From Podarcis bocagei (Eukaryota): a DNA stretch of 64,000 nucleotides. The stretch is taken from the NCBI GenBank assembly GCA_964188305.1, contig OZ076892.1; one strand, given 5' to 3'. This document shows positions 1-64,000 of this stretch, piece by piece (within the stretch, counting starts at the first letter, position 1; the number at the start of each line of letters is the position of its first letter). Under the pieces are notes generated by a model. That model saw only the letters and a list, made by a program, of their open reading frames with translations. It was not told the DNA's origin and searched no databases. The position numbers and the translations under genes are program-made.

Positions 1-178
1 GGCATATATGGTTCTTCCCTCCCTGCTCCCCCCCCATCTCACTTAGACCCCACAACAACCCTGTGAGGTAGGTTAGGGTGAGAGGCAGTGACTGCCCCGA
101 GGTCACTCAGTGTGCTTCAAATCCGAAAGGGGACTTGAACCCTGGTCTCCTGGGTGCTAGTTCAAAGAGTTCCCTTAC

Positions 179-3100
179 ATGGTACTTGTCAATCTTCTCC
201 CTGTCCAGCGGCTGAGTCACTTTCATCCAGCCTGTCTCTTTCTCAATGATGAAGACTCCTTCAGGAGGGCTATCTGCACCCTGACCGGTGATGCTGTAGA
301 AGATCTTGGTTTCTTTGTCCCGGTTGGATTTGATCTGAGGCAGGGAGAGAAAGATAGGAGATGCTGCACAAAACACTGGATGCTCACTTTCTGAAAAGGG
401 CTGCTGGTTCGGGAAGACTGAGCACCCTTCGCTATCCGAAAAGCTCAGCCACCTGCAGCCTCAGGCAACATATTATAAAAGGGCATTAAGCACAGATACC
501 CTGGGAATGAATCCACATGCCCTTGTTACCTCTGGGGCAAGGCCCACAGACACCCCCACAGGAATCTGCCATACCTGAACAAGGTTCTTAGGGAACGGGC
601 CCCTTTCATTTTCAGGAACGGATATGGGAGGGATAACCCAGTCCCTCTTCTGCCTCTTCAGGCCAGGCTTCGCCGGGGAGAAATAAAGCACTTCTGCTTG
701 GCTGGCAGGCTCAAACTCCTCCTGGAAGAAGGAACCAAGAGTTTTAGAGACCTCTGCAACAGCAGCTGCCTTCCCAAACCAGGTGCTGCTCTCCAGGTGT
801 GGGTGGACTGCCATCAGCTCCAGCAGCTGGGAGCCCACAGGTTGGGGAAGGCTGAGCAAAAACAACAGAGCAGAGTACGAGGGGCTATTCTGGTGCCTCG
901 ACTGCACCCATATCCTATCCAACTATCAACAAGGAAAGAAGGCAGGTGGCAGGTCCGTTAGCACTGCAGGCTGCAAGGCCAGCAGTGTGGGGAGGTCGCT
1001 GTCAATTGCTTTGAGAACAACTGACAGCAGCCCCCGCCAGTAGCAGCTGGCCCAGCTAAGCCTACCGGCAGCTTCAGAATAGGGAATTCTATATACAGTG
1101 ATACCTCAGGTTAAGTACTTAATTCGTTCCAGAGGTCCGTACTTAACCTGAAATTGTTCTTAACCTGAAGCACCACTTTAGCTAATGGGGCCTCCTGCTG
1201 CTGCCATGCCATCGGAGCACAATTTCTGTTCTCATCCTGAAGCAAAGTTCTTAACCTGAAGCACTATTTCTGGGTTAGCGGAGTCTGTAACCTGAAGCGT
1301 ATGTAACCTGAGGTACCAGTGTACAATTCTAACCCTCCATGGAAAGCCAAATGTCCTCCTCTGGAGAGCAAGTACCCATCGAAATTCTCTGCAAAAACCC
1401 AGAAAAGGAGCCAGTTTTGAAAACACCAAAGAAGAAACTCCCAAGAGCAACAGAACTAGAAGCCAGAGCAAATGAAGGCTGTGGGGAAATCCAGAGTTAT
1501 TTCTGTAGCAGGAAGAGTTTCCCTCCTTGTGGCAAACGGAGCCCCTCCTCAGAGAGGTGCATTCCACCTGCAGAGGTACAGCCTTGCCCTATTAGCATAG
1601 TTTCCACCACAGCAGCCATTCTCAAAGGACAAAGGTTGCCATGGTGCCTGCCACCTGCACTCCCCCGAGGCCCCTGCCAGCTGCTTTGCACACTACCTTT
1701 GGAGAAGGAGGGCCTTTGTTCCGCACCAGCACAGTCACCAAGGCAGAGGAGGATCTGGTACCCGTGGAATCCCAGGCATGCACAGCGAAGGTCGTCTCCT
1801 GCCCATGGAGCCGCGTTTGGCGCTGCACCAGGACCGTCCCATTGGGCAGCACCCGGAAGTTGGCATCCTCTGTTGTGTACGAGGCCAGCTTCCATCCCTG
1901 GCAGTCTGCAAACTGGACTGGGGGGTTGGGGAGGGAGGGAGGGAGAGGGAGAAGGAAAAGAGACTGTGTCAGCCTGGATCCTAGCCTAGCAGGAAAAAGC
2001 TCCACTCAATAACATTAAGAATTAAATCTTACCCCTAGAGGAGAGGTATTTTGGCTCTGACTGATCCTCCAGGCCATCTGCAGCTCACAGTCCAAGTTAT
2101 TTAGAACCCCCCTGAGCATCAGCAACCCTTATCAGGGCCAGCCAAACTTTGACCTGTCTCGGCACATGTGCAAACAAGTTTCCTAATTGAGGGGGCAAGA
2201 GTTTGGAGGAGGAGAGCTGGAATGCGCTGCTGATAAGCCATCGCCCAGGAAGGGAAGCACTGAAAGATCTCAACTGCATTCAAGAGAGCGTCTTACAAAT
2301 GGATGGGAGGAGTCTTGTTTGCCCTTTAATGGATTGGCACTCAAGAACCTTGAATTGCTTGCACAGCCCCTGCAGAGCAAGGGGGTGTTTGAGCAGCACC
2401 GGCCAGAGCAACAGCAGCAGCAGCAGGAGAAATCCAGGCTTAGTCCAGACTGATTAGAGCACTCTGCTCTGCTGATGTAGCAAGCAGCCAAGCCCTCTGT
2501 GCGTGCCAGAACAGATCCCACTGACTGGCCTTGGAAGCAGAAGCCCACCGCGGCTTAAACAAAATATGCCGGGGCTCTCCTCTTGCACAGGACTGAACCC
2601 ACACCCAGTCACAAAGCGGGCCGCTTGTCATCATCAAATTATCTGGATTTTCCCAATGCAAACAACAAAGCGTCCACTTTGCTCCCGGTCCTAGCCTCAT
2701 ATTTCAGTTGCAGCTCATAAGATGGAGACCCCCCAAAAAATAATGGTCAGGAAGTGATAGCAGCAGCATTTGCATCAATATAGACAAGTTGAGAAGCCTG
2801 ATTGTCCAGCCAACAAGAGAACAACATATACTTTGCACCAGATGTAAGAAATAGAAATTGGATAGATATTAGGGAGGCTCTAGTGTGTACAACTGCATGT
2901 ACACGCACACGCCTGGCCAAACTGTATTCCAACGTCTTGGTGCAGGGGTGGAGAACCTCAGGCCAGGGTCAATGTGGCCCCCCAGGCCTCTGTCTGGCCC
3001 TCAGAACTGTCCTCAGGTCACTGCTCCTGCTTTGTACCCTCCTTGAATATTTTTGCCTGGCTGGCAAAACTCTGACCGTGAATGCCTTGGGTATGGGACA

Positions 3101-6100
3101 CAGGATAGAGGAGCGTGTGCAAAAACCAGCCCACTGTGAAATTTTCATTAATTACTCTGCCAGCATTTACCACTGGCCCTGCCCACCTCTGGCATGTGGC
3201 CCTCTGAAGGTTGCCCAGAAGGGAATTTGGCTCCCTGGCTAAAAAGGGCTTTGCATCCTGTACTTAAGACAAGAATATTGAAGCATTTTGAATTCCGGGG
3301 AGGTCAGATCCAAACAAACACAACATAGGTTTTGGGAAATAGTAGAACCCCATAAACAACAAGTCAAAATCCCCATCCCACCAGGATGCCACTACTATGT
3401 CTCCCACTTTGCTTCAAATGTTGAGGGGGACAAGGTGAGGCAGTGTACCCACCTCAAACATTAGTCTGCCTCTCCCCATATTCTTGTTTCAAGCCAACCA
3501 GCAAAGCCTCCGAACACATTAATTCTGGTGTCATCAGTGCAGGCATCCGCAACACACCCTAAATTGACTGCAGTAGCAGCAGCCAGGGCCTTGGCTCTGG
3601 ATTCTGGGAAAATAAGCCCTTCCCACCAGGAAATTGTGTGGCAGTATTAGATGCATGATGCACTTCCTGAGACTTTCCATAAAAGCCCAAACTAGTTTCA
3701 CTGCCTCTTTATAGCCCCTGCTTTCAATCATGTGGCTTATGAGTCAGTCATAGGAAGGGATAAGTATTTGAGCTTGTTGCAGAGAAGTTCCTCTATGCCC
3801 TATCAAGGATAAACTTCACTGCCCACTCTAGACCAGCCTTTGGCAGCCTTGTGCCCCCCCCAGATGCTGTGGACCATGACTCCCATCAGTGCTCGTTGGG
3901 GCTGATGGGAGCTGTAGTCCAAACCATCTGGAGGGCACCAGGTTGACGAAGGCTACATTAGACCCTTCTCTTGTTCCTTTCTCATTGTTTAAACTAGACA
4001 CCCAAGATCCACCAACTGAAGTCAAATAGTCCAGAGATGGGGACATTGTGCCCTTTCTCCAGATATTGTTGGACCCCATCTCTCATCAGCCCTGACCATT
4101 GGTCATGCTGGCTGGAGCTGACGGAAGCTCGACAACATCTCCAGAACCACAGCAGGTTCCCCCTTCTGGGGGGACCAGTGGGGTAGGCAAACAGATTTAA
4201 GTGTAAAGGGCACTTTTTCTGAGTGCATATGCTTAGCCCAGGAATGTGTTTTCAGTCCCTTAACTGAGTCTCAAGCTTTTTCCACACAAAAACCAACTCC
4301 TCCTCATTTCCACCCGCTCCCCCAAGACAGCCTAATTTAGAAAGAGGCTTTTAGTTGCTGCTGTTGGAAGAAGCAAGAGCACTTTGCCAATGTACGGCAA
4401 GTGACCCCAGAGATCTACTAGTAGATCCAGCTTCTGCCTACTCCTGTATTATGGAACCTGGATGAAGACTATCAAAGGAGAGGGGCAGGTTGGTTTCCCT
4501 CTCATGGTGTCCCAGGGTATGGGCTGAAGCTGCAGAGGAACATAGGTAGCAGCTGCCTTAAGGTAAGGTAAAGGTACCCCTGCCCGTACGGGCCAGTCTT
4601 GACAGACTCTAGGGTTGTGCGCTCATCTCACTCTAGAAGCCGGGAGCCGGCGCCTTCCGCAGACACTTCCGGGTCACGTGGCCAGCGTGACATCGCTGCT
4701 CTGGGGAGCCTGCACCAGCGCAGCACACGGAACGCCGTTTACTTTCCCGCTATAAAGCGGTACCTATTTATCTACTTGCACTTTTAGGGTGCTTTCGAAC
4801 TGCTAGGTGGGCAGGAGCTGGGACTGAAAGACGGGAGCTCACCCCGCCGCAGGGATTCGAACTGCCGACCATACGATCGGCAAGTCCTAGGCACTGTGGT
4901 TTTACCCACAGCGCCACCCGCGTCCCTTACATGCAGCTGCCTTACATGATGTCAAATTAACAGTCCATCTAGCTCAGGATTGTCTACACCAGGCACCCCC
5001 AATGTGTGGCCCTCCAGATGTTTTGGCCTACAACTCCCATGATCCCTAGCTAAAAGGACCAGTGGTCAGGGATGATGGGAATTGTAGTCCAAAACATCTG
5101 GCGGGCCAAAGGTTGGGGATGCCTGGTCTACACCAACTAGCAGGAACTATCCACCATTTCAGGCAGGAGTTTATCACAATTCTACCTGGAGTTGCTGCTG
5201 GGGGCTGAGCCAGAGACCTTCCACATGCAAGGCAGGTTCTTGACCACAGAGGCCACCACCTTGCTGAAGCTAAGCATAGCCTGGCTGCGAAGCCTGTGGA
5301 TACAGCTTTTAGTTTCACGAGGAAAGGCAAGCAGGATATAAATACAGTCGTACCTTGGTTCTCGAACGCCTTGTGACTCGAATGTTTTGGCTCCTGAACA
5401 CCGCAAACCCAGAAGTAAGTGTTCTGGTTTGCGAACGTTTTTTGAAAGCTGAACACCCGACACGGCTTCCAATTGAGTGCAGGAAGCTCCTGCAGCCAAT
5501 CAGAAGCCGCACCTTGGTTTTCAAACGTTTTTGAAAGTCGAATGCACTTCCGGAATGGATTCTGTTCAAAAACCAAGGTATGACTGTATAAGGAAACAAA
5601 ACAAAATGCCAAGCAGGAGATGAGTTGTGGAACAAAAGTGATTCCTTTAAAGGAGTCCCAAGGGACTTTGCGGCTACAGGCTAGAATGCCCAGCCCATGC
5701 TTCACCACATCCCAGGAAAGGAATAGCACAGATTGCATATGTACAGAATAAAATGCCTAGTTGAAGGAGGAAATGTCAGCTCCACTTGAGTCACACTTCT
5801 GATGAAGTTGCCCGTGGAAGCTTATGAAGCTCTTACCCTCTGTATACAGGCAGAGCCAACAAAGAAAGCACCAACTGCACCAGATTTGACCTTATTTATT
5901 CTTCTTTTAATTAAATTTATATCTCACGCTTCTTCCCAAAGGTGCTCAGAAAAGATCTCAACTTACAATTCTTGCCAGAAGAGGAAAATCTTCAGTAGGT
6001 GCAGAAGAGAAAACAGGGACTTTGCCAGTCTATTATTCAAGGGGAAAGGATTCCAGAGGGCAGGTGCCACAACACTAAAAGCCCAATTCCTACATTCTGT

Positions 6101-9100
6101 GGAATGGACTTCCTAAGAAGATGGTATCTGCAAAAGGTTATCTGCAGCATGCAGTGATTGGCTGGTTGTATAAAGGCTGAGACAATCTAAAGAAGTGGGT
6201 CCTGACCCATAGAAACTGATGCCACAATAAGCCTGCTAAGTCTTCAAGGTGCCACACACTTTGTTGTGCTGCAGGGGAAACTACTAGAGAAACTACAACA
6301 GCCTTCTCCAACCCGGTCCTTTCCGGCTCCTTAGAACTAGGACACAGGCATGCTGGCTGGGAATGAGGGAAACTGCAGCCCCCAAAACATCTGGAGGGTA
6401 CAAGAGTGGCTTGAACAGCTCTAGAATGACTCTGAGATCAAGAGAATCCCTGATGACAATTAGTGATAGTATTATACAAGTGACTTTTTGCAACTACACT
6501 TATCTGACTGTTGTTGACAAGCCCTGTTGGGAGACAGTGAAAAGCCTGCAGTAATTAGCAGACACCATTAACAACTGTGAGGCTCTGAAGAGCAGAAGGG
6601 CTCATGAGTCATGCCCCATCAGTGAGAGTATCTAAAGCCACAACTGAAATGAGACCCTAAATGAAACAATTCCTTTCTTTATTGAACTAGAGAAAGCCAT
6701 TAATATTCCAAGAGAGCTTTCAAACCACTGATGGCAACAGCCAGGACTGGCCCTACTGTTAGGCAGAGGGAAACAGTCATCTCAGGCGGTAAATGCTGAG
6801 GAGTGCAGAGCAGGCAGAGCTGTGTGCTCTATGAGGTTGGCACCACATTGTCTCGGCTAGCCTCCTGTCTTCAACTGCAGTCATATAATAATTTTTTTAT
6901 ATGCCACCCATCCGACATGGTTGCCCCAGCCACTCTGAGCAGCTCTGTATAGAACATGGCCCCTTTGCTCTTGCTGAAGTGAGATTCAAGTGTCCATCTG
7001 GTTGGTTCTGGCACCTGGAATGAGAGGAGGAACCATCTTGTCCTTTGACTCAGGCAGCAAACTGTTTTGGGGCCAGCCACGGAGGCAACACTGCACAAAA
7101 CACAGAGAACCCACAGAGCCGTGCGATGATGCCATCAGCAACTGCGTGTGAAACCCATGAACAGAAGTACCAGTTCTAGAAAGTTAGCAGCTGTGTGTCA
7201 AGCCTGCTGCAGCAAAAACAAGTAGTGTTGTAGCACCTTAGTCAGTTATGGCAGAAGTGCTTGAGGATCAGAATTCAATAAATCAGATGCAAAATGTGCG
7301 TAACAGCACATCCATGCATCTGGTCAAGCAGACTTTCCTCCATGCAAACCTATGCCATAACAAGCCTGGAAACACAAATACCATCTATTACTCAACAGTC
7401 TGAAGGCCTCCAGGCCCTTGCACTTTTTATAAACAGCAACTGAACTTGAGTCAGCAAACTGGACATTTGGATGAGATGTACTGAGCTATATGTGTAAAGA
7501 TAGATGGATGTATGATGGTTCTTGTATTGTCAACATAAGCCACCTTTTTTGTTTGCTGTTGTTCCCCCCTTAACCCCCCTTCCACTTTTTCTTTTGTCTC
7601 CATTAATAAATTTGCACACACCAAAAAAATTGTATGCCATAACAAATTTGCTTATCTTTTAAAAGTACCTCGAGATTCCTGTTTCAGAAGCATCAAAATC
7701 ACCCTGTACTGGTCCTAAAATGCAGAACAAAGACCCATTGCCAACAGTGACATTCAGAACTATGAGCTGCATGCAACTAAGTCCTACTCAGAGGAGACCA
7801 ACTGAAATCAATGAGCCTGCCTAGGTTACTTGCATCCACTAACTTCAAAGGGTCCACTCAGAGTAGGACTAGTGTGGAATACCAGTGGGTAATTCCCACT
7901 GCAGTTCCTCCTCCCAGCTCGGGGATTTGTGGCTGCAGAGATGCGCCTGCTTAGCCGCGACCTCTCTGGAACAAGCACCGGCATTTCTGCTGGGAAAGAA
8001 CAGACTCTTCCGACTCTGTGCACATCAGGCATGGAAAGCTTTGGAGGTCAAAGCCATCTCAGTCCATCTCTGAGCTCTCATCACTTAGTGGAATCTGACG
8101 CGCCCCAAAGCCATTAGCAGAGACCCCTCCGTATGCCATTACTGGAAATAGCTTCCTTCTTCCCTTCCCCAAGAGGCTTTGGCAGCAGCAGAGAAGAGCA
8201 AGTGGGTTGCCATGCCTCCTTCCACAAGCAAGGCAGCTCCTAATGGTCACGCACGCATGCAGGGCTGGAACCAAAAGGTCTGCTGGGGCCTCTTAAGAGC
8301 GCACAGCAGGGGCTGAAGAGGCAGGCAGGGCCCCATCACATCCTGCAACCTGCCCCTGAAGCCGTAACTCAGCCTTTGAGCCAGTGCAGTCACTGGAGCA
8401 GTTAATCCCCGGCCAGACACACCTCAACAAGAACGAAGGAGTTAGCAATTAACCTCTTATATTTCACTCTGCTCTGGACTGGGGCTCCAACTCCAGCCCT
8501 CCAAGGAGCTGGGCAGTAGGGCAGAAGCTTGTTCTGCCTCTGAGGGACAGAGGCACAGGAAGCCCTTGGTGCTGCTGCTGAGCCCAAAGGGAGAAAAAAT
8601 ATGGCACAGGGGCTCCTTCTGTGCCCACATGGGCAAGCAGTTTTTGGCCCACTTCACAGCAGGTAACAGGGGAACAAGCTTGCAGTGCAGCCCTGCCCCC
8701 CACCATGACCTCCCCCTTTCTCCAGCATGCATGGAATTCGCTCCCCCCTCTCTCCCTCTGCGCTCTTATCTCAAGGCCCCTCCATTATGGAGGTCAAGCT
8801 GTGCAAAGAGGTGAGGAGAGCTGCAGCTACAGCAGATTAAACCCTCCTTCAGCAACTCAGTAAACACCAGGCAAATTCTGGAAGGGGCAGGGAATACAGC
8901 CAAGGCTGGCCCTATGGAGGACAAGGCTGAACAGAGCCACCTTCGAAGGAAGGTTTGCAACAGAAGGCAAATCGTCATAACAGCTTTGATAAAACTGGGG
9001 GGAGGGGAGGTGGAGAGATGCTGCAGTAATTTCAGCTAATCCACTCGCAACTGCCAAAGTGTTCTGATGAGTTTCCGTCAGGTATCATAGAATCATAGAG

Positions 9101-12100
9101 TTGGAAGAGACCACAAGGGCCATCGAGTCCAACCCCCTGCCAAGCAGGGGGTTTACCCTAGCCCTTGACATCATACACACACTTTCCAGGACCAACTTGG
9201 TAGTTTGTTTAAAACTCTTTACTGAATACTGAATTGCTATAACCCACCCTGGGAGCCTACAGTGAAGGAGCAGGTAAGATATCATCACCATCGCCAATAT
9301 ACAAAAGAAGTCTTTAGAGTGCAAAAGCATAAAGAGGAATCTGTAGCAGAAACATACAGATTGCACAGCAGCTACACTGACCGGCCAGGAAGTCTTGCTA
9401 CTGAGTCTCAAATATACATGCTGCAATTATTTAGTTGAAATTAAAATGTGCTCTGCACATGAACAAAAGCTCTAATTACTTTATATGCATCATAGCCAAG
9501 CCCTGGCTTTAAGTTACACCTTGGGCATGGATAAGGAGGCATTCCTGCCCTATATGACTGGAAGTTGCACTCTGGGGAGTAACAGACACTTTCAGGAGCT
9601 GTAAACTTCTTCCTCCTCCAAGTTCCAGAGCCTACCATGAGCAACAAACAATGAAATCATAATGCTATACAACTTGGATCGTCTCCCTGGGGTAGCAGAG
9701 AAACAGAGGCCAATCTAGAGAGATTAAGTCAGCCAGGATTTCCTCGTTGTGCTCTAGCACTAAGCTGGCACATACCGGTAATCTGGCAAATCGAGAATTC
9801 CCCACCATACAGAGGGGAAATCAGATGAAAGTTTTGTGAACTCGAAACTGGGGCTACAGAGCCTCCCACCAAACTATGCAGGGAGCCCAGGTTCTGACCT
9901 AAAGGACACAAACATTTGCATTGCAAGGCCTTTTAATTGGCTTTGGGTGCCAGCCAGCAAACTGTTTGCAGGTTGGATTAGGCCACGGCTGGGTGAACAG
10001 GTCACTTTCGAACACTGGAAGGTCTTGCTGAGCGAGGACGGCCAGCTCCAGTGTGCCAGTACTCTTTCACCGCTCATGCCACTGCCTTTCATTCCCAACC
10101 CCAAGGCAGGTGGAAGGAATTCTGTTTGGGGAGGCGGAGGCAGGGAGAGCTGGTTGCTTGCAGCAGAAGGGGCAGTTTCAGTCTCTGGGAGAGTTAAGTC
10201 ACTGGCACAGAGAGAGTTAAACGGATTCCTGCTCCTGGCAGGGGTGACCGAGAAAAGGAGACAGACCAGCCTCTGTTCCATGCACAATGTCCCTGTTTCA
10301 CAAAACAACTAGACACACATTTGCTGGCAATTAGGATGCCATGCCGAACAGCTAGGCCAGCCTGCCTGCCCCCCCGCCCCCCTATCAACATCATCTGGAG
10401 CAGCAGACCTCAAGAAAGATGGAGGATGGAGAGAACTTCAATGGCATCATGCAGCAGGTGCCTGGGGGGGGGGTCTATCACGAAATTTAGGTAGCACCCA
10501 CCTTCAGGAAAGAACACAACATTCTCATCCATCAGTGGGTGGAACAGAGGAAGCCGTAATGTGGGACATCAGCCAAGCCCAGTTCTGTTGGCCCAAAGGC
10601 TGCAAAGGCCCATCTGCTCCTTGTTACAGGAATTCAAGTGGGGCTCAGGGAGATCAGCCTTGAGGGCACAACAACCTCCTCTGGGAAAGCTGCCAGAGAA
10701 GCAGGAATGGTGCAGTGATGACTGGGGAATCCTGGGTTCAAATCCCCATTCAGCTGCCAAGCTCATTCATTAGGTGAGCTTGGACTTTTCACTCTCTCAA
10801 TCAACCTAGCCAATCAACCTCACAGAGGTGTTGAGAGGATAAAATGGGGGGCAAGTGGACAGGACAACTTATTTGGAGGAAGACAGGATAATTACAATAT
10901 CAGTAACTATTATTAACAATAGCAATAAGTATGAAGAGTAATGATAAGCCTCAGTCCCTATAGAAGCAAATTCCACCTTGTCCCACTGTAAGCTTATACC
11001 AAGAGGCAAAACTTGGCTGAAGCTTATTCAGGCAATGGATTTGGTGGTGCCTATGGAAACAGTAAAACAATGTAACTGTAGAATGATGGAGCTTCGTTTC
11101 ATTTACAAATTCTTCAGAAAACCAAAAAACAGTTCCAAAGATTTATACTAATTTGTGGATCACGTAATAATGTGTTCTATAGATGTATAAGTTGTGGTGT
11201 ATGAGAATACAAGTTTTCATAATGTATTGGGGAGGGGAATCCCTGGGAAAATAAACAATTGATTTTTTTAAAAAAATAATGTAATTATTGTTTTTGCTGC
11301 ATACAAACAACATTGGGGATTTCTGCCTCAGATGTCAGAATTGCAAACCCTTTGGCCAACTTCCACCAAAGCACCTCCAACTGTTTTGAGGTTAACTGGA
11401 AGGGGGGGGCGCATTTCATGAGCAACCTTTGGGGGCCTTAAGCACAGAAGGAAGAAAAAGATGGACTAGAGAGAGAAAGTTGGGCAAATGAGAGAGAATA
11501 TGCTAATGCCAAAACAACCAATTCATGGTTATGCTGGGATTTGAATTGCAAAAAGGTAAGACAAGGGGGGGGTTATCAGAAGATGGGCTAGGTAATAAGG
11601 ATCTCAAGAGTTATGGGAATCAACCCACAACAACTGAAGTTCCTTTACTGCCTTGCCAGGAATTCCATTCCATTGAGTTGGTCATTTCCAAGCCACACCT
11701 TCTGGAAAACCAACTCATCACCGACCCCCTCCGACAGCACAGCTTCACAAGCACCTGGAGGGGGAGGGGAGAGCACATGGCTGCGTCAGAATAAGCTCTA
11801 CCCCGCCCCCCCCCCGGGCCCAACCAGGTGCCCATCAAGGGCCATCAGTCCAGGATTATCATGCAGAATGGCTGGGGACAAAGCATCTCACCAGGAGTAA
11901 GCAGGAAGGAAGCAACCCCCCCCCCCATTCCAGGACACCTCCAACAGTACTGCCGCGCCAGGCGGAGCGCGGCCATCTCAAGGGCCAGAGGCCACGGGCG
12001 AGTGGCGCTTGCCAACCCCACTCGTAGCTCTCAGAAACGGCGGGGTGGGAGAGGCAGTGGTCAGCCCGCAGTCCAGTTTGCAAGAGTCGGAAAAAAGACT

Positions 12101-12898
12101 AATCCCGTGGATTAGAAAAGCGGCGCCCGGGGCTGCAGGAGGAACCCGTCGCAGCCGTCGAAGGCGCCTCTCCTGCCCTGTCGCAATCTTCAAACCGGAG
12201 CCCTCGAGGCGCTCTGCCGAGATGGATCTCACCCCCGCCCCACCCCACCCCATAAACTATACTACGAGGAATCGAAATAAACACCAACATAGGGAAAGGA
12301 TCAGCCAGGAGACCTCGGCGGGCAACAAAGCCCGAGGAAGAGCAGAAGAAGGGACAGCCACAAAAAGACGCGAGCGCGCCTAGACGCCACGGAGAGGGGC
12401 TCACTTCAGACAAATACTCGAAATCGTGCAATCGCCTCCCCTGGCCCAGCACGCAAAGCCCCCAGTCCTCTTCCAGGTCCGGAAAAGTCATCAGACGGTA
12501 TCCCCCTCTCCCCGCGCGCGCCGCCGCCTTCTCACCTTGGCCCAAAACGTGTCCCCGGGGCAGGTCTCCGTCCGGCACCTCGATGGTGAAGACTTTGGAG
12601 GTGAAGCCAGCGGAGCAAGGTTGCGTCGGGTCCGCTAGCAGAGTCCCCACCTGAGAGGGGCAAACGGAGGGACAGTCAGGCACCTGAAGCCTCAGGGAAG
12701 CGGGAAAGGGAAACGTGCCCCTGTGCCCCCCTCCCCTCGAGGAACAACATCTCGCCCAGGGCACTGATGCGCCCCTCCGCTCTCCTTCCCCGGGATCCGC
12801 TGTTTACCGACACCGTCCTTCGGGGACCCGCTTAGTTAGGTACTCACCTCGAGGAGGAGAAACAAGAGGGCCCGCAGGCAGCTCCGCGGGAGCCCCAT
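179..12898 (-). CDS. CDH3: Type I classical cadherin, CDH3 (P-/B-cadherin-like), exons 1-5; 3' part continues beyond the left edge
   Basis: GT-AG exons in frame: 12898-12848 ([17 protein letters not shown], signal peptide), 12650-12536 (115 nt), 1917-1697 (prodomain), 721-575 (…LKRQKR|[23 protein letters not shown]), 334-179 (156 nt, [52 protein letters not shown]). Furin site, Trp2, PEN and LDRE motifs and a long intron 2 are present. CDH3 rather than CDH1 rests on the MGLPR N-terminus and B-cadherin-like EKETGWMKV, recalled from memory. Confidence 0.85.
1096..1321. mobile_element. Tc1/mariner (Tigger-like) MITE
   Basis: TA|CAGTGATACCTCAGGTTA … TAACCTGAGGTACCAGTG|TA; a related copy is at 32238-32467. 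Confidence 0.8.
4561..4926 (-). mobile_element. Sauria SINE
   Basis: (AAGGTA)n tail, i.e. (ACCTTT)n on minus; core gcggtacctatttatctacttgcac; tRNA-like head; flanking GCAGCTGCCTTA direct repeat. Confidence 0.85.
4990..5125. mobile_element. Palindromic hAT MITE (136 bp)
   Basis: CAGGCA…TGCCTG ends, perfect 8-bp TSD GTCTACAC, internal hairpin ctacaactcccat…atgggaattgtag. Confidence 0.85.
5345..5586. mobile_element. Tc1/mariner (Tigger-like) MITE
   Basis: TA|CAGTCGTACCTTGGTT … AACCAAGGTATGACTG|TA terminal inverted repeats. Confidence 0.8.
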
Positions 12899-13500
12899 CG
12901 CCGCGACGAGAAGCGAAAGCGCCGCCGTCGGCAAAGAGAAACCTCGCCGGAGCTCCGGGCGCGTCCCGCGTTGCTTCGCCTGGAGCTGCCTGGGCTGAAG
13001 GAGGCCCCCTCGCGTCGCCCGCCTGCTTCGCCTGCTACTACCACTGCGGGGCTCCGCCCGGCCTGCCCGGCGCCTTTAAAGCCGCCGCGCCAGGTGAGGC
13101 TCCGCGGGCGGGGCTCCCGCTGCCACCGCCCGGCCCCTCCCCGCTCGCCCGGGTCTTGCAAAGGCGGGCAGGGGGCGAGACCGGCTCCATCGCTGCAAGG
13201 GGAGGGGGCGGACCTCTCCCCCCCCCACCTGAAACTTGGTGTCGACGGCTGTGTTTCGGTTACGCGGGGGGCGCTTTTCTGGCAGGGGGAGCCTCCCTCT
13301 TGATTCAGCACCCGCTTCCAAATTGCTTTCACCTCCCTACAGCGCTAAACGCGATTTTAGCTCTCTGCATTTTTAACGAGGGTTCAGCTGGAGGCTGCAT
13401 TTGTCAAAATAAAAAGTACCCAAAGGAGGAAATAAAACTTTTACAGTGATATCCTCAAAAAGGGATTGTCCAAATCTCTCTTTGGTTTCTCGCTCCCACT
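11900..13500 (-). promoter_or_regulatory. CpG island / promoter of the CDH3-like gene
   Basis: Very GC- and CpG-rich across exons 1-2. TTTAAA TATA-like element at 13075-13080, E2-boxes CAGGTG 13091-13096 and CACCTG 13226-13231, and GC boxes upstream of the ATG. Confidence 0.75.
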
Positions 13501-16154
13501 TTTGAGTCCCACGCCTTTGAGTCCCGTCCCCCCCCGTCCCCCGTTGTTGCAACAATCCCTGGGGCTCGATCCTGGCCATCCCTTCCTCAAGGCTTCTCCC
13601 GCTAGGAGCCCCGGACTCCAAGGCACGAGCTCTCCAAGGTTGTGGGAGCTAAGATTTGCAAGGGCCTGGTTGTAGAGCCCCAGTGGGGGAGCCCCCAGTG
13701 CAGGGACCATCATTGCCCGAGTGGTAGAAGATCCTGGAAGGACTTTGTGGCAATTTGGGAGACAGCGAAATATTCCAGAAGATGCTGGAAAGCGTCTCCA
13801 GCAGAGAGGCGCTGGGATTCGAGCTTCCATAAAGATTTAAGCTAGGACCCTGAGTTCTCATTCCTGTTTGAAGGTACCTGTGGACAGCTTCACAACAGTC
13901 AGAAAAGGCCCTTTTGCCATGCTCAGAGGCATAGCTTCCTTCACCTGTCAGGCTTTCCCAGCTAGAGATGAGTGCCCACTTGCTAAGGTTTTAGACTAGT
14001 TTTAAATTTATTTGTGGTTTTTGTGTGGTTTTAGCTCACTTTTAAATATCTTATGTGTAAATTACCTTGAGGTGGGGATTTAGAACATGATTAATAAATC
14101 AGTGATGATGATATTAATAACAAAGACACAAAACCCTAATCAAATCAGAAGATCCACAGACTTTTTTTAATTTAAAAAACCAGAATGCCAAAAACATTAT
14201 TTAAAGGTCACTTGTATTTCTTCTTAAAATATTAATGCTCTTTAATCAGTTTTCCAATGAATAGGCTAAAAACAGGTACTTGGGTAATATGAATCCACAG
14301 CTATAATATATGCAGGTAAGTGTGTTATGGAATCAATAGTTGGCAAAAGGCTGAAGGACTTTGTGTCCAGTTTGGGCCATGAAAATGGGCTCTTAGCAGG
14401 CTCAAGGCCTTTACAAGAATCATATGAGGGATGAGGAACATTGTGGCCCTTTGGGTGCTCTTGGACTTCCAACTCCCATCAGCCTCCCAGTGCAATCAAT
14501 GACCTGGGCTGCTGGAAGTTGTAGTCCATCTACATCTGGAGAAAGCCCACAGTCTCCCCAAGCCCTGGATCAGACAAATTCATGAAGGAAGAGCTGCCTG
14601 CCTGTGACTGTTGTTGGCCACAATCACTACATGAAAACCTCCATGTGCAAAGGTAGTCTGCCTCTGAATATTGGTTGCTAGGGTGGCAAGCAACTGGGGT
14701 GAGGGCAGGGAATGGCCCATTGCTTTCTGCCTCACTTATCTGCTTCCTAGAAGCATCCAGGGGATTGTCTTGGGAATCAGGAATCAGGAAACTGTTCTAG
14801 AATGACAGAACCATTTAAATAAATCACACCAGGGAGAGAGCGGGTGACACCACCACTATGCCAATAGAATGGCCTCCATATAATATACTCAGCCAGGTGT
14901 GAGGCAAACCACATAGACAACAAAGCATGAATGATAGCTAAACCATCCTGTGGCACAGTCAGCAATAACCAAGGCCGCAGCAGGAGTGGTTAAGATTTTA
15001 GTGTTTTACTGTATTTGTATGCTGCTCAGAACACCCAGCATGGGTGGAAGAGGCTGGATATCAATAAATATAAACAAATATTTAACTGTGAGCCTAGCTA
15101 GTTTAGCACCGTCTACTCCTCTCCAGGATTTCAGAGAGAAATCTCTCCCAAGCCCTTCCTAGAGATGGTGGGAAGGTAAGTGACTCTCAGGGCTGTGCAA
15201 AGAGCAAGGCTGTTGCTCCTATAATGTTCACATTGCTTCAGTTGCCTGAAGAGATTACACCCTCCAAGTGGGCAGGAATGGGCTGAAGAGAGTGTGCGTA
15301 GAAACTAGCTTTGTGCATGAAATTCATTGCACTGCCCACTTTTGCCTCAGGCCCCACCCACCCCTAGCATGTGGCCCTTGGAAAGTTCCCCACAAGGGCA
15401 TGCAGCCCTCAGGCTAAGAGAGGTTCCCAGTGCCTGTTTTAAAGGTCTCTACGGAGATCCTGACAGGAGAACCAGGAGAGTGCCTTTTCATGGCAGGCTG
15501 AGCTTTCCTTATTTGGGCACAGAGGTGACACCTGAGGCCTCTCTGTGGCACAATATCCTGATGGAGCTCAGCTTTCATCAGGTTGCTACCTGCCAACTAT
15601 ATTTCCAGAGAAAGCATCCGACTTCCTCTCCCACACCTTCTGATCTGCATTTCCTTGTCCATGAAAGCAGGCTGGATGGGCCGGAATGCAAACAGAAGGT
15701 GCTTCTTTCTCCCCTCAGCAGGCCAGAGGGAGCGGTTTCGGTTGTTTTGTATGCAATCCCTCCCTTCCCCCACCAGGGCCTGTCCGTTGGTTCATGAGTG
15801 ATTCCATCCCTTTGGCATTTGCAAACGCAGCCTTGATCTCCTTTTGCTCACAGCCCACGAGTCGGCTGTTCGTTCCGGCTCATCCATGCATGGCTGGCAG
15901 GATAAGCTGGGAGGTTTCCAGGTCCCTTTCCTCCCAACCCCCACTGGGCCACTGCAAGGCCTCCATGCAGCCGCCAACTAAATGTCCTTCAGGTGCTTCG
16001 GACTACAACTCCCATCAGCCCCAGTCAGTATGGCCACATGATGCTAACGGGAACAGCTGCATTGGCAGGGGCTGGTGGAAGTTGTAGTCCAAAACATCTG
16101 GAGGGAAAGGCTGCTTTGATGACAGGGTTGAACTGCAGTCTCAACATGAAGGTG

Positions 16155-16290
16155 GGAGCCAGTGTGGTGTAGTGGTTAGAGCATTGGATTAGGACTTGGG
16201 AGACCGGGGTACAAATCTCCACTTGGCCATGAAGCTTACCATGTGACCTTGGGCAAGTCCTTGCTACAGGCATCCCTCTTTCAACCAACC
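16155..16290 (+). mobile_element. Old tRNA-derived (MIR/CORE-like) SINE
   Basis: gggagccagtgtggtgtagtggttagagc…gtgaccttgggcaagtc; similar remnants at about 40-160 (minus) and 10700-10850. Confidence 0.6.
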
Positions 16291-16718
16291 TTTCAAAAAT
16301 CCTTATCCCAGTGGTTATCTGTCCTCGATCTGAACTGATGCTGTTATTTTAAACTGTATAGTTATTGTTGCTTTTAAAAATTCCTTTAATATGCAATTGT
16401 TTTTGACTGTCAATTCACCCTGGAAATAGCAATGAGGTCCTTACCCTTGGACGTGCCTGGTTATTATCATTTGCAGTAGTAGTATTAAAATTATTTATTT
16501 TCTTATTACCCACCCTTCACCAGCACTGTGAGATGTTTTAGTTATGTCCAATAACTTGGAGAAGACACTCTGAAGCTTCCCATTCTCCCTGCTCTCTCCC
16601 CCAGCCTTGCTCTGTATAGTGACTGAGGCAGCTTGCACTTAAAGCTAAAAATTATAGAAATCATAGAATTGTTAAGTTGGAAGGGTTCCTGAGGGTCATC
16701 TAGTCCAACCCCCTGCAA

Positions 16719-16858
16719 NNNNNNNNNNNNNNNNNNNNNNNNNNNNNNNNNNNNNNNNNNNNNNNNNNNNNNNNNNNNNNNNNNNNNNNNNNNNNNNNNN
16801 NNNNNNNNNNNNNNNNNNNNNNNNNNNNNNNNNNNNNNNNNNNNNNNNNNNNNNNNNN
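16719..16858. other. Assembly gap (140 N)
   Basis: Run of N, flanked by a CR1-type tail fragment and a Sauria SINE. Confidence 1.
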
Positions 16859-16881
16859 ACCATGATATTCCAGGAGGGTTA

Positions 16882-17238
16882 AAGGTAAAGGTAAAGGGAC
16901 CCCTGACCATTAGGTCCAGTCGTGGCCGACTCTGGGATTGCAGCACTCATCTTGCTTTACTGGCCGAGGGAGCCGGCGTACAGCTTCCGGGTCATGTGGC
17001 CAGCATGACTAAGCCGCTTCTGGCAAACCAGAGCAGTGCATGGAAACGCCGTTTACCTTCCCACCGGAGCGGTACCTATTTATCTACTTGCACTTTGACA
17101 TGCTTTCGAACTGCTAGGTTGGCAGGAGCAGGAACCAAGCAACGGGAGCTCACCCCGTCGCGGGGATTCAAACCGCCAACCTTCTGATCGGCAAGTCCTA
17201 GGCTCTGTGGTTTAACCCACAGCGCCACCCGTGTCCCT
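16882..17238 (-). mobile_element. Sauria SINE
   Basis: Same core as the 4561 copy; 14-bp target-site duplication TTCCAGGAGGGTTA at 16868-16881 and 17239-17252. Confidence 0.88.
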
Positions 17239-18339
17239 TTCCAGGAGGGTTAGAACAACTTAAAATAAGTTAAGGCAACTGCGCTCAAGAGCTAAGGTGG
17301 GTCCTAAAACTTGTATCCTCAACCGGTAGCTTGGCCAGTGAGCTGCATCTTCAGTACAGGAGGAAAGCTGCATAAAGGTGGTGCCAGGTGGGGAGGGATT
17401 TCCACAGCTTTGGGGCTGCCATAAAGAACTGGGCGGGTGATGGAACTACCAAGAGGCCCCCCCCCCGCCAATCTTAATGTCCAAGAGGGTGCAAATATAA
17501 GGTGGCTGTGCTTCAGATACTGGAGCCTAAGTCGCTGAGGGCTAAATAAGGGAACGAACTGCTTCCACATAACGGCATTAGCAGGTAAATGGATCAGGCA
17601 GACCTGGAACTGCAATTTCATTTGTGCAAAGCCAAACCCTCTTCGCCCCTCCTGGTATCATGCATGGTGAATAGCGAGCGGGGTCACTCACTGCCCCCAT
17701 CTCCTTCTTTTATCACAAGTGCATTTTCAGCCTCTGTGATATGTTCTGAAGGAGTGAGGTCTGTGGCAAGTCTTTGCACAGCCAAGCCATCTGCTTCCCA
17801 TCTTGGAGAGCAATTGGGCTCCAAAGGACAGTACGTGGGGGGGGGGGTTAATTTAAAAAACACACACCAAAACACCAAAAACTTATTGTATTTATATCTC
17901 ACCTATTTCTCTAGGGAGGTTAAGGTAGTATAAACCTTTTAAGTGGGGATGTTTATCCCAGTCTGCATCTCTACTGGAACTATTTTTAAACACGGAATTG
18001 TGTTGTTGTTTTTTAAATGTGCATTGTTTTATGTAGGGAACTGTTCTGTTTGTTTTGTAATTGTATGTTTTATTGTTGCGAGGCAACTTGGAGCCTTGTG
18101 GTAAAGGACGGTCAAGAAATCGAATTAATTAATTAAATACTGTTGTTGTTGTAAGGCGGGGAAATACAATTAATATGCTTTGCCATTGGAATTTGATCCA
18201 TAAAACAAAAACCAACCCCCCCCCACCCATACATAGAGATACTAGGTTATTGCAGGAGACTCCAAGGCCCAGCAGACCTTCTGAGGAAGAGCAGACTGAG
18301 AGAAAAACTCTTTGACATACTTTGTCTTTTCTTGTTGAA

Positions 18340-19290
18340 TGTTCCTAGGAATAGTAGAAAGATAAGAAACAAAGGTTTGGGGAACAGATATCACAAATGG
18401 AGAGAGATCCGTTGGAATGTAATGTTAAAGTGCTGTCTAAAATGTATAAGTTATTATTGGACTGGGAAACAAAGGATGGGCAAGTAAAATCTTCAGTGAT
18501 ACATTGGGCAATAGATATTGGTTATAATATAGATATGGAAGCATGGGAACAATTGTGGAACACGCATATAAAATTTACAGCATGCTATGGTTTCAGAGAA
18601 AACTATATGAAAATGTTATATAGAATGTATCTAACACTGAGTAAACTGGCAAAAATATATAAATCAAAATCAAATAAGTGTTGGAAATGCAAAGAGAAAG
18701 AAGGTACTTTCTATCATATGTGGTGGTCCTGGCTAAAGCTTGCTGGGAAATGATATATAATGAATTGAAAAAGATGTTTAAAATAACATTTGTAAAAATA
18801 AAATAAAAACAGAAGCTTTCCTTCTGGGAATTATAGGGGTCGAACTACCTAAACAGTATAGAAATTTATTTATGTATGCGACTACAGCGGCAAGAATGTT
18901 ATTAGCCCAAAAATGGAAAGAAGAAGTCCCAATGAAAGACGACTGGATACAAAAACTCATGGGCTATGCAGAAATGGCAAAACTTACTGGAAAAATAAGA
19001 AATCAAGACAACAAACTTTTTATAAAAGAATGGAAATGGTTTACTGAATATGTACAAATAAATTGCATACAAATAAGGACATTGGCAGGATTATTGTAAT
19101 GACCTGCAGCTTCATAAGAGTAAATAATTCAAGCAGATGAATAAAAGAATCAGAATATGCAGGAAATAATAAATAGAAATTTAAGGAACCATAGAAAGAG
19201 GAGGAAGTCGAGTTTTGAAATGTTAAAATATTAAAATGCCTGTAAAACTATTGAAATGTATATAACTGAAAATTACAAAAAAAATAATTA
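18340..19290 (+). mobile_element. 5'-truncated L1/Tx1-type LINE, ORF2 C-terminus (degenerate)
   Basis: AT-rich. Zinc-knuckle KCWKCKEKEGTFYHMWWS and TAARMLLAQKWK motif in broken frames; A-rich 3' end. Confidence 0.8.
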
Positions 19291-19599
19291 AATGTTCCTG
19301 GGAATAGTGTGGGATCATCCCCTATTCAATCTGCCTCATCTGTGACTCAACAAAGGAGTCACAGGAGAAGATGTTCAACTGAACAGAGTTATCCTTCCCT
19401 CTCCTTCCCTTCCTTCCTCTCTGTCTCTCCTCCTTCCTCCTCTTTTTCCAAATTTGATGCCCCGCCTGGATTTCCTCTCTGGTCAGCGTGAAGAAACCTC
19501 CAGGAACAAAGAAGTCTAATAAAAGGATGTACCCACATTTTTTGAAAAGTATAATTTATGGAACATAATTTATTCAATTTACAGTATATGGGATTATTA

Positions 19600-20440
19600 T
19601 TTACCTCATATATCTGAAATTTGTCCTACAGTGTGGAATGGGTTTCTGTTGCTTAAGCTTACCGTAATTTGTTCCCACATATCGTAACACATTATTAGTA
19701 ACTTCTTAGGATTAGCTCCAAGACTCCCTATTCCCCCCCTCAAATTTATCTAATTCTAATTTAAGCATTGATAAAGCTTTCCATTAATTAGATTACATGC
19801 ATACCATATAACCAGCACAGACGCTTAATAAATCCCCAGTAACCCTTCATACGTGGGCTTAGATGTAGTGCAATTGCTAATGGTTACAGGGAAAGGGGGG
19901 AGAATAGGGGAACAAGAGGCAACCTCAATTTGCTCTCCTATGAATGTGAATAGGGTTTTAATTCATGTCGTTTGTGCGGACAGAGGCCTAATGAAAGGTG
20001 ATGACAGGCACAGCATCTCTTCCTGGTTTTGGTATAACAATTATTTCTGATGTGGACCAAGCACTTTGGAAGGATACCACTCCTCAAAACGTCATTTAAC
20101 AGCAAAATTAAAGAAGGCATTAAAGTCTCCTGAAAAGCTTTATCAAAAGCGCTACCAAAGCCGTCTGGTCCTGGTGTTGCTTTATGCCCCATTTGAATTC
20201 CTGAGTGATGTTGGATCTTGAGTGTAAGTACCAGCTTATTTTTTGCTAATGGCATGTCTTCATTGGCAGACATTGCTTGGCATATTTCGTCAGTGGCGTA
20301 TCTCAAGTTCCACTGGCCTTGGGAGGCTTCTGACAAATCCTATGGCCACTTGGCCAGCAAAACCGAAGTAAATGATTTGGAATTTTGCTTGTTCTTCTAC
20401 TTCCTCTTTCCTTTCATGCCTCTTAATTTATAAGCATAAG
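19600..20440 (-). mobile_element. Degenerate L1-type LINE fragment (ORF2, start of RT region)
   Basis: KATPGPDGFGSAFDKAFQETLMPSLILLLNDVLRSGILP resembles the K.PGPDG motif before the LINE RT domain; frame is disrupted. Confidence 0.7.
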
Positions 20441-22200
20441 AGAAAGGACTGCTCCTTCTAAAATCTTCATAAAAATGTGGAGAAAATTGTAGGACCAATA
20501 AATAATAACAATTTAATCTTTATTACACTTACACCCTGCCTTTCTTTCAATTCTTCTTCTTTATTCCATTACTATTTAAAATTAAGATGACAGGAATAAT
20601 AATAATACCTTACTTGTTTTGCATTGGCCTGGAGAAGTGCTTCCACCAGATCACCCAGTCTGGGGTCTTTTACTTAAATACCACTCTGGTGGTCAAAGTG
20701 GGTGAGTAAGTAGAGGCTGAAACCTTTCTGTATACTCACAGTGCCCTCTTGTGGTGGCCAAGTGCAGCGCTTCTGCCAACCATGTTAGCTTGAAACCAGT
20801 TTATAATATAAAGCAACAAACCTCGTTCAGAAGTTGAATGGTGGGCAGCCGTTCTTTGTGCACCGATGTGGAAAACCTCTGCTGCTGCTATCTGCACATC
20901 AGCTTGCTGTTAACAACTTCATGGAGAAATCTCTGCTATGGGGATTTAAAGACAACGTCAAGACAAATGAGGACCAGATCCTGGTTAGTCTTTCGATATA
21001 ATACAGTGGTGCTCATGTGTGAGTGTCTGCCTCCTTCTACTTACTCTTGCAGCACTTTCTCATGTTCCAGGAGAGCACCTTCCTCCAGGGCTAGGGTCTC
21101 GGTCACAGGAGGGTAAAAAGCCTTTACCAAGACACTTAGCCCAGAGGGCAGAGTTCCATAGGTCCAGCAGACAGAATCTGTCTAGGTCCAACATGCGATG
21201 TAGAAGCAAAGTCAGGAAATGGTCCACAGGGAGTTCAGGGGGGGTGGGGGTGCCAAAGCCAGGAACAAGGAGCCAGAGATCTGTGTTATTTCTGGCAACT
21301 GAAAGGCTCAAAGGGCAGGAGAGGGGTCTTATATACTCTGGCCTCCTAAACCACTCTCTAACCACAAATGCTGGCAGTGAAGGAGCATCAAGGCTTTCAC
21401 ATTCACAAGTAGACTGGGGGCCTGGTTCTATAAAGGCAAGCTGTATCGTTGCTCTTCAATCTGGACCAAAAGCTTTTGGCACCGGTGCTCTTGAGGACTG
21501 GGGCGGGGCAGGGGGCGCTTTCACCTCTTCTGACGGCTCCAAGGGTTCTTAAGCAGGTATCTCACCAGGGGCCCTCCTCATCACTTGTTCCAGGAGCCTC
21601 TGCCTGCTCCTCAAGGCCCTCAACCTGTGGGGCACCTGGTTTGCCTTCTGAGGAAGCTATGTCTGCCATGAGGTCAGGACTAGGCATGGCACTCTCCTGC
21701 TACTGTGAAAGGGGGACTGGACAGACCCTCCTCTGTTTCTGCACAAGGAAAATGGCTTCCTCTGTTTTCACAACAACACCCTCCTCCGCTCCATGTTTTA
21801 TTGCAAATTTCTGCTCTGAATCAAAACAAAGGGCAAAAGGCCATAAAACTGAGCTCTGATATTCGAAAGAGCTTCAGAGGCTTGAGTCCTGAGAATACCT
21901 GCTCCCAAATGAACCCTTACCCTGCCAGAATAAATGAGACTTGCACAATGGAGGGCAGTGCCACCTGCGAGAGATGTTCCTAGGGCACAAGCACACGCCC
22001 TTCACTTGGTCCCACATGCTGAATCAACTGTGGCCTGCTTCCATGTGGTGTGTCAAAATACTCCAGGCTTGCCAATTTGCCCTTAACCCTTCCCCCAAAG
22101 GGACTTGCCAGGCAGACTTTGCTCTAGCTTAAGTTACCTGGGTTGCCATCCCTTTGCCAGAGTTTTGCAGAAGGCAAGGAGCAAGAGCTGAAGCAGGACA

Positions 22201-25200
22201 ATGTGCTTCTTTAGGGTCAGCCTCCTGCTCTTCCTGGTTCTTCACTCTCAGGTAGGATTGTCCTCCAAAGAGCAAGCGAAGCGGGGCAAGTATCTTTGGT
22301 GTTGTAGAAGGATCTTCTTGGCATTAATGGTGGAGGGGCTGGGTTAAGTGTTTTGTAGGTGCAGAAGAGGTACCAACACATGAACCCACTTGATCACACC
22401 AGGCCAGGCTCTTCGTCCAACTAGTGTTTATTAGTAGCAATTCCCCAAGGCTCCAGGCAGTGATTTTGCTGTGCTGCTGAAACCAGAAATCCTTAAGGAT
22501 GGCAGCGGCTGGGTTTGAATCTGGGAATTCCTGCATGCAAAGTACAGGTGCTGTCCCCCAGCTGTGTTGCCATGGCCTTGTGGAAGAGCTGGGGTGTGGG
22601 GATAAAGATGAAGAGGAGCATGAACAGAGTGTGGGGGAGATGTGACCACCGAGTGAGCATGGGAAGGTTACTGGGCTGAGGAAGGTTTCATAATATTGGG
22701 CTTGTGTCTCTCTACACTGTACTCTGCTGGCAGCATAGTTGTTCAAAGCAAATAGGTTTCGAGAAAATAAGAGCAGTTGACAATGTTCCAAACTAATGTT
22801 GAATCAGCAAACATGCATTTCCTTTAAAAACAACCACCAGGGAGCACAAACCTTTAAACTGTAAACAGGGACCTTGAATCTTCCATGGGCTGCAAAGCAT
22901 CTAGCCTTGGAGAGGGATCAGATAACACAAATAAGGCTAGCCCAAGGGGTCAACAAGATGTTGGCCATGGGTGTGGGAGCCGTGGCAAGGCCTCTTGGCC
23001 CATCTCTCCTTTATCAGCTCTACCCTTGAATACTGCTCAATAGAGGCTGCAAAACAGACTGGTTGCTACCTGTGGCAGGAAGTGAAAGGACTTCAGGTAA
23101 ATAACAATAATGCAAACCCAATACTGACATTTAAGATAGAAGGAAGATACTCTTGACATAGAGGTGTGTCCAGATTCCAGGACGTGTCTTCCTTCACATG
23201 TTCCAGGATGGAATTCTGAGGTCCAGCACTGTCCTGTCCCGAGATCCCTACAAATCTTAAGGAGTGCCAAACTTGTCTTCACATAGAAGACGCCATGGGA
23301 TTGGGCTCTGAATGAGGGTTTTTTTAAAAAATAATGCAACTCTCTTTCCCCCTTGCAGGTCTCATTCCTATTTGCTTGGGCAGAAGTGCTGACCTTTCCA
23401 GAATCCAGACTTGATCTGAAGAGGCAGAAAAGGGATTTGCAACTTCTGCCTCCAATATTGGTCATGGAGAATGGCATCGGTCCCTACCCCAAGCGTCTGC
23501 TGCAGGTATAGACAGAGAGGGCAACTGCCTCTTTCTCTTCATGTGCCTTGAACAGCTCAGAACCACTATGCTTGGAGGACTTCTTTTCCTCCTATGAACC
23601 TGCTCAGAATCCCTCTCTGTGTTCTACCTCTGAGGGAGGCATAGAGGGAGGCAACAAGAAAACAGACCTTCTCAGTTTTGACATGTTCATTTGCTACCAG
23701 GCAGGTAAAGATGGCATGACTTTCTACAGTGTCACTGGGACTGGTGCAGACAGACCTCCTCAAGGTATCTTCATCCTTGAAAGAGAGACAGGCTGGCTGA
23801 TGGTGACCATGCCATTGGACAGAGAGACCAAAGACAAATACATTGTAAGTCCCTTTGTGCTAGCTTCTGCCACCCTGGAACCTCCCAGCACCTCTTAAAA
23901 CTGCCTTTGCCAACCTGGTGCCTTCCAGATCCTTTGGACTACTGCTGCCATCAGCCCAAGCATCATATAGCTGTGCTGGCTGGAGCTGATGGGACTCGTA
24001 GTTCAAAACTGCTGGAGAGCACCAGGTTGAGGAAGGCTGCTACGTGTTATGGGGCAGGGAAAGAGTGGAAATCACATGTTTGCTGCTGCTTTATGTCAGC
24101 TTTTGGGGAATCCCCGGGAAGCAATAGTATTAGCAACCATTATTTATGGGAAGGAGGAGAAAGTTCAGCTTAGTTTCATTTCTGAATTCTCAGCATACAG
24201 TATCTAAATACTTTTTAGCCCCTAATGTAAATTCCTGGGTGCTCTCGGTGTGAAGAGAAGGGCAGCTCTACACTCTTGTGGGAAGGTGTCTGGGAGGGTG
24301 AGAGGCAGCTTTGGGGAGTGTCTCAATTGCTACCCTGCTTGCTCTGCAGCTCTTTCTTCACGCTGTAAGTGCAACTGGGCAGCCTGTGGGGAACCGCACA
24401 GAGATCGTCATCAAGGTGCTTGATCAGAATGACAACAAGCCCCGTTTTACCCAGAGCATCTTCCATGGCTCCATAGCAGAAGGAGCCCCGCCAGGTACGT
24501 GTCTGTCTGTCTGGTTGCACATGCATGAACGAACTGACTGTATGGAAACCCCTAATATTTGCCTCTGAATGCCCATATCCTTTGGCCATTCTTTATGGAA
24601 GGAGAACCCACAGGGGGAGGGGGTATAATATTGTGTGCAAAACCCAGGCCCCTAACTGTGCTTTTTTCTACCTGTATGGCCTGGGCAGTCACTACTGAGC
24701 CCACCATAACTTGCGGACTGGCATAAAGGCAGTGCAGATCGCACCCAGCTGCTGCAGTTTGCAGAGGCTAAGAGGTAATTTTGGAGCTGTCTGGGGCAGA
24801 GTCAATTTGACCTCCAAGCTGGGATGATCTGGCTATGTTGCGGGTATGTGTGTGATGCACTTCAGAAGCTGAACTTTGGACCTTTGTGGCACACGCACCC
24901 AGGTACCTTTGTGACACAAGTATCAGCCACTGACATGGATGACGCTGTGAATTCCTACAATGGGGTAATCACCTACTCCCTCGCTATCCAGACCCCCACA
25001 AAGCCACAGAGCCAAATGTTTGCCATCGATAATAAAACAGGGGTCATCAGCTTGAACAAACCAGGACTTGACAGAACGGTAAGTGGCTGGGTCCTGGCTG
25101 TGTAGGGAGAGGGCATGATTAATGATGCTAATTTCCCCTTTGAGGCAACCCTTGGCTCTGCTGCTGTGCTTTACTCCTAGTGGAAACACTGGGCCATAAG

Positions 25201-26265
25201 GCACTGGTGGATTAGAGGCTAGCTGGGGGGGGGGGGACCAAGCAGGATGGGGAGGGGCTTGCAAGGGATTTCTGAAAGAGAAGAGGGAAGGCTTTGAGTC
25301 TGGAGCAGATGAACAGCATGACTGCCGCCTTCCAGTATCTGGAGGGCTGCCCTACAGAAGATGAAGTGGACATAAGCTGTACACATTTAAAGCACATGGC
25401 TTCCTCCAAAGAATCCTAGGAACTGCAGTTTGTCAAGGGTGCTGGGAATTGTAGCTCTGTGAGGGGCAAACTACATTTGCCCAAATCCTTTGGGGGAAGT
25501 CATGTGCTTTAATGGTATGGTTTGCAAGAATTAAGCATTTTCTTTTCACATTTTCCTAATAATAAGGGTGGTCTACCACAGGCATAGGCAAACTTGGCCC
25601 TCCAGATGTTTTTGGTCTACAACTCCCATGATCCCTAGCTAGCAGGACCAGTGGTCAGGGATGATGGGAACTGTAGTCCCAAAACATCTGGAGGGCCGAG
25701 TTTGCCTGTGCCTGGTCTAGCATAACAGCTGTGTCCCATTTCAGTTTGCTGTATCTGGAAGTACCCTAGTGAGTTTAAAGTTTCCTCAAGTTACTTGGCC
25801 AGTGGGGCTCTCAGGATCTTATACAACACTGCTTTGCCATGTGGTGCTTTGATCCCCTTTGCCCAAATGCTGATGGAATTATTTGTTTACAGGTAACCCC
25901 CCAATACACTCTGATCCTGCAGGCTACAGACTGCTTAGGAGAAGGTCTTAGCACTACAGCAACAGCAGTGATCCAAGTAAGGACTGGGAACTCACAAATA
26001 CTCCCGGGTAACCATGTGACTGCTCCTATATCTTCATTTTTGCTCTTGCTGAGGCATGACAGTATTGCCTATTCTCCCACAAAATGCTTGCTGCATTTTA
26101 CTCCAGTGAGAAGTCCCAAGAACTTCAAATGCATATTTTACAGATTAGGCTGAGTAGAGGTGGAGATGGAACCCTCCCCCCTTGCCCTGAAATGAATTGG
26201 GCCCCTTTCTCATGTTTTCAGGGGGCACCCGGTTGAGCCTGCCCTCATGGCACCAAAAGGGTTAA
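22201..26265 (+). CDS. Truncated E-cadherin-like paralogue: signal peptide + furin site + EC1-EC2 only (predicted secreted); 3' end uncertain
   Basis: In-frame GT-AG exons: 22201-22251 ([17 protein letters not shown]), 23359-23505 ([25 protein letters not shown]|[24 protein letters not shown]), 23701-23844 (…[22 protein letters not shown]), 24350-24494 ([31 protein letters not shown]…), 24903-25078 (…[13 protein letters not shown]…GLDRT), 25893-25976 or 26007 ([28 protein letters not shown]…), candidate terminal exon 26222-26265. Exon sizes and phases (51, 147, 144, 145, 176) match classical cadherin exons 1 and 4-7. No stops or frameshifts. Confidence 0.85.
25579..25714. mobile_element. Palindromic hAT MITE (136 bp), in an intron of the cadherin-like gene
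   Basis: CAGGCATAGGCAAACT…AGTTTGCCTGTGCCTG; TSD GTCTACCA/GTCTAGCA. Confidence 0.85.
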
Positions 26266-27413
26266 GACTTTCTGCTGAGTCATGACAGGCAGGCAGCCTG
26301 CCAGTGGAAGGCAAGAAGGAAGTGGAGTCAGAAGGGGCTGCATCAGAAATGCCCCAGAATGGATGAGAGAAACCAACTACCACAGAGGGACGGAGGAGGG
26401 AGACCCCAGGTGGTGAGAGATCCTAGGACGGTGGGTGGGCTCAGCCCAAGAGAAGGGAAAGCCTTCCTGCTTTGGTGTTTCATTGGGAAACTTGGCAAGG
26501 GGGTGGGAATGTATATTTCTGGCAGCTCAAGAAAAACAAGAAGCTTGAATGCCACACTCTTGATTGTCTTGGGGAGTTTCCTGGCATGGGCCAGAAAGTA
26601 AAGGAACTCTGTGGCCAGGGATCAAATGTTTAAGAAGGCAGTGAAATAATACATGGGGCAGGAAGGAGAGGGGCCACTGTTCAGTCCCACCTTCTGGGTG
26701 GAGAGGGGTCATAACTCAGTGTTCTTAGGTTCATCCCCAACATCTCCAGATAGGGCTAGGAAGGACCTCTGTTTGAAACCCAGGAGTACTGCTCTGCCAT
26801 GCTTAAGAGCAGAGGAATGCACTTGTCAGGCAGGGCTTCTCTCAAGAGGCTGGTGTTGTAAGGCACCTGCCCAGGCCCATCCTGACGCAGCCAGTGGGGA
26901 CCACTGCTGACCTTCACTGCCCCTGAACCTCCTCTGCACCTTCATTACTTGCTCACCTGCCCTCTCTGTACAAACAGTGGCAGGCACTATGTCAAGCTGC
27001 AGGGCTACAATTTGGGCAAATGAATGGGCAATGTGGACAGCAGCAAGCAAGCAGGGTCTGCCGAGGGCATCTTGTCTTTAACCCCCCCCTCACCCAGGAG
27101 CCAGCAGAGTTTGTATTTGAACACACAGCTGGTGGATGGGTGAGAAGTGGGTGGGGTGGGGTCCTCCCTCTCTCCCCACAACCACAACACCCCACAGAAA
27201 GCTCCCGTGCACACAGCACCTGGGAGAAAAAGCAAACATTTAAAAACAGGAAAAACTGCTGAGGGCAGCAAGAAAGAGCTTGGAAAATAAGGGCCTGCTG
27301 CTGAGGGTGGCAAGGACATCTTCCTTTGGGAATCGATGGACCTAGGAAACTGGGAGGGGGAGGAGCTCATACAGAGGCTTTTGCTCCACCCGGCTCTCCG
27401 TTCTGAATCCCAG

Positions 27414-28331
27414 GTGGCTAGTTCCGATGAGGTCCACCAAGCTTTCCTGACTGTCCACGCACTGAACGTGCTCACCGGCCTCCCTGCCCAAGGCCTGGCC
27501 ATGCACTTCTCTAAGCTGGAGGACCCCCAACGTCCGTGGGCAGAGCTCATGAGGAGGTAGGAGGGGATGAAGCAAGACAATCTCCCTCCCTCGGTAGGGC
27601 TGGGGCCGTTGCAGTTTCAGCCTCATTTATTCCGTTCCAGCAAGACAAACCCTGATGGGCGCTTGGACAGAAACAGCCCGATGCCCAGGGAGCTGAAACC
27701 TGGCACCTATAAGCTGCGCTTTGAGACGAGGGAGTACTGGGAGCAACAAGGATACCGCAGCTTCTACCCTTATGTGGAAGTAAGTTTGGTTCCCAGATGA
27801 AACTCACACCTGGAAGGGGGGGAAGGCTCCTTCCAACATAGGGAGGACTGATGATGGCAGGGACCACCACTCACTGCCCTTTGAGGGATGTAATTCCTGG
27901 CAGGAGAAGCACAACGTTGGAAAATGGGAGAAATCAGCATAAACTTCACATTATGAAGGCTGCACGCTGTGAAGTCCCTCAGAAACCTGCAGGAAGAGGC
28001 CCAGGTGGTTGGTAGGAGAGCTAGATGTTGTGCATGGGACATCCCTGAAAGAGCACAAAGCCAGAAGTGTGCGAGGACTGGGCACTAGGGGTGCTCCGGA
28101 CCAGGCATTTGGGCCCCTGACAAATGTCTTCTCATGGGCTAGGCCCAGTGCAGCGAAGAAAGGATCTCAAACCAAAGAGCACTACCAACCTCCTGCTATT
28201 CCCCCCTCCCTTGTCTTTACGCATCCTCTTGTCTCTCTGTTTAGATTGTCTTCACCATCACAGAGGAAGAAAAAGTGCACATCCCCTTGCTGCTCAGCCC
28301 CTATTCCTACACCACCTACAGGGGAAGCTAG
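27414..28331 (+). CDS. URAH: 5-hydroxyisourate hydrolase (transthyretin-like protein); three core exons, first coding exon unresolved
   Basis: Exons 27414-27556 (VASSDEVHQAFLTVHALNVLTGLPAQG…), 27641-27779 (KTNPDGRL…GTYKLRFETREYW…SFYPYVE), 28245-28331 (IVFTITEEEKVHIPLLLSPYSYTTYRGS*). Catalytic His, Arg and His plus the C-terminal YRGS signature are present. Adjacent to GAS8, as in mammals. Confidence 0.93.
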
Positions 28332-28952
28332 TGGGAGACCGGCCAGCAGGAGGGGCTGCTTCAGCAAACCGGGGTGCCTGTTCTGAGAGAGATGATGCAG
28401 TCCAGCGGATGGAGAGCTGTGGTTGCATCCACGGCCACCTCTGGCCCGAGCCTCAGGCTGGGGGCTTGGCCATGAGCAGCTGCCTGGTAGTAAATGTGAG
28501 ATTAATCTAAAGACTGATACTTGTAAGCCTCTTGTTTTAAATTGGAGATGCCATGAATTGGGTCTGGGTCCTTGACACACATGTGCTCTACTGATTAGGT
28601 AGGGCTCCCTCAGTTGCTGGGGAACATGAGTGGGGAGAGGGCTGCTGCACTCATGTCCTGATTGTGGGCTTCCCAGAGGCATCTGCTTGGCCACTGTGGG
28701 GAACAGGATGCTGGACTAGGTAGTCCTTTAGCCTGGATCCAGGAGCCAGGCTCTTCAGAGGTGCTTGAGTGGACGCAACATTGGTGTGGAGGACTTTGGA
28801 GGCTCTAGATAAGGTGGGATTAAGGAGTTCAGGGGGTCATTAATCAAGAGGAGGATGCTTTTCAAGTCCCCAAGCTCTGCCTTGATGTGGGTGGGAAAGA
28901 AAAAGGGAGGCTTTGCAGAGACTGAAGACTGAATAGCCCACCACAGGGCCTC

Positions 28953-28958
28953 TTTAAT
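28953..28958 (-). terminator. Candidate GAS8 polyadenylation signal
   Basis: TTTAAT on plus (ATTAAA on minus), about 155 nt past the GAS8 stop. Confidence 0.4.
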
Positions 28959-29111
28959 ACAAATGAGGGCTGGAGCAGACACAATCTCATTCCAGGGGGC
29001 TGCTCTCTCCCTCCCTCCCTCTCCTCTACGGCCACAGCAGGAGCGGGACAGTGGCTTGCTTGCACACAAGGCTTAGGCTGAAGGCATTCCAAAGTATGAT
29101 GTCAGGCTGTG

Positions 29112-32100
29112 CTACGTGGGGGTTGAGACAAACCCAGCAGGGCCCTGGCCCAGCGTGTGGCCGATCACGGAGGTTTCCAGGGGCTTGAAGCCCAAATTGT
29201 CCAAAGGGATCCCAAAGGCTGTGAGCTTGGCCTCGTACGTCCGCAACAAGTCATTGTGGGCCTGCAATGGGAGGCAATTGCAGGTTGAGGAGAGGGATCA
29301 AACATCACATGCCATAACACAGCCACCTAAGGCAACTTCTCTTGTCTATGCTCTGGTAATGCACCCATGGCAGTGGCGGCTGCATCCGTATTTCTCCAAA
29401 AGGATGCAAGAGAGCAGAAAAAGGCCAACTAAAATGGTAGCAGGCTAGACCATCTCAAGGAACAAATGCTTAGAACAGTGTTTCCCAAACGTTTTTGGGC
29501 AACGGCACACCTGCTTACCGGAAAAAAATCTCGCGGCACACCACCATTAAAGCCCCGCCCCGTGACGTCAGCGCGCAGCGTCACGCCGGGAGGGACGCAC
29601 AAAAGTGAACGTTTTTTCCCTCCCCCTTGCCGGGGTGGGAGGAGGCAGCAGAGCGAGGGCAGCTGAGGCGGCGGCGGCAGCTGAGGCGGCGGCGGCTGCG
29701 ATAGCGGGCGGAGGAGGAGCCGTCGCCGGGAGTTGCTGCTGCTGCTGTTGCTGCTGCTGCCCGGACATGCCGGCCTCCTCCTCCTCCGCTGTCTCGCGCT
29801 CCTCCCTTTTGCGCGCGCTGCCCCGCCGCTCGGCACGACCACCGCGGAGCCGCCCCGGCTCGACGCGGATCCTCGCCGCCGCCGCCTCTCGCCGCCGCCT
29901 CTCGCCCGCCTCCCTCCCACGGCACACCAGCCGGTGTCTCACGGCACACTAGTGTGCCGCGGAACACCGGTTGGGAAACACTGGCTTAGAACAAACTTGT
30001 TAATTTAGAAAAATGGGGCTGAAGGTGAATACAATGCAACTTGGTAGGTCAGATGAAGCGATGGCTAGTACAACATTTGTCAAACCCATCAGCCGTTCAC
30101 TGAGATGGGTAGGCAGTGGGCATTAGAAAAGACAGGGGAAGTACTTATTCACATTTCTTGGCATTAACCTATGGAACTCACTGCCACAGGATAGTGAATT
30201 CCTGCTAGCATAAATGGCTTTCAAACAAGGCATAAGTAAAAGCCAACTGCTAGGGAAAATATATTTCCTTCCTGGGTTGTGTCTAAAGAGACCTGCTCTC
30301 TACATTTTGCCCCAACAGACATTCAAGTACAATTATAGGGTTCTCCTCAGCTGGAGCTCTTACCTTGCACACTCTGGCTAGCTCGTACTGCAGATCCTTG
30401 ATGGCATTGTTTTTCGAATCCAGCACATCCTGTGAAAGAAGGTTGTTTGGGCGTTAACACATCAGGCAAGTGAACTGGCCCACAAGGGGACTAGTCAAGG
30501 CCCAGCCAGAGCTTTTGGCCTTTCTTAATGGGCCATGACAGGCCTATGCAAAGTTAGGTGCCCTTCTGCAGCACAGTCTCGTGCTTGGCTCTTTCCTTTC
30601 TGCAAATTCTGCATGCTGAAAGTCCTAATCTGTCTGTTGTTGGCTTCCATGATTTCATTAGGCAGTGCCAATGTATTTCCAAGCCTCTCTACGGCCATGA
30701 GGTTTAGAAACCTGCTATTACAAAATCAGGTAAAACCCGAGATTCTCATGGGTGCTGAATTTTGTATACAGTACTGCATCCCACACTTGGCATAGCAATC
30801 ACAGTGGAGCACTCCATCTACAAACAGGAGCTAATGCGCCTCTTGCCTCCTTGCACAATTTCCTCTTTGTGACTCAAATTAAGGCTCATCTGCGTTGCCC
30901 GCCAGTAATGGGAGATGAGAGCTGTGGGCTGGCATTTCTGCCACCAAGCCATTTTTTGCCCTATTTGGCACAGGAACTGGTGCTACAATACCCAGGGAAT
31001 CCCCTGTGGATGTGCCTGCTGCGCAAGCAGCAGCTGAAGGTAGGAATGTGGGAGGCCTGGTGGAAGGAGCAGCTGCCTCTGGGAAGAATCTCCAGTTACT
31101 GGCGCCAGCCGTGCTTGGAATGTGGAAGCCGCTAACTAAACCCCCTTCCCAGGCAGGCCAAGTCACGGGCGATAACTCTTGTTTCCATCCCATCAGGCAT
31201 TTCAGAGACTGGACAGGACAGGAAGCCTGAAGAGTGAGGAGGCCACAGAGGTCCCTATGGTGGAGAGCCTCCCTTGACTCTTGGGGCTGGAAACACAGAG
31301 GGGAGGGGCCCTGGCAGCATGATGGGCAGCCTCTGCTCCCCAGAAACAACTTGGTGTGCCAGGGGAATGCTTTGAAAGTGCAGATAGCCTTGCTGTGTAC
31401 CAAGGCGCTGTTAGAGAGAACCCAACCTTAGCAAAGAAAGCGGGCAGCTAGGAAATCAGCAACCAGGGAAACCCCATGGAGTGGAACGAGTTGAGAGAAA
31501 GCTGTGTGGCAAGCGATCCCCAAGCCACGCTTGTGTGGCTAGAAGGTTCTGACAGTCACAAGTGGCCGCAGGGAGAGAAGGAGGGAGGCAAGGAACTGAG
31601 AAGGCAGCCAGGAGCTCATTCTCTCTCTCCCTTTCCATCTCCGTTGGAGACTGAGCAGCAGAGCAGGAAACACCGCCCTGGCAACGAGGGCACATTGCCG
31701 CTTCAGTTCTCACAGTTCTCATGCTGCAAAGGGGCACGTGTGCTCTGTGTACTGAACGGATTCTGGGACCAGAATAAATGGCACATAGGTTCAGCAGATT
31801 TGCATGCAGAATCTCTTCCAACTCCACCAGCCAGAGGGAAAAGAAACTGAAGTCTCTGACCACTGGAACGTCCCCTTTCAGTCTGGCTCCTGCACATTTC
31901 CCCTGGCACAGCACCCTCATGCCAAGTGTATTCTCACAGCCAGAAGCACAACAGACACTTGCTGACTGCTTGTGCATTCTATGTCCCAAGAAAGCACCAA
32001 AGAGGCTCAGGTCAGATAGGAAGGGAACGCATTCCCCAGTAGAGCAATTCACCCCACCACTGGTTCAGTCACTGCTGCGAGGGTCCCTTTTGCCCACAGT

Positions 32101-33763
32101 ACTGCCCATGTGACTGACTTCTATAGCTGCTGCTGGAAACAAACACCTCCTAGCAACTTCTAGCCAACCTGAGGCAACTGGAGGCCAGTTGTGTGCGTGT
32201 GCATTCAGAACCTGCTTGGCAAATGGAAATGTTGGTACAGTGGTACCTTGGGTTATGAACTTAATTTGTTCCAGAGGTCCGTTCTTAACCCAAAACCATT
32301 CTTAACCTGAGGCGCGCTTTCGCTAATGTGGCCTCCTGCTGCTGGTGTGCGATTTCCGTTCTCATCCTGGGGCAAAGTTCTCAACCCGAGGTACTACTTC
32401 CAGGTTAGCGGAGTTTGTAACCCAAAGCGTTTGTAACCCAAAGCGTTTGTAACCTGAGGTACTACTGTACATGCTCTGATTGTTTGGAGGGCTGAGGCAA
32501 AGGCTTTTCATGCTGGTGGGCCTCTTGTGCACAACTAAGGGCAGCTCCTCTGAAATACTGCGCAGGCCACATTCATTAATTGCCCCTGAATGAGGGGGAG
32601 TGCTCAGAGAAAAACTAACTTCCCCTTGTCAGGTTGGGCAGAGTCTCTTATTATAGGATGGCTCCCTGCACTTGCCCACACCTTGAGCCCCTGGCAGCCC
32701 CCTTTTAGCCAGTGCACCTTTCTCCTGTGCATTGCAAGGTTTTACCTAGATCTTGCCTAATCCATCTTGGTAATATGAAACCCAGGGACAAACCCCATCT
32801 GAAACAGCAGCAAGAAGGAATCTGACCAATTGTTCTCATCTGGCTTGGGAGCTGTTTGTTTAACTGAAGGGTATTAGAAAAATATCTATAAACTATCTCT
32901 ATAATCCCCATGGTGATTAGAAGCACAGTACCTCCAGCTTGCGGGTGACCACACTGAGAGCACCGGGATCAAGGTTGGTGGCAGCCAGGACCTCGTTGAG
33001 CTGCACCTCCTTCTTCTCCAGGATGTTGGAGAGGCCGAGAAGCTTCCGCTCCAGCAACAAGTTCTTAAAGCCAGTTTTCTGCTGCACCTCATTAATGGCT
33101 TTGGTAAATTTCTGGTACAGGTCATCTCGCTCGTCCTGCACCTGTGCAGACAACCATCAACCCCAGAGTCAAAGAAAGCACTGCTCTGAGCCTTGGCACA
33201 GACTGGGTGCTCCATGAAGCCCCTAAACCAGGTATTCTGTCTGTTAATAAGGCGCTTTGGGTTTTGGTGTGTTTTGCTTGTCCACTGTGAGCACACGGGA
33301 AAGGCCTGGAGATTAGTGGTGGAGCACATGCTTGGCATACAGAATGTCCAAAGTTGCATCCCACACATCTCCAGGGAGGGCTTGGAAAGGTGAAGCCTTG
33401 AGAGCCACTGCCAGTCAGTGCATAGACAAGATGGAGCTGCATGGACCAAGGGTCTGGCTGTGTATTTAGGCAACTGTCTATAGTCCTAACATTCATGCGT
33501 AAAAGTCTTCTTCCAAAAATAAAAAGCCAGCTACCCAATGACAACAGTTGCCCACCCCCTCTGTCACAAACCAACACAGATTAAAATATGTTGCAATGAT
33601 TCCAAAAGTTGCGACTTTAGTGAGTCACAGAGGGAGGAGCAATGCAGAGCTCTGAGGCAGCCCCTCAGGCTATTAGGGAAGGCAGTGGGAGCTGGAAGAC
33701 AGGGCTGGTGGTGATTAGGTTTTTATCAGTTAAAACCATCCTCTTGCATTGTGCTATATGTGC

Positions 33764-33796
<33 letters not shown>

Positions 33797-36700
33797 CGTG
33801 TGCATGTCATGCAAATGCCCACCCACTGCCTTGCTGTGCTCCCATATGCTGACCTTTATCAGGAAGAGTCATGCCCCTGTTTTCAACCCCCGGCCTTGCA
33901 GCAGTCATAGAGGGCAGCTCCACAGAAGCCCCTAGCACGCTTGCTTGCCTCCTCCTCAGGAGCCAGAGAACTGAGGAATCTGCAGCAACCTCTTTCCCCC
34001 ATTTCAGGGATAGAAACAGACCACCCAGCAAGGCATGGCAGACTGGGCCATGGGCTTTAAGCAGCCTCAGGAGAGCAAGAGAATGATGCCTTTGGGGACA
34101 GAAAGGCCTCCTTTCTCTCCCAATGCACTTTGCAAGGATCTGTGGGGGGAGGAGGGATGGGAGGCAGCCTGACCCAATTCTTGTTAGTAAGAGACCCCCT
34201 CATTAAGATAGGACCACTGCAGCCAGTTTTCAAAGGCAGCTAATGAGGTCTCAGATCAATGCTGAATGGCACGCAAACCTGTCCCCATGTCTTAATGAGT
34301 TATACTGAAGAGAGCCTCTCCCTTCCACCCCCCCCCCGAGGAAAGAAGATTCCACCTAAATATTAGGAAGAACTTCCTGACAGTAAGAGCTGTTCGACAG
34401 TGGAATTTGCTGCCAAGGAGTGTGGTGGAGTCTCCTTCTTTGGAGGTCTTTAAGCAGAGGCTTGACAACCATATGTCAGGAGTGCTCTGATGGTGTTTCC
34501 TGCTTGGCAGGGGGTTGGACTCGATGGCCCTTGTGGTCTCTTCCAACTCTATGATTCTATGATTCTATGATGCAAGCTGCCCCTCTCCAGTATCATAGTC
34601 CCCACTTCTTTAAGTCATACTGATGACCAGACCAGCCCAGCAGTAGACATGCTGCTGTTCAGACAAACACAAAGTCCAGCTGCTCAAGCAATCCAAAAGA
34701 ACCGCAAAAATTTACACAGCTAATTTGGAGATGACAGGGAATGCCTATTGCAGGCAGTTTTGGCTCAGACTTGTCCATCTGCTCTAAAGGTCTCATCAAG
34801 AAACAACCAGGACCACAGAATTCTCAAGGCCCAATGGGTGGTGGGTGGGTGGCTATATAGACCTCTCTACCGGATATCTACAGAAAATGGGCCCATCTTT
34901 TTCATCTTGTCCCACAGCCCATCCATCAAATCCAACCCTCTCCCAACTCTAAGTTAAGCCACAGCACAGCAGTGATTCTTGATCCCTACCCTGATGAACC
35001 TTTGCTGCAGCACCTCATGTTCCCACTGGAGATCCTTTAATTCCTTCTCGGTGACTTTCAAACGGGCATGTGTGTGCTGGAAAGGGAAGAGAAGGAGGTT
35101 AAAGCAGCCGCACAGAGTTCCTAGGGCACAGAAGGGACTGATGGGTTTTGACCTCCAAACCAGACAGTGCAAAGGAGAAACTGTAAGAATGGGAAAGTAC
35201 TATGTTCCTCTATCTGCTCCACAGGGACTGGGCATCATTCAAGTTTCTCATCCTGGAAATATCAGCTCAGGGGTCTCTTGCCCCCAACTTCCAGCATGTT
35301 TCATGATCCTTATGGCCCCCTGCCTTCCTCTTCACATAATAACTCAATTGCTCTGCAGTTGTATTTTGAATGCAGTTGAGTCTACTTTTGATTATGGCAA
35401 AACTGTTGTGCATTCAGACACACCAACAACTTTGGTGGAGTGTGCAGCATCAGAAGGGAACAAAACCTAAAAAGACATCTTTGGTTGTGAGTACGTGGCT
35501 GCATGTAAAATCACGAAACTCTCATCTTGAAATACTGATAAAAATAAAAAGCAAAGTGCTGGACAACAACTAGAATGGAAGGCACAGTAACATTTGTCTA
35601 GACTCTAAATGACCCCTGTTAGCACTGAAGGACATCACAGAAAGGGTGGGGCCTAACTCTGGAAATAAAGGGCACATGAGAATAGAGACAATGCAAACTG
35701 CTATCAAAAGTGGAAATAAAAATCTGTGGCATGAAAGTGGGCTGGTGCAGAAATAGCCTAGTGCTGTTCACACCAAACTAGCAGAGAGTCAGTCATACTA
35801 AGTAACCCAGAGTTCATTGGCCAGGACACTCAGGAAGCAAAGGTGAATGCAGAGCCCTGGGACTCACATGCAACATGGCTTTGTCCTTTTCATAGTGCGC
35901 CAGTTTCTTCTGCAGCTCTGCCACCTCTTCACGGGCTCGTTGCAGTGGCTCCACCAGCTTTTTGTTCTGCAGCAGCACTTCAGCCATCTCCTTCTCCAGA
36001 TGATCCTCCTTCTTCTTCATCTCCTCCATCTGCTCCTGTACTCCAAGACACACACAGAGAAAGGAGGCTGTGTGTGCCTCAGGTCCTCAAAAACAGGCAG
36101 CAAGCCCCATCCCACCAGTCCTGACCACCTGTCTGGAACATGCTTCCTCAAACCTCCCATGGGACCCACCACCACCAAGGCAAAGAGAAACAACAGCTCT
36201 GAATCACCTGAGGATAACCAAGGATGCACCCTGACTCATTTGACTGGCCCACTGAAGTGAATGGAACAAATTTCCAAACAAACAAGGTCGCGGTTGACAT
36301 ATAAAATATAGAAACAGACTTTCCCCCCAAACCAGAATGGTTCGTTTCCCCAAATGGGAAACACATGACCTTCAACTACAACAGGGGTTGGTCCATAGTG
36401 AGATGCACAAGAGAGGAGCTCCAGGACTCAAGGTATCCACAATGGCAAAGCAAACAAATGCAACATGTAGTGGCTCTAAAGCAATGGCAGTACAGAAATC
36501 AGCCAAAGCAGAACAAAAAACAAAACATAGAAAGCCCAATGAACACCATCCACTTAGACCTTCCACTACCTGAATCTGGCAACAGGCTGATTTGGGGATG
36601 GTGTCGTGTGGTGCATGTCTTTTACCTTGAGGGTGTTGATAAGTGCCAGGTTATTAAGAGTGACATCGTTGTAGTAGTTCTTGATGTCGCTGAAAGCCTT

Positions 36701-39700
36701 CTCGTGATTCTTCATCAGTGTGTTGATCTGTCCATTCTTCCTCTCCTCAATCTCATGGATTTCAGTTTTCCTGCGCAAGTCTAGCTCGTCGCGTAGGACC
36801 CGCATCTTCTTCTCATACTTGGCCTCGATCTCTGGGGAAGCAGCACCCAGGGCAGACTGAGTGCTCTACTAGGCAAAAAAGTGACAAGGCTATGCATGCC
36901 TCTATCTGTGGGCTGTTCCTCTATGCTGTGTGGAAGAGGAGATGGGGCAAAGTGTTCTCCAGCTCCAACAAGAGGGTGAAGCAAGACTCTAGGCTGACTG
37001 GAAAATGTTGTCACCCAAAGGCACTGGAGGTGCTCAGACTATATACAAACAACTCTGAGCAAAGGATGGGCCCATGGAGCCTGGCATTCTACAAAGCTCC
37101 CGGCAGAGATGGAATACATAGAAGGCCTAGCAAATGGCACTTCTGTGCCTAGCTATTTTGACACATTTAATTTGTTGAGGAGCTTAGAACTGCTGTCAAG
37201 TTCCACCTTATAATGCATGTGGCATTTCAAGTAAGCCTCAGGCCCTGCCCTCGGAATGACTGCAAAACAGACAGGAGCTGGTATGCAAGACAGGTCCTAC
37301 GCAAATCTGTGCTCTCTATCAAGCTGCTACTTAGCCTCAATTACACACAACATAGAGCGGACTCATGAGATGGGCTTTACACACCATTGCTACAAAGTCA
37401 CACACATACACCTTCCAGAAAAGTGAGACTGTGCCATAAGGAAGCAGCTCCCTTGTCACTGCATGTGTGAGAGAAAGGGCGCCCAAGGGACGAAGTGACA
37501 CTGTGGCCCACTGATCCTTCCTTGGGCACAAAGATAGCCTTCCCTTCCAAACCCAAACCCTTCAGCTTTTGGTGGCGAGCCCCAGAACTGACCTTTCACC
37601 TGCCTCTCAAAGTCATTGCGCAATCGTGTTATGTCTTCTTGTTGTTTCTGCCAAGATGATGAAACTGGTTAGTGACAGATGTTGCGTATACTCCTCCCTA
37701 GCTCAGAAGCAAAGCTAAGGCTGGTTTGCTCTGGAGGAACAACTGAGGTTTAAGAACCACCACCCCTCTCTTCCCACCCGCACACCATGCACTCAGCAGA
37801 AGTTGGCCTGAGCCCAGCCCAGCAGCCAAGTCCGGCATCACTTTAGACATACCAGCCGAAGGTTCTTCACCACCATCTCGTTGGACAGCTCCTGCTCCTT
37901 CAGCTCCACCTTCAAGGTGCGCATGTCCTTACGCAGTTCCATCTCCTGGGACCGGTGATCCTTCTGGGCCAGCTTCATAGACACTGTGCTCTCTGCCTTT
38001 AGCTCTGTGATGTTGTTCTGGTGCTCGTACAGCAGGTGCTTCACCTTCTGCTTGTAAACCTGAGACAAAAGGAAGATGAGGCAAGCGTTAGGCCCTCATC
38101 AGCCAAGGTACTCTCTTTTGCAGAGGCCTGAGTAAATGAGAGGTACTTGTGGCTACTCAGGGGAAGGGGATGGAAGTCAGTTGAGGTGCCCCAGCCAGGG
38201 GTGCCAGACCAACCAAGCTGGTGACCAACTCTGCCTGCAGTGCTGTGGCTCCAAGTTCATCAAGTACCAGGAAGTGAAGAAGATTCAGGAGCATGTGAGC
38301 CTCTATGTCTTTATGCCAAAATAACAGACCCTTCCAATGCCATAGCCATTTCCTCACTTTCCATCCACAACATTGCGGGGCTGCCCAAGCCAATATCTAG
38401 CTGCTCAACCACAAGTGGAGGCACCATGGGTCAATGGTTGCAGAGAGCATGTTTCACAGGCAAAAGGTCCCTAGTAAAAGGTTGTTGGGTTAGTACCAAT
38501 GGGAAATGTTTTATTTTACTTAAATACATACTCCATACAAAGCAGCTCATGTTTTTATCACTCACCTGTTAGGGATGCTAGCTGTGATTCCTGCACTGCA
38601 GGGGGTTGAACTATATAACCCTTGGAATTCCTTCCAGCTCTACAATTCTGTGATCTGTGAAGTCCACAGGCTCTTACCTTGATCTCCACCTGGTGACGCT
38701 CTTCGGCTTCCTCCATCTCACGGTCCTTGTTTCGTAGTTCAGCCTTCTTCTCATCCAGCTGCCGCCGAGTGATCTCCCAGAAAGTGTGGATCTTGTCTCG
38801 CTCCAGCTGGAAGTAGTTGCGTTCTTCCCGCTCACGGTCCAGCTCCTCCCGGATGCGGCCCATGTGTTCCTCCAGCTGCAAAGCCAAGAAGAGGGTCAGC
38901 CAACAGTCGGGCTGGAGCCGAGAGGAAGGACTGGGAGCCCACCATCGCCACTACTGGCACTGTGCCTTTTCTGACAGTGAATTCCAAAGCTTTTACTTTT
39001 TCTTTTCAAGCCAAGGTTTTCCTGTGAACTGGCATGGGAAGCATGGCTAATTTCGGAAAGGGTGCAACTGTTTCATTTCAGAATGCATGATAAATAGGTG
39101 AATGAATTATCTGGTTAGAGAGAGGCTTGGCTGCATGAGTCTGTTGCTCTCTGGAAGTGGCTAAATCAGCTTAGAATGTTTAGGGCAGTCTTTGCCAACC
39201 TGGTACCTTCCAAATGTGCTGGTTGTCATCTACCATCAGCTACACTGATGGGTTTGCTGGCTGGGGTTAATGGGAGATGCAGCCCAAAACACCTGGAAGG
39301 CATCAGGATGGCAAAGGCTGTTCCTGTGCAATATTCTCACAATACCTGTACCCAAAAAGTAAAATGGAACTGTGAGCTTAGCTATATTTGCTACCCTATG
39401 GAATGCAGAAGGATGTAGTAAGGAACAACATGGACCCCTGGCAAAATAGTGGCTTCTCCCAATGCTGGTCCTCAGTGCTGTAGTGAAGTGTCAGAGGGAT
39501 GGAAAGAGTGTACCTGCAACAAGCCAGCTGAGGGACTGCATGACTCACACTTGGTCTTACTCCTAGCCAGGAAGGTCGGAGATAATGAGGGTAGGCCAAT
39601 CACCCCATACATCACTCCACCCCAAAATGAGAGACACCTTGACCATTCTCTAATGTGATACAGGCCAGGGGTGGGAAACATGAGTGGCCTGCAGGGTGTT

Positions 39701-40519
39701 GCTGGACTACAACTCCCCTCGTCCTGGGGCTGCTAGGAAATGGAGTCCCCTAAATAACTCTAGGTTGATTGGCTTCCCTCTTGTTGGCAAGAAACCACTT
39801 TGCATTGTAGTTTCTATTTCCCATCCACACATTTTTAAGAATATACCCTCTCTGTTGCCACTGCAAAGTGACCCCCTTCTCACCTGCTCTTTGGTCATGC
39901 CCTCCGGGGAGACAACATCCACCACAGGGCTTTTTGCACCTTTCTTCTTGCCACCTTTCTTTTCTCCTTTCTTTTTGGGAGCCTGAACAAACGTGGTAGT
40001 GGGGGAGAGGACAAGAGAGGAGAAGAGAGCATCTTCAGTGTGATGGATGAAGTGGGGAGCCAAAGGAAGGACAGAGGCTGTGAATTCATGCTGATAACCC
40101 ATTTGGGCAATGATGAAGTGCCGTTTTCTCTAGGAAGGGGATCCACGCATCCCTCCCTCTCTCCAAAGGACAAATGGGTTCTGGCTGCCAGCACCTACTT
40201 GCCTGTGCAATTGCTCCATGGCGTTGAAGAGGCACACTTGTAAAATAGGAGTTGGTGGTGGTGGTGAGAGCAGTGCTTACCAGGGCTCAAGGCTTATATT
40301 TGGGCTTACTCTTGGCACGCGTAAGGAAGAGTGACGAAGGAATGAGTGCCCCTGAGCATGTGCAGAGTTCGGTCTGTCGCTGAGCACGTCCAGCCCCCGC
40401 GCTTCTGGGGTGGAGGGTCGGGGCCTCTTGGCGGGCAGGAGCCCCAGCACCGCCCAGGTTTTGGGGTAGCCCCCCGGGGCCCCCTCATTGCAAGCGCGCC
40501 CCACTTCCGGCCTCACCAT
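29112..40519 (-). CDS. GAS8: Growth arrest-specific 8 / dynein regulatory complex subunit 4, complete, 482 aa
   Basis: Coding exons: ATG only at 40519-40517 (GCCACCATG|gtgagg), 39982-39884, 38875-38678, 38059-37853, 37647-37593, 36831-36626, 36035-35868, 35076-34990, 33141-32932, 30429-30364, 29261-29112 (TAG). All GT-AG and phase-compatible. Diagnostic peptides MAPKKKG…, [28 protein letters not shown]. Confidence 0.97.
29476..29983. mobile_element. Non-autonomous hAT (Charlie-like) element, 508 bp, with GC-rich cargo, in GAS8 intron 10
   Basis: TIRs CAGTGTTTCCCAA…TTGGGAAACACTG, perfect 8-bp TSD GCTTAGAA (29468-29475, 29984-29991), repeated subterminal GGCACAC. Confidence 0.92.
32238..32467. 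mobile_element. Tc1/mariner (Tigger-like) MITE, same family as 1096-1321
   Basis: TA|CAGTGGTACCTTGGGTTA … TAACCTGAGGTACTACTG|TA; internal sequence is collinear with the 1096 copy. Confidence 0.8.
33764..33802. repeat. (TG)n microsatellite
   Basis: Direct reading. Others at about 47535-47575 (TG/TGCG) and 51244-51269 (CA). Confidence 0.95.
34341..34570 (+). mobile_element. CR1 LINE 3' end
   Basis: Typical CR1 3' sequence ending in (ATTCTATG)n. Related tail fragments at about 9084-9150, 16655-16718 and 38575-38655. Confidence 0.85.
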
Positions 40520-40720
40520 GGTGGCGACTGAGTCCCCTCTCCGGCTGCTGCCCAGGCTCGGAGTCGCCGCGTCTCCGAGCAACCGCCGCCCCGGCCTCGC
40601 GAGAGTTTCGGCTCCGCCGGGCCCGCCCCTGGCAACGGGCCCCAGCCCTAGCAACGGAGGCCCAGAAGCCCCACCCCTTGCCCGTTGTCAGCCTCATCCT
40701 CGCTTGCAGCCTTTGGAAGC
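40380..40720 (-). promoter_or_regulatory. GAS8 CpG-island promoter with RFX X-box-like motifs
   Basis: CpG-rich. GTCTCCGAGCAAC at 40571-40583, CTGGCAAC 40629-40636 and CTAGCAAC 40648-40655 lie upstream of the ATG. RFX control is typical of motile-cilia genes. Confidence 0.65.
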
Positions 40721-43389
40721 TGAACTGCTCCTTCTTCTGACTTGGGAGTAAGCCCTATGGGACTCTATGGGACTTCTAGGGCTGGGAAATGGTGGAGGCA
40801 GACCTTGCCAGTGATGCAGCAAAGCAAGGAAGGCTTATGACTCAATTGGCTACGACGACGACAATAGCAATAAGAATTCATTGAGGTCTAGTAAGGGCAG
40901 CTGCCCACCGCCGCCGCCACCTCTGCGGGTTTCCTTGCAGTTTCAGGTGGTGAGCTCTGTGGGAGCAGGGAAGCTGCCTTCGCCGCCTGTCCAACCCTAC
41001 AAGGCACCATGGAAGATGCACAGTATGCATAAATGTATAAACAAGCAAGCAAGCAAGTCGTTTTTATTGCTTTTAATCACAGTCCATTGCAACAAAATAC
41101 AGTGACAGGAATAGGACAAGTATCAAAACATTAGAGGTTTAGATCAAGGAATTACCTGGACCATTTGCAGATGCTTATTGAAAATATTTGCCCATTGCTA
41201 ATTTTGCTGCAACTGTGCTTTAGAACTAGGGGACCTCCTGGTAGTGTTGTCTCCTGGTTGCGTTGCCTTTATCCACTGACTATGTGTGACTGGGGCTGAT
41301 GGGAGCTGGAATACTGAAACATTTGGAGGGCTACAGATTCCTCATCCCTGCCTTATGCCCCCACACCCTCTTGAGTAACCATCAATTTGAGTCTGGGATG
41401 CTGGAGCTCAGCCCAGAAAAATGTCCACTGAGAACAAGGAAAATGCCTCTGGGTATGTGCAGAGCACATTTCTTTAACCACTAGGTAACCTGTTTCTCAG
41501 TCGCAATCTGAGATTAGGAGGGGCTATCACCAAACTGGTGGTAGGGGGAATCAGGAGGAGGAGCAGAAAGTGTCTAAGCCAGGAAACAGGATGATGAGTG
41601 ATTTAGGCAGAGGCAATGAGAGGAGAGGCAGGTGGAGTCCAATTACAGGCCTCCTCAGCTTTGCCTGCTGAGCTCTGGAAGTTTGTTTTAACTCCAAGGG
41701 TGAAACAATGGCCTCACATTTGGCCTTGACCCCAAGGGCCTTGTGTTAATTACCCAGAAGCCCCATCCTCTACCTAATTGCTTGGTTGCACAGGCTAAGA
41801 GGCTCTGTCCACCTGTGCACCCCTAGCCCACTGGGGGGGGTGTTTGTCTGTCATGGCATTGTTCCCTCTGGTACTGATGGTAGAAGCTATTTGTGTCCTG
41901 TACACAGGATGGACCACTTGGACCTCCCCAGAGAGGCCAGGAACATGCAGCTCCTGCATTAGCCAACCTTTCCAAACCTGGATTAAAGCTCCCATCACCT
42001 CCAGCCAGCAGAGCTGCAGGATGCTGGGGGTGATGGGAGCACAGCTGTGCTGGCTGGAGTTGACAGGAGTTGCAGGTCAAAATATCTAGAGGATCCAAGC
42101 TGGGGGAGGCTGGTCTTGACCCTAAGCGAGTAACATTTCTTGAGATTCATGTGGTGAGAAGGAAGGAAACGGGTAAGCAAGCAAAGTGACCCCACCAGTG
42201 AAAAAGGGTGGCCTGCTGCTTCACACAGCTATGTGGAGAGCACTTCTGACAGTGTGCAGAGTGCACCTGCAGGGCCAACTAATCAACCATTATTTTATTG
42301 AGTTATTTGATTTGTATTTATTCTATGGTGGGACTAAAGGATTTCTGACAGAGGCTGGATTCCAGGAAACATTGGGACCCACTTGCCTAGCTTAGGATGC
42401 TCTGCATTGCCTGTGGCACATTGATTCCCACTATTCGCTTCCACCCTGAGCCTGCTAGAGCAGTGTTTAGACTTCTGCCTTCTGCTTCGGTCCTGCATGG
42501 ATACCTTGTTCCAGGAAGACAACAGCCAGGGGGTTTCTCCTGTTGGCATTGCTTAATTGGGGCTTTCCGCTTGGATTTGCGCCTGGATCTGTTTTTAGAA
42601 GCTCTTGCTTGGGGGTGGGATGGAGTAGAGTGGGGTGGGAGAAAGAAAATGGAGGTTTTGTAGCCAGAGACTGGAATAAAAGCCTAGTGCAGCTCAGCTG
42701 GCAGAGATGCCAGCTTCTCTCCACTCCCCGCTGGGGACATGGGAGGTGCAAAGCGCGACTGATGAGAAAGAAGCTTCTCTGTGGCTCCTCCAGGAAAAAA
42801 AAGAAAAGTAAATCTCCATCTGGGCTTGCTGGTTCCCCAGGGATACTGAGCCTGGTGGGAGACAGACGGTTCTTAATGTCTACACAGAGAAGTGGTGCTG
42901 TCCTAGGGAGCCCAAAGATTTATTGGGGGTGCAGTAAATTCGTAATAGGAGCCTTGCTGGATGAGACCAAAGGCTCATCTACTCCCACATCCTGTTCTCA
43001 CAGTGGCCAGCCAGGTGTCCCAATGGGAAGCCCAGAAGTGGAACATAAGTACAACAGGAGCTGTCTCCCCACCTGTGACTCCTATCAGCTGCATCTGATC
43101 CTGTACACGGCCGCCATCATCAGCAGTCCTGGACAGCCTTATTCTCTATGAATTTCTTGCAGTGCTCAGTCTGATGCCCACCAGGCACCATCCTCGTTCC
43201 ACCCTCAAACCCACAACTCCCAGTCCTCCTCTGCTGTTGCCCCACCCAGCAACTGAAATGCTCTGGTAGACTGTCCCTGAAACTGGAGGTTTTTCCTTCT
43301 TAGCAACAGACTTCCCCATAAGAATGTCAAAACAAGGCTATGGTTCTGGGTCAGACTAAGGGCTGTGTTGCTTCCGGGGTCCTCACAAG

Positions 43390-45130
43390 AAAGGAGTGAA
43401 GGCCGCGCAGCGCCCTCTCCCCGCCTCTCTGTCTCTGATCCTCCCTGGCCCTGGGTCCCGCGGGCCCGCTGCAAGCCTGCCACCCAGAAGGTCCCTTCCC
43501 CTGACTTCAGCGGGATGCGGATTGCGCCGGGAACTCTGCACGTGCTCAGGGGCGCTCGCCTTTTCGACGTTCCAGGGCTCCGATTTCGCGAGGCGGTCGG
43601 GGAAGGTTCCGGAGGGAGCCGAACGCCCAAGTCAGCCCAGCAGCCCGCTGGGTGAGCCGGTGGTGTGCGGAGCGGCGGGCGGGCCACTCGCTCGCTGGCG
43701 CGGCCGCCTCCCGCGCACCCCGCCCCCTCCCCCTCCCCTCGGCCAGTGCCTAGCGGCGCTCCTCGACGGCCGAGGTGGGGGGCTGCCGCGGCCGCCGCTG
43801 CTCTGCTGCGCCTGCCTTCCTGCCTCGCCCCCCGCCCGAACCGGCCGGCCGGGCCCACTCCTGCTCCTCCCCGGCGATGAGCGCTCGGGCTGCTGGCGCG
43901 GCTGGTGCAGTGACCAGAGCGGCGCGCACGGAGGCGGCGACGGCTCGTCAGGCGGAGGAGCGCACGAACGCAGCGGCTGCAGCAGCCCGGACGCATGGAG
44001 GGGCCGGGAGGGGCCTCCACCCCGGGTAAGTGTGCCGCTCGCGACGGGGGACGCAGCCCTAGCGGGCGCCCTCGCTCCCTCCCTTGGTGGATCGCTGGAG
44101 CAAGTGGGGCCGCCGCCCCGATGCCGCGGTGAGGGGCACCGTCTCGCCTGCAGCGGGCGCTGCTGCGCAGGAGCTGCCCGGACGGGCAGAAGGGCGCCTC
44201 GGACGCTCCAAGGGGGCAGTTGGACGGGGCCGCCATCCTCTCCCTCCCCGCGCTGGCCAGGAAGGGTCCCCAAGTGGACTGACCAGTTCCCGGCCGCGAA
44301 TCATAGGGATCACCAGGCCGGTGGCTAGGGGGGCATCGCTCTTAGTTGGTGGTGACTCGGGCGGAGGGCGCATTGGGGATCCCCACCGCGCGCCCCCAAC
44401 TTAGGCGAGGCGCCGCGGAGTGTGTCCGCGGAGGATGGATGGGGCGCGCAGTGGGGTGTGACCAGAATGCTCCCGGAGTGGAGTCTGGACCTCTGGGCCG
44501 GGGAGGGTGTGGCTGCCTTGGGCGCGGTGGGGAAGTCGCGTTTGGGCAGGTTTGTCCATTGCCGCTTTGCAAGATGCTCCGGGGTGATGCGTGCTTGGAG
44601 GGACCGATGAAGCTGGCTGCCTTGCGGGGCGCCTGCTTGGCACTTGGGGCTGCAAGTAGCCTGGCCGGCTGCTTTGCGTGGAGCGGGAGGGAGGCAGCAG
44701 CTCCAGGGGTCTTGCCCAGGGCAAGTAGTGTGCGCCCTCTCCACTTTGCTCCAAGCTGGAGAAAGATCTCTTCCCTATCCCTCCTAGAAGCAGGCAGAAG
44801 GTCTCTCAGCTGCCCCAGCTGTGGCACCCCTCGAGGGTATCGTCCCTGTGCCACATCTGGAGCCCAGCAGGCGAGGAAAGGCAGCCCAGCAGCCCGATGC
44901 CCTGACCAGCTTCCCCTGACCAGGCAAGCCTGCGGGCAGGCTGGTTCTCCGCCGCCGGAGGGAAGCGCCTCCTCGCTGCTGCCCTGCCGTTGGGAAGATG
45001 CTGAGATAGGCCAGCATCGGAACCCGCAACGAGGGCCCCCTTGTGCTTCACAAGGGCTCAGGATGAGGCGAGTTGGCCCAGGACCCCGCCGGGCTTTGCT
45101 TGTTTTTCATTATAGGCCTCGCGCAAGAGC
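43390..45130 (+). promoter_or_regulatory. DBNDD1 CpG island / promoter
   Basis: About 1.7 kb of very high GC and CpG content spanning DBNDD1 exon 1. Confidence 0.8.
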
Positions 45131-48100
45131 GCCCTTGAGCATGTGCAGAGTTCTTTCCTCTTTTCGCTGAATAAACTCAATCAGCACCCTCCCCAGGGCT
45201 TGAGCTGCTGATTGATGCGTCTCTTGCCCTTTTACCCCAACTCTCTTTGCCACTAGCAGGGGGCGAGAAGGGGTGCTGAATAATATTGGAGAGATAAAGC
45301 ATGAATTTCATTCAGGCCCCTGCTACCTTCCTCCTCCCCTCACTCCACCCCATACACATTTATGGAAAGGCTTCCATCTCTGACTGGCCTGATTCCTGGC
45401 AGCTCTTGTTTTGAGTATCCGCAGCCAGTGGTTTATTCCCCGTACCAAACGCGCAGCTTCCATCAGTCCAGGCCCGGTGACCTGGAGCGCCTTTCACATA
45501 ATATGAGTCAGCAGCAGTTGTGAGAATCTCCACACGCCCGCCCCCCACTCCTCCAAGCCCCCTTCCTTCAGCTGCAGGAAGGATGCTGGAGGAGGCAGCT
45601 GGGAGAGGAGCTGAGATGATGGGAGTTGAGAGAAGTAGGCAGGCTCCCTCCTTTTTGTGGGGAGGATGTAGATTGGGGAGGGGGATGCAGGGGGAAGGGG
45701 CAACCAGCGCAGAGCAGCTGGGGTGATTTCCCCAGACAGCTCCAGTCCTTCCAACTCAACAGTCACCAGCAAATTCTCCTAATTGGATTCCCTCTCAACA
45801 TTCTCCGTTAGGGATGTTGTCAGATTTAGGAGCCTCAGAAGAAAGATGCAGTTCCTGAATCTGGCAACCAGATGCTTAACATTAATGCCTTATAATGCAT
45901 CGGCATGATTTTAACATTTAAACACGCACACGTTTTCAAACCTGATTCCAAGATCTGGCCAGACGCATTTCATCAGACACCCAGGGATGGCTCTAGTATA
46001 GTTGGAGTTAGCAGAACCTCTCCTGCTGGAGTCCAGCCCTGGGGGGCCGCTTTACATACACAAGGGCTGGCGCAGACCAGCTTCCTATTGGCACAGATAG
46101 GTGAGGAATATATTGAGCAGGAGGAGTCCAGGCATGCATTGGCAGGAGCAGCAAGGAACTTTTCTCTCTCTCTCTCAAGGCAAGGGCCTCCTTCCCTAGG
46201 GTGATCTGTAGGGTTTATATACTGTTGGTCGGCAAAACAGATAACAGCAGTGGGTGGGGCCAGGGTCAAAAATGGGCAGTGAACATCTCCTTTTCTTTCT
46301 CTCCTTGCTATCCATTTTTTCCACTGCTCCCTATTTTCTCTCTCACTTTTAGGCACCCCTTCTTCTCCACCTCTCTCTGTCTCCAGCAGCCCCTTCTCCC
46401 CCTCCCCTGCCTACCACTGTCTCTTTCTGGCACCCTTTGTTCTCTCTGTCTTTTTGACATCCTCCCCCCCTCTCGTCTTTTTCTGACACCCCTCCTCTCT
46501 CTTTCTGACACCCCTCTTCTTGCTTCCTCTCCCTCTCCACCCAGCAGACTGCCAGGGGAGGAACAGATCCCTCTTGTCAGAGGCCTGAACTGATGGCTTG
46601 CAGAGCGTTTTTGCAATGAGCCTGAGAGCCGCAGGTTGTCCCTGCCCCTGCTCTGCAGCCTACATTTCTGACACAGAAGAGGCAACAGAGGGAGGGAAGG
46701 GAGATGGAGACTGGTGGGGTAGATGGGGAAGGATATGCATTCATTTCAGAGGAAGCAGAAGAGATCATAAAAGCAGCAGGCACATGAGAATACAAAACCT
46801 TATCTAAGACTCTTTTGTTAGAGACAGAAACACACTATGAAGGAATGATTTTTGCATTATGGTGCTCCATCGGGGAGCAAGCAGAAATAATATCCTTTAA
46901 CACAGCATCTCCCTTCTTTCCTGCCCCCCACCCCCACAGCAGGAATGATCCAAAAATTTCCTTATTAACACTGCACACCCTCCTTTAGAAAAATAAATCT
47001 GACATTTAGATGTGGCTGTTACTAGTGACCTCCTGAGTCTGGGCTACTGTGTTTGTTTTGAGCCAATCAAAAGCATGTCAGTGATATTTCATAAAGAAAC
47101 CAAGGCTTAATGATGAGTCAATACTGTAAAAAAGAAAAGAGGATCCTGGCAGCTTCTGCTCAGCAAGAAGAGTTGGGGGGAATTGTTGTCCTTTCCCCCC
47201 AGACTGGAATATCATGTGAATCTATATAATAATACACATACACAAGCCAGGAGTTGGTAACTTGGCACCCATGAGCACAATGGCACCCTTGAGGTCTTGC
47301 TTGGGTGTCCACAATGGCTTTTGGCCTACCCACCCCCATTCACTGTCTTATTGTCCATAAATTTGTGGGGGGGGGGTGGTCCTACTTTCTCCCCCTTGAA
47401 AAGTGTGTAGCTATAGCACTAAAGGAGGAAGTTGGAAGAATGTTGCTCTTTCCCACATCCTCTTTCACTTCTATGTGTTTTTCAAGGCTCAGATTACGTA
47501 TTTTATTTAGATCCTTTGGAAAAGCAGAACACACGTGTGTGTGTGTGTGTGTGCGTGTGCGTGCGTGCGTGCGTGCATTTTCACTCTTTCTGTCTCTCGG
47601 GATGGGGGCTGTTCTAGGGAGAGAAGAGATCAGAGGCATTGGCACTCCCTCAAAATTCCAGATGTGCCCAGAAAATGGTTCCCATGCTGGGTTTCAGCTG
47701 CAGAATGAGGAACATGTTCAGCACCTCTGAACATGTGCAGAGTATATTTTGTTTACTACTGGGATGCAGCAAATCCCCAAATACTTAGCTGGTTAAACAT
47801 CTGTCTTAATTTTGTTTAGATCGGTTTTTATTGGTTGTTAAGACGATTTTAAATAGTTGCATTGGTGGCCACTTTACCATGAAAGCAGACTACATATGCA
47901 TGCAGAAAACTAACCAGCAAAATCAACAAACCAATGGGGGTGGGTTTCAAGACAAACCATAGCCCCGGTACTTCTCTTTTCTGGAGGAAAAAAGCATTCC
48001 CTACTGGAGCTGTTTGTAAGGTGGAATCTGCTGATCACCACGAGCTGCTGCAGGTTAAACAGGCAATTCTGACTCAGCAAGGAGTTCTGCAACCTGTAGA

Positions 48101-51100
48101 ATGGGTTGGATTAAATGCAAAGAGTTTGGAAAGAATCCAGACACAGTTAAGTAAACAGCTCTGTTTGGGCTAGGAGAAAAGCGTGTTTGTTCTGTATCTA
48201 CTGTTGGAAAAGGACAGTGGATGCTCTTGGATATTGGGGGCCCCTTTGAAATGAGCATCACCCCTGCTGGCAGTGCTGCACCCCCAAAGCCCCTTCATGA
48301 CTCTTACGTTAAAAAAGAACCAGATTTTTACCCACACTAGTCCATGTATTCCCCAGGGCCCCATCATCCCAATCAAATAGATCAGAGCATGCTGACTGCA
48401 GAACTGGCAAAGAAGAAGATGAAGACGAAGCAGCAGCTTTGGATCCATGGCTCGATTGCTCACAACGTAGTTTGGGAGGCATTCTCAAACCCCAAATGTT
48501 GTCAGCAGCTCAGGAAAAGAAGATGTTGCTCTCACTGAAATTCCCCCCTTTCACTGCCCTTGTTTGAGCTGGCTAAATGGAGACTTCTTGTTCTCTCTGC
48601 TCAATGCTAATAGGTTCATTGCCCCTGGAGCAAGCAAGGGCTGTGGGCTCCCTTTCCCCTTAGCTCCAGTCCATTAGGGAATATTGCCCCTTGCTTCATT
48701 CAGTGCTGCTAGTACATCTCTATTGGGAATCAATGCCCAACTCCCCCACCCTCCTCCTGCTGGGCACATTGCGCTGCTGCTGCACGTCTGTGGATGAGAG
48801 GAGGAGGCATGGAAATTAAAGAGCACTTTGTTTTTCCAGTGTGATGCCACGGCAAAATTCTGGAAGTGCACACATACACGCACACTTGCAATCATGTAAG
48901 GGTACGCTGAAGGACTCAAATTCAGGACACAATTGCTGGAGGAGGGTAGTTTTGTGGGGGAGAGTGATGTGAAAAACGAGAGCAGCGTTGACCATGGGTC
49001 TTCCCAGCACATCAACATGCATGCTTAGCTAGCGGGGATTTGCATTTATGCTCTGGGTAACAGCACCAACATCCTGCCTGTTAATGAGCGGGTAGGACCC
49101 AGCCTGCCAATCATTTGTGGCACAAACCTCATGTGCTCCTGTTGTAGGGTGCCAGTTGCCTGATAGCTGGCATGGTGCTGGGGCAGTGCCTGTGTGTGGC
49201 CTTGGCACAATGGACGAGGCGGAGAATGATTTCCCAAGCTCGGAGGTTCTGCTTTTCTGTGTCTCTCTAGCTGAAGCCTTTATATGAATGGACTGTGCAG
49301 ACACAGCCTTTCTGGCACCAGCCATGATGTAAAGGGGGGGGACACATGTAAAGTCCTGGCACCTGGGGAGGGTCATGTGTACCACAACAAGCCCCTGACT
49401 TAGCTGCCAACACTGGGCAAAGTGAACGTCTCATCAGAGCATCTGGGGAAACCTGAACTATGACCTACAGGGAACACCAAAGAATAGGATTTACTACAGC
49501 AGCCTTCCCCAGCCTGGTGCCCTCCAGCTGTTTTGGACCACAGTTCTCATCATCCCCAGCCAGTGCTGCTGATTGGAATCATGCACCAAAACAGCTGGAG
49601 GGAATCAGGTTGGGGAAGGCTGCTGGCTCAGAGTCTCTCATTGTGTGACTGTTCTAGACTCTTGTGCAATTGCATTGCTGAGATTACCTGCACATACAGA
49701 AGCCAAGGCTGCTGGCATGTCTTCCACCCCTTGGGTACAAAACTGATGGCCATGGAGTATGGGGTCAGTGGGGCGACATCTGAGCACACACAGCCCATGG
49801 CTCACAGTCAGGACAGTAGCTCTGGTGGCATCTTCCTTCCTCCTGACAGACCAGCCTTTGTTCTGGGTCTGCCTGCTGGCCTGCTCTCAAACAGACCAGT
49901 CTTTTGTCATTGCAACTCCCAGCAGCAGCTGGTTCCTTAGCAGGAGCCCCAGGTTCTTGGTACCCATCTGTAAGTTGCCCTGGGAGAAAGTGCCAACCTT
50001 TCTTCCTTTGCCGCTCTTCAGGCAAAGCCAGCTGCTGCTCTTCCTGTTTTGTCCCACACCTCTCTGGGTAGCTCTAGGAGTCCTAGAGGTGTGGGACAAA
50101 ACAGGAAGAGTGCTTAGTACTGGGGAAGGGGGAGATAAGGCTCCCTCCCCCTTTCCTGGATGATCTCTTCATCCAAGGCTGAGCAAACAGAAGGAAGGGC
50201 AAGGAGAAGGAAGGAAACAAGGGGTGGGGGGGTGTATCAGGTGTCTGCCTTTGCAAACACAGCCCCTTTGTTAACAGCCTCACAGCTGCAAAGAGCCTCT
50301 TTTGGCATATTGTGCAGCTTTGCTCATTTACCCCCTTTTTCAGTTTGGGGTGCCCATCCTAGAAGAAAGCTGCACAAGGATGCTTTGAAGCCTGGATATC
50401 TCAGTTGGTTAGAGCATGGTGCTGATAATGCCAAGACCGCAGGTTCGATCCCGGTATAGGATAAGGTTACCAGATGTCCCCGTTTCCCGGGGACAGTCCC
50501 CGGATTTACAGCTTTCTCAGCATTCACATGTACATAGCAAACAATAAGTGTCCCTGGAATCATTTAAAAAACCTGGTAACCTTAGTATAGGACCGCTGCC
50601 TATTCCTGCATTGCAGGGGGTGGGACTCAGACGATCCTCCGGGTCCCTTCCAACTCTACAATTCTATGATTCTAAGACCATGAGCCCACAGAAGTGCATC
50701 TGTTTGGCTTGGCTTGGCCTGAACGGGAGCCACGTAAAGAGGGAAATAGGAAGGGAAGATGAGAGGACAAAGACCACAGGGGTATTGCAGGCTGGCATTC
50801 CAATTACGTAAAAAAGAGGGCACAGATTTCCATATGAAATTTTATATGTATGGATGTAAATCCAGGTGTCCTTTTCTCAGGGTAGCTACCCAGATGCCAG
50901 TGGGGAACCCTCAAGCAGGAGCTGAGCCCAAGAGCCCTCTCCTCACTTTGATTCCCAGCAACTCCTGTTCAGAAGCAGGTTGCCTCTGACTGTGGAGGCC
51001 GAGCATGGCCATCGTGGCTAGGAGCCACTGACAGACTTACCCCCCATGAATCTGGAAGGCCTTTGGTTGGCAGAGGCTTGGTTAAGGGCTTGGAGTCGAA

Positions 51101-54100
51101 GAGAAAGCTATTAAGGAGTGAGGCCGCAGGAGGAACCTGCAGGAAGAGCAACAGCAAATATCTTAAGCTGAAGTTTAAGTGGAAGAACCGTGGGAGACGT
51201 TTTTGACATGGTGCCAGTCTCTGCTAGATGCAAGGAGGGGATAACACACACACACACACACACACACACGGGAGACAGCCAAGTTGCAGCTAGACATGGT
51301 TGACGCGGCAGGCTGGATTAATCCCTGCAGCCGAATTCAGTACAGGAGGGTGAAGAAATGCAAAAATGGAGAGCCAAAGAAAAGAGGAATGCTGTAGCTC
51401 AGCTGAACGGTGACCCAACATCTGAGCTTTGGTAGAAGCAGGGGATGGAAATTGTTCCTTGGTTTCTCATCTGCCATGGATAAGTTGTAGGAGTGGCCTG
51501 GATAAGGAGCTGGAGTTTAAGAACAGAGAAGCATTAGAAAAACCTGCAGGATCAGGCCAGTGGCCCATCTAGTCCAGCATCCTGTTCTCACAGTGGCCCG
51601 TGATGTGCCTGTGGGAAACCCTCAAGCAGAACCTGAGTGCAAGTGGTCTACAGAAGGATTACAGCCTCAGACTGTGGAGGCAGAACCGTCGTGGCTAGTA
51701 GCCATCCAGGCTGGTGTCAGTTTAGGGGTCTGTTCCCAGAATTCACTGCAGAAACAAAGGGCAGTCCCACTCAGCTTCCTTCATGCCAATTGGGGGGGGG
51801 GGGCTTGTATGGGAAACAGGCCTCTCCTACCTGTTGGCCACCAAGCCTGACTGTATCCACCTGAACTGAAAAGGGATGCTGATGCTGGGTGGGTGGGTCT
51901 GATCAGGCCTGGGTAGTGATTCTCCCTCTGCTCTCCTACCATGTCTCCTGTAAGCAGATGCAACCCTTTGTCGTTTCAGAGCTGATTAAAGGGGCCCAAA
52001 CGCCAGAGCGGCTGGCCCCCATTATTGTACCCATACATGGACTGGTGGAAGAGCCCCACAGCCCCCCTGCTGAGGAAGAAGGAGGGATCCCAATCCCCAC
52101 TTCCGGGCTGCTGCAGGTTGCAGAGCGCAGGCGTAAGTAAAATCTGGAAGGAAGGAGTTGGCTCTCTGCTGACTGTAGGAGAAGGCAAAGAGCTTTCTGG
52201 GCCCCTAGCCCAGCTCAGCAACTCCCCCTGAGACCCTGGACTCCCTTACAGCTGCATCTCCTGGGAGCTGCAGAAAGGCCCATCTGGGAGCTTACCACAA
52301 ATAAGAAGCATACTTTGCATTCATTTAAAGTGCAGAGGCTAAAAGGCTGAGCTACGGAATCAGGAAAGTCCCTGGCTCAAATCTTGCCTCTGCCATTAAC
52401 CCGCCAGTGTTCCCTCTCAGGCCTCAGTTTGCAGACCATCTGCAGTGTGGGGAGGGCATGTCCGAGTCCAGGACAACTGACCCTATCAGAGAGCCTTCTC
52501 ATCTGTTCCCACACTGCCTAACCGGTCATGGTTCTCACTGACATTTTGTCTCCGCAGAGCCTTTGAGCAGCGTCTCCTCCCTCGAGGTGCACTTTGACCT
52601 TCTGGACCTAACTGAGCTTACAGACATGTCTGACCAGGAGCTGGCGGAGGTCTTTGCTGACTCCGACGATGAGAATACAGGCAATGAATCCCCTGCTGGT
52701 AAGCATGGTCTCTCGATTGAATCTTACACCAATTAATTATGCAAGCTTGAAAATGGAGGAACTAATTAGTCCAGGGGTCTGCAACCTTTAAGACAAAAAG
52801 AGCCACTTGGACCTGTTTCCGAAGGAAAAAAAACCTGGGAGCCGCAAAACCATTGCGACATTTAAAACAAATATATCTCCGGAGCCGCGATCTGACAGCG
52901 GGCAGGAAGGTGACGTCGGGACGGTGCGTGACTAACGCACGCACTGCCCCCATGCGACGTCACAGCCAGTACAGCGCCCGCCACAGTGGGGAGTCTCAGA
53001 GCGCACAATGCGCCTCCTCCCCTTGCTAGTATCCGCCCCGGAGCCGCGGCAAAGGTGTAAAAGAGCCACATGCGGCTCCGGAGCCGCGGGTTGCAGACCC
53101 CTGAATTAGTCAATTCCAACTGCATACATCTGCATAGACCTAAGATAGCTCCAAAGGCTGGGGGAGAAACATGTTGGGATTCAAAAGAGGTATCAGCAAG
53201 CTGTGGGCCTTGAAATGTTGCTGGACTACAACTCCTATCATCCTTGACAAAAGAGCGCAAGATGAGACTGCTGGGTCGAGCCAACAGCTGCAGATTAATG
53301 TGGCACTCATCCTGCTAGGCATGTGGGCAGAGGCAGTGTCATATAAATTGGCTTTGCAAAGCAGCTAAGCAAGTGCCTTATCCTGGGGGGGGGGGGTGTC
53401 AGCTGACACCTTTCCACCCATCCCACCCTCTAGTAATCTCACTTGCAAGTGTGAGATTACTTAGGAGAAGCCTATCTGGAGAGGCGACTCTGCTCTCCAG
53501 TTTTGATCCTAGAAATTTTTCTAACCACAAACAAAGTTGCCGTTTCTGCAGCTTCTTAGAATGCTTTCCTTTTTATACCATAGTTCCTGCTGGCCGGGAT
53601 TAATGTTGTTACCCCATTCGGTAGGATTTTATTGATTTCAGTATAAGTCTGATCTCTTGTTCCCCTCCCCAGGCTTTAAGTTTAACAAGAAGCAGTTCAG
53701 ACATGAAGCCACAAAGGGCCTAAGCATCAGATGTACACCCTGAGATCTGTTGCCTTCCAACCTGAAGCATATTCAATTGCAAAATGGCAACTCTGTATGG
53801 TGCCTTACGGCTCCGCAAAGTGTGTTTCTGTACTCAGGTGCCCTAATTTCTTTTTTGTCATGCATCTAATTCTCAAAATTACTTTTAAAAAAGCTGTCGA
53901 TGTTCAGTGCACAAGAGTGAGTCTATGAGGCCCAATTCTTGCAGTGTAATCTTATCCATCTCTAGCCAGAAGTAAGTCCCACTGAGTTCTATGGTGCTTA
54001 CTCCCAGTTAAGTGGGAACAGGATTGCAAACAGAGTAAGATACTTTTAATCAGCTAGGCAAGATCTAGGGCACAAAGACTAGGGCTGTGGCGGGGGGAAG

Positions 54101-56354
54101 AGTGCCTGGCAACTGCCTTGTGGGGCTTGCACATCACCCCAGGCAGAGCTGCTGCGGCAGAAAGGTCACCTGAGCCAATCAACCCCACCTGTGATGATAA
54201 GGAACCTAAGCATGGAGTGACAGTGTGAAATCTGCTTAATCAAGTATGCCGGTAGGGGTGTGTGTGCGCCTCATTAAGCAGCCCAGCTGTGCCAAGAGTC
54301 TCAGAAAACAGATAGCATTTGACAGGTGTCTCAGAAAGGGAGACACTTTGGCTTAGAGGATGTTCTCCTTGATTGTGGAAAATATCAAGCTTCTCCCTGG
54401 GGCAAGCTGGTTCTCCTCAGAGTGATGATGTCCTCATTATCTGCTTGAGGATGATGCGCAAGCTATTGCTCTAGGGAGGGCTTGTGCGCTGTGTGTGTAG
54501 GGAGGAGGGAGGGCTCCCCCATCCCATGATTCCAGGCCCTCTTCTCCTGCCCCTCCCAGAGCAATGGCATGATGAGCAGCTGTGCTGAGAGGGGTATGAA
54601 GAAGGTGTCTGCGATGGTGTCTGCGGAGGCAGCAGCTGCATCCCAGTGACACAGATGGAGTGGAAATGCAGATCAGCCTCCTTGGTGGGAAAGTGTGAGT
54701 GGAATTAATGAGGAGAGTTCCCTGCACTCTCAGCAGACAAGAAGAGGCAGGGAGGGAAATCCAGGCTGCAGGTCGGCTTTTTGATTTGTTATTATCGGCC
54801 ATCATGTGTATGCATCACACAGAATGAGGTGAGCAGACTCTCAGGGGATCTGCCAAAAACACCCAGTGGATCCCACACCTCTGTTCTACTTCTTCACAGA
54901 AAATGCGGGGCTCAAAGTCCTCCCTCTTTCACTGGGAGGCTGCGTCTGGAAAGGGAGCTTATTCGATTTTGAGCAGGCCTTGCAAAATGTATTGGCTGCA
55001 CAGGCCGCAAGTACAGCAAGGGAGACCCACGTGAGCCGCTCATCAAGGCCCCACGGAACTAGCTTGATGTGTCCTTTGATGTGGACACAGCTGGGAGCTG
55101 GTGTTGCGCATGACTAGCTGCCCCTCGCCGGAGTGGGAGGACTTTGTGTTTCTCACTGAGAATTTTAAGTTGGTTACTGTTTTAATCTGCTTCTCTTCTG
55201 CTCTGCTGTTGTTTTATCTGCTTTGGATATTTGTTTTGTTTTTATTGTACATTGCTTCAGATAGCTGCCTTTGATACCCAGTATGTGGAAAGATGGGTCA
55301 CAAATTAAGGGCTCGCCCAAACTTGACTTGTATTTTGATTGCATTGTGCCCCGATTACCGTACTTTTCCGTCTATAAGACGAGGGTCTTTAATTTAAAAA
55401 TTAGCTTTAAAATTTCCCTCGTCTTATACTTGGGTAGTGCAGAGTGGGGTTGGGCGATTGGTCGCAGCTGCGAGCAGGAGATTCTCAGTGGTGATAGTGC
55501 TGATGATTGGTGGCTGTGAGAAGGGCTGCTGGCAATTGGCTGCCATTTTCCATTTTCTTAATTTGGAGTCCCCCAAAATAGGGGGCATCTTATACATGGG
55601 GGCATGTTATACATGGAAAAATACGGTAAATCCCCAGGGTCCGAGAGGTTTTCTCATTGTTCTGCAGCTGTGCCTTGTGAAAATCAGTTCTTACCCACTG
55701 AACTGGATCTTCTCAGATGCATAGAAAATCCGAAGAGAGATGTTGCTTACCGAGCTATTGAGTCAATGGGTACAATGGATTTTTCTCAAGGCACAGCCAC
55801 AGAACAATGGGGAAGCTCTTAGACCTGGGGGAATTAGTTGGTACACAATGCAATCAGAATATGGGCAGACGAAAGTGTGGCTGAGCCCTGATTTTTGCAA
55901 AATCCCCAAGAAAGAAGAAAGAAAGTTTTGAGCTTTTTAAAATAGGGAATTTGCAACAACAACAACCCAACACTTCCAGTGAAGGCTGTCATATACCCGG
56001 ATTTTCCCAAACATTCTAAACAATTTCTGAAAACTCTGCCTGGACGCTATTTTTGGTGGACAAATCCCCAGATGTGTCTGGGAAATTCCGGACATACGGC
56101 AGTCCTAACGAAAGGTCTGTCGGTGTGAGGAAGCAACCAGGTGTGCTGGTCAGTCCCGACCTGCCTTTCTTTCTCTCGGCATAGGTCTGCACCCCCACCC
56201 CCACCCTAACCCCCGGGCCGGCTACCTGCGCTCCCCATCCTGGACGAGGTCAAAAGGTGATCAGGGCCGGGAGAAGAAGCACCTCAGTGACTCGGAGCTC
56301 CAGGCCAGCAAAGCAGACACTTTCCTTACTGTGGAGAAGCCGAAAGAAGAATAA
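43995..56354 (+). CDS. DBNDD1: Dysbindin domain-containing protein 1, complete, 164 aa
   Basis: Exons 43995-44025 ([10 protein letters not shown]), 51980-52132 (…[20 protein letters not shown]), 52558-52698 ([39 protein letters not shown]), 56185-56354 ([22 protein letters not shown]…[10 protein letters not shown]). All phase-1 GT-AG introns. Head-to-head with GAS8. Confidence 0.95.
50390..50674 (+). mobile_element. tRNA-Ile-derived SINE with CR1-type tail, interrupted by a MITE
   Basis: Head tctcagttggttagagcatggtgctGATaatgccaagaccgcaggttcgatccc (A and B boxes); tail ttccaactctacaattctatgattcta. Confidence 0.8.
50462..50584. mobile_element. hAT MITE (123 bp) nested in the SINE
   Basis: TIR TAAGGTTACCAG…CTGGTAACCTTA; 8-bp TSD GTATAGGA (50454-50461, 50585-50592). 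Confidence 0.88.
52772..53103. mobile_element. Young non-autonomous hAT element (332 bp) in DBNDD1 intron 3
   Basis: Perfect 15-bp TIR CAGGGGTCTGCAACC, perfect TSD AATTAGTC, repeated GGAGCCGC subterminal motifs, CpGs retained. Confidence 0.92.
55358..55626. mobile_element. Tc1/mariner-pogo type MITE
   Basis: TA|CCGTACTTTTCCGTCTATAAGAC … GTTATACATGGAAAAATACGG|TA imperfect TIRs. Confidence 0.7.
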
Positions 56355-59300
56355 CGAGAGCCAGAAGCCAGACCAAGGTGCCAACACTCACTCTTGCACT
56401 AACCACAAATTCCAAGCAATTTGTGACCTTAAGAGACATTCATTCTGCCTCCTCCTCTGCCTCCCTCCCTCCCAGGTCAAGACATTTGCCAGTCTTGCTG
56501 GTTGTGTAAAAATCATTTCGCTTAGCCCCCGGCCATGAGTTACATTTGCCCATCAGGACCTTCTCTGCACTGCCATCAACACCAGGCAGCAGATGCCACG
56601 TCTAGGGGAGATGGCTGCGGCCCTGTTTCCTTTAGGCACTTTTGAACCTTCTGCTGCTACCTTCTCAACAAAGCCTGTGGCGATGGACACACCAACAAGA
56701 GGCTACCTTGCTGGGGACGAGTAGAAATGGGAGAGGGAGAGAGGCTTGAAGCACACAGCAATAGAGAAAAAGCCCCCCTTCTTCAGCCACGTGCCTTGAG
56801 CAATGCTGGGGGTGATGGGAGGCAGCGTCTCAGCCAGGGAAAGGAACCTTGTTATACCAAAGGAACCTGGGGGAAACTCAGAACCATTTCTACAACGCTT
56901 CCAGGATATGTGGTGAAGCCAAAAGTCCAGCTGCCAGGAGGACCTGCTGGGAAAGGGTGGAACCAGCCCTCACTTCCGAAAGCACATTTTCTTCCCAGTG
57001 GCCTTAACTCCCAGCTGCTGCTTTGGGGTTTTGGTCTTCTTAGCACACAGCATCCACAGGCTTGGCCTGGCTCAGCCTCAGGGCAGCTGCACGCTTCTCC
57101 TCCTGCAACTCTGTGCATTCTCATGAGGAGGAAGAGCTCCCTCCATGGCCGGCGAGGGTGACAAACAACTGCTTGGAAGCCACGAAGGAGCAGGACTGAA
57201 TTGAGCAGCTAAGCCCGTCCTATGGTACGTCCCCATGTGAACTGGGGAGGCCTCTTTGTGCCAGTGGAAAGAGGCACGCTGCTGAGACTGCTTCTTGCCC
57301 TGTTGTGCATTAAACCAGAAGCTCTCAGCCAAGTGCTGGACCCAGCTTGTGTTTTCCCTAGTGGTGGCACTCTGGTGCCTGAATGCCCTTGTAGCAGGGA
57401 CAAGGGAGTTAGTTCAGTCTCTGGGGTCCCCTTCAGCACAGGCTCCTCCCAAGGCTTACACACCCTCTTGTACCCTATTGAGGTTTTTGGGCCTCAGAAA
57501 GTTTGGGAGCCCAGTTTACCTTACCTTCCTCACCAGGGCTGGTCAGCCACTTGGTGTTGCCACTTGGCAGACTGGGCACCTGCTGTTGGCACCCAGTTAG
57601 CTAGACCCAGAGGGTTGCATCCCCTCTCCCCCCCCTCTCCTTCTCAGGATGGGAAAGCCAGGATGGGGCAGGAACAGCAGCTTCTCTCTCCCAGCCCTAC
57701 ACCATTCAAATCATGTTGCTCCATTCACTTTGCAAATGTGCCGCAGTCCTTACTGGGCTTGCTATCGAAACATGCCTGTCAGTGACATTGAACCGGAGGC
57801 TGAGAGGTGGCGACTTGCAGCTGAGGCCATTCAGTTAGGTGGGACCACAGGCCGGAGCTCAGCCCAGCCCTCTAATCTATCAACCACACTGACTCTCCGG
57901 ACCTCCAACAGAGATGGGGGCACTGCACAAGCCCCAAAGCCTACAGAGTAACTGCACAGCCCTGCTCTGGGTGACTGCATCTTTCTGGGGGAGGGAGTGG
58001 GGGGGGGGTTAGAGGCTCCACAGCCTGAGACACCACAGTAGCCATGGGCGAAGGGAATGCTGCATTTCTTTACAGCCACTAAGAGAGGTGGTCTGGGCCT
58101 TAGTTTAAAGCCGGTTTCCTTGCCAAACAGATCAGAGGGCGACAAAATCTTCTCATGCATTCCTGGGATGAGTCTGTAGCAAGCGGCAGCCTCCATCCTC
58201 TGCAGCAAAATGCTGGCATCTTAAGGCAAGAGGGATTTGTGTCAAGACAAATGGAGCTGCAGATGCCCTCCTTCCTCCTCTTTGGGAATTCAAAAATGCA
58301 CAGCCCTCAGCCCTCTCCACTTTGCCTGCCACACCAGAGGAGATAAACTTTCAAGCCCCATTGTGGAGCGCAGAGCGTAGATGACAAGGACTCTGAGGCC
58401 TGTCCAGAGTTTCACGGCTTAACGGATAAGCATCTGCTGATTGCAGCACAAGCTGATCTCGCAGCCAGCTGAAGTGGAAATGCTGGTGTATCATGATGCC
58501 CAGATGACATATGAGCCACCAGGGAATATGTGTGTGCATGTGCCGAGAGGGGGCTCAGGGAGAACAACAGCTGCCTGCTTCCCAAGTTGATCCTTTGCTT
58601 CCACAGCCAAATTCAGCTGTTTGCAAGGATGCTCTCAAGTGCATCCACACCCTTCCAGTTCACGAAACCCAGTTTGTTGTTTATAACACAGGAACCTGAA
58701 GCCAACCCTGGAACCCTGAGTCTCTGTGCCAATTTAAGCTGGATCTAACTGGGGCTTGTGGAAGAAGAGGGACCTCACCGAAAAGCAGCCTCTTCTGGAG
58801 GACGTGAGGCTGGTTTCATCCTTGCTATGATCTGAGGAACAGTCAGCTTTGTTGGCCAAAGTGTAGGCAGGATGCTGCAGCAGGGATACCGCCAGATCAG
58901 CACAATTACAGAGGCTCAGAGGCAAGGGGAGCAGGGGAGCCAAGGCCACACAGCTCTGCTTGGCCAGGACAGACTTCCCTGGCGCGCTACATTTTTCTCA
59001 CTTGGCACAGTGACAGCATCAAGGCCACTTGAAGGCAAAGGCCACAAAGCTCTTCCAGGTGGCGAGTTCATGTTTCCATCAAGTCCAGCCCCTTCATGCT
59101 TGGAGACTCACCTCCGAGTTGCTCACTCTTGGCAAAGCACAATTTCTGTGGCCTTGCATTGTGCGCAGGTGGGAGAAGTCAGCCTCAATAAGCCTGACAG
59201 ATCACCCCTGGAGCTGGAGGCTGTCCTTCACAGCAATCAGGGTTTCTTAAAGCCACAGAACCAAATTTTCTAGGAGCAGCAGCTGGAATGACCCATACCA

Positions 59301-59957
59301 TTCTCTCGCGCCCTCCTTCCTCATGCCAACAGGTCCAGCCAGTTGCTTGGCTGGGGGATCCTTTGCTGCCTCTGCAATGCTCAGCACACGCAACAGTATT
59401 CACCTGGGCACAGAGGACCAACCAGAGCTTTTCTGCAGGCACACAATGAACAGGGGTCAGGAAGGCAGGAGGTGGCACTTCCAGATACTTCTTGCCCAGC
59501 TCTTGGCCTCTCATTGGGCCAGGTGTAAGAGCTAGCAAAACAAAGTCTCAGTTGCTCTGGCTGAGGCAGAACTACAGCTTTTACAGGAGCCAATCAGAAG
59601 TGTGCTGGATATCACCTAAGGATGACCCAACGTGTCCTTTGCTGCTCTTGGGGCTGGGCTGTAGCTTTGACTCAGTCACACAATCCACTTGCTGGTGCCA
59701 TGAGCAGGAAAACTGCCCAATCGACCGTGCAGAGCCAGGTCTGACCTTGATGATGCTCTGCACACCACTGTCTTGTCATTCACCCAACAGACGTGTATAA
59801 TCCAGGTTTCTGCACTTGGGGTTTGAAGTTTGAATGTGCCCAGTTATGATTTATTGCTGTCCCCCAACTCCTGGAGTCAGACAGCAGTGGCCTCTAAAGC
59901 TGTGGAACAGACCCAGCAATAGGTCACAGGGTGTGTCCTGGCAATGTAGTCTGAACC

Positions 59958-59963
59958 ATTAAA
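59958..59963 (+). terminator. Candidate DBNDD1 polyadenylation signal
   Basis: ATTAAA followed about 15-40 nt later by a T/GT-rich tract (tttttctgttgttttgctttgttc). Confidence 0.45.
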
Positions 59964-62739
59964 GCAAAATCATTGCTTTTTCTGTTGTTTTGCTTTGTTC
60001 TTATGAAGCAAGGAAACAAACAAACCCACATGCAGAAGAAAACAGGCTGTTTATCAAATAAATACACTTGCATTCCCAAGTCCAATAGATTCCTTCCCTA
60101 GTCCTTGCATGGAAGGAAAGGCTGCTGAAGTCAGAATCCACAGCACAATGGAAGTGAGGTGTGTGTGTGTGGGGGGGGGTGCTGTAAGTTTCCAGCCAGC
60201 AGCTGCAGAGCCCACAAAATCTGCTTTTTGCAAACTGTGTTTTCTTGCTCCCTACTGATAACACTGAGGCTCAACTGGGGATGACTTGTGCCCAACCTGA
60301 TTTGTTCCCCCTCATCAGTGGCTTTGTCACAACCTGCTAATCCTACACACCTCCTTCAGCCTCCATATACCTCCCATTTTACCTGAGATATATATTCAGT
60401 AGTGTCCACACTGACACATCACACCACTGTTATCTGTAATGTTCTTGGTACTTTATCTATTGCTCCTTGTTGCCCTCCCTGCAGATCTGCTTACCAAGGT
60501 TTGCACATCTGCCTTTGTTTACAAAAGATACAGGTTTTCCTCTTCTTTAGAAACCTGGTTGTCTTTTGGGGGCTGGCTAGCGCTTGAGTGTTTCATTTTT
60601 AAATTAGGTTACGCTTGCACACACTTAAGCAGCACACTGTCTCTCCTTCTATACAGGGCTAAATTTATGGGATGTGCGCAAAAAGCTGAAGAGGAGAGAA
60701 GGGGAAAACCTACTGAAGTGAGTGCAAACCAAGAGGCGTCTCAGAGGTGCCCACAATCCATATGACCTCTGCTCAAGGCCCTGGAGAGTTGCAACAGTCA
60801 GGGCAGGCTGGCCTTCCCCAACCTGGTCCTCTTCAGATGCTCTGAGCTGTTTTATTTATAAGATTTGTGGCCCGCTGGTTCAACCCTAAGGTCCCAGGTT
60901 AGGTTTTAACAACAGAAAAGACTATAAAAACAGACAAAACCATTACAATTACTACAGCTCCCATCAGCCCCTGTTCTGAAACATCTGGAGGACCCCTGGT
61001 GGGAAAGGCTGGGGAATGCAGCATTACTGGGCAAGAAGGACACATAAGTCTGACCTATACCTATATGGTAGATGTGGGGCACCTTTCATGTGAAAATGCA
61101 ACTCCCTGCAAAGGTTCTCAAGGACAGGGAAAGAAAAAAGCAACTCATCATGCAGAAGACGGCTCCTATGCTGGACTCCTGGAAGAAGGTGGTGCCCAAA
61201 CTTATTTTGGTCTTTGATTGTAACAAATATGACTTTCAGTAAAGCCAGCAGTTTTGCTGAGCTAGTCAGCGTTGTTTCTGCTGAGTCACTTTTTCAGAAG
61301 CCGGTCGGTCAAATGCTTTGGAATGACCAGCATTCAAGTGAGTAAACAGCAGAAGCAGCTAGCAGTGGGGGTGGAGTGGAGACGGAAGAGCAAGGCTGAC
61401 ACACAGGTTTTACATGGGAGGCTTTGCCAACGTGGGGCAGGGGGTTCTGGATGACTTCTGCCCAGTGGGCAATACATGGGCAAATGCCAGGTTGATTTGG
61501 CATCTGGCAGAAGGCTGGATGAAGTGGTTCCAAAGGCAGCGGCTACAATAGAGTTGGCACAACACACCCACATCAAAACCCTCACAGGTACGAATTCTAA
61601 GCTTTTTGGCAAATGAGCACAAGGTGCCAAGAAAGGAGTGCTGGAAGTGGTGGTGGGGTGTGTTGGGCTGCATATCCTCCTGCCCTGACTGCTCCAACAC
61701 TGATCTAGGAGATAGAGCCCCGAAGCCACTAAGATGTCTTGCATGGAAGTCCACTGGTTGCCCACCATAGGTGACATTTCCAAGGCAAAAGCAGCAGGAA
61801 GTAAAGGGCCCAAAGGCGCCCTGAGCTGCTCCTTTGCAGGGACTCGGGTGAGACTGAAGTATAAACTGCCTAAACCACCAGGAGGGAGTTCCTGCACTGC
61901 TGCCCTCAAGACAAAGCCTCCTCTGCAGGGAAGGCATTTGGTGGTGAGAAATAACAGGCACTGTGTAAAGGAGGTTGCTCTGCAGGCAATGGGAAAGCAG
62001 CTGATGTTGCACACAGGACAGCCATGGTCTGGAGTGGCCCTTTTGGATTTTCTTGGGGCTCCTGCCCCCAGAATCCTCTGGGGGCCCTTATGCCAACAGA
62101 ACTAGAAGCGAAGGATTCAAGTAGCACCATTTAAACTAGCACCATGTTCCTATTCAGACCTATTCACTTCCACCCTTAGATAAGTCCACAGGGTTCTCAA
62201 GATTCACAGAAATTCTTCTGCATGGCCTTCTGCTGTTCACTCTTGCCCATTTGCAAGGCAGGCTGGCAGGGGAGGGGAAGGGAAGGGAAAGCAGGGGGGA
62301 AGCTGGAGTGAAGGCACTGAGCATAATAAGGCAGCCCTTGGTCCCTTGAGAAGAGCGGTCTCCTGGAAAGCTCTTACCTTCCCAGACTGCTGGGTCTGTG
62401 TGTGTCAGATGGTCGATGAGTTTACTGAAGGCACAGAGGCTGTTTGTGATCAGCTCAGGAGAGGGCACCTGCTTTTCTCTGCTCCAAGCAACCATCCCAG
62501 TTCATGTCCTTCGTTGGAGGGGGAGAACTGAGGAAGGTTGCTTGCTGCAGACAGTGGTCCTTGAACATTGTTGCTGGTCCTTTGGTGGAAGGGGAGCCTG
62601 ACAGTGTTCCATGATTCCATGGCAAAGTGAGGCTCAGCTGGTCTCTCGGCAATGCTGCCCCCAGCCAAAGAAACAGGCCTTGGTGCTTGACCAATGGACA
62701 ATGTGCCATGCGTTTCTTTTCAGGCTGGCCCTGCTTTCC

Positions 62740-63827
<1,088 letters not shown>

Positions 63828-64000
63828 CTGGAAAGAGAGCAACACTCCTGAGCCAGCAGCAGGACCGGGGGCAGCGGGGGCGGGGAGTGACAGAGACAAT
63901 GGGGTGCCGGGTTATTTCTCTTGCCCCAGGGCATCCATCTTGAGCTGCCCCAATTTCCCAAGAGTTTCACATTCCCAGGTCTTGGGAGACAGAAGCTTGC

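Follow-up and report, generated by a model that had tools for sequence, protein, structure and literature searches.

The canonical animal HIU hydrolase (HIUase, URAH) is an intracellular enzyme of ~120 residues, which a catalytic His, Arg, His set and a C-terminal YRGS motif set apart from transthyretin. HIUase also occurs within natural fusion proteins, the Urah-Urad fusions that constitute the allantoin synthase of plants, diatoms, and bacteria (PMC13751858). In uricotelic sauropsids, the liver has lost uricase and OHCU decarboxylase but still expresses URAH at a high level (PMC10517255). The coelacanth HIUase B is treated, in the accessible part of PMC4764851, as a duplicate confined to coelacanths, with "a single gene … in all tetrapods", and the same part of the text does not mention the cadherin part of this protein. 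Literature searches combining URAH or HIUase with cadherin, cadherin-1-like with transthyretin, and Latimeria with HIUase returned no description of a cadherin-HIUase fusion. Such a fusion is not mentioned either in published work on HIUase/transthyretin evolution and uricolytic gene fusions, and the word cadherin is absent from a 2026 review of uricolytic enzyme fusions.

The window analyzed here is a 64,000-nucleotide stretch of the Podarcis bocagei genome (contig OZ076892.1, assembly GCA_964188305.1). A preliminary description assigned its positions 22201-26265 to a hidden, dedicated gene for a soluble EC1-EC2 cadherin ending before URAH. Our analysis indicates instead that the six exons described are very probably the 5' two-thirds of one gene, the main mRNA of which encodes a 371-residue secreted cadherin-HIUase fusion.

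Exon chain and transcripts

An open frame of 249 codons (747 nt) extends over six plus-strand exons (22201-25976), with canonical AG/GT borders throughout, and encodes in order a signal peptide, an RQKR furin site, and the cadherin domains EC1 and EC2. Exon 1 (E1, 22201-22251; 51 nt, 17 codons) carries the ATG and the hydrophobic core of the signal peptide, and ends at a GT donor; the N-terminus that it encodes is the sole hydrophobic 19-mer above 1.6 in the product and forms a helix at residues 3-23 of the AF2 model. Exon 2 (E2, 23359-23505) encodes the end of the signal peptide (…AWA), after which cleavage is predicted by the -3/-1 rule, then a short propeptide, RQKR, and the start of EC1 (DLQLLPP, devoid of Trp2). 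The EC1 core, with a 4-residue deletion as compared with other cadherins, is encoded by exon 3 (E3, 23701-23844), and the HAV motif, the end of EC1, and the DQNDN calcium linker by exon 4 (E4, 24350-24494). Exon 5 (E5, 24903-25078) covers the first half of EC2 (DMDD, NSYNG) and, like E3, matches Pfam Cadherin above the cut-off. The sizes of two of these exons, 145 and 176 nt, are presumably those of CDH1 exons 6-7. Exon 6 (E6, 25893-25976) encodes the last EC2 strands, and its donor lies inside the ancestral exon, ahead of the DxNDN motif.

Downstream on the same strand, URAH exon 1 (27414-27556) encodes the linker VASSDEVHQAF and the first strand of the HIUase, including the catalytic His, URAH exon 2 (27641-27779) the DGR catalytic Arg (PF00576, E 3.7e-10), and the last URAH exon (28245-28331) the segment His-Ile-Pro…YRGS and the stop (PF00576, E 4.7e-10). 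The full spliced ORF, from E1 to the URAH stop, comprises 1116 nt and 371 residues with a single stop. Between E1 and URAH, tblastn detected no prodomain, EC3-5, transmembrane, or catenin-binding exon, as the preliminary description had stated for the prodomain and the EC3-to-cytoplasmic part.

RNA contigs from three runs with two organism labels, probably obtained from close relatives ~1% diverged rather than from the window's own individual, contain all junctions of the six-exon chain. The cadherin exons are connected by the joints 22251>23359 (depth 529 in run X1), 23505>23701 (195-nt skip), 23844>24350, 24494>24903, and 25078>25893. Hence every joint put forward for RNA mapping in the preliminary description is found in contigs, including the direct one between the signal exon and the furin/EC1 exon, and its six in-frame GT-AG exons are reproduced in borders, open frame, and transcription. 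Such an open frame over six exons, with canonical borders and RNA joints, is far beyond chance. The E6 donor is in turn spliced in phase 0 to URAH (25976>27414, GT..AG, 1437 nt skipped), which contradicts a dedicated gene ending before URAH. This joint has a depth of 1069 in run X1, 187 in X10, and 8.4 in X9, runs that represent three studies with two organism labels. In the best run, X1, the joint and the URAH exons lie on one and the same contig, while depths of 529-832 are reached by the cadherin exons. The joint 27556>27641 is present as well, and the loose end of an X1 contig at 27779 continues into the last URAH exon. Each record covers only part of the distance between E1 and the stop, and linkage of all exons on one mRNA therefore rests on overlapping contigs together with Gnomon models. 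The bulk RNA run X23 (raw reads, 12% of the run) has essentially no reads on any exon, and expression of the gene is therefore regarded as tissue-restricted.

Minor differences exist between the window and the transcripts. The 30 letters that precede 22157 in an X1 contig are absent from the window and may represent a 5' UTR exon. The codon at 23702 is GCA (Ala) in the window and GTA (Val) in the RNA, as in other Podarcis proteins. An optional cassette exon (23044-23096, plus strand) has 53 nt and an in-frame TGA in the window; in P. muralis isoform X1 (P0283) it has 63 nt, is in frame, and adds 21 residues between E1 and E2. At this place, a contig of run X9 links 23079 with 23356 through 24 additional letters.

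Domains of the predicted protein

The 371-residue product is laid out as a signal peptide, a propeptide of ~17 residues with RQKR at its end, EC1-EC2, a ~11-residue linker, and a complete HIUase. The RQKR site is present but the prodomain PF08758 is absent, E1 being spliced straight to E2. Out of the five EC domains, transmembrane segment, and catenin tail of type I classical cadherins, only EC1-EC2 are found, with no second hydrophobic segment in the product. The mature cadherin part matches solved E-cadherin EC1-2 with E 3e-74 and solved CDH3 with E 2e-67, which agrees with the earlier proposal that the module is nearer to CDH1 than to CDH3; the minus-strand neighbour is of the B-cadherin/CDH3 type. 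This neighbour, a full-length gene arranged head to head, has two exons (furin site/EC1) at 176-817 on the minus strand and prodomain exons at 1709-1918 and 12537-12650. The cadherin part has the fold of solved E-cadherin EC1-2, with a TM score of 0.82 by target and 56% identity. The EC1-EC2 calcium motifs of type I classical cadherins (ENG, LDRE, DQNDN, DMDD, NSYNG, TD…GEG) are kept, several of these columns being invariant in the family alignment, and the EC2-EC3 DxNDN motif is removed by splicing. The HAV tripeptide and the fold-defining residues are also retained.

The strand-swap apparatus, Trp2 and its acceptor pocket, is missing: the mature N-terminus reads DLQLLPP and, in the alignment with E-cadherin, Ile24-Asn27 are deleted, Glu89 is replaced by Gly, Met92 by Thr, and Lys14 by Ile. 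We take Ile24-Asn27, Glu89, and Met92 to be Trp2-pocket positions and Lys14 to be an X-dimer residue. Since Trp2 is lost and the pocket and Lys14 positions are changed, the Podarcis cadherin arm has probably lost the ability to form classical adhesive dimers. All other fusions aligned retain Trp2, its loss being observed in Podarcis alone.

Regarding the C-terminal part, the last two exons match the transthyretin-like fold family PF00576 (E 4e-10), and the HIUase part matches 2H1X and 7KCN with E 1e-24 to 1e-26. The AF2 model places strands at residues 259-367 with pLDDT mostly 74-94. The enzyme signature is recognizable, VHALN, DGR, VHIPLLLSP, and the terminal YRGS aligning with zebrafish HIUase 2H1X. 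In the family alignment, His264 is invariant, while Arg304 and His355 reach a conservation of 90% or more; these three residues are reportedly the catalytic ones in the structures of 2006.

Such a product would enter the secretory pathway and be cleaved by a furin-type convertase. Calcium would stiffen the EC1-EC2 arm in view of its conserved EC1-2 ligands, and the HIUase domain would assemble into a tetramer as is typical of its fold. The assembled particle would be soluble and would have an enzyme core, its catalytic His/Arg/His and YRGS intact, surrounded by four cadherin arms.

Relatives and existing annotation

RefSeq/GenBank models of the same length (371 residues) named "cadherin-1-like" exist in P. 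muralis (XP_028595730), P. raffonei (XP_053255873), and P. lilfordi (CAI5782301); the fusion gene is thus already in public annotation, and is not the hidden gene that had been proposed. The Podarcis orthologues of 371 residues (P0221, P0279, P0282, P0287) differ at 6-14 residues (96-98% identity), among them Ala67 vs Val and Gly128/Arg130 vs Glu/Pro or Arg/Pro, share the exon chain and junctions of the window gene, and bear the UniProt auto-name "hydroxyisourate hydrolase". The P. lilfordi and P. raffonei genomes retain every splice site and an undisturbed frame throughout. The Podarcis "cadherin-1-like" models are automatic predictions under a misleading name, and our literature search found no study of them. 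In a library search with E5, the sole 100% match was an exon-sized ORF, and the fusion relatives were found among the matches of 250-400 residues.

The window gene displays the hallmarks of a vertebrate cadherin-HIUase fusion, namely a signal peptide, EC1-EC2, a C-terminal HIUase, and an adjoining GAS8, found downstream, on the minus strand, at each of the four lacertid loci compared. It is not a lizard innovation, as protein models combining PF00028 and PF00576 exist for snakes, geckos, turtles, birds, echidna, carnivores (canids), frogs, salamanders, and Latimeria. The protein junction between E6 and URAH (AVIQ|VASS) is identical in a Crotalus protein. In the Latimeria menadoensis "5-hydroxyisourate hydrolase B" (CCT61362.2), the signal peptide, EC1-EC2, and HIUase are found in one ORF; unlike the Podarcis fusion, this 497-residue protein has a full cadherin prodomain and keeps Trp2. 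Its sequence, which reportedly comes from Forconi et al. 2014, is presumably mRNA-derived.

In a tree of EC1-EC2, the window module groups with the fusion modules of other squamates. Together with an architecture common to coelacanth, birds, and mammals, this grouping contradicts the local inverted partial duplication suggested in the preliminary description. The resolution of the tree ends short of the deep nodes at which descent from CDH1 or CDH3, and one fusion or several, would be told apart. As a side observation, a turtle "Cadherin 1" model groups with turtle fusion modules (99/98), and the Numida fusion groups weakly with tinamou CADH1 (89/63); both groupings may reflect gene conversion or mis-modelled entries.

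Constraint on the cadherin arm in lacertids

A reading that keeps the fusion mRNA but views the Podarcis arm as a functionless relic, the only selected role being to supply HIUase with a signal peptide and E2-E6 surviving for want of time to decay, is the best-surviving alternative, although we consider it rather improbable. It draws on Lacerta agilis, in which a 1.83-kb deletion has removed exons 2-4 and E5 is decayed by two indels and a dead donor; E1 and E6 are intact and spliced to URAH, and the signal-peptide exon is joined straight to URAH in the models P0280 and P0285. Within Podarcis, it is consistent with the absence, unique to this genus, of Trp2, Ile24-Asn27, and Lys14, with position 89 varying between G, E, and R among species, with an end branch of 0.81 against a median of 0.2 in the EC1-EC2 tree (about four times), and with an omega four to eight times that of URAH. 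However, dN/dS of the cadherin part is 0.24-0.48, with 13 replacement and 10 silent changes where neutrality expects ~77% replacement (one-sided p ~0.03); the values for URAH are 0.05-0.12 and p ~2e-4. A dN/dS near 1, which the preliminary description had set as grounds for giving up the gene, is thus not reached; the existing annotation removes its novelty and the gene itself stands. Moreover, the six exons contain no indels or stops in their 747 nt across the window, P. lilfordi, and P. raffonei genomes, whereas the Lacerta E5 alone has two indels and a dead donor, a full-length protein model exists in P. muralis, and the EC1-2 calcium ligands, HAV, and fold-defining residues are all kept.

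The Podarcis arm thus appears, from its pattern of substitution, to be under weakened but present constraint. Because the sister genus Lacerta dropped the arm and kept the signal peptide and the HIUase, the comparison suggests that constraint has acted to preserve the secreted HIUase, at least within this lineage of lacertids. Lacerta having lost the module and omega being near 0.4, there is room for the arm to be on its way out in Podarcis too. The Zootoca model P0027 was considered as a simple orthologue of exons 1-5 and rejected: no non-coding match to the window segment 21344-25400 exists in Zootoca, which has in its stead a 15-kb segment carrying prodomain and EC1-3 exons, between flanks matching at 87-90%.

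Other products of the locus

That a stand-alone secreted EC1-EC2 protein would be a main product, as first described, is very unlikely. The three 3' ends proposed for it were reproduced exactly: read-through (307 residues), splicing of 26007 to the acceptor at 26222 (273 residues), and splicing of 25976 to the same acceptor (GAPG*, 253 residues). Gnomon does predict cadherin-only isoforms elsewhere, in Mauremys (P0160, 320 residues), Emys (P0197, 256 residues), and a cormorant (P0047, 301 residues), and unspliced contigs pass the 25976 donor in runs X1 (25949-27382) and X10 (25949-27055). The X1 contig has, however, a depth of 28.5 where the spliced junction has 1069, and for X10 the two values are 25 and 187, which corresponds to a read-through of 3-13%. 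The X1 contig continues as far as the URAH acceptor, as expected of a retained intron, consistent with low-level retention of the cadherin/URAH intron (25977-27413), and the read-through tail is without any homology. Among the 15 of 34 RNA joints listed, none leads into 26222. The EC1-EC2 product is at most a minor isoform of a publicly annotated gene.

The URAH exons shared with the fusion probably also give products devoid of a signal peptide from an internal start at 27336. An in-frame ATG and upstream extension (27336-27413, plus strand) yields a 148-residue stand-alone URAH with an N-terminus identical to that of the P. muralis UniProt model P0288, and a contig of run X9 (27268-27425) is unspliced across the URAH acceptor. 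A start at 26363 is perhaps a further source: the candidate alternative first exon (26363-26416, plus strand; MDERNQLPQ…) matches the N-termini of the Lacerta agilis URAH isoforms P0284 and P0286, and shows no junction among the 15 of 34 RNA joints listed. The constraint on the HIUase residues could stem from such isoforms instead of the fusion.

Finally, a misassembly that lost the EC3-EC5, transmembrane, and cytoplasmic exons of a full classical cadherin, for which a 140-N gap in the window (16719-16858) and the prodomain and EC3 of the Zootoca model P0027 might be invoked, has next to no probability, as the gap precedes E1 by 5 kb, the window is colinear with the assemblies of P. lilfordi (20080-29477) and P. 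raffonei (19272-29477, in two pieces, with extra P. raffonei sequence near 26222), the RNA joins E6 directly to URAH, and most other squamate, turtle, and bird models also end their cadherin part after EC2.

Significance and comparison with known systems

We give even chances to a broader proposal that reaches beyond Podarcis: in most tetrapods URAH, and in coelacanths the second HIUase gene, would be an ancient chimera, unnoticed in the literature searched, with a secreted EC1-EC2-HIUase protein as the product of its main mRNA, rather than a plain gene for an enzyme of the peroxisomal pathway. A family of cadherin-urate enzyme fusions, modelled from coelacanth to birds and carnivores, sits under the uninformative name "cadherin-1-like". 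If true, the ancient chimera could explain the retention of liver URAH in uricotelic sauropsids, where the gene is kept and strongly expressed after the loss of the other steps of liver uricolysis, and bears on how transthyretin-fold proteins become secreted more than once. The role of the protein would then be extracellular, as a transthyretin-like protein or an HIU scavenger with a multivalent cadherin arm. Lacertids would represent a natural experiment, the arm being intact in most squamates, disarmed in Podarcis, and deleted in Lacerta, and this stepwise disarming and loss provides a ready comparative test of the role of the arm.

With the type I cadherins CDH1 and CDH3, the fusion arm shares the EC1-EC2 fold, HAV, the furin site RQKR, and all EC1-2 calcium ligands; in contrast to them, it is devoid of prodomain, EC3-5, membrane anchor, catenin tail, and Trp2, and has an enzyme attached. 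Soluble shed E-cadherin and T-cadherin (CDH13), the latter also working without Trp2 strand swapping, resemble the fusion in presenting a cadherin ectodomain without a transmembrane segment. However, shed E-cadherin arises by proteolysis and T-cadherin has a GPI anchor and five EC domains, whereas the fusion is genetically truncated after EC2 and another fold follows. On the enzyme side, the fusion resembles HIU hydrolase in its PF00576 fold, catalytic His/Arg/His, and C-terminal YRGS, but its main mRNA places a secretion signal and two cadherin domains in front, unlike the canonical enzyme. The predicted signal peptide is a feature in common with transthyretin, the secreted paralogue of HIUase. 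Lastly, in the natural Urah-Urad fusions HIUase is likewise joined to a second module; their partner is the next enzyme of the pathway, whereas that of the cadherin fusion is an adhesion module without a link to urate.

Exon structure and transcription

Reading of window 22000-26500 and splicing by script return six plus-strand exons with AG/GT borders and an open frame: E1 (22201-22251), E2 (23359-23505), E3 (23701-23844), E4 (24350-24494), E5 (24903-25078), and E6 (25893-25976), totaling 747 nt, or 249 codons in a single frame. Their translation comprises, in order, a hydrophobic N-terminus (the sole hydrophobic 19-mer), the ...AWA motif, a short propeptide with an RQKR end, and the two N-terminal repeats, EC1 and EC2, found in type I classical cadherins. 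Pfam Cadherin is above cut-off on E3 and E5, and the mature part matches the solved structures of E-cadherin EC1-2 (E 3e-74), C-cadherin (1e-71), P-cadherin (2e-67), and N-cadherin (8e-56). The same strand has no further cadherin exon ahead of URAH.

Two run searches turned up RNA libraries containing ~27% of the words sampled from 23359-25976, matching the fraction of this interval made up by exons, and four runs, X1, X9, and X10 among them, were compared with window 22150-28149. The RNA pieces, which are contigs and not full-length molecules, differ by ~1% from the window and carry organism labels A and B versus label G of the best-matching DNA, so that the runs probably stem from animals very closely related to it. 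Contigs are spliced at every predicted cadherin junction (22251>23359, 23505>23701, 23844>24350, 24494>24903, and 25078>25893), which, together with the scripted splicing, bears out the six in-frame GT-AG exons and the junction chain of the preliminary description. At the 23505>23701 joint, the RNA has T and the window C at 23702, giving Val67 as in other Podarcis proteins.

Introns 3 and 5 contain SINE copies (23900-24010 and 25579-25720) that draw RNA contig words in the tens of thousands, with depth up to 99,000, and yield spurious joints between the two introns, so that masking is needed when reading the RNA tables. The X1 contig with E1 extends 30 letters upstream of the AG at 22155-22156 (window 22157); these letters are absent from the window and may represent the chimeric end of a contig or a non-coding exon located further upstream, either beyond the window or within its N gap (16719-16858). 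Between E1 and E2 lies a cassette exon (window 23044-23096), which in P. muralis isoform X1 (model P0283) and in one RNA contig of X9 has 63 nt and keeps the frame. Its window copy is 10 nt shorter with an in-frame TGA, and inclusion here would thus truncate the protein.

Fusion to URAH

Beyond E6, a GT..AG joint, 25976>27414, skips 1437 nt and is seen in three studies and two organism labels, with depths of 1069 in X1, 187 in X10, and 8.4 in X9. The first URAH coding exon starts at 27414, and the joint is in phase 0 on both sides. The X1 URAH contig itself carries it, with cadherin exon depths of 529-832, and hence essentially all URAH mRNA in that tissue begins with the cadherin exons. About half of the URAH signal in X9 is fused to them, and the rest, with low continuous cover over 26366-27425, fits a URAH-only transcript. 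Next to nothing falls on any exon in X23 (bulk RNA, raw reads), so expression is tissue-restricted.

These exons had been taken for a stand-alone gene encoding a secreted EC1-EC2 protein. The three 3' endings proposed for it (307, 273, and 253 aa) were reproduced exactly by the splicing script; none of the joints listed (15 of 34) enters the acceptor at 26222, and unspliced cover of 25949-27382 (depth 28.5 in X1, 25 in X10) is as expected for a retained intron. The exons and open frame therefore stand, supported by splicing and RNA, and the interpretation put on them holds in part: the 25976>27414 joint to URAH leaves the stand-alone mini-cadherin as a minor isoform at most.

A single mRNA encodes the signal peptide, EC1-EC2, and the HIU hydrolase (HIUase). 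Joined in frame, E1-E6 and the plus-strand URAH coding exons (27414-27556, 27641-27779, and 28245-28331) span 1116 nt and encode 371 aa with one stop. The C-terminal 122 residues form a complete HIUase (PF00576 match), and in alignment to zebrafish HIUase 2H1X the histidines of VHALN and VHIPLLLSP, the DGR arginine, and the C-terminal YRGS are all retained. An AlphaFold2 model built on a 33-sequence alignment (mean pLDDT 76) predicts a signal helix at 3-23, disorder at 19-44, two cadherin sandwiches (50-138 and 151-251), and a transthyretin-like domain (259-367). Foldseek places it on E-cadherin EC1-2 (TM 0.82 by target, 56% identity).

Annotation and distribution

The gene had been considered hidden, which it is not: the NCBI pipeline models it as "cadherin-1-like", the UniProt automatic name being "hydroxyisourate hydrolase", and the window product is separated from the 371-aa models in P. 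lilfordi, P. raffonei, and P. muralis by 6, 14, and 8-11 residues, respectively. The gene is thus already known to public annotation. The loci of P. lilfordi and P. raffonei have every splice site and frame intact. In all lacertid loci examined, the next gene downstream, on the minus strand, is GAS8, also the neighbor of the human URAH pseudogene. These comparisons place the window in Podarcis or a very close relative. Inside the GAS8 region, the window carries a very GC-rich 506-bp insertion (29478-29983) that has a CpG-dense core and runs of the GCC/GCT type and is bounded by ~14-nt inverted ends (CAGTGTTTCCCAAAC ... GTTGGGAAACACTG). It is missing in P. lilfordi, P. raffonei, Lacerta agilis, and Zootoca, as alignments all jump from 29477 to 29984, and looks like a young MITE-type transposon insertion.

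Relatives were reached by a library search with exon 5 leading to proteins with both domains, followed by cluster look-ups and two homology searches. Proteins with PF00028 and PF00576 are listed in turtles, dozens of birds, snakes, geckos, Elgaria, Hemicordylus, and Rhineura, as well as in echidna, canids, wolverine (Gulo), meerkat, frogs, salamanders, and coelacanth. The coelacanth protein, named "5-hydroxyisourate hydrolase B", comes from a sequence that we take to be mRNA-derived. The cadherin prodomain is kept in the amphibian and coelacanth fusions and missing in most sauropsid ones; canid fusions have more EC repeats. In an EC1-EC2 tree, the window falls among other squamate fusion modules (support 84/79), with deep nodes open and an end branch of 0.81 versus a median of 0.2. 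Given this grouping and a distribution from coelacanth to birds and mammals, the inverted partial duplication in the CDH3/CDH1 cluster that had been supposed is not a recent local event. The minus-strand neighbor, 83-91% identical to bird CADHK and Tiliqua "blastomere cadherin-like", is indeed a gene of the B-cadherin/CDH3 type. In the same tree, a turtle "Cadherin 1" model (P0213) joins turtle fusion modules (P0042/P0156/P0158; 99/98), and the Numida fusion (P0196) groups weakly with tinamou CADH1 (P0238/P0244; 89/63); such mixed groupings may result from gene conversion between CDH1 and the fusion gene or from mis-modeled database entries.

Changes within lacertids

In a 16-sequence alignment, Trp2 is kept in every fusion protein except those of Podarcis. 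The N-terminal motif is DW(V/I)IPP in most fusions, with variants in Rhineura and coelacanth, and DLQLLPP in Podarcis, which also misses the four residues aligned to Ile24-Asn27, has Ile in place of Lys14, and shows G/E/R-N-R/P-T, differing between species, at Glu89-Met92. We take Ile24-Asn27 and Glu89-Met92 to line the Trp2 pocket and Lys14 to be an X-dimer residue. Podarcis retains HAV, the calcium ligands of EC1-2, and the residues that define the fold. In the window and P. lilfordi, an N-R-T glycosylation sequon (residues 129-131; window 24735-24737 region) results from the residue changes at the former Trp2 pocket; P. raffonei and P. muralis have N-P-T and no sequon.

Purifying selection is strong on the HIUase part and weaker on the cadherin part: across three Podarcis genomes, omega (Nei-Gojobori) is 0.05-0.12 for URAH and 0.24-0.48 for the cadherin exons. 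Across the whole three-taxon tree, the latter have accumulated a total of 13 replacement versus 10 silent changes, against 77% replacement expected under neutrality (p about 0.03).

In Lacerta agilis, window 22989-24822 is cleanly deleted (1.83 kb), and exons 2-4 are gone with it; exon 5 carries +2 and -4 indels and a donor GT>TT change, with exons 1 and 6 left intact. In the L. agilis Gnomon models, the signal-peptide exon is spliced to URAH directly (139 aa) or through exon 6 (167 aa). At the Zootoca vivipara locus (L001 9223-24144), ~15 kb stand in place of window 21344-25400, which holds exons 1-5 in Podarcis/Lacerta; they contain signal peptide, prodomain, and EC1-EC3 exons modeled as spliced to URAH. 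The flanks align at 87-90%, with an exon-6 homologue retained at L001 24449-24535. Within Lacertidae, the cadherin module ahead of URAH has been either exchanged or acquired anew.

Proposed mode of action and comparison with known HIUases

The fusion protein would enter the ER, be cut after ...AWA and probably also after RQKR, and be secreted. Its HIUase domain, with a probably active site, may form the tetramer typical of its fold and display four calcium-stiffened EC1-EC2 arms. Podarcis arms should be unable to form Trp2 strand-swap dimers and would act, if at all, via another surface; in Lacerta, a close relative, a product of signal peptide and HIUase would seem to suffice. URAH without signal peptide is probably made from the same exons, starting at the ATG at 27336 (model P0288, X9 contig) and perhaps with a first exon at 26363 (Lacerta isoforms).

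In the literature searched, no paper linking URAH/HIUase with cadherin was found, and a 2026 review of uricolytic enzyme fusions makes no mention of cadherin. With the gene itself already annotated, a conserved secreted cadherin-HIUase chimera family, which appears undescribed in papers, is the interesting remainder of the finding. One paper gives two HIUase genes for Latimeria and "a single gene ... in all tetrapods", calling the second coelacanth-specific (PMC4764851). Sauropsids are reported to keep high liver Urah expression despite having lost OHCU decarboxylase and the expression of Uox in liver (PMC10517255); a secreted, non-uricolytic role would help explain this retention.

Follow-up and report, generated by a model that had tools for sequence, protein, structure and literature searches.

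Known cadherin interfaces and HIUase fusions

Departures from type I cadherin adhesion are known in T-cadherin (CDH13), whose EC1 has no Trp2 and does not strand-swap; its adhesion takes place through the X-dimer, for which a basic residue at position 14 is required. The EC1–EC2 module of the Podarcis bocagei locus described here lacks Trp2 as well, and T-cadherin is among its weaker structural and sequence matches. T-cadherin is, however, a GPI-anchored protein with five EC domains, whereas the Podarcis protein has two EC domains and an Ile at position 14. A closer parallel is provided by mutants of E-cadherin, in which W2A abolishes the strand-swap dimers and W2A-K14E abolishes also the X-dimers and bead aggregation (PMC9335211). 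The E-cadherin EC1–2 mutants W2A, E89A, K14E, and W2A/K14E (PDB 3LNH, 3LNI, 3LNE, and 3LNF) carry the same three kinds of lesion as Podarcis, and their structures have the same fold as the Podarcis model (TM 0.78–0.82, about 56% identity). In contrast to these mutants, the Podarcis lesions are natural and genus-wide, include an inserted residue and a four-residue deletion, and are found in a soluble enzyme fusion. With regard to the enzyme moiety, transthyretin is a secreted tetrameric descendant of HIUase, and the C-terminal domain of the Podarcis protein matches both families; transthyretin has its own signal peptide, whereas the Podarcis HIUase domain would enter the secretory pathway by means of the cadherin leader. 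Another example of a HIUase domain in a natural fusion is that of the Urah–Urad proteins (allantoin synthase) of plants, diatoms, and bacteria (PMC13751858). In these proteins HIUase is joined to the enzyme that follows it in the pathway, whereas in Podarcis it is joined to an adhesion module, a partner that is unmentioned in that review. A search of the literature outside subscription journals, on cadherin together with HIU hydrolase/URAH or on secreted HIUase, returned no relevant paper.

A cadherin–HIUase fusion in Podarcis bocagei

The locus was analysed in a window of 64,000 nucleotides (the whole stretch of contig OZ076892.1 under study), in which all the exons described here lie on the + strand. 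The gene is a fusion of a cadherin module with 5-hydroxyisourate hydrolase (HIUase, encoded by URAH), and not a stand-alone cadherin. Its in-frame product of 371 aa, with a frame open throughout, is formed by a signal exon, five cadherin exons (EC1–EC2), and three URAH exons. Exon 1 (22201–22251), recognized by its ORF, its GT donor, and the spliced contigs, contains the start codon and a hydrophobic signal sequence, and structure prediction places a hydrophobic helix at residues 4–22. This exon is spliced straight to exon A (23359–23505), the equivalent of CDH1 exon 4, which encodes the signal end with a short pro-region, the furin site, and the mature N-terminus, as defined by EP-cadherin and orthologue alignments and by the splice joints. 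A tblastn search of the interval 22252–23358 gave no prodomain exons, and the full cadherin-type prodomain (Cadherin_pro, about 130 residues) is absent. Exon B (23701–23844), the exon-5 equivalent, encodes the EC1 core, according to the E-cadherin alignment and a Pfam Cadherin match, and exon C (24350–24494), the exon-6 equivalent, contains HAV, VGNRTEI, and the DQNDN Ca2+ linker. A second Pfam Cadherin match falls in exon D (24903–25078), the exon-7 equivalent, which encodes the initial portion of EC2, including the Ca2+/linker motifs D-x-D-D and N-x-Y-N; its length of 176 nt is presumably that of human CDH1 exon 7. Finally, exon E (25893–25976), a truncated exon-8 equivalent, ends in TATAVIQ, and its donor is spliced to URAH. 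No more cadherin exons were found on the + strand beyond EC2, where the transcript exits at 25976 into URAH; the five EC domains, the transmembrane segment, and the catenin-binding tail of a type I cadherin are absent.

The first URAH coding exon (27414–27556) continues the frame with the linker VASSDEVHQAF, followed by LTVHALN with the catalytic His, in register with the zebrafish HIUase 2H1X. The second (27641–27779), delimited by a splice joint, contains the DGR motif with the catalytic Arg (Pfam PF00576, E = 3.7e-10), and the third (28245–28332) encodes HIPLLLSPYSYTTYRGS with the stop at its end (Pfam PF00576, E = 4.7e-10). Over its full length the URAH part can be aligned with HIUases of solved structure, and His, Arg, His, and the YRGS of the C-terminus are all conserved; in the P. 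lilfordi protein P0151, this part aligns with zebrafish HIUase over residues 12–122 of 122, with LTVHALN, DGR, HIPLLL, and YRGS in register. Since it has kept YRGS at its end as well as the catalytic residues of HIUase, the domain is of the enzyme type and, to judge from these motifs, belongs to the enzyme branch of the HIUase/transthyretin family.

Splicing of the gene has been followed in RNA contigs that are 95–99% identical to P. bocagei DNA and come from a close relative, perhaps of another species, with depths of 530–1070 at the exon junctions, including that between EC2 and URAH. Canonical AG/GT sites flank exons A–C, and the spliced contigs use precisely these junctions. The joint between exons 1 and A (22251 to 23359) has a depth of 530 in run X1, the exon B joint carries a C>T variant at 23702, and the joints 24494 to 24903, 25078 to 25893, and 27556 to 27641 (between URAH coding exons 1 and 2) have also been seen, URAH coding exon 3 being reached by the loose end of an X1 contig. 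The joint between EC2 and URAH (25976 to 27414, GT..AG) has a depth of 1070 vs. 28.5 for the unspliced branch. With this difference, a stand-alone "mini-cadherin" extending to the read-through stop at 26153 was rejected as anything other than a minor form or pre-mRNA. In the bulk RNA runs X23 and X24, reads were found on a repeat only and none on the gene, which indicates that its expression is tissue-restricted and makes those runs uninformative on splicing. The transcripts bear also on whether the locus might be the decaying, pseudogenized remnant of a cadherin duplicate, with no protein made. The loss of hallmark residues, the truncation after EC2, and a DxNDN linker that has decayed in the read-through frame could be understood in this way, but the transcripts are abundant and precisely spliced, the frame is open in four Podarcis species with all indels in multiples of three, omega is below 1, and there are orthologues across sauropsids. 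A pseudogene is therefore highly improbable, and was rejected on account of the spliced transcripts, the open frames, and the omega values.

Alterations of the adhesive interface

The furin site KRQKR is kept (23419–23433). The first-pass annotation of this DNA had claimed that Trp2 was lost behind it with one residue gained, and the phmmer alignment with Xenopus EP/C-cadherin agrees: KRQKR is followed by DLQLLPP, i.e., Trp2 has been replaced by Leu (codon TTG, 23437–23439) and a Gln has been inserted. Its reading of the acceptor region has been confirmed by alignment with residues 76–123 of mouse E-cadherin, in which VEDPMEI corresponds to VGNRTEI (E89G and M92T, with creation of an N-R-T sequon) and HAV is unchanged; the Gly codon equivalent to Glu89 lies at 24389–24391 and NRT at 24392–24400, and P91R is also changed in this region. 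The claimed loss of the basic residue 14 is equally correct, since ENGIG has Ile at a position occupied by R/K in 20/22 other aligned orthologues. A further lesion, absent from that annotation, is the deletion of residues 24–27 (IKSN), which are elsewhere invariant or nearly so in the orthologue alignment: exon B is 12 nt below its CDH1 exon-5 equivalent, and its residue 3 pairs with E-cadherin residue 30 at the start of the alignment. The EC1 core is otherwise kept in exon B (FYSVTG, ERETGW, and LDRE).

Among the 95 EC1–EC2 columns with at least 88% conservation in the other orthologues, 10 are changed in P. bocagei, the non-conservative changes being those at positions 2, 26, 34, 89, 91, and 92. 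The strand-swap residues, a set fixed a priori whose members presumably represent that interface, account for four changes in 10 conserved columns vs. 6/85 elsewhere (Fisher P = 0.01), and the clustering of changes at the interface exceeds chance. Neither the Trp2 at a furin-made N-terminus nor the Glu89/Met92 pocket with the strand of residues 24–27, which define type I strand-swapping, is found in the protein, and the basic residue 14 of the T-cadherin type of X-dimer is replaced by Ile in all four Podarcis. The Ca2+ ligands of the EC1–EC2 linker are all intact (E11, LDRE, DQNDN, DxD, and D195). In an AlphaFold2 model based on 40 orthologues, EC1–EC2 is folded (block pLDDT 62–92, with moderate confidence for EC1) and superimposes on E-/P-cadherin EC1–2 with TM 0.78–0.89; the best reading of this model is that the cadherin module has been retained and would still fold.

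Since donor, acceptor, and X-dimer elements are altered in a frame that is open, expressed, and constrained, canonical cadherin adhesion by the Podarcis EC1 is, as far as sequence can predict, very unlikely. This part of the earlier proposal of a non-adhesive ligand or decoy stands, but the notion of a free ligand or decoy does not, because EC2 is spliced to URAH in the dominant transcript.

Orthologues across sauropsids

The same fusion has been labelled "cadherin-1-like" by NCBI in birds, turtles, snakes, geckos, other lizards, and axolotl. Snakes, geckos, Elgaria, Hemicordylus, Rhineura, turtles, and more than 25 birds share both this architecture and the junction, and axolotl has one fusion gene model, with a full prodomain. 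For example, the proteins XP_053255873 of P. raffonei and XP_005308254 of Chrysemys correspond to the same gene, with a furin pro-piece, the EC1–EC2 to URAH junction, and GAS8 adjoining. GAS8 is located downstream in P. bocagei and in 5/5 compared loci, and the AVIQ|VASS junction is identical in snake orthologues. The fusion is an old gene, common to sauropsids and represented in amphibians by the single gene model of axolotl. A word search with exon B inside a stop-free stretch (candidates of 70–224 aa) gave no match; the real relatives have 346–805 aa.

Outside Podarcis, the orthologues with an EC1 keep the Trp next to the cleavage site, nearly all of them as DW(V/I)IPP, and Glu89 and Met92, both lost in P. 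bocagei, are each kept in 20/22 aligned orthologues, with IKSN in most. Rhineura departs from this pattern and carries E89V together with one additional residue ahead of Trp. The loss is confined to Podarcis, a result that partly undercuts the repurposing proposed in the first-pass annotation. The long prodomain is missing from most of the orthologues: in birds, turtles, snakes, and geckos, the signal exon also leads to the exon-4 equivalent, with 12–25 residues before the furin site. The coexistence of this short pro-region with Trp2 and Glu89 indicates that the prodomain was lost long before the interface, and the suggestion that loss of adhesion had made the prodomain dispensable has to be abandoned.

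Podarcis and other lacertids

Loss of Trp2 is common to the four Podarcis genomes (P. bocagei, P. lilfordi, P. raffonei, and P. muralis), and exon 1 is identical in the proteins of P. lilfordi, P. raffonei, P. muralis, and Lacerta agilis. Position 89, on the other hand, varies: P. raffonei has E, P. muralis has R, and both P. bocagei and P. lilfordi have G. The NRT sequon is present in P. bocagei and P. lilfordi, and is replaced in P. raffonei and P. muralis by NPT, which is not a sequon. An NRT glycan designed to block the pocket was consequently rejected as a trait of general value.

Within Podarcis, the cadherin part has accumulated 14 synonymous and 18 non-synonymous changes, the latter below the 32.6 expected under neutrality (P = 0.004), and its omega is 0.40 vs. 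synonymous sites and 0.55 vs. intron sites; the omega of URAH is 0.13–0.25. EC1–EC2 is still constrained by purifying selection within the genus. This has to be weighed against the possibility that the cadherin exons are a mere translated leader, in which the frame is kept for the production or secretion of URAH and the residues of EC1–EC2 are irrelevant. With URAH downstream in the same frame, stops and frameshifts would be purged regardless of any cadherin role; besides, the signal peptide alone suffices in Lacerta, and omega in the cadherin part is roughly double the URAH value. However, neutrality predicts about twice as many non-synonymous changes as are seen, 85/95 conserved columns and all the EC1–EC2 Ca2+ ligands are intact, and neutrality would alter the core and the Ca2+ sites, as in Lacerta exon D, so that a mere leader is quite improbable. 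As a separate observation, an omega below 1 and a concentration of the changes on one surface are also compatible with an adaptive switch to another binding partner.

In Lacerta agilis, exons A–C are gone by a deletion of 1.83 kb, exon D is frameshifted, and the signal exon is joined to URAH. Zootoca vivipara has a protein of 605 aa with Trp2 kept and a URAH part 96–98% identical. Zootoca was considered as the closest orthologue, which would require Podarcis to have changed in an extreme burst, and rejected in view of a dS from P. bocagei of 0.65–1.1 in the cadherin exons vs. 0.06 in URAH. In its cadherin part the exons alone align, the flanks align at 88%, and the Podarcis-type exon E persists as a frameshifted pseudo-exon. 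The high dS of the cadherin exons, their exon-only alignment, and the exon E pseudo-exon indicate that the cadherin part of Zootoca is a paralogue. Neither relative dates the loss of Trp2, since EC1 is missing from Lacerta and the cadherin part of Zootoca is paralogous.

Origin of the interface loss

The restriction of the loss to one genus, the variation at Glu89, and the deletion of EC1 in the sister genus Lacerta fit relaxation better than a designed new function. It is likely, albeit far from assured, that the constraint on dimerization was released in lacertids and that the interface was lost from a retained module of the fusion, a newly designed decoy being less likely. In the Podarcis lineage, Trp2 would have been replaced by Leu and an added Gln, residues 24–27 deleted, and residue 14 left uncharged, the pocket at 89–92 drifting afterwards. 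The fusion would be secreted, cleaved after KRQKR, and assembled into a tetramer via the HIUase domain, in the manner of HIUases and transthyretin; each tetramer would then bear four rigid cadherin arms, unable to strand-swap or to form X-dimers. The interface loss may be a single stage in a broader decay of the cadherin module, in which Lacerta deleted EC1.

Alternatively, the EC1 face might have been selected against homophilic or cadherin binding, in favor of another ligand or of a soluble non-adhesive role. Such adaptive repurposing would be in accordance with the clustering of changes on one functional surface of a module that keeps its fold and Ca2+ sites and is still constrained. It would also account for the somewhat higher divergence of the Podarcis EC1–EC2, with 57–60% identity to other squamates vs. 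64–75% of those among themselves, a gap that URAH does not show. Nevertheless, positions 89 (G/E/R) and 91 (R/P) vary among congeners and the sequon is unshared, which resembles drift after the loss of Trp2; Lacerta, without EC1, still expresses signal–URAH isoforms; and neither a candidate ligand nor a new conserved motif has been found. Adaptive repurposing is therefore considered rather unlikely.

Biological significance

The Podarcis protein is a natural and genus-wide counterpart of the laboratory W2A/K14E/E89A mutants, for which close Trp2-bearing orthologues are available as controls. It also draws attention to the "cadherin-1-like" family, undescribed in the literature searched, in which a signal peptide and a pair of cadherin domains precede the fused HIU hydrolase; its members come from birds, turtles, squamates, and axolotl (one gene model). 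Urah has been reported to be highly expressed in the uricotelic liver though uricase has left this organ (PMC10517255), and a secreted HIUase with cadherin arms could provide the missing element of this puzzle. More broadly, the fusion might be a conserved secreted enzyme of uricotelic tetrapods, abundant in a single tissue (probably the liver) and docked onto classical cadherins, or cross-linked, by its Trp2 arms, the adhesion-dead arms of Podarcis having been selected for a new partner or localization. This broader proposal is unlikely as a whole; if true, Podarcis would be a natural experiment separating enzyme function from cadherin binding. The role of the cadherin arm is testable across lacertids, with a paralogous full cadherin part in Zootoca, an adhesion-dead arm in Podarcis, and no EC1 in Lacerta. 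Finally, a cadherin-less URAH isoform (MDERNQLPQRDGGGRPQV) is produced from an alternative first coding exon with an open frame (26361–26412), whose joint 26412 to 27414 has a depth of 21.8 in run X5; this exon is also present in the Lacerta agilis isoforms P0219 and P0221.

The transcribed fusion gene

Three + strand exons with canonical splice sites, A (23359-23505), B (23701-23844) and C (24350-24494), encode EC1 of a type I classical cadherin, as shown by alignment to solved structures. The cadherin exons of this strand end with EC2 (exon D, 24903-25078, and exon E, 25893-25976), and the next three exons are those of URAH, the gene for 5-hydroxyisourate hydrolase (HIUase). In the RNA contigs of run X1, which are 95-99% identical to the window and come from a close relative, the GT..AG joints 22251→23359, 23505→23701, 23844→24350, 24494→24903 and 25078→25893 have a depth of 530-830 (the second is placed by the aligner at 23507→23703, owing to a C>T variant at 23702), and the GT..AG joint 25976→27414 reaches 1070, whereas the branch that runs on without splicing has 28.5. 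Once joined, the exons give an open frame of 371 codons, whose product runs from a signal sequence through 25 residues that close with KRQKR, then EC1, EC2 and a short linker, to a complete HIUase domain with YRGS as its end; transcript structure, open frame and domain identities are thus directly supported. A cadherin-less URAH isoform with its own first coding exon (26361-26412) is weakly represented in run X5 and also annotated in Lacerta agilis. Two bulk RNA runs gave no reads on the fusion gene, and therefore its expression is tissue-restricted. In P. muralis, isoform X1 (P0218) includes an additional exon of 21 codons, whose counterpart in the window (23043-23095) contains an in-frame stop. 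Separately, a SINE-like repeat (25579-25719, and 23920-24000), with inverted copies in related loci, shows an RNA depth of 28,000-60,000 in all four runs, with many loose ends.

Motif scanning and tblastn located a canonical Trp2-bearing cadherin on the minus strand (exons 182-334, 575-697, 1652-1918 and 12537-12617); it is oriented head-to-head to the fusion gene, and we take it to be B-cadherin/CDH3-like. A CpG-rich promoter region (12700-13400) lies about 9 kb from the start of the fusion, and a 140-base N run occupies 16719-16858. To the right of the fusion are exons presumably belonging to GAS8 (38561-38950, minus strand) and DBNDD1 (52542-52733, plus strand).

Loss of the adhesive interface in Podarcis

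Across the furin site, exon A aligns with Xenopus EP/C-cadherin, KRQKR and the mature N-terminus DLQLLPP in the window corresponding to KRKKR followed by DW-VIPPIKVSENERG in the reference, and exon C pairs with residues 76-123 of mouse E-cadherin, with HAV retained and VEDPMEI changed to VGNRTEI. The first-pass annotation had reported the loss of both sides of the strand-swap interface at 23359-24494 with the furin site kept, and these alignments bear out every element of that residue-level observation. A further lesion in the same interface, absent from that annotation, is the deletion of residues 24-27 (IKSN) in exon B, deduced because the third residue of this exon is the one that pairs with mouse E-cadherin residue 30.

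All four Podarcis have in common the mature N-terminus DLQLLPP, the 24-27 deletion, Ile14 and Thr92. Among 22 aligned non-Podarcis orthologues, D/E and then W come after the furin site except in Numida (a model without N-terminus), position 14 is R or K (R also in Numida) except for Q in one bird, IKSN-type residues at 24-27 are present in every case, Glu89 is kept except in Rhineura (V) and Mauremys (D), and Met92 is kept except in one snake and one owl. In Rhineura floridana (P0152), another lacertoid lineage whose swap apparatus is altered, the mature N-terminus is DQWLMSP, with one extra residue before Trp. Because position 89 varies among Podarcis species sharing the Trp2 loss (Gly in lilfordi as in the window, Glu in raffonei, Arg in muralis), Glu89 was lost after Trp2 and more than once. 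Two residues further on, the window and lilfordi have R but raffonei and muralis have P, so the N-R-T sequon is not a feature of the genus. The proposal of a non-adhesive cadherin stands for the arm, whereas the protein is not a free cadherin ligand or decoy, EC2 being spliced to URAH. Nor does interface loss account for a dispensable prodomain: only 12-25 residues separate signal sequence and furin site in most orthologues, and therefore prodomain loss was earlier than, and independent of, interface loss.

Constraint on the cadherin arm

In the other orthologues, 95 EC1-EC2 columns reach a conservation of at least 88%; the window differs at 10 of them, conservatively at four (F17Y, E31D, I38V and I150L) and otherwise at W2, S26 (deleted), V34T, E89G, P91R and M92T. 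Changes affect 4/10 columns in an a-priori strand-swap set compared with 6/85 outside it (P = 0.01), and no Ca2+ ligand of the EC1-EC2 linker is altered in the orthologue alignment. In codon alignments of the window with three Podarcis loci, the cadherin part shows 14 synonymous and 18 non-synonymous changes (32.6 non-synonymous expected if neutral, P = 0.004), with omega of 0.40 when synonymous sites serve as the reference and 0.55 when 4,757 intron sites do; URAH shows 9 and 4, respectively (omega 0.13-0.25). In most other lineages, too, the cadherin part outpaces URAH (amino-acid divergence ratio 0.6-3.4), and the Podarcis ratio, on small counts, reaches or exceeds the top of this range. 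AlphaFold2 with 40 orthologues yields a folded EC1-EC2 (block pLDDT 62-92; HIUase core 74-94, ignoring the short linker and last residues), with TM of 0.78-0.89 to EC1-2 of E- and P-cadherin. Conservation pattern and selection estimates, both directly supported, together with the Ca2+ ligands and the folded model, therefore set the arm apart from a pseudogene or a neutral leader. A leader indifferent to sequence is improbable against omega of 0.40-0.55, intact Ca2+ ligands and 10/95 conserved columns changed, and a pseudogene, against spliced transcripts, an open frame and omega below 1, is very improbable. It is specifically the dimerisation surface that the cadherin module has lost.

Other lacertids have altered the arm differently. 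In Lacerta agilis, a 1.83 kb deletion without assembly gap (L002:3700-4020 of its locus; window 22990-24821) removes exons A-C, exon D is frameshifted, and the annotated isoforms run from the signal exon to URAH directly or via exon E. In Zootoca vivipara (locus L001:3001-19974), URAH is joined to a different, paralogous cadherin segment with prodomain, EC1-3 and Trp2; its cadherin exons have dS of 0.65-1.1 to the window, compared with 0.06 for URAH, introns are unalignable and flanks align at 88%, and the Podarcis-type exon E persists as a frameshifted pseudo-exon (L001 about 17449-17600). Three fates in three genera argue that lacertid constraint on the cadherin arm is weak, signal peptide and HIUase being the indispensable part. 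The interface was probably lost by relaxed constraint within a retained module; adaptive re-targeting of the arm is a rather unlikely alternative.

The product would be secreted via its N-terminal signal, cleaved after KRQKR and assembled into a tetramer by way of its HIUase domain, as happens in HIUases of known structure and in transthyretin. Its EC1 would be unable to strand-swap or to form X-dimers, by analogy with E-cadherin W2A, E89A and W2A-K14E: W2A abolishes strand-swap dimers, and W2A-K14E also X-dimers and bead aggregation (PMC9335211). Those are mutants, whereas the Podarcis counterpart is a natural variant. In other species, the intact interface may serve, among other options, for self-association or to dock the enzyme onto cells that bear cadherins.

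The fusion family across species

Seven proteins that begin as a cadherin and end as an HIUase came out of an all-against-all profile search with exon B, and a word search with the URAH part returned 52 such fusions among proteins of 333 aa or longer. The fusions of Podarcis lilfordi, raffonei and muralis have 371 aa and 6-14 differences from that of the window, whose introns diverge by 1.9, 3.8 and 2.2%, respectively. Other carriers are Zootoca, Rhineura, geckos, Elgaria, Hemicordylus, many snakes, turtles and more than 25 birds; one axolotl model was contributed by a different search. The junction AVIQ|VASS is identical in snakes and Podarcis, and the exon A start (QVSF...) is common to geckos and Podarcis, so the Podarcis exons are orthologous to those of snakes and geckos. 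These proteins are labelled cadherin-1-like or B-cadherin-like by NCBI and, for some, hydroxyisourate hydrolase by UniRef. As far as the literature could be searched, the family is annotated yet undescribed: no paper describing a cadherin-HIUase fusion was found, and cadherin is unmentioned in a review on fused uricolysis genes and in a sauropsid uricase study, in which Urah liver expression stays high in birds, Anolis and turtles (PMC10517255). The family is a more remarkable object than the Podarcis variant, itself a new natural one.

In turtle fusions (P0028, P0087 and P0203-P0213), His or Cys replaces the Arg of DGR and the end is YKGS instead of YRGS; from these residues, HIUase catalysis may possibly be lost or changed. 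Long isoforms or gene models of 706-805 aa in snakes and birds (P0042, P0168, P0040, P0173, P0183 and P0199), with EC1-EC4/5 or duplicated EC2 segments before URAH, suggest that URAH was preceded in the ancestral locus by two cadherin segments in tandem.

Follow-up and report, generated by a model that had tools for sequence, protein, structure and literature searches.

5-Hydroxyisourate hydrolase (HIUase, gene URAH) is regarded in the literature as a small enzyme with an intracellular or peroxisomal location. Its fold also gave rise to transthyretin (TTR), a secreted homotetramer that emerged by gene duplication, gained a signal peptide of its own and lost the YRGS active site. The Urad-Urah allantoin synthase of plants, diatoms and bacteria (PDB: 5Z5M) is a natural N-terminal fusion of HIUase that still forms a tetrameric core (PMC13751858). 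A second HIUase gene has been described as a coelacanth-specific duplicate in the passage of PMC4764851 that cites Forconi et al. 2014. In sauropsids, Urah is highly expressed in the liver despite the loss of uricase from that organ and the absence of URAD, which Mori et al. (2023) left unexplained. Literature searches pairing cadherin with HIUase, hydroxyisourate hydrolase or URAH turned up nothing beyond incidental gene lists and no paper describing a fusion of the two, and the word cadherin is absent from a 2026 review that covers the enzymes of the urate pathway and the fusions among them.

Here we analysed a 64,000-nucleotide stretch of Podarcis bocagei DNA (contig OZ076892.1, hereafter the window), in which an original prediction had joined a cadherin unit to URAH. 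All exons discussed below lie on the plus strand. We found that positions 22201-28554 very probably form a single gene, the lizard URAH, with two alternative 5' ends.

Results

A nine-exon gene model joins a cadherin module to HIUase

Joining of nine exons reproduced the uninterrupted 371-residue open reading frame of the original prediction (1116 nt), which runs from a signal peptide through an RQKR furin site, EC1 and EC2 to HIUase and ends in YRGS; 8/8 introns have GT..AG borders. The coding part of exon 1 (22201-22251, 17 codons) contains the ATG and the hydrophobic start of the signal peptide and stops at the donor TCTCAG/gtagga. The 5'UTR extends at least ~70 nt further upstream, and an X1 contig carries 122 letters before 23356, the final 30 of which match 22219-22248. 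Exon 2 (23359-23505; X1 contig 23356-23507, depth 529.5) finishes the signal peptide (AWA/EV) and encodes a very short pro-piece, the furin site and the first part of EC1, and exon 3 (23701-23844; Pfam Cadherin, 31.1 bits) the EC1 core. The X1 joint between them was given as 23507>23703 with AT..GC borders, and becomes GT..AG at 23505/23701 if X1 is taken to have a C>T change at 23702. Exon 4 (24350-24494) completes EC1 with HAV, adds the DQNDN calcium linker and opens EC2, and was delimited by the X1 joints 23844>24350 and 24490>24899 (cut shifted by +4) and by an X5 contig at depth 4.4. The EC2 core lies in exon 5 (24903-25078, 176 nt; X1 depth ~830, an X5 contig, and Pfam Cadherin at 33.8 bits). 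Exon 6 (25893-25976; X1 joints 25077>25892 and 25976>27414), the last cadherin exon, completes EC2 with TATAVIQ and supplies the fusion donor.

The HIUase part starts with exon 7 (27414-27556), which encodes an 11-residue linker and the first HIUase strands, including the active-site His in LTVHALN, as shown by joints in X1, X5 and X24 and by alignment to zebrafish HIUase (2H1X). Its acceptor is common to both 5' ends of the gene. Exon 8 (27641-27779) carries the HIUase core with TNPDGR and FYPYVE, is 98% identical to the Zootoca protein, and is bounded by the joints 27556>27641 and 27779>28245 in X1, X5 and raw reads of X23/X24. The coding part of exon 9 (28245-28331; X5 contig 28245-28554) ends with HIPLLLSP, YRGS and the stop codon; the 3'UTR reaches ~28554, with AGTAAA at 28489.

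The cadherin-URAH joint is spliced in RNA

The original prediction rested on splice phase, and both sites are present in phase 0: the donor ATCCAA/gtaagg after 25976 and the acceptor cccag/GTG before 27414. RNA-seq evidence came from four runs, X1 and X5 as assembled contigs and X23 and X24 as raw reads with near-zero coverage and 0 cadherin reads. X1 is 95-99% like the window in sequence and thus derives from a close relative or another population. The junction 25976>27414 was observed in X1 alone among the four runs, as an assembled contig (340 nt, depth 1069.5, GT..AG), and the five upstream cadherin introns are likewise removed there (depth 529-832). The fusion junction is therefore more than a coincidence of phase, and the proposed splice is real. 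In transcriptome-sized contig sets from three studies of organism A, the cadherin exons were near the exon-only maximum.

An artefact of the contig set would be an extremely improbable source of this joint. It could be suspected because X1 was examined as contigs, not reads, and the joint contig has 28+2 letters on the cadherin side, below the 31-letter bridging rule. This short overlap arises because a k=31 unitig ends thus at a branch point: 30 letters equal k-1, and the unspliced branch begins at the same place. Furthermore, the two sides have only two letters in common, so no repeat could have merged them; the joint coincides exactly with a GT..AG pair and stays in frame, and independent snake gene models show the same joint.

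Intron 6 (25977-27413, 1437 nt) is removed in the long form. In X1, an unspliced contig (25949-27382) has a depth of 28.5 versus 1069.5 for the spliced path (~3%), so the fusion exists as the predicted isoform but is the dominant form in that run, not a rare one. The in-frame splicing behind the proposed read-through thus stood, whereas a read-through of two genes did not, as the cadherin exons behave as alternative 5' coding exons of URAH and lack a separate 3' end. That a mini-cadherin and URAH are independent genes linked only by occasional read-through splicing is very improbable, even though URAH has an independent first exon and the unspliced frame past exon 6 would continue to a stop at 26151. 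Against this stand the X1 depths, the fused models with a conserved joint in dozens of species, and the lack of a canonical poly(A) signal: as originally noted, 25977-27413 contains neither AATAAA nor ATTAAA, only variants such as AGTAAA (26597) and AATACA (26648). An optional 162-nt linker exon at 26978-27139 had also been suggested; its frame is open, and it showed no joint at either end in the four runs and no notable Pfam match, so this suggestion was dropped.

An internal first exon yields a short HIUase

The second 5' end of the single gene is an internal alternative first exon within intron 6 (26359-26412, seen from 26360). An X5 contig joins it to the common acceptor (26412>27414, GT..AG, 52 letters, depth 21.8), as does one X24 raw read. 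An in-frame ATG at 26359 and 17 further codons spliced to 27414 give a 140-residue HIUase without a signal peptide. This exon is 97-98% identical to Zootoca versus 87-92% in the flanking intron, and a short isoform of Anolis sagrei has a similar start. Inspection of the short-form N-terminus by eye gave no convincing match to a PTS2 peroxisomal signal. An independent URAH start together with a cadherin poly(A) site, and no chimeric junction reads in any tissue, had been named as evidence against a fusion; such a start was found, yet the chimeric joint is also present. A stand-alone URAH starting from the in-frame ATG at 27336 was ruled out, since 27414 is a used acceptor in every covered run; the 60% identity of 27335-27394 to Zootoca also counts against it.

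The HIUase part keeps its active site

The HIUase active site comprises, in zebrafish numbering, His12, Asp50, Arg52, His103, Pro105, Leu107, Tyr116, Arg117, Gly118 and Ser119 (PMC13751858). All ten residues are present in the window, in LTVHALN, TNPDGR, VHIPLLL and the C-terminal YRGS. Position 16, with Val in place of Ile, is kept along with YRGS; the loss of YRGS and the opened thyroxine channel that mark transthyretin were not found. Judged by these residues, the domain is an HIUase and not a TTR. Exon 7 alone scored 14.7 bits against PF00576 (cut-off 25.3), a value for a single exon only, and the Zootoca orthologue, which is 96-99% identical over the three HIUase exons, scored 115.6 bits. 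Within the 48-154 aa length band, a word search based on URAH exon 7 gave no matches, which is uninformative alone and fits orthologues annotated as longer proteins.

Four copies of EC2+HIUase from the rattlesnake orthologue were predicted as a complex with a score of 0.91 (best control 0.00), a partner pLDDT of at least 81 and agreement between runs in at least 63% of contacts. The confident contacts all fell within residues 264-372, the HIUase part. In calibration, the mark of the tool was reached by 21/30 proteins solved as one-chain pairs and 0/23 solved as single chains; the prediction concerns the snake protein rather than that of the window, and its pass may reflect memory of solved HIUase/TTR tetramers. 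This rattlesnake complex suggests that the long form may be tetrameric.

The cadherin part is shortened and diverged

The cadherin part retains the type I EC1-EC2 motifs HAV, LDRE and DQNDN in addition to the furin site, and the best solved relatives of an orthologue were cadherin-1 and EP-cadherin (E ~1e-97). It is short: RQKR comes only ~18 residues after the signal peptide, and two EC repeats follow. A full prodomain, five EC repeats, a transmembrane segment and a catenin-binding tail are absent, and no further cadherin exons were found before GAS8. Trp2 is replaced, with DLQLLPPI after the furin site instead of DWVIPPI; this residue is at least 90% conserved in 19 orthologues. The second Glu of the PENE motif is lost, four EC1 residues are deleted and one Cys is unpaired. 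Directly after the fusion donor, 25977-26021 reads in frame as a degenerate remnant of an ancestral exon tail, now intronic, when set against the VTDxNDNxPIFxPxT of full-exon orthologues, with the DxNDNxP of the EC2-EC3 calcium site; it shows 84% identity to Zootoca. In a tree of EC1-EC2, the branch of the cadherin part is very long (1.07 versus a median of 0.15).

These losses raise the question of whether the chimeric RNA, though real, is a by-product of a decaying cadherin relic whose promoter still fires, with the 140-residue HIUase as the working product. The lost Trp2 and PENE Glu, the deleted EC1 residues, the unpaired Cys and the extreme branch length would suit such decay, as would the good conservation of the internal first exon and the fate of this cassette in the sister lacertid Zootoca, which let the last exon of the cassette die and uses another cassette. 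We nevertheless regard this as unlikely: the frame is intact over six exons with perfect splice sites, of the five differences listed between X1 and the window in the cadherin exons, four are synonymous, the long form lies far above any other form in X1, and HAV, LDRE, DQNDN and the furin site all persist.

The fusion is old, without support for a single undisturbed cassette

Proteins with cadherin and HIUase were predicted in snakes, lizards, geckos, turtles, many bird orders, amphibians, carnivores and the coelacanth. Pfam finds both domains in these orthologues (PF00028 and PF00576), in line with the architecture that had been sought, and the rattlesnake and other snake orthologues have an identical AVIQ/V joint. 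The gene keeps its synteny with the Zootoca fusion gene and with GAS8, and 28783-39246 of the window is collinear with a Zootoca GAS-domain gene on the minus strand. The fusion had been viewed as an event of a uricotelic animal; its predicted presence from coelacanth to carnivores, including amphibians, turtles, birds and squamates, means instead that it is one old gene, not tied to uricotelism. This overlooked gene, with its two alternative 5' ends, is listed as "cadherin-1-like" in the coelacanth and numerous land vertebrates.

A single clade of fused cadherin modules apart from the classical cadherins was rejected, as the EC1-EC2 tree needs 13 label changes; a single undisturbed ancient cassette is therefore unsupported. 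Fused cassettes paired with classical cadherins from their own species or lineage in Elgaria (100/100), Erythrolamprus (100/100) and Eublepharis (99/94), and those of carnivores fell inside mammalian CDH1. The cadherin part of the window has too long a branch to be placed in this tree.

Many turtles have Arg52 replaced and a C-terminal YKGS with the fusion kept, and Pogona has EGC in place of DGR, also with the fusion kept. Such changed active sites hint that the HIUase fold may be retained for something other than catalysis.

Discussion

The single-gene model suggests how the two products might act. The long form would enter the ER via its signal peptide, with cleavage likely after AWA, be cut by a furin-type protease after RQKR and leave the cell, carrying a calcium-stiffened EC1-EC2 rod on the N-terminus of each subunit of an HIUase homotetramer. 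Four cadherin arms would thus surround an enzyme core that has all ten active-site residues, while the short form would be an ordinary intracellular HIUase. Secretion, tetravalency and function of the long form are inferred. Because Trp2 and the EC2-EC3 calcium site are lost, classical strand-swap adhesion appears unlikely for the arm in the Podarcis bocagei lineage, and it is more probably a secretion and display module.

Beyond this, we tentatively propose that the long form is the main sauropsid URAH product, secreted with four cadherin arms, in which the main role of HIUase is to scaffold the tetramer or to scavenge 5-hydroxyisourate outside the cell, and that the cassette has been repeatedly renewed from the neighbouring classical cadherin or homogenised with it. 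It is a possibility, and a doubtful one at present. If true, the HIUase fold took a second route into the secretory pathway, parallel to transthyretin, and strong liver URAH in uricotelic animals without liver uricase and URAD would be explained; a conserved secretion-tagged isoform offers a concrete, testable answer to the puzzle of Mori et al. (2023). For annotation, dozens of "cadherin-1-like" entries are URAH long isoforms.

The closest counterparts are RefSeq proteins named cadherin-1-like or B-cadherin-like with a C-terminal HIUase, including those of Crotalus tigris (P0145, 372 aa), Chrysemys picta (XP_005308254, 391 aa) and Columba livia (XP_005504889, 365 aa). Like the 371-residue Podarcis protein, these 365-391-residue fusions consist of signal, short pro-piece, RQKR, EC1, EC2 and HIUase; they have the HIUase exons in common with it and, in snakes, the AVIQ/V joint. 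Nearly all of them keep DWVIPPI, with Trp2, and a full PENE, whereas the Podarcis copy has neither, and its EC1-EC2 shares only 52-64% identity with any of theirs. The "cadherin-1" of Zootoca vivipara (XP_060132011, 605 aa; L001) occupies the same locus by synteny, with GAS8 downstream, flanks 86-94% and HIUase exons 96-99% identical, and the same acceptor before VASSDE. However, its cassette is another one, made up of a full prodomain and EC1-EC3, whose introns are not alignable and whose exons are 74-79% identical, and it keeps only a dead relic of exon 6 of the window, with the acceptor AG changed to AA and a 1-nt deletion. The "5-hydroxyisourate hydrolase B" of Latimeria menadoensis (CCT61362, 497 aa), a deposited cDNA, combines prodomain, EC1-EC2 and HIUase in one transcript and so provides RNA-level evidence of the fusion in a distant lineage; unlike the Podarcis copy, it has a full cadherin prodomain.

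Among described systems, allantoin synthase resembles the proposed long form in its N-terminal fusion to HIUase and its tetrameric core, but its partner is the next pathway enzyme and the synthase itself is intracellular or peroxisomal, whereas in Podarcis the enzyme is joined to an adhesion module that carries a secretion signal. TTR resembles it as a secreted homotetramer of the HIUase fold. In Podarcis, by contrast with the duplicated and altered TTR gene, the enzyme exons are unchanged and the putative secretion signal comes from alternative cadherin 5' exons. The fusion offers a present-day counterpart to the way transthyretin arose.

The cadherin-URAH gene and its neighbours

By its sequence the window DNA is squamate, and its URAH exons are nearest to those of lacertid lizards, with exon 8 being 98% identical to Zootoca and a Podarcis fragment near-identical. 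Six plus-strand exons originating from a type I classical cadherin lie 5′ of URAH. The coding part of exon 1 (22201-22251) carries the ATG and the hydrophobic beginning of the signal peptide, and exon 2 (23359-23505) completes this peptide and continues through a very short pro-piece and an RQKR furin site into EC1. Exons 3, 4 and 5 (23701-23844, 24350-24494 and 24903-25078) encode EC1 and EC2, exon 6 (25893-25976) encodes the end of EC2, and the HIUase exons 7, 8 and 9 (27414-27556, 27641-27779 and 28245-28331) follow on the same strand. Each of the eight introns has GT..AG ends, and splicing the exons together gives a 371-aa ORF with the C-terminus YRGS. The original prediction had proposed a cadherin-URAH read-through isoform from its donor, acceptor, phases, ORF length and the absence of canonical poly(A) signals, each of which was borne out on the sequence.

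Downstream, the minus strand carries GAS8 at 28783-39246, with its last coding exon near 29110-29260; it stands tail to tail with URAH, so no cadherin exons are possible past URAH. This stretch aligns collinearly, at 91-94%, with the GAS-domain gene in the Zootoca locus. About 20 kb upstream, the minus strand holds prodomain and EC1 exons (182-1918) of another classical-type cadherin gene, which is oriented head to head with the fusion gene and extends past the left end of the window; these exons are only 59% identical to the Zootoca cassette, and the gene is therefore a different paralogue. A run of 140 N at 16719-16858 is an assembly gap or a masked stretch.

Two mRNAs with alternative 5′ ends

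Four RNA runs were compared with window 23250-28950. In X1, a transcriptome-sized contig set from a close relative (95-99% like the window), all cadherin introns were removed by splicing at depths of 529-832, and a 340-nt contig (depth 1069.5) carried the joints 25976>27414, 27556>27641 and 27779>28245. The cadherin-to-URAH joint 25976>27414, known from this one contig set, falls exactly on GT..AG with just two letters common to both sides, which leaves no credible case for a misjoin caused by a repeat. Its cadherin side comprises 28 letters plus two ambiguous ones, which is k-1 in a k=31 graph, and an unspliced contig (25949-27382) beginning at the same point reached a depth of only 28.5. Further upstream, the letters preceding 23356 in an X1 contig match the end of exon 1, and a joint given as 23507>23703 with ends AT..GC becomes a normal GT..AG at 23505|23701 when C>T at 23702 is allowed. 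The cadherin exons were present at 0.18-0.29 of words in transcriptome-sized contig sets from three studies of one organism, where the expected ceiling for exons alone is about 0.36. The 162-nt linker exon that had been offered as an option had no joint in the four runs. An interspersed repeat in intron 5 (25579-25704) resembles an inverted repeat and has many loose ends pointing elsewhere. Probably a SINE whose many copies are expressed, it reached very high depths, about 30,000 and 64,000 in contigs and 60-120 in raw reads.

In X5, a run from another study, cadherin depth was low (4.4) and the URAH contig (depth 21.8) began in a different upstream exon through the joint 26412>27414, which was also found in one raw read of X24. 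This internal first exon has an in-frame ATG at 26359, from which a 140-aa HIUase lacking a signal peptide is encoded. Identity to Zootoca is 97-98% in the exon and 87-92% in the intron around it, and an Anolis short isoform resembles this form at its start. Another in-frame ATG at 27336, 26 codons before the acceptor, was rejected as the URAH start: it is intronic (27336-27413) and poorly conserved, the 60-nt bin that contains it being 60% identical to Zootoca.

The locus is a single gene whose transcripts begin at either of two 5′ ends: the long mRNA codes for the signal peptide, furin site, EC1-EC2 and HIUase, the short one for HIUase only. The long form would be secreted and cleaved after RQKR, and its HIUase domain would hold four copies together as a tetramer that bears four cadherin arms and has its active sites intact; the short form would be the intracellular enzyme.

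The HIUase domain and its predicted assembly

All ten active-site residues (list from PMC13751858) are present in the window when aligned to zebrafish HIUase 2H1X. Many turtles have His, Asn or Cys for Arg52 and the C-terminus YKGS; the turtle fusion proteins P0034, P0124, P0065 and P0123 carry these substitutions, end in YKGS (or YRES, YQGS) and still have a canonical EC1 (DWVIPPIN). In several lizards and snakes the C-terminus is YRGN. In Pogona vitticeps, URAH isoform X1 (P0007 / P0173, 178 aa) places a signal-peptide-like exon (…ILLLLVLCSHSQ) directly on HIUase without cadherin repeats; in its active site EGC replaces DGR, and the product may be secreted and lack catalytic activity.

When EC2+HIUase from the rattlesnake orthologue was modelled as a complex of four copies, the prediction scored 0.91 (best of three controls 0.00), with partner pLDDT of at least 81 and at least 63% of contacts agreeing between runs. 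In calibration, 21 of 30 proteins solved as pairs of one chain reached the mark, and 0 of 23 with single-chain structures. All confident contacts lie within the HIUase part. Tetramer structures of HIUase and TTR are already solved, so the prediction may reproduce those known structures; the model shows that the likeness to these tetramers is kept with EC2 attached and is not proof of assembly.

Divergence and proposed renewal of the cadherin cassette

The main rival reading is that the cassette is decaying in this lizard and the short form alone matters. It draws on the loss of Trp2, as RQKR is followed by DLQLLPPI in place of DWVIPPI, and on a terminal branch of 1.07 versus a median of 0.15 in the EC1-EC2 tree. 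The second Glu of PENE is also Gly, four residues of EC1 are missing, LDRE of EC2 is LDRT, and the cadherin part has one extra Cys. Against it stand an intact ORF with intact splice sites, the high abundance of the long form and the mostly silent differences from X1, four of the five listed in exons being synonymous.

Zootoca flanks are collinear with the window (86-94% identity), while window 21344-25715 aligns with Zootoca 9223-24298 at two exons only (74-79%). Zootoca joins another cassette, prodomain plus EC1-EC3, to the same URAH acceptor. A dead copy of window exon 6 (Zootoca locus 24476-24560; acceptor AG to AA, 1-nt deletion) sits there 3′ of the EC3 exons that are spliced to URAH instead, so at this one locus the two lacertids rely on different cassettes. 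In the EC1-EC2 tree, fused cassettes fall beside classical cadherins from their own species or lineage (Elgaria 100/100, Erythrolamprus 100/100, Eublepharis 99/94; carnivores within mammalian CDH1), and the two Elgaria proteins are nearly identical. These sequence relationships suggest that the cassette was renewed repeatedly by partial duplication, or gene-converted, rather than being a single undisturbed ancient cassette.

Distribution of the fusion and comparison with known proteins

A search with URAH exon 8 across 1.84 billion representative proteins returned many long proteins matched at their C-terminus, in which Pfam found Cadherin and HIUase. By database names, the fusion occurs in lizards and geckos (Zootoca, Gekko, Eublepharis, Heteronotia, Elgaria, Hemicordylus, Salvator), many snakes, turtles of at least six families, birds (including pigeons, falcons, a quail, ducks, swifts and hoatzin), amphibians (axolotl, a newt, frogs) and carnivores (dog, foxes, meerkat, wolverine). 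The proposed tie to uricotelism fails because the ureotelic coelacanth, amphibians and carnivores also carry the fusion. A sturgeon entry (P0226, Acipenser sinensis, 974 aa, flagged UNVERIFIED_CONTAM) has cadherin and HIUase domains; if real, it would make the fusion older than sarcopterygians.

In the searched literature no description of a cadherin-HIUase fusion was found, and the word cadherin is absent from a 2026 review that covers urate-pathway enzymes and the fusions they form. The window gene belongs to a kind known from databases only, as automatic predictions under cadherin-1 names plus one deposited coelacanth cDNA (CCT61362, "5-hydroxyisourate hydrolase B"); a passage in PMC4764851 on coelacanth HIUase B cites Forconi et al. 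The main interest of the window gene is what it could explain about why sauropsids retain URAH. The furin site, Trp2, PENE, LDRE and DQNDN vary little or not at all among 19 orthologues, and the cadherin module is therefore strongly constrained in most species. Snake, turtle and pigeon proteins of 365-391 aa have exactly the layout of the window gene, and the rattlesnake and other snakes share with it the joint ...TATAVIQ|VAS....
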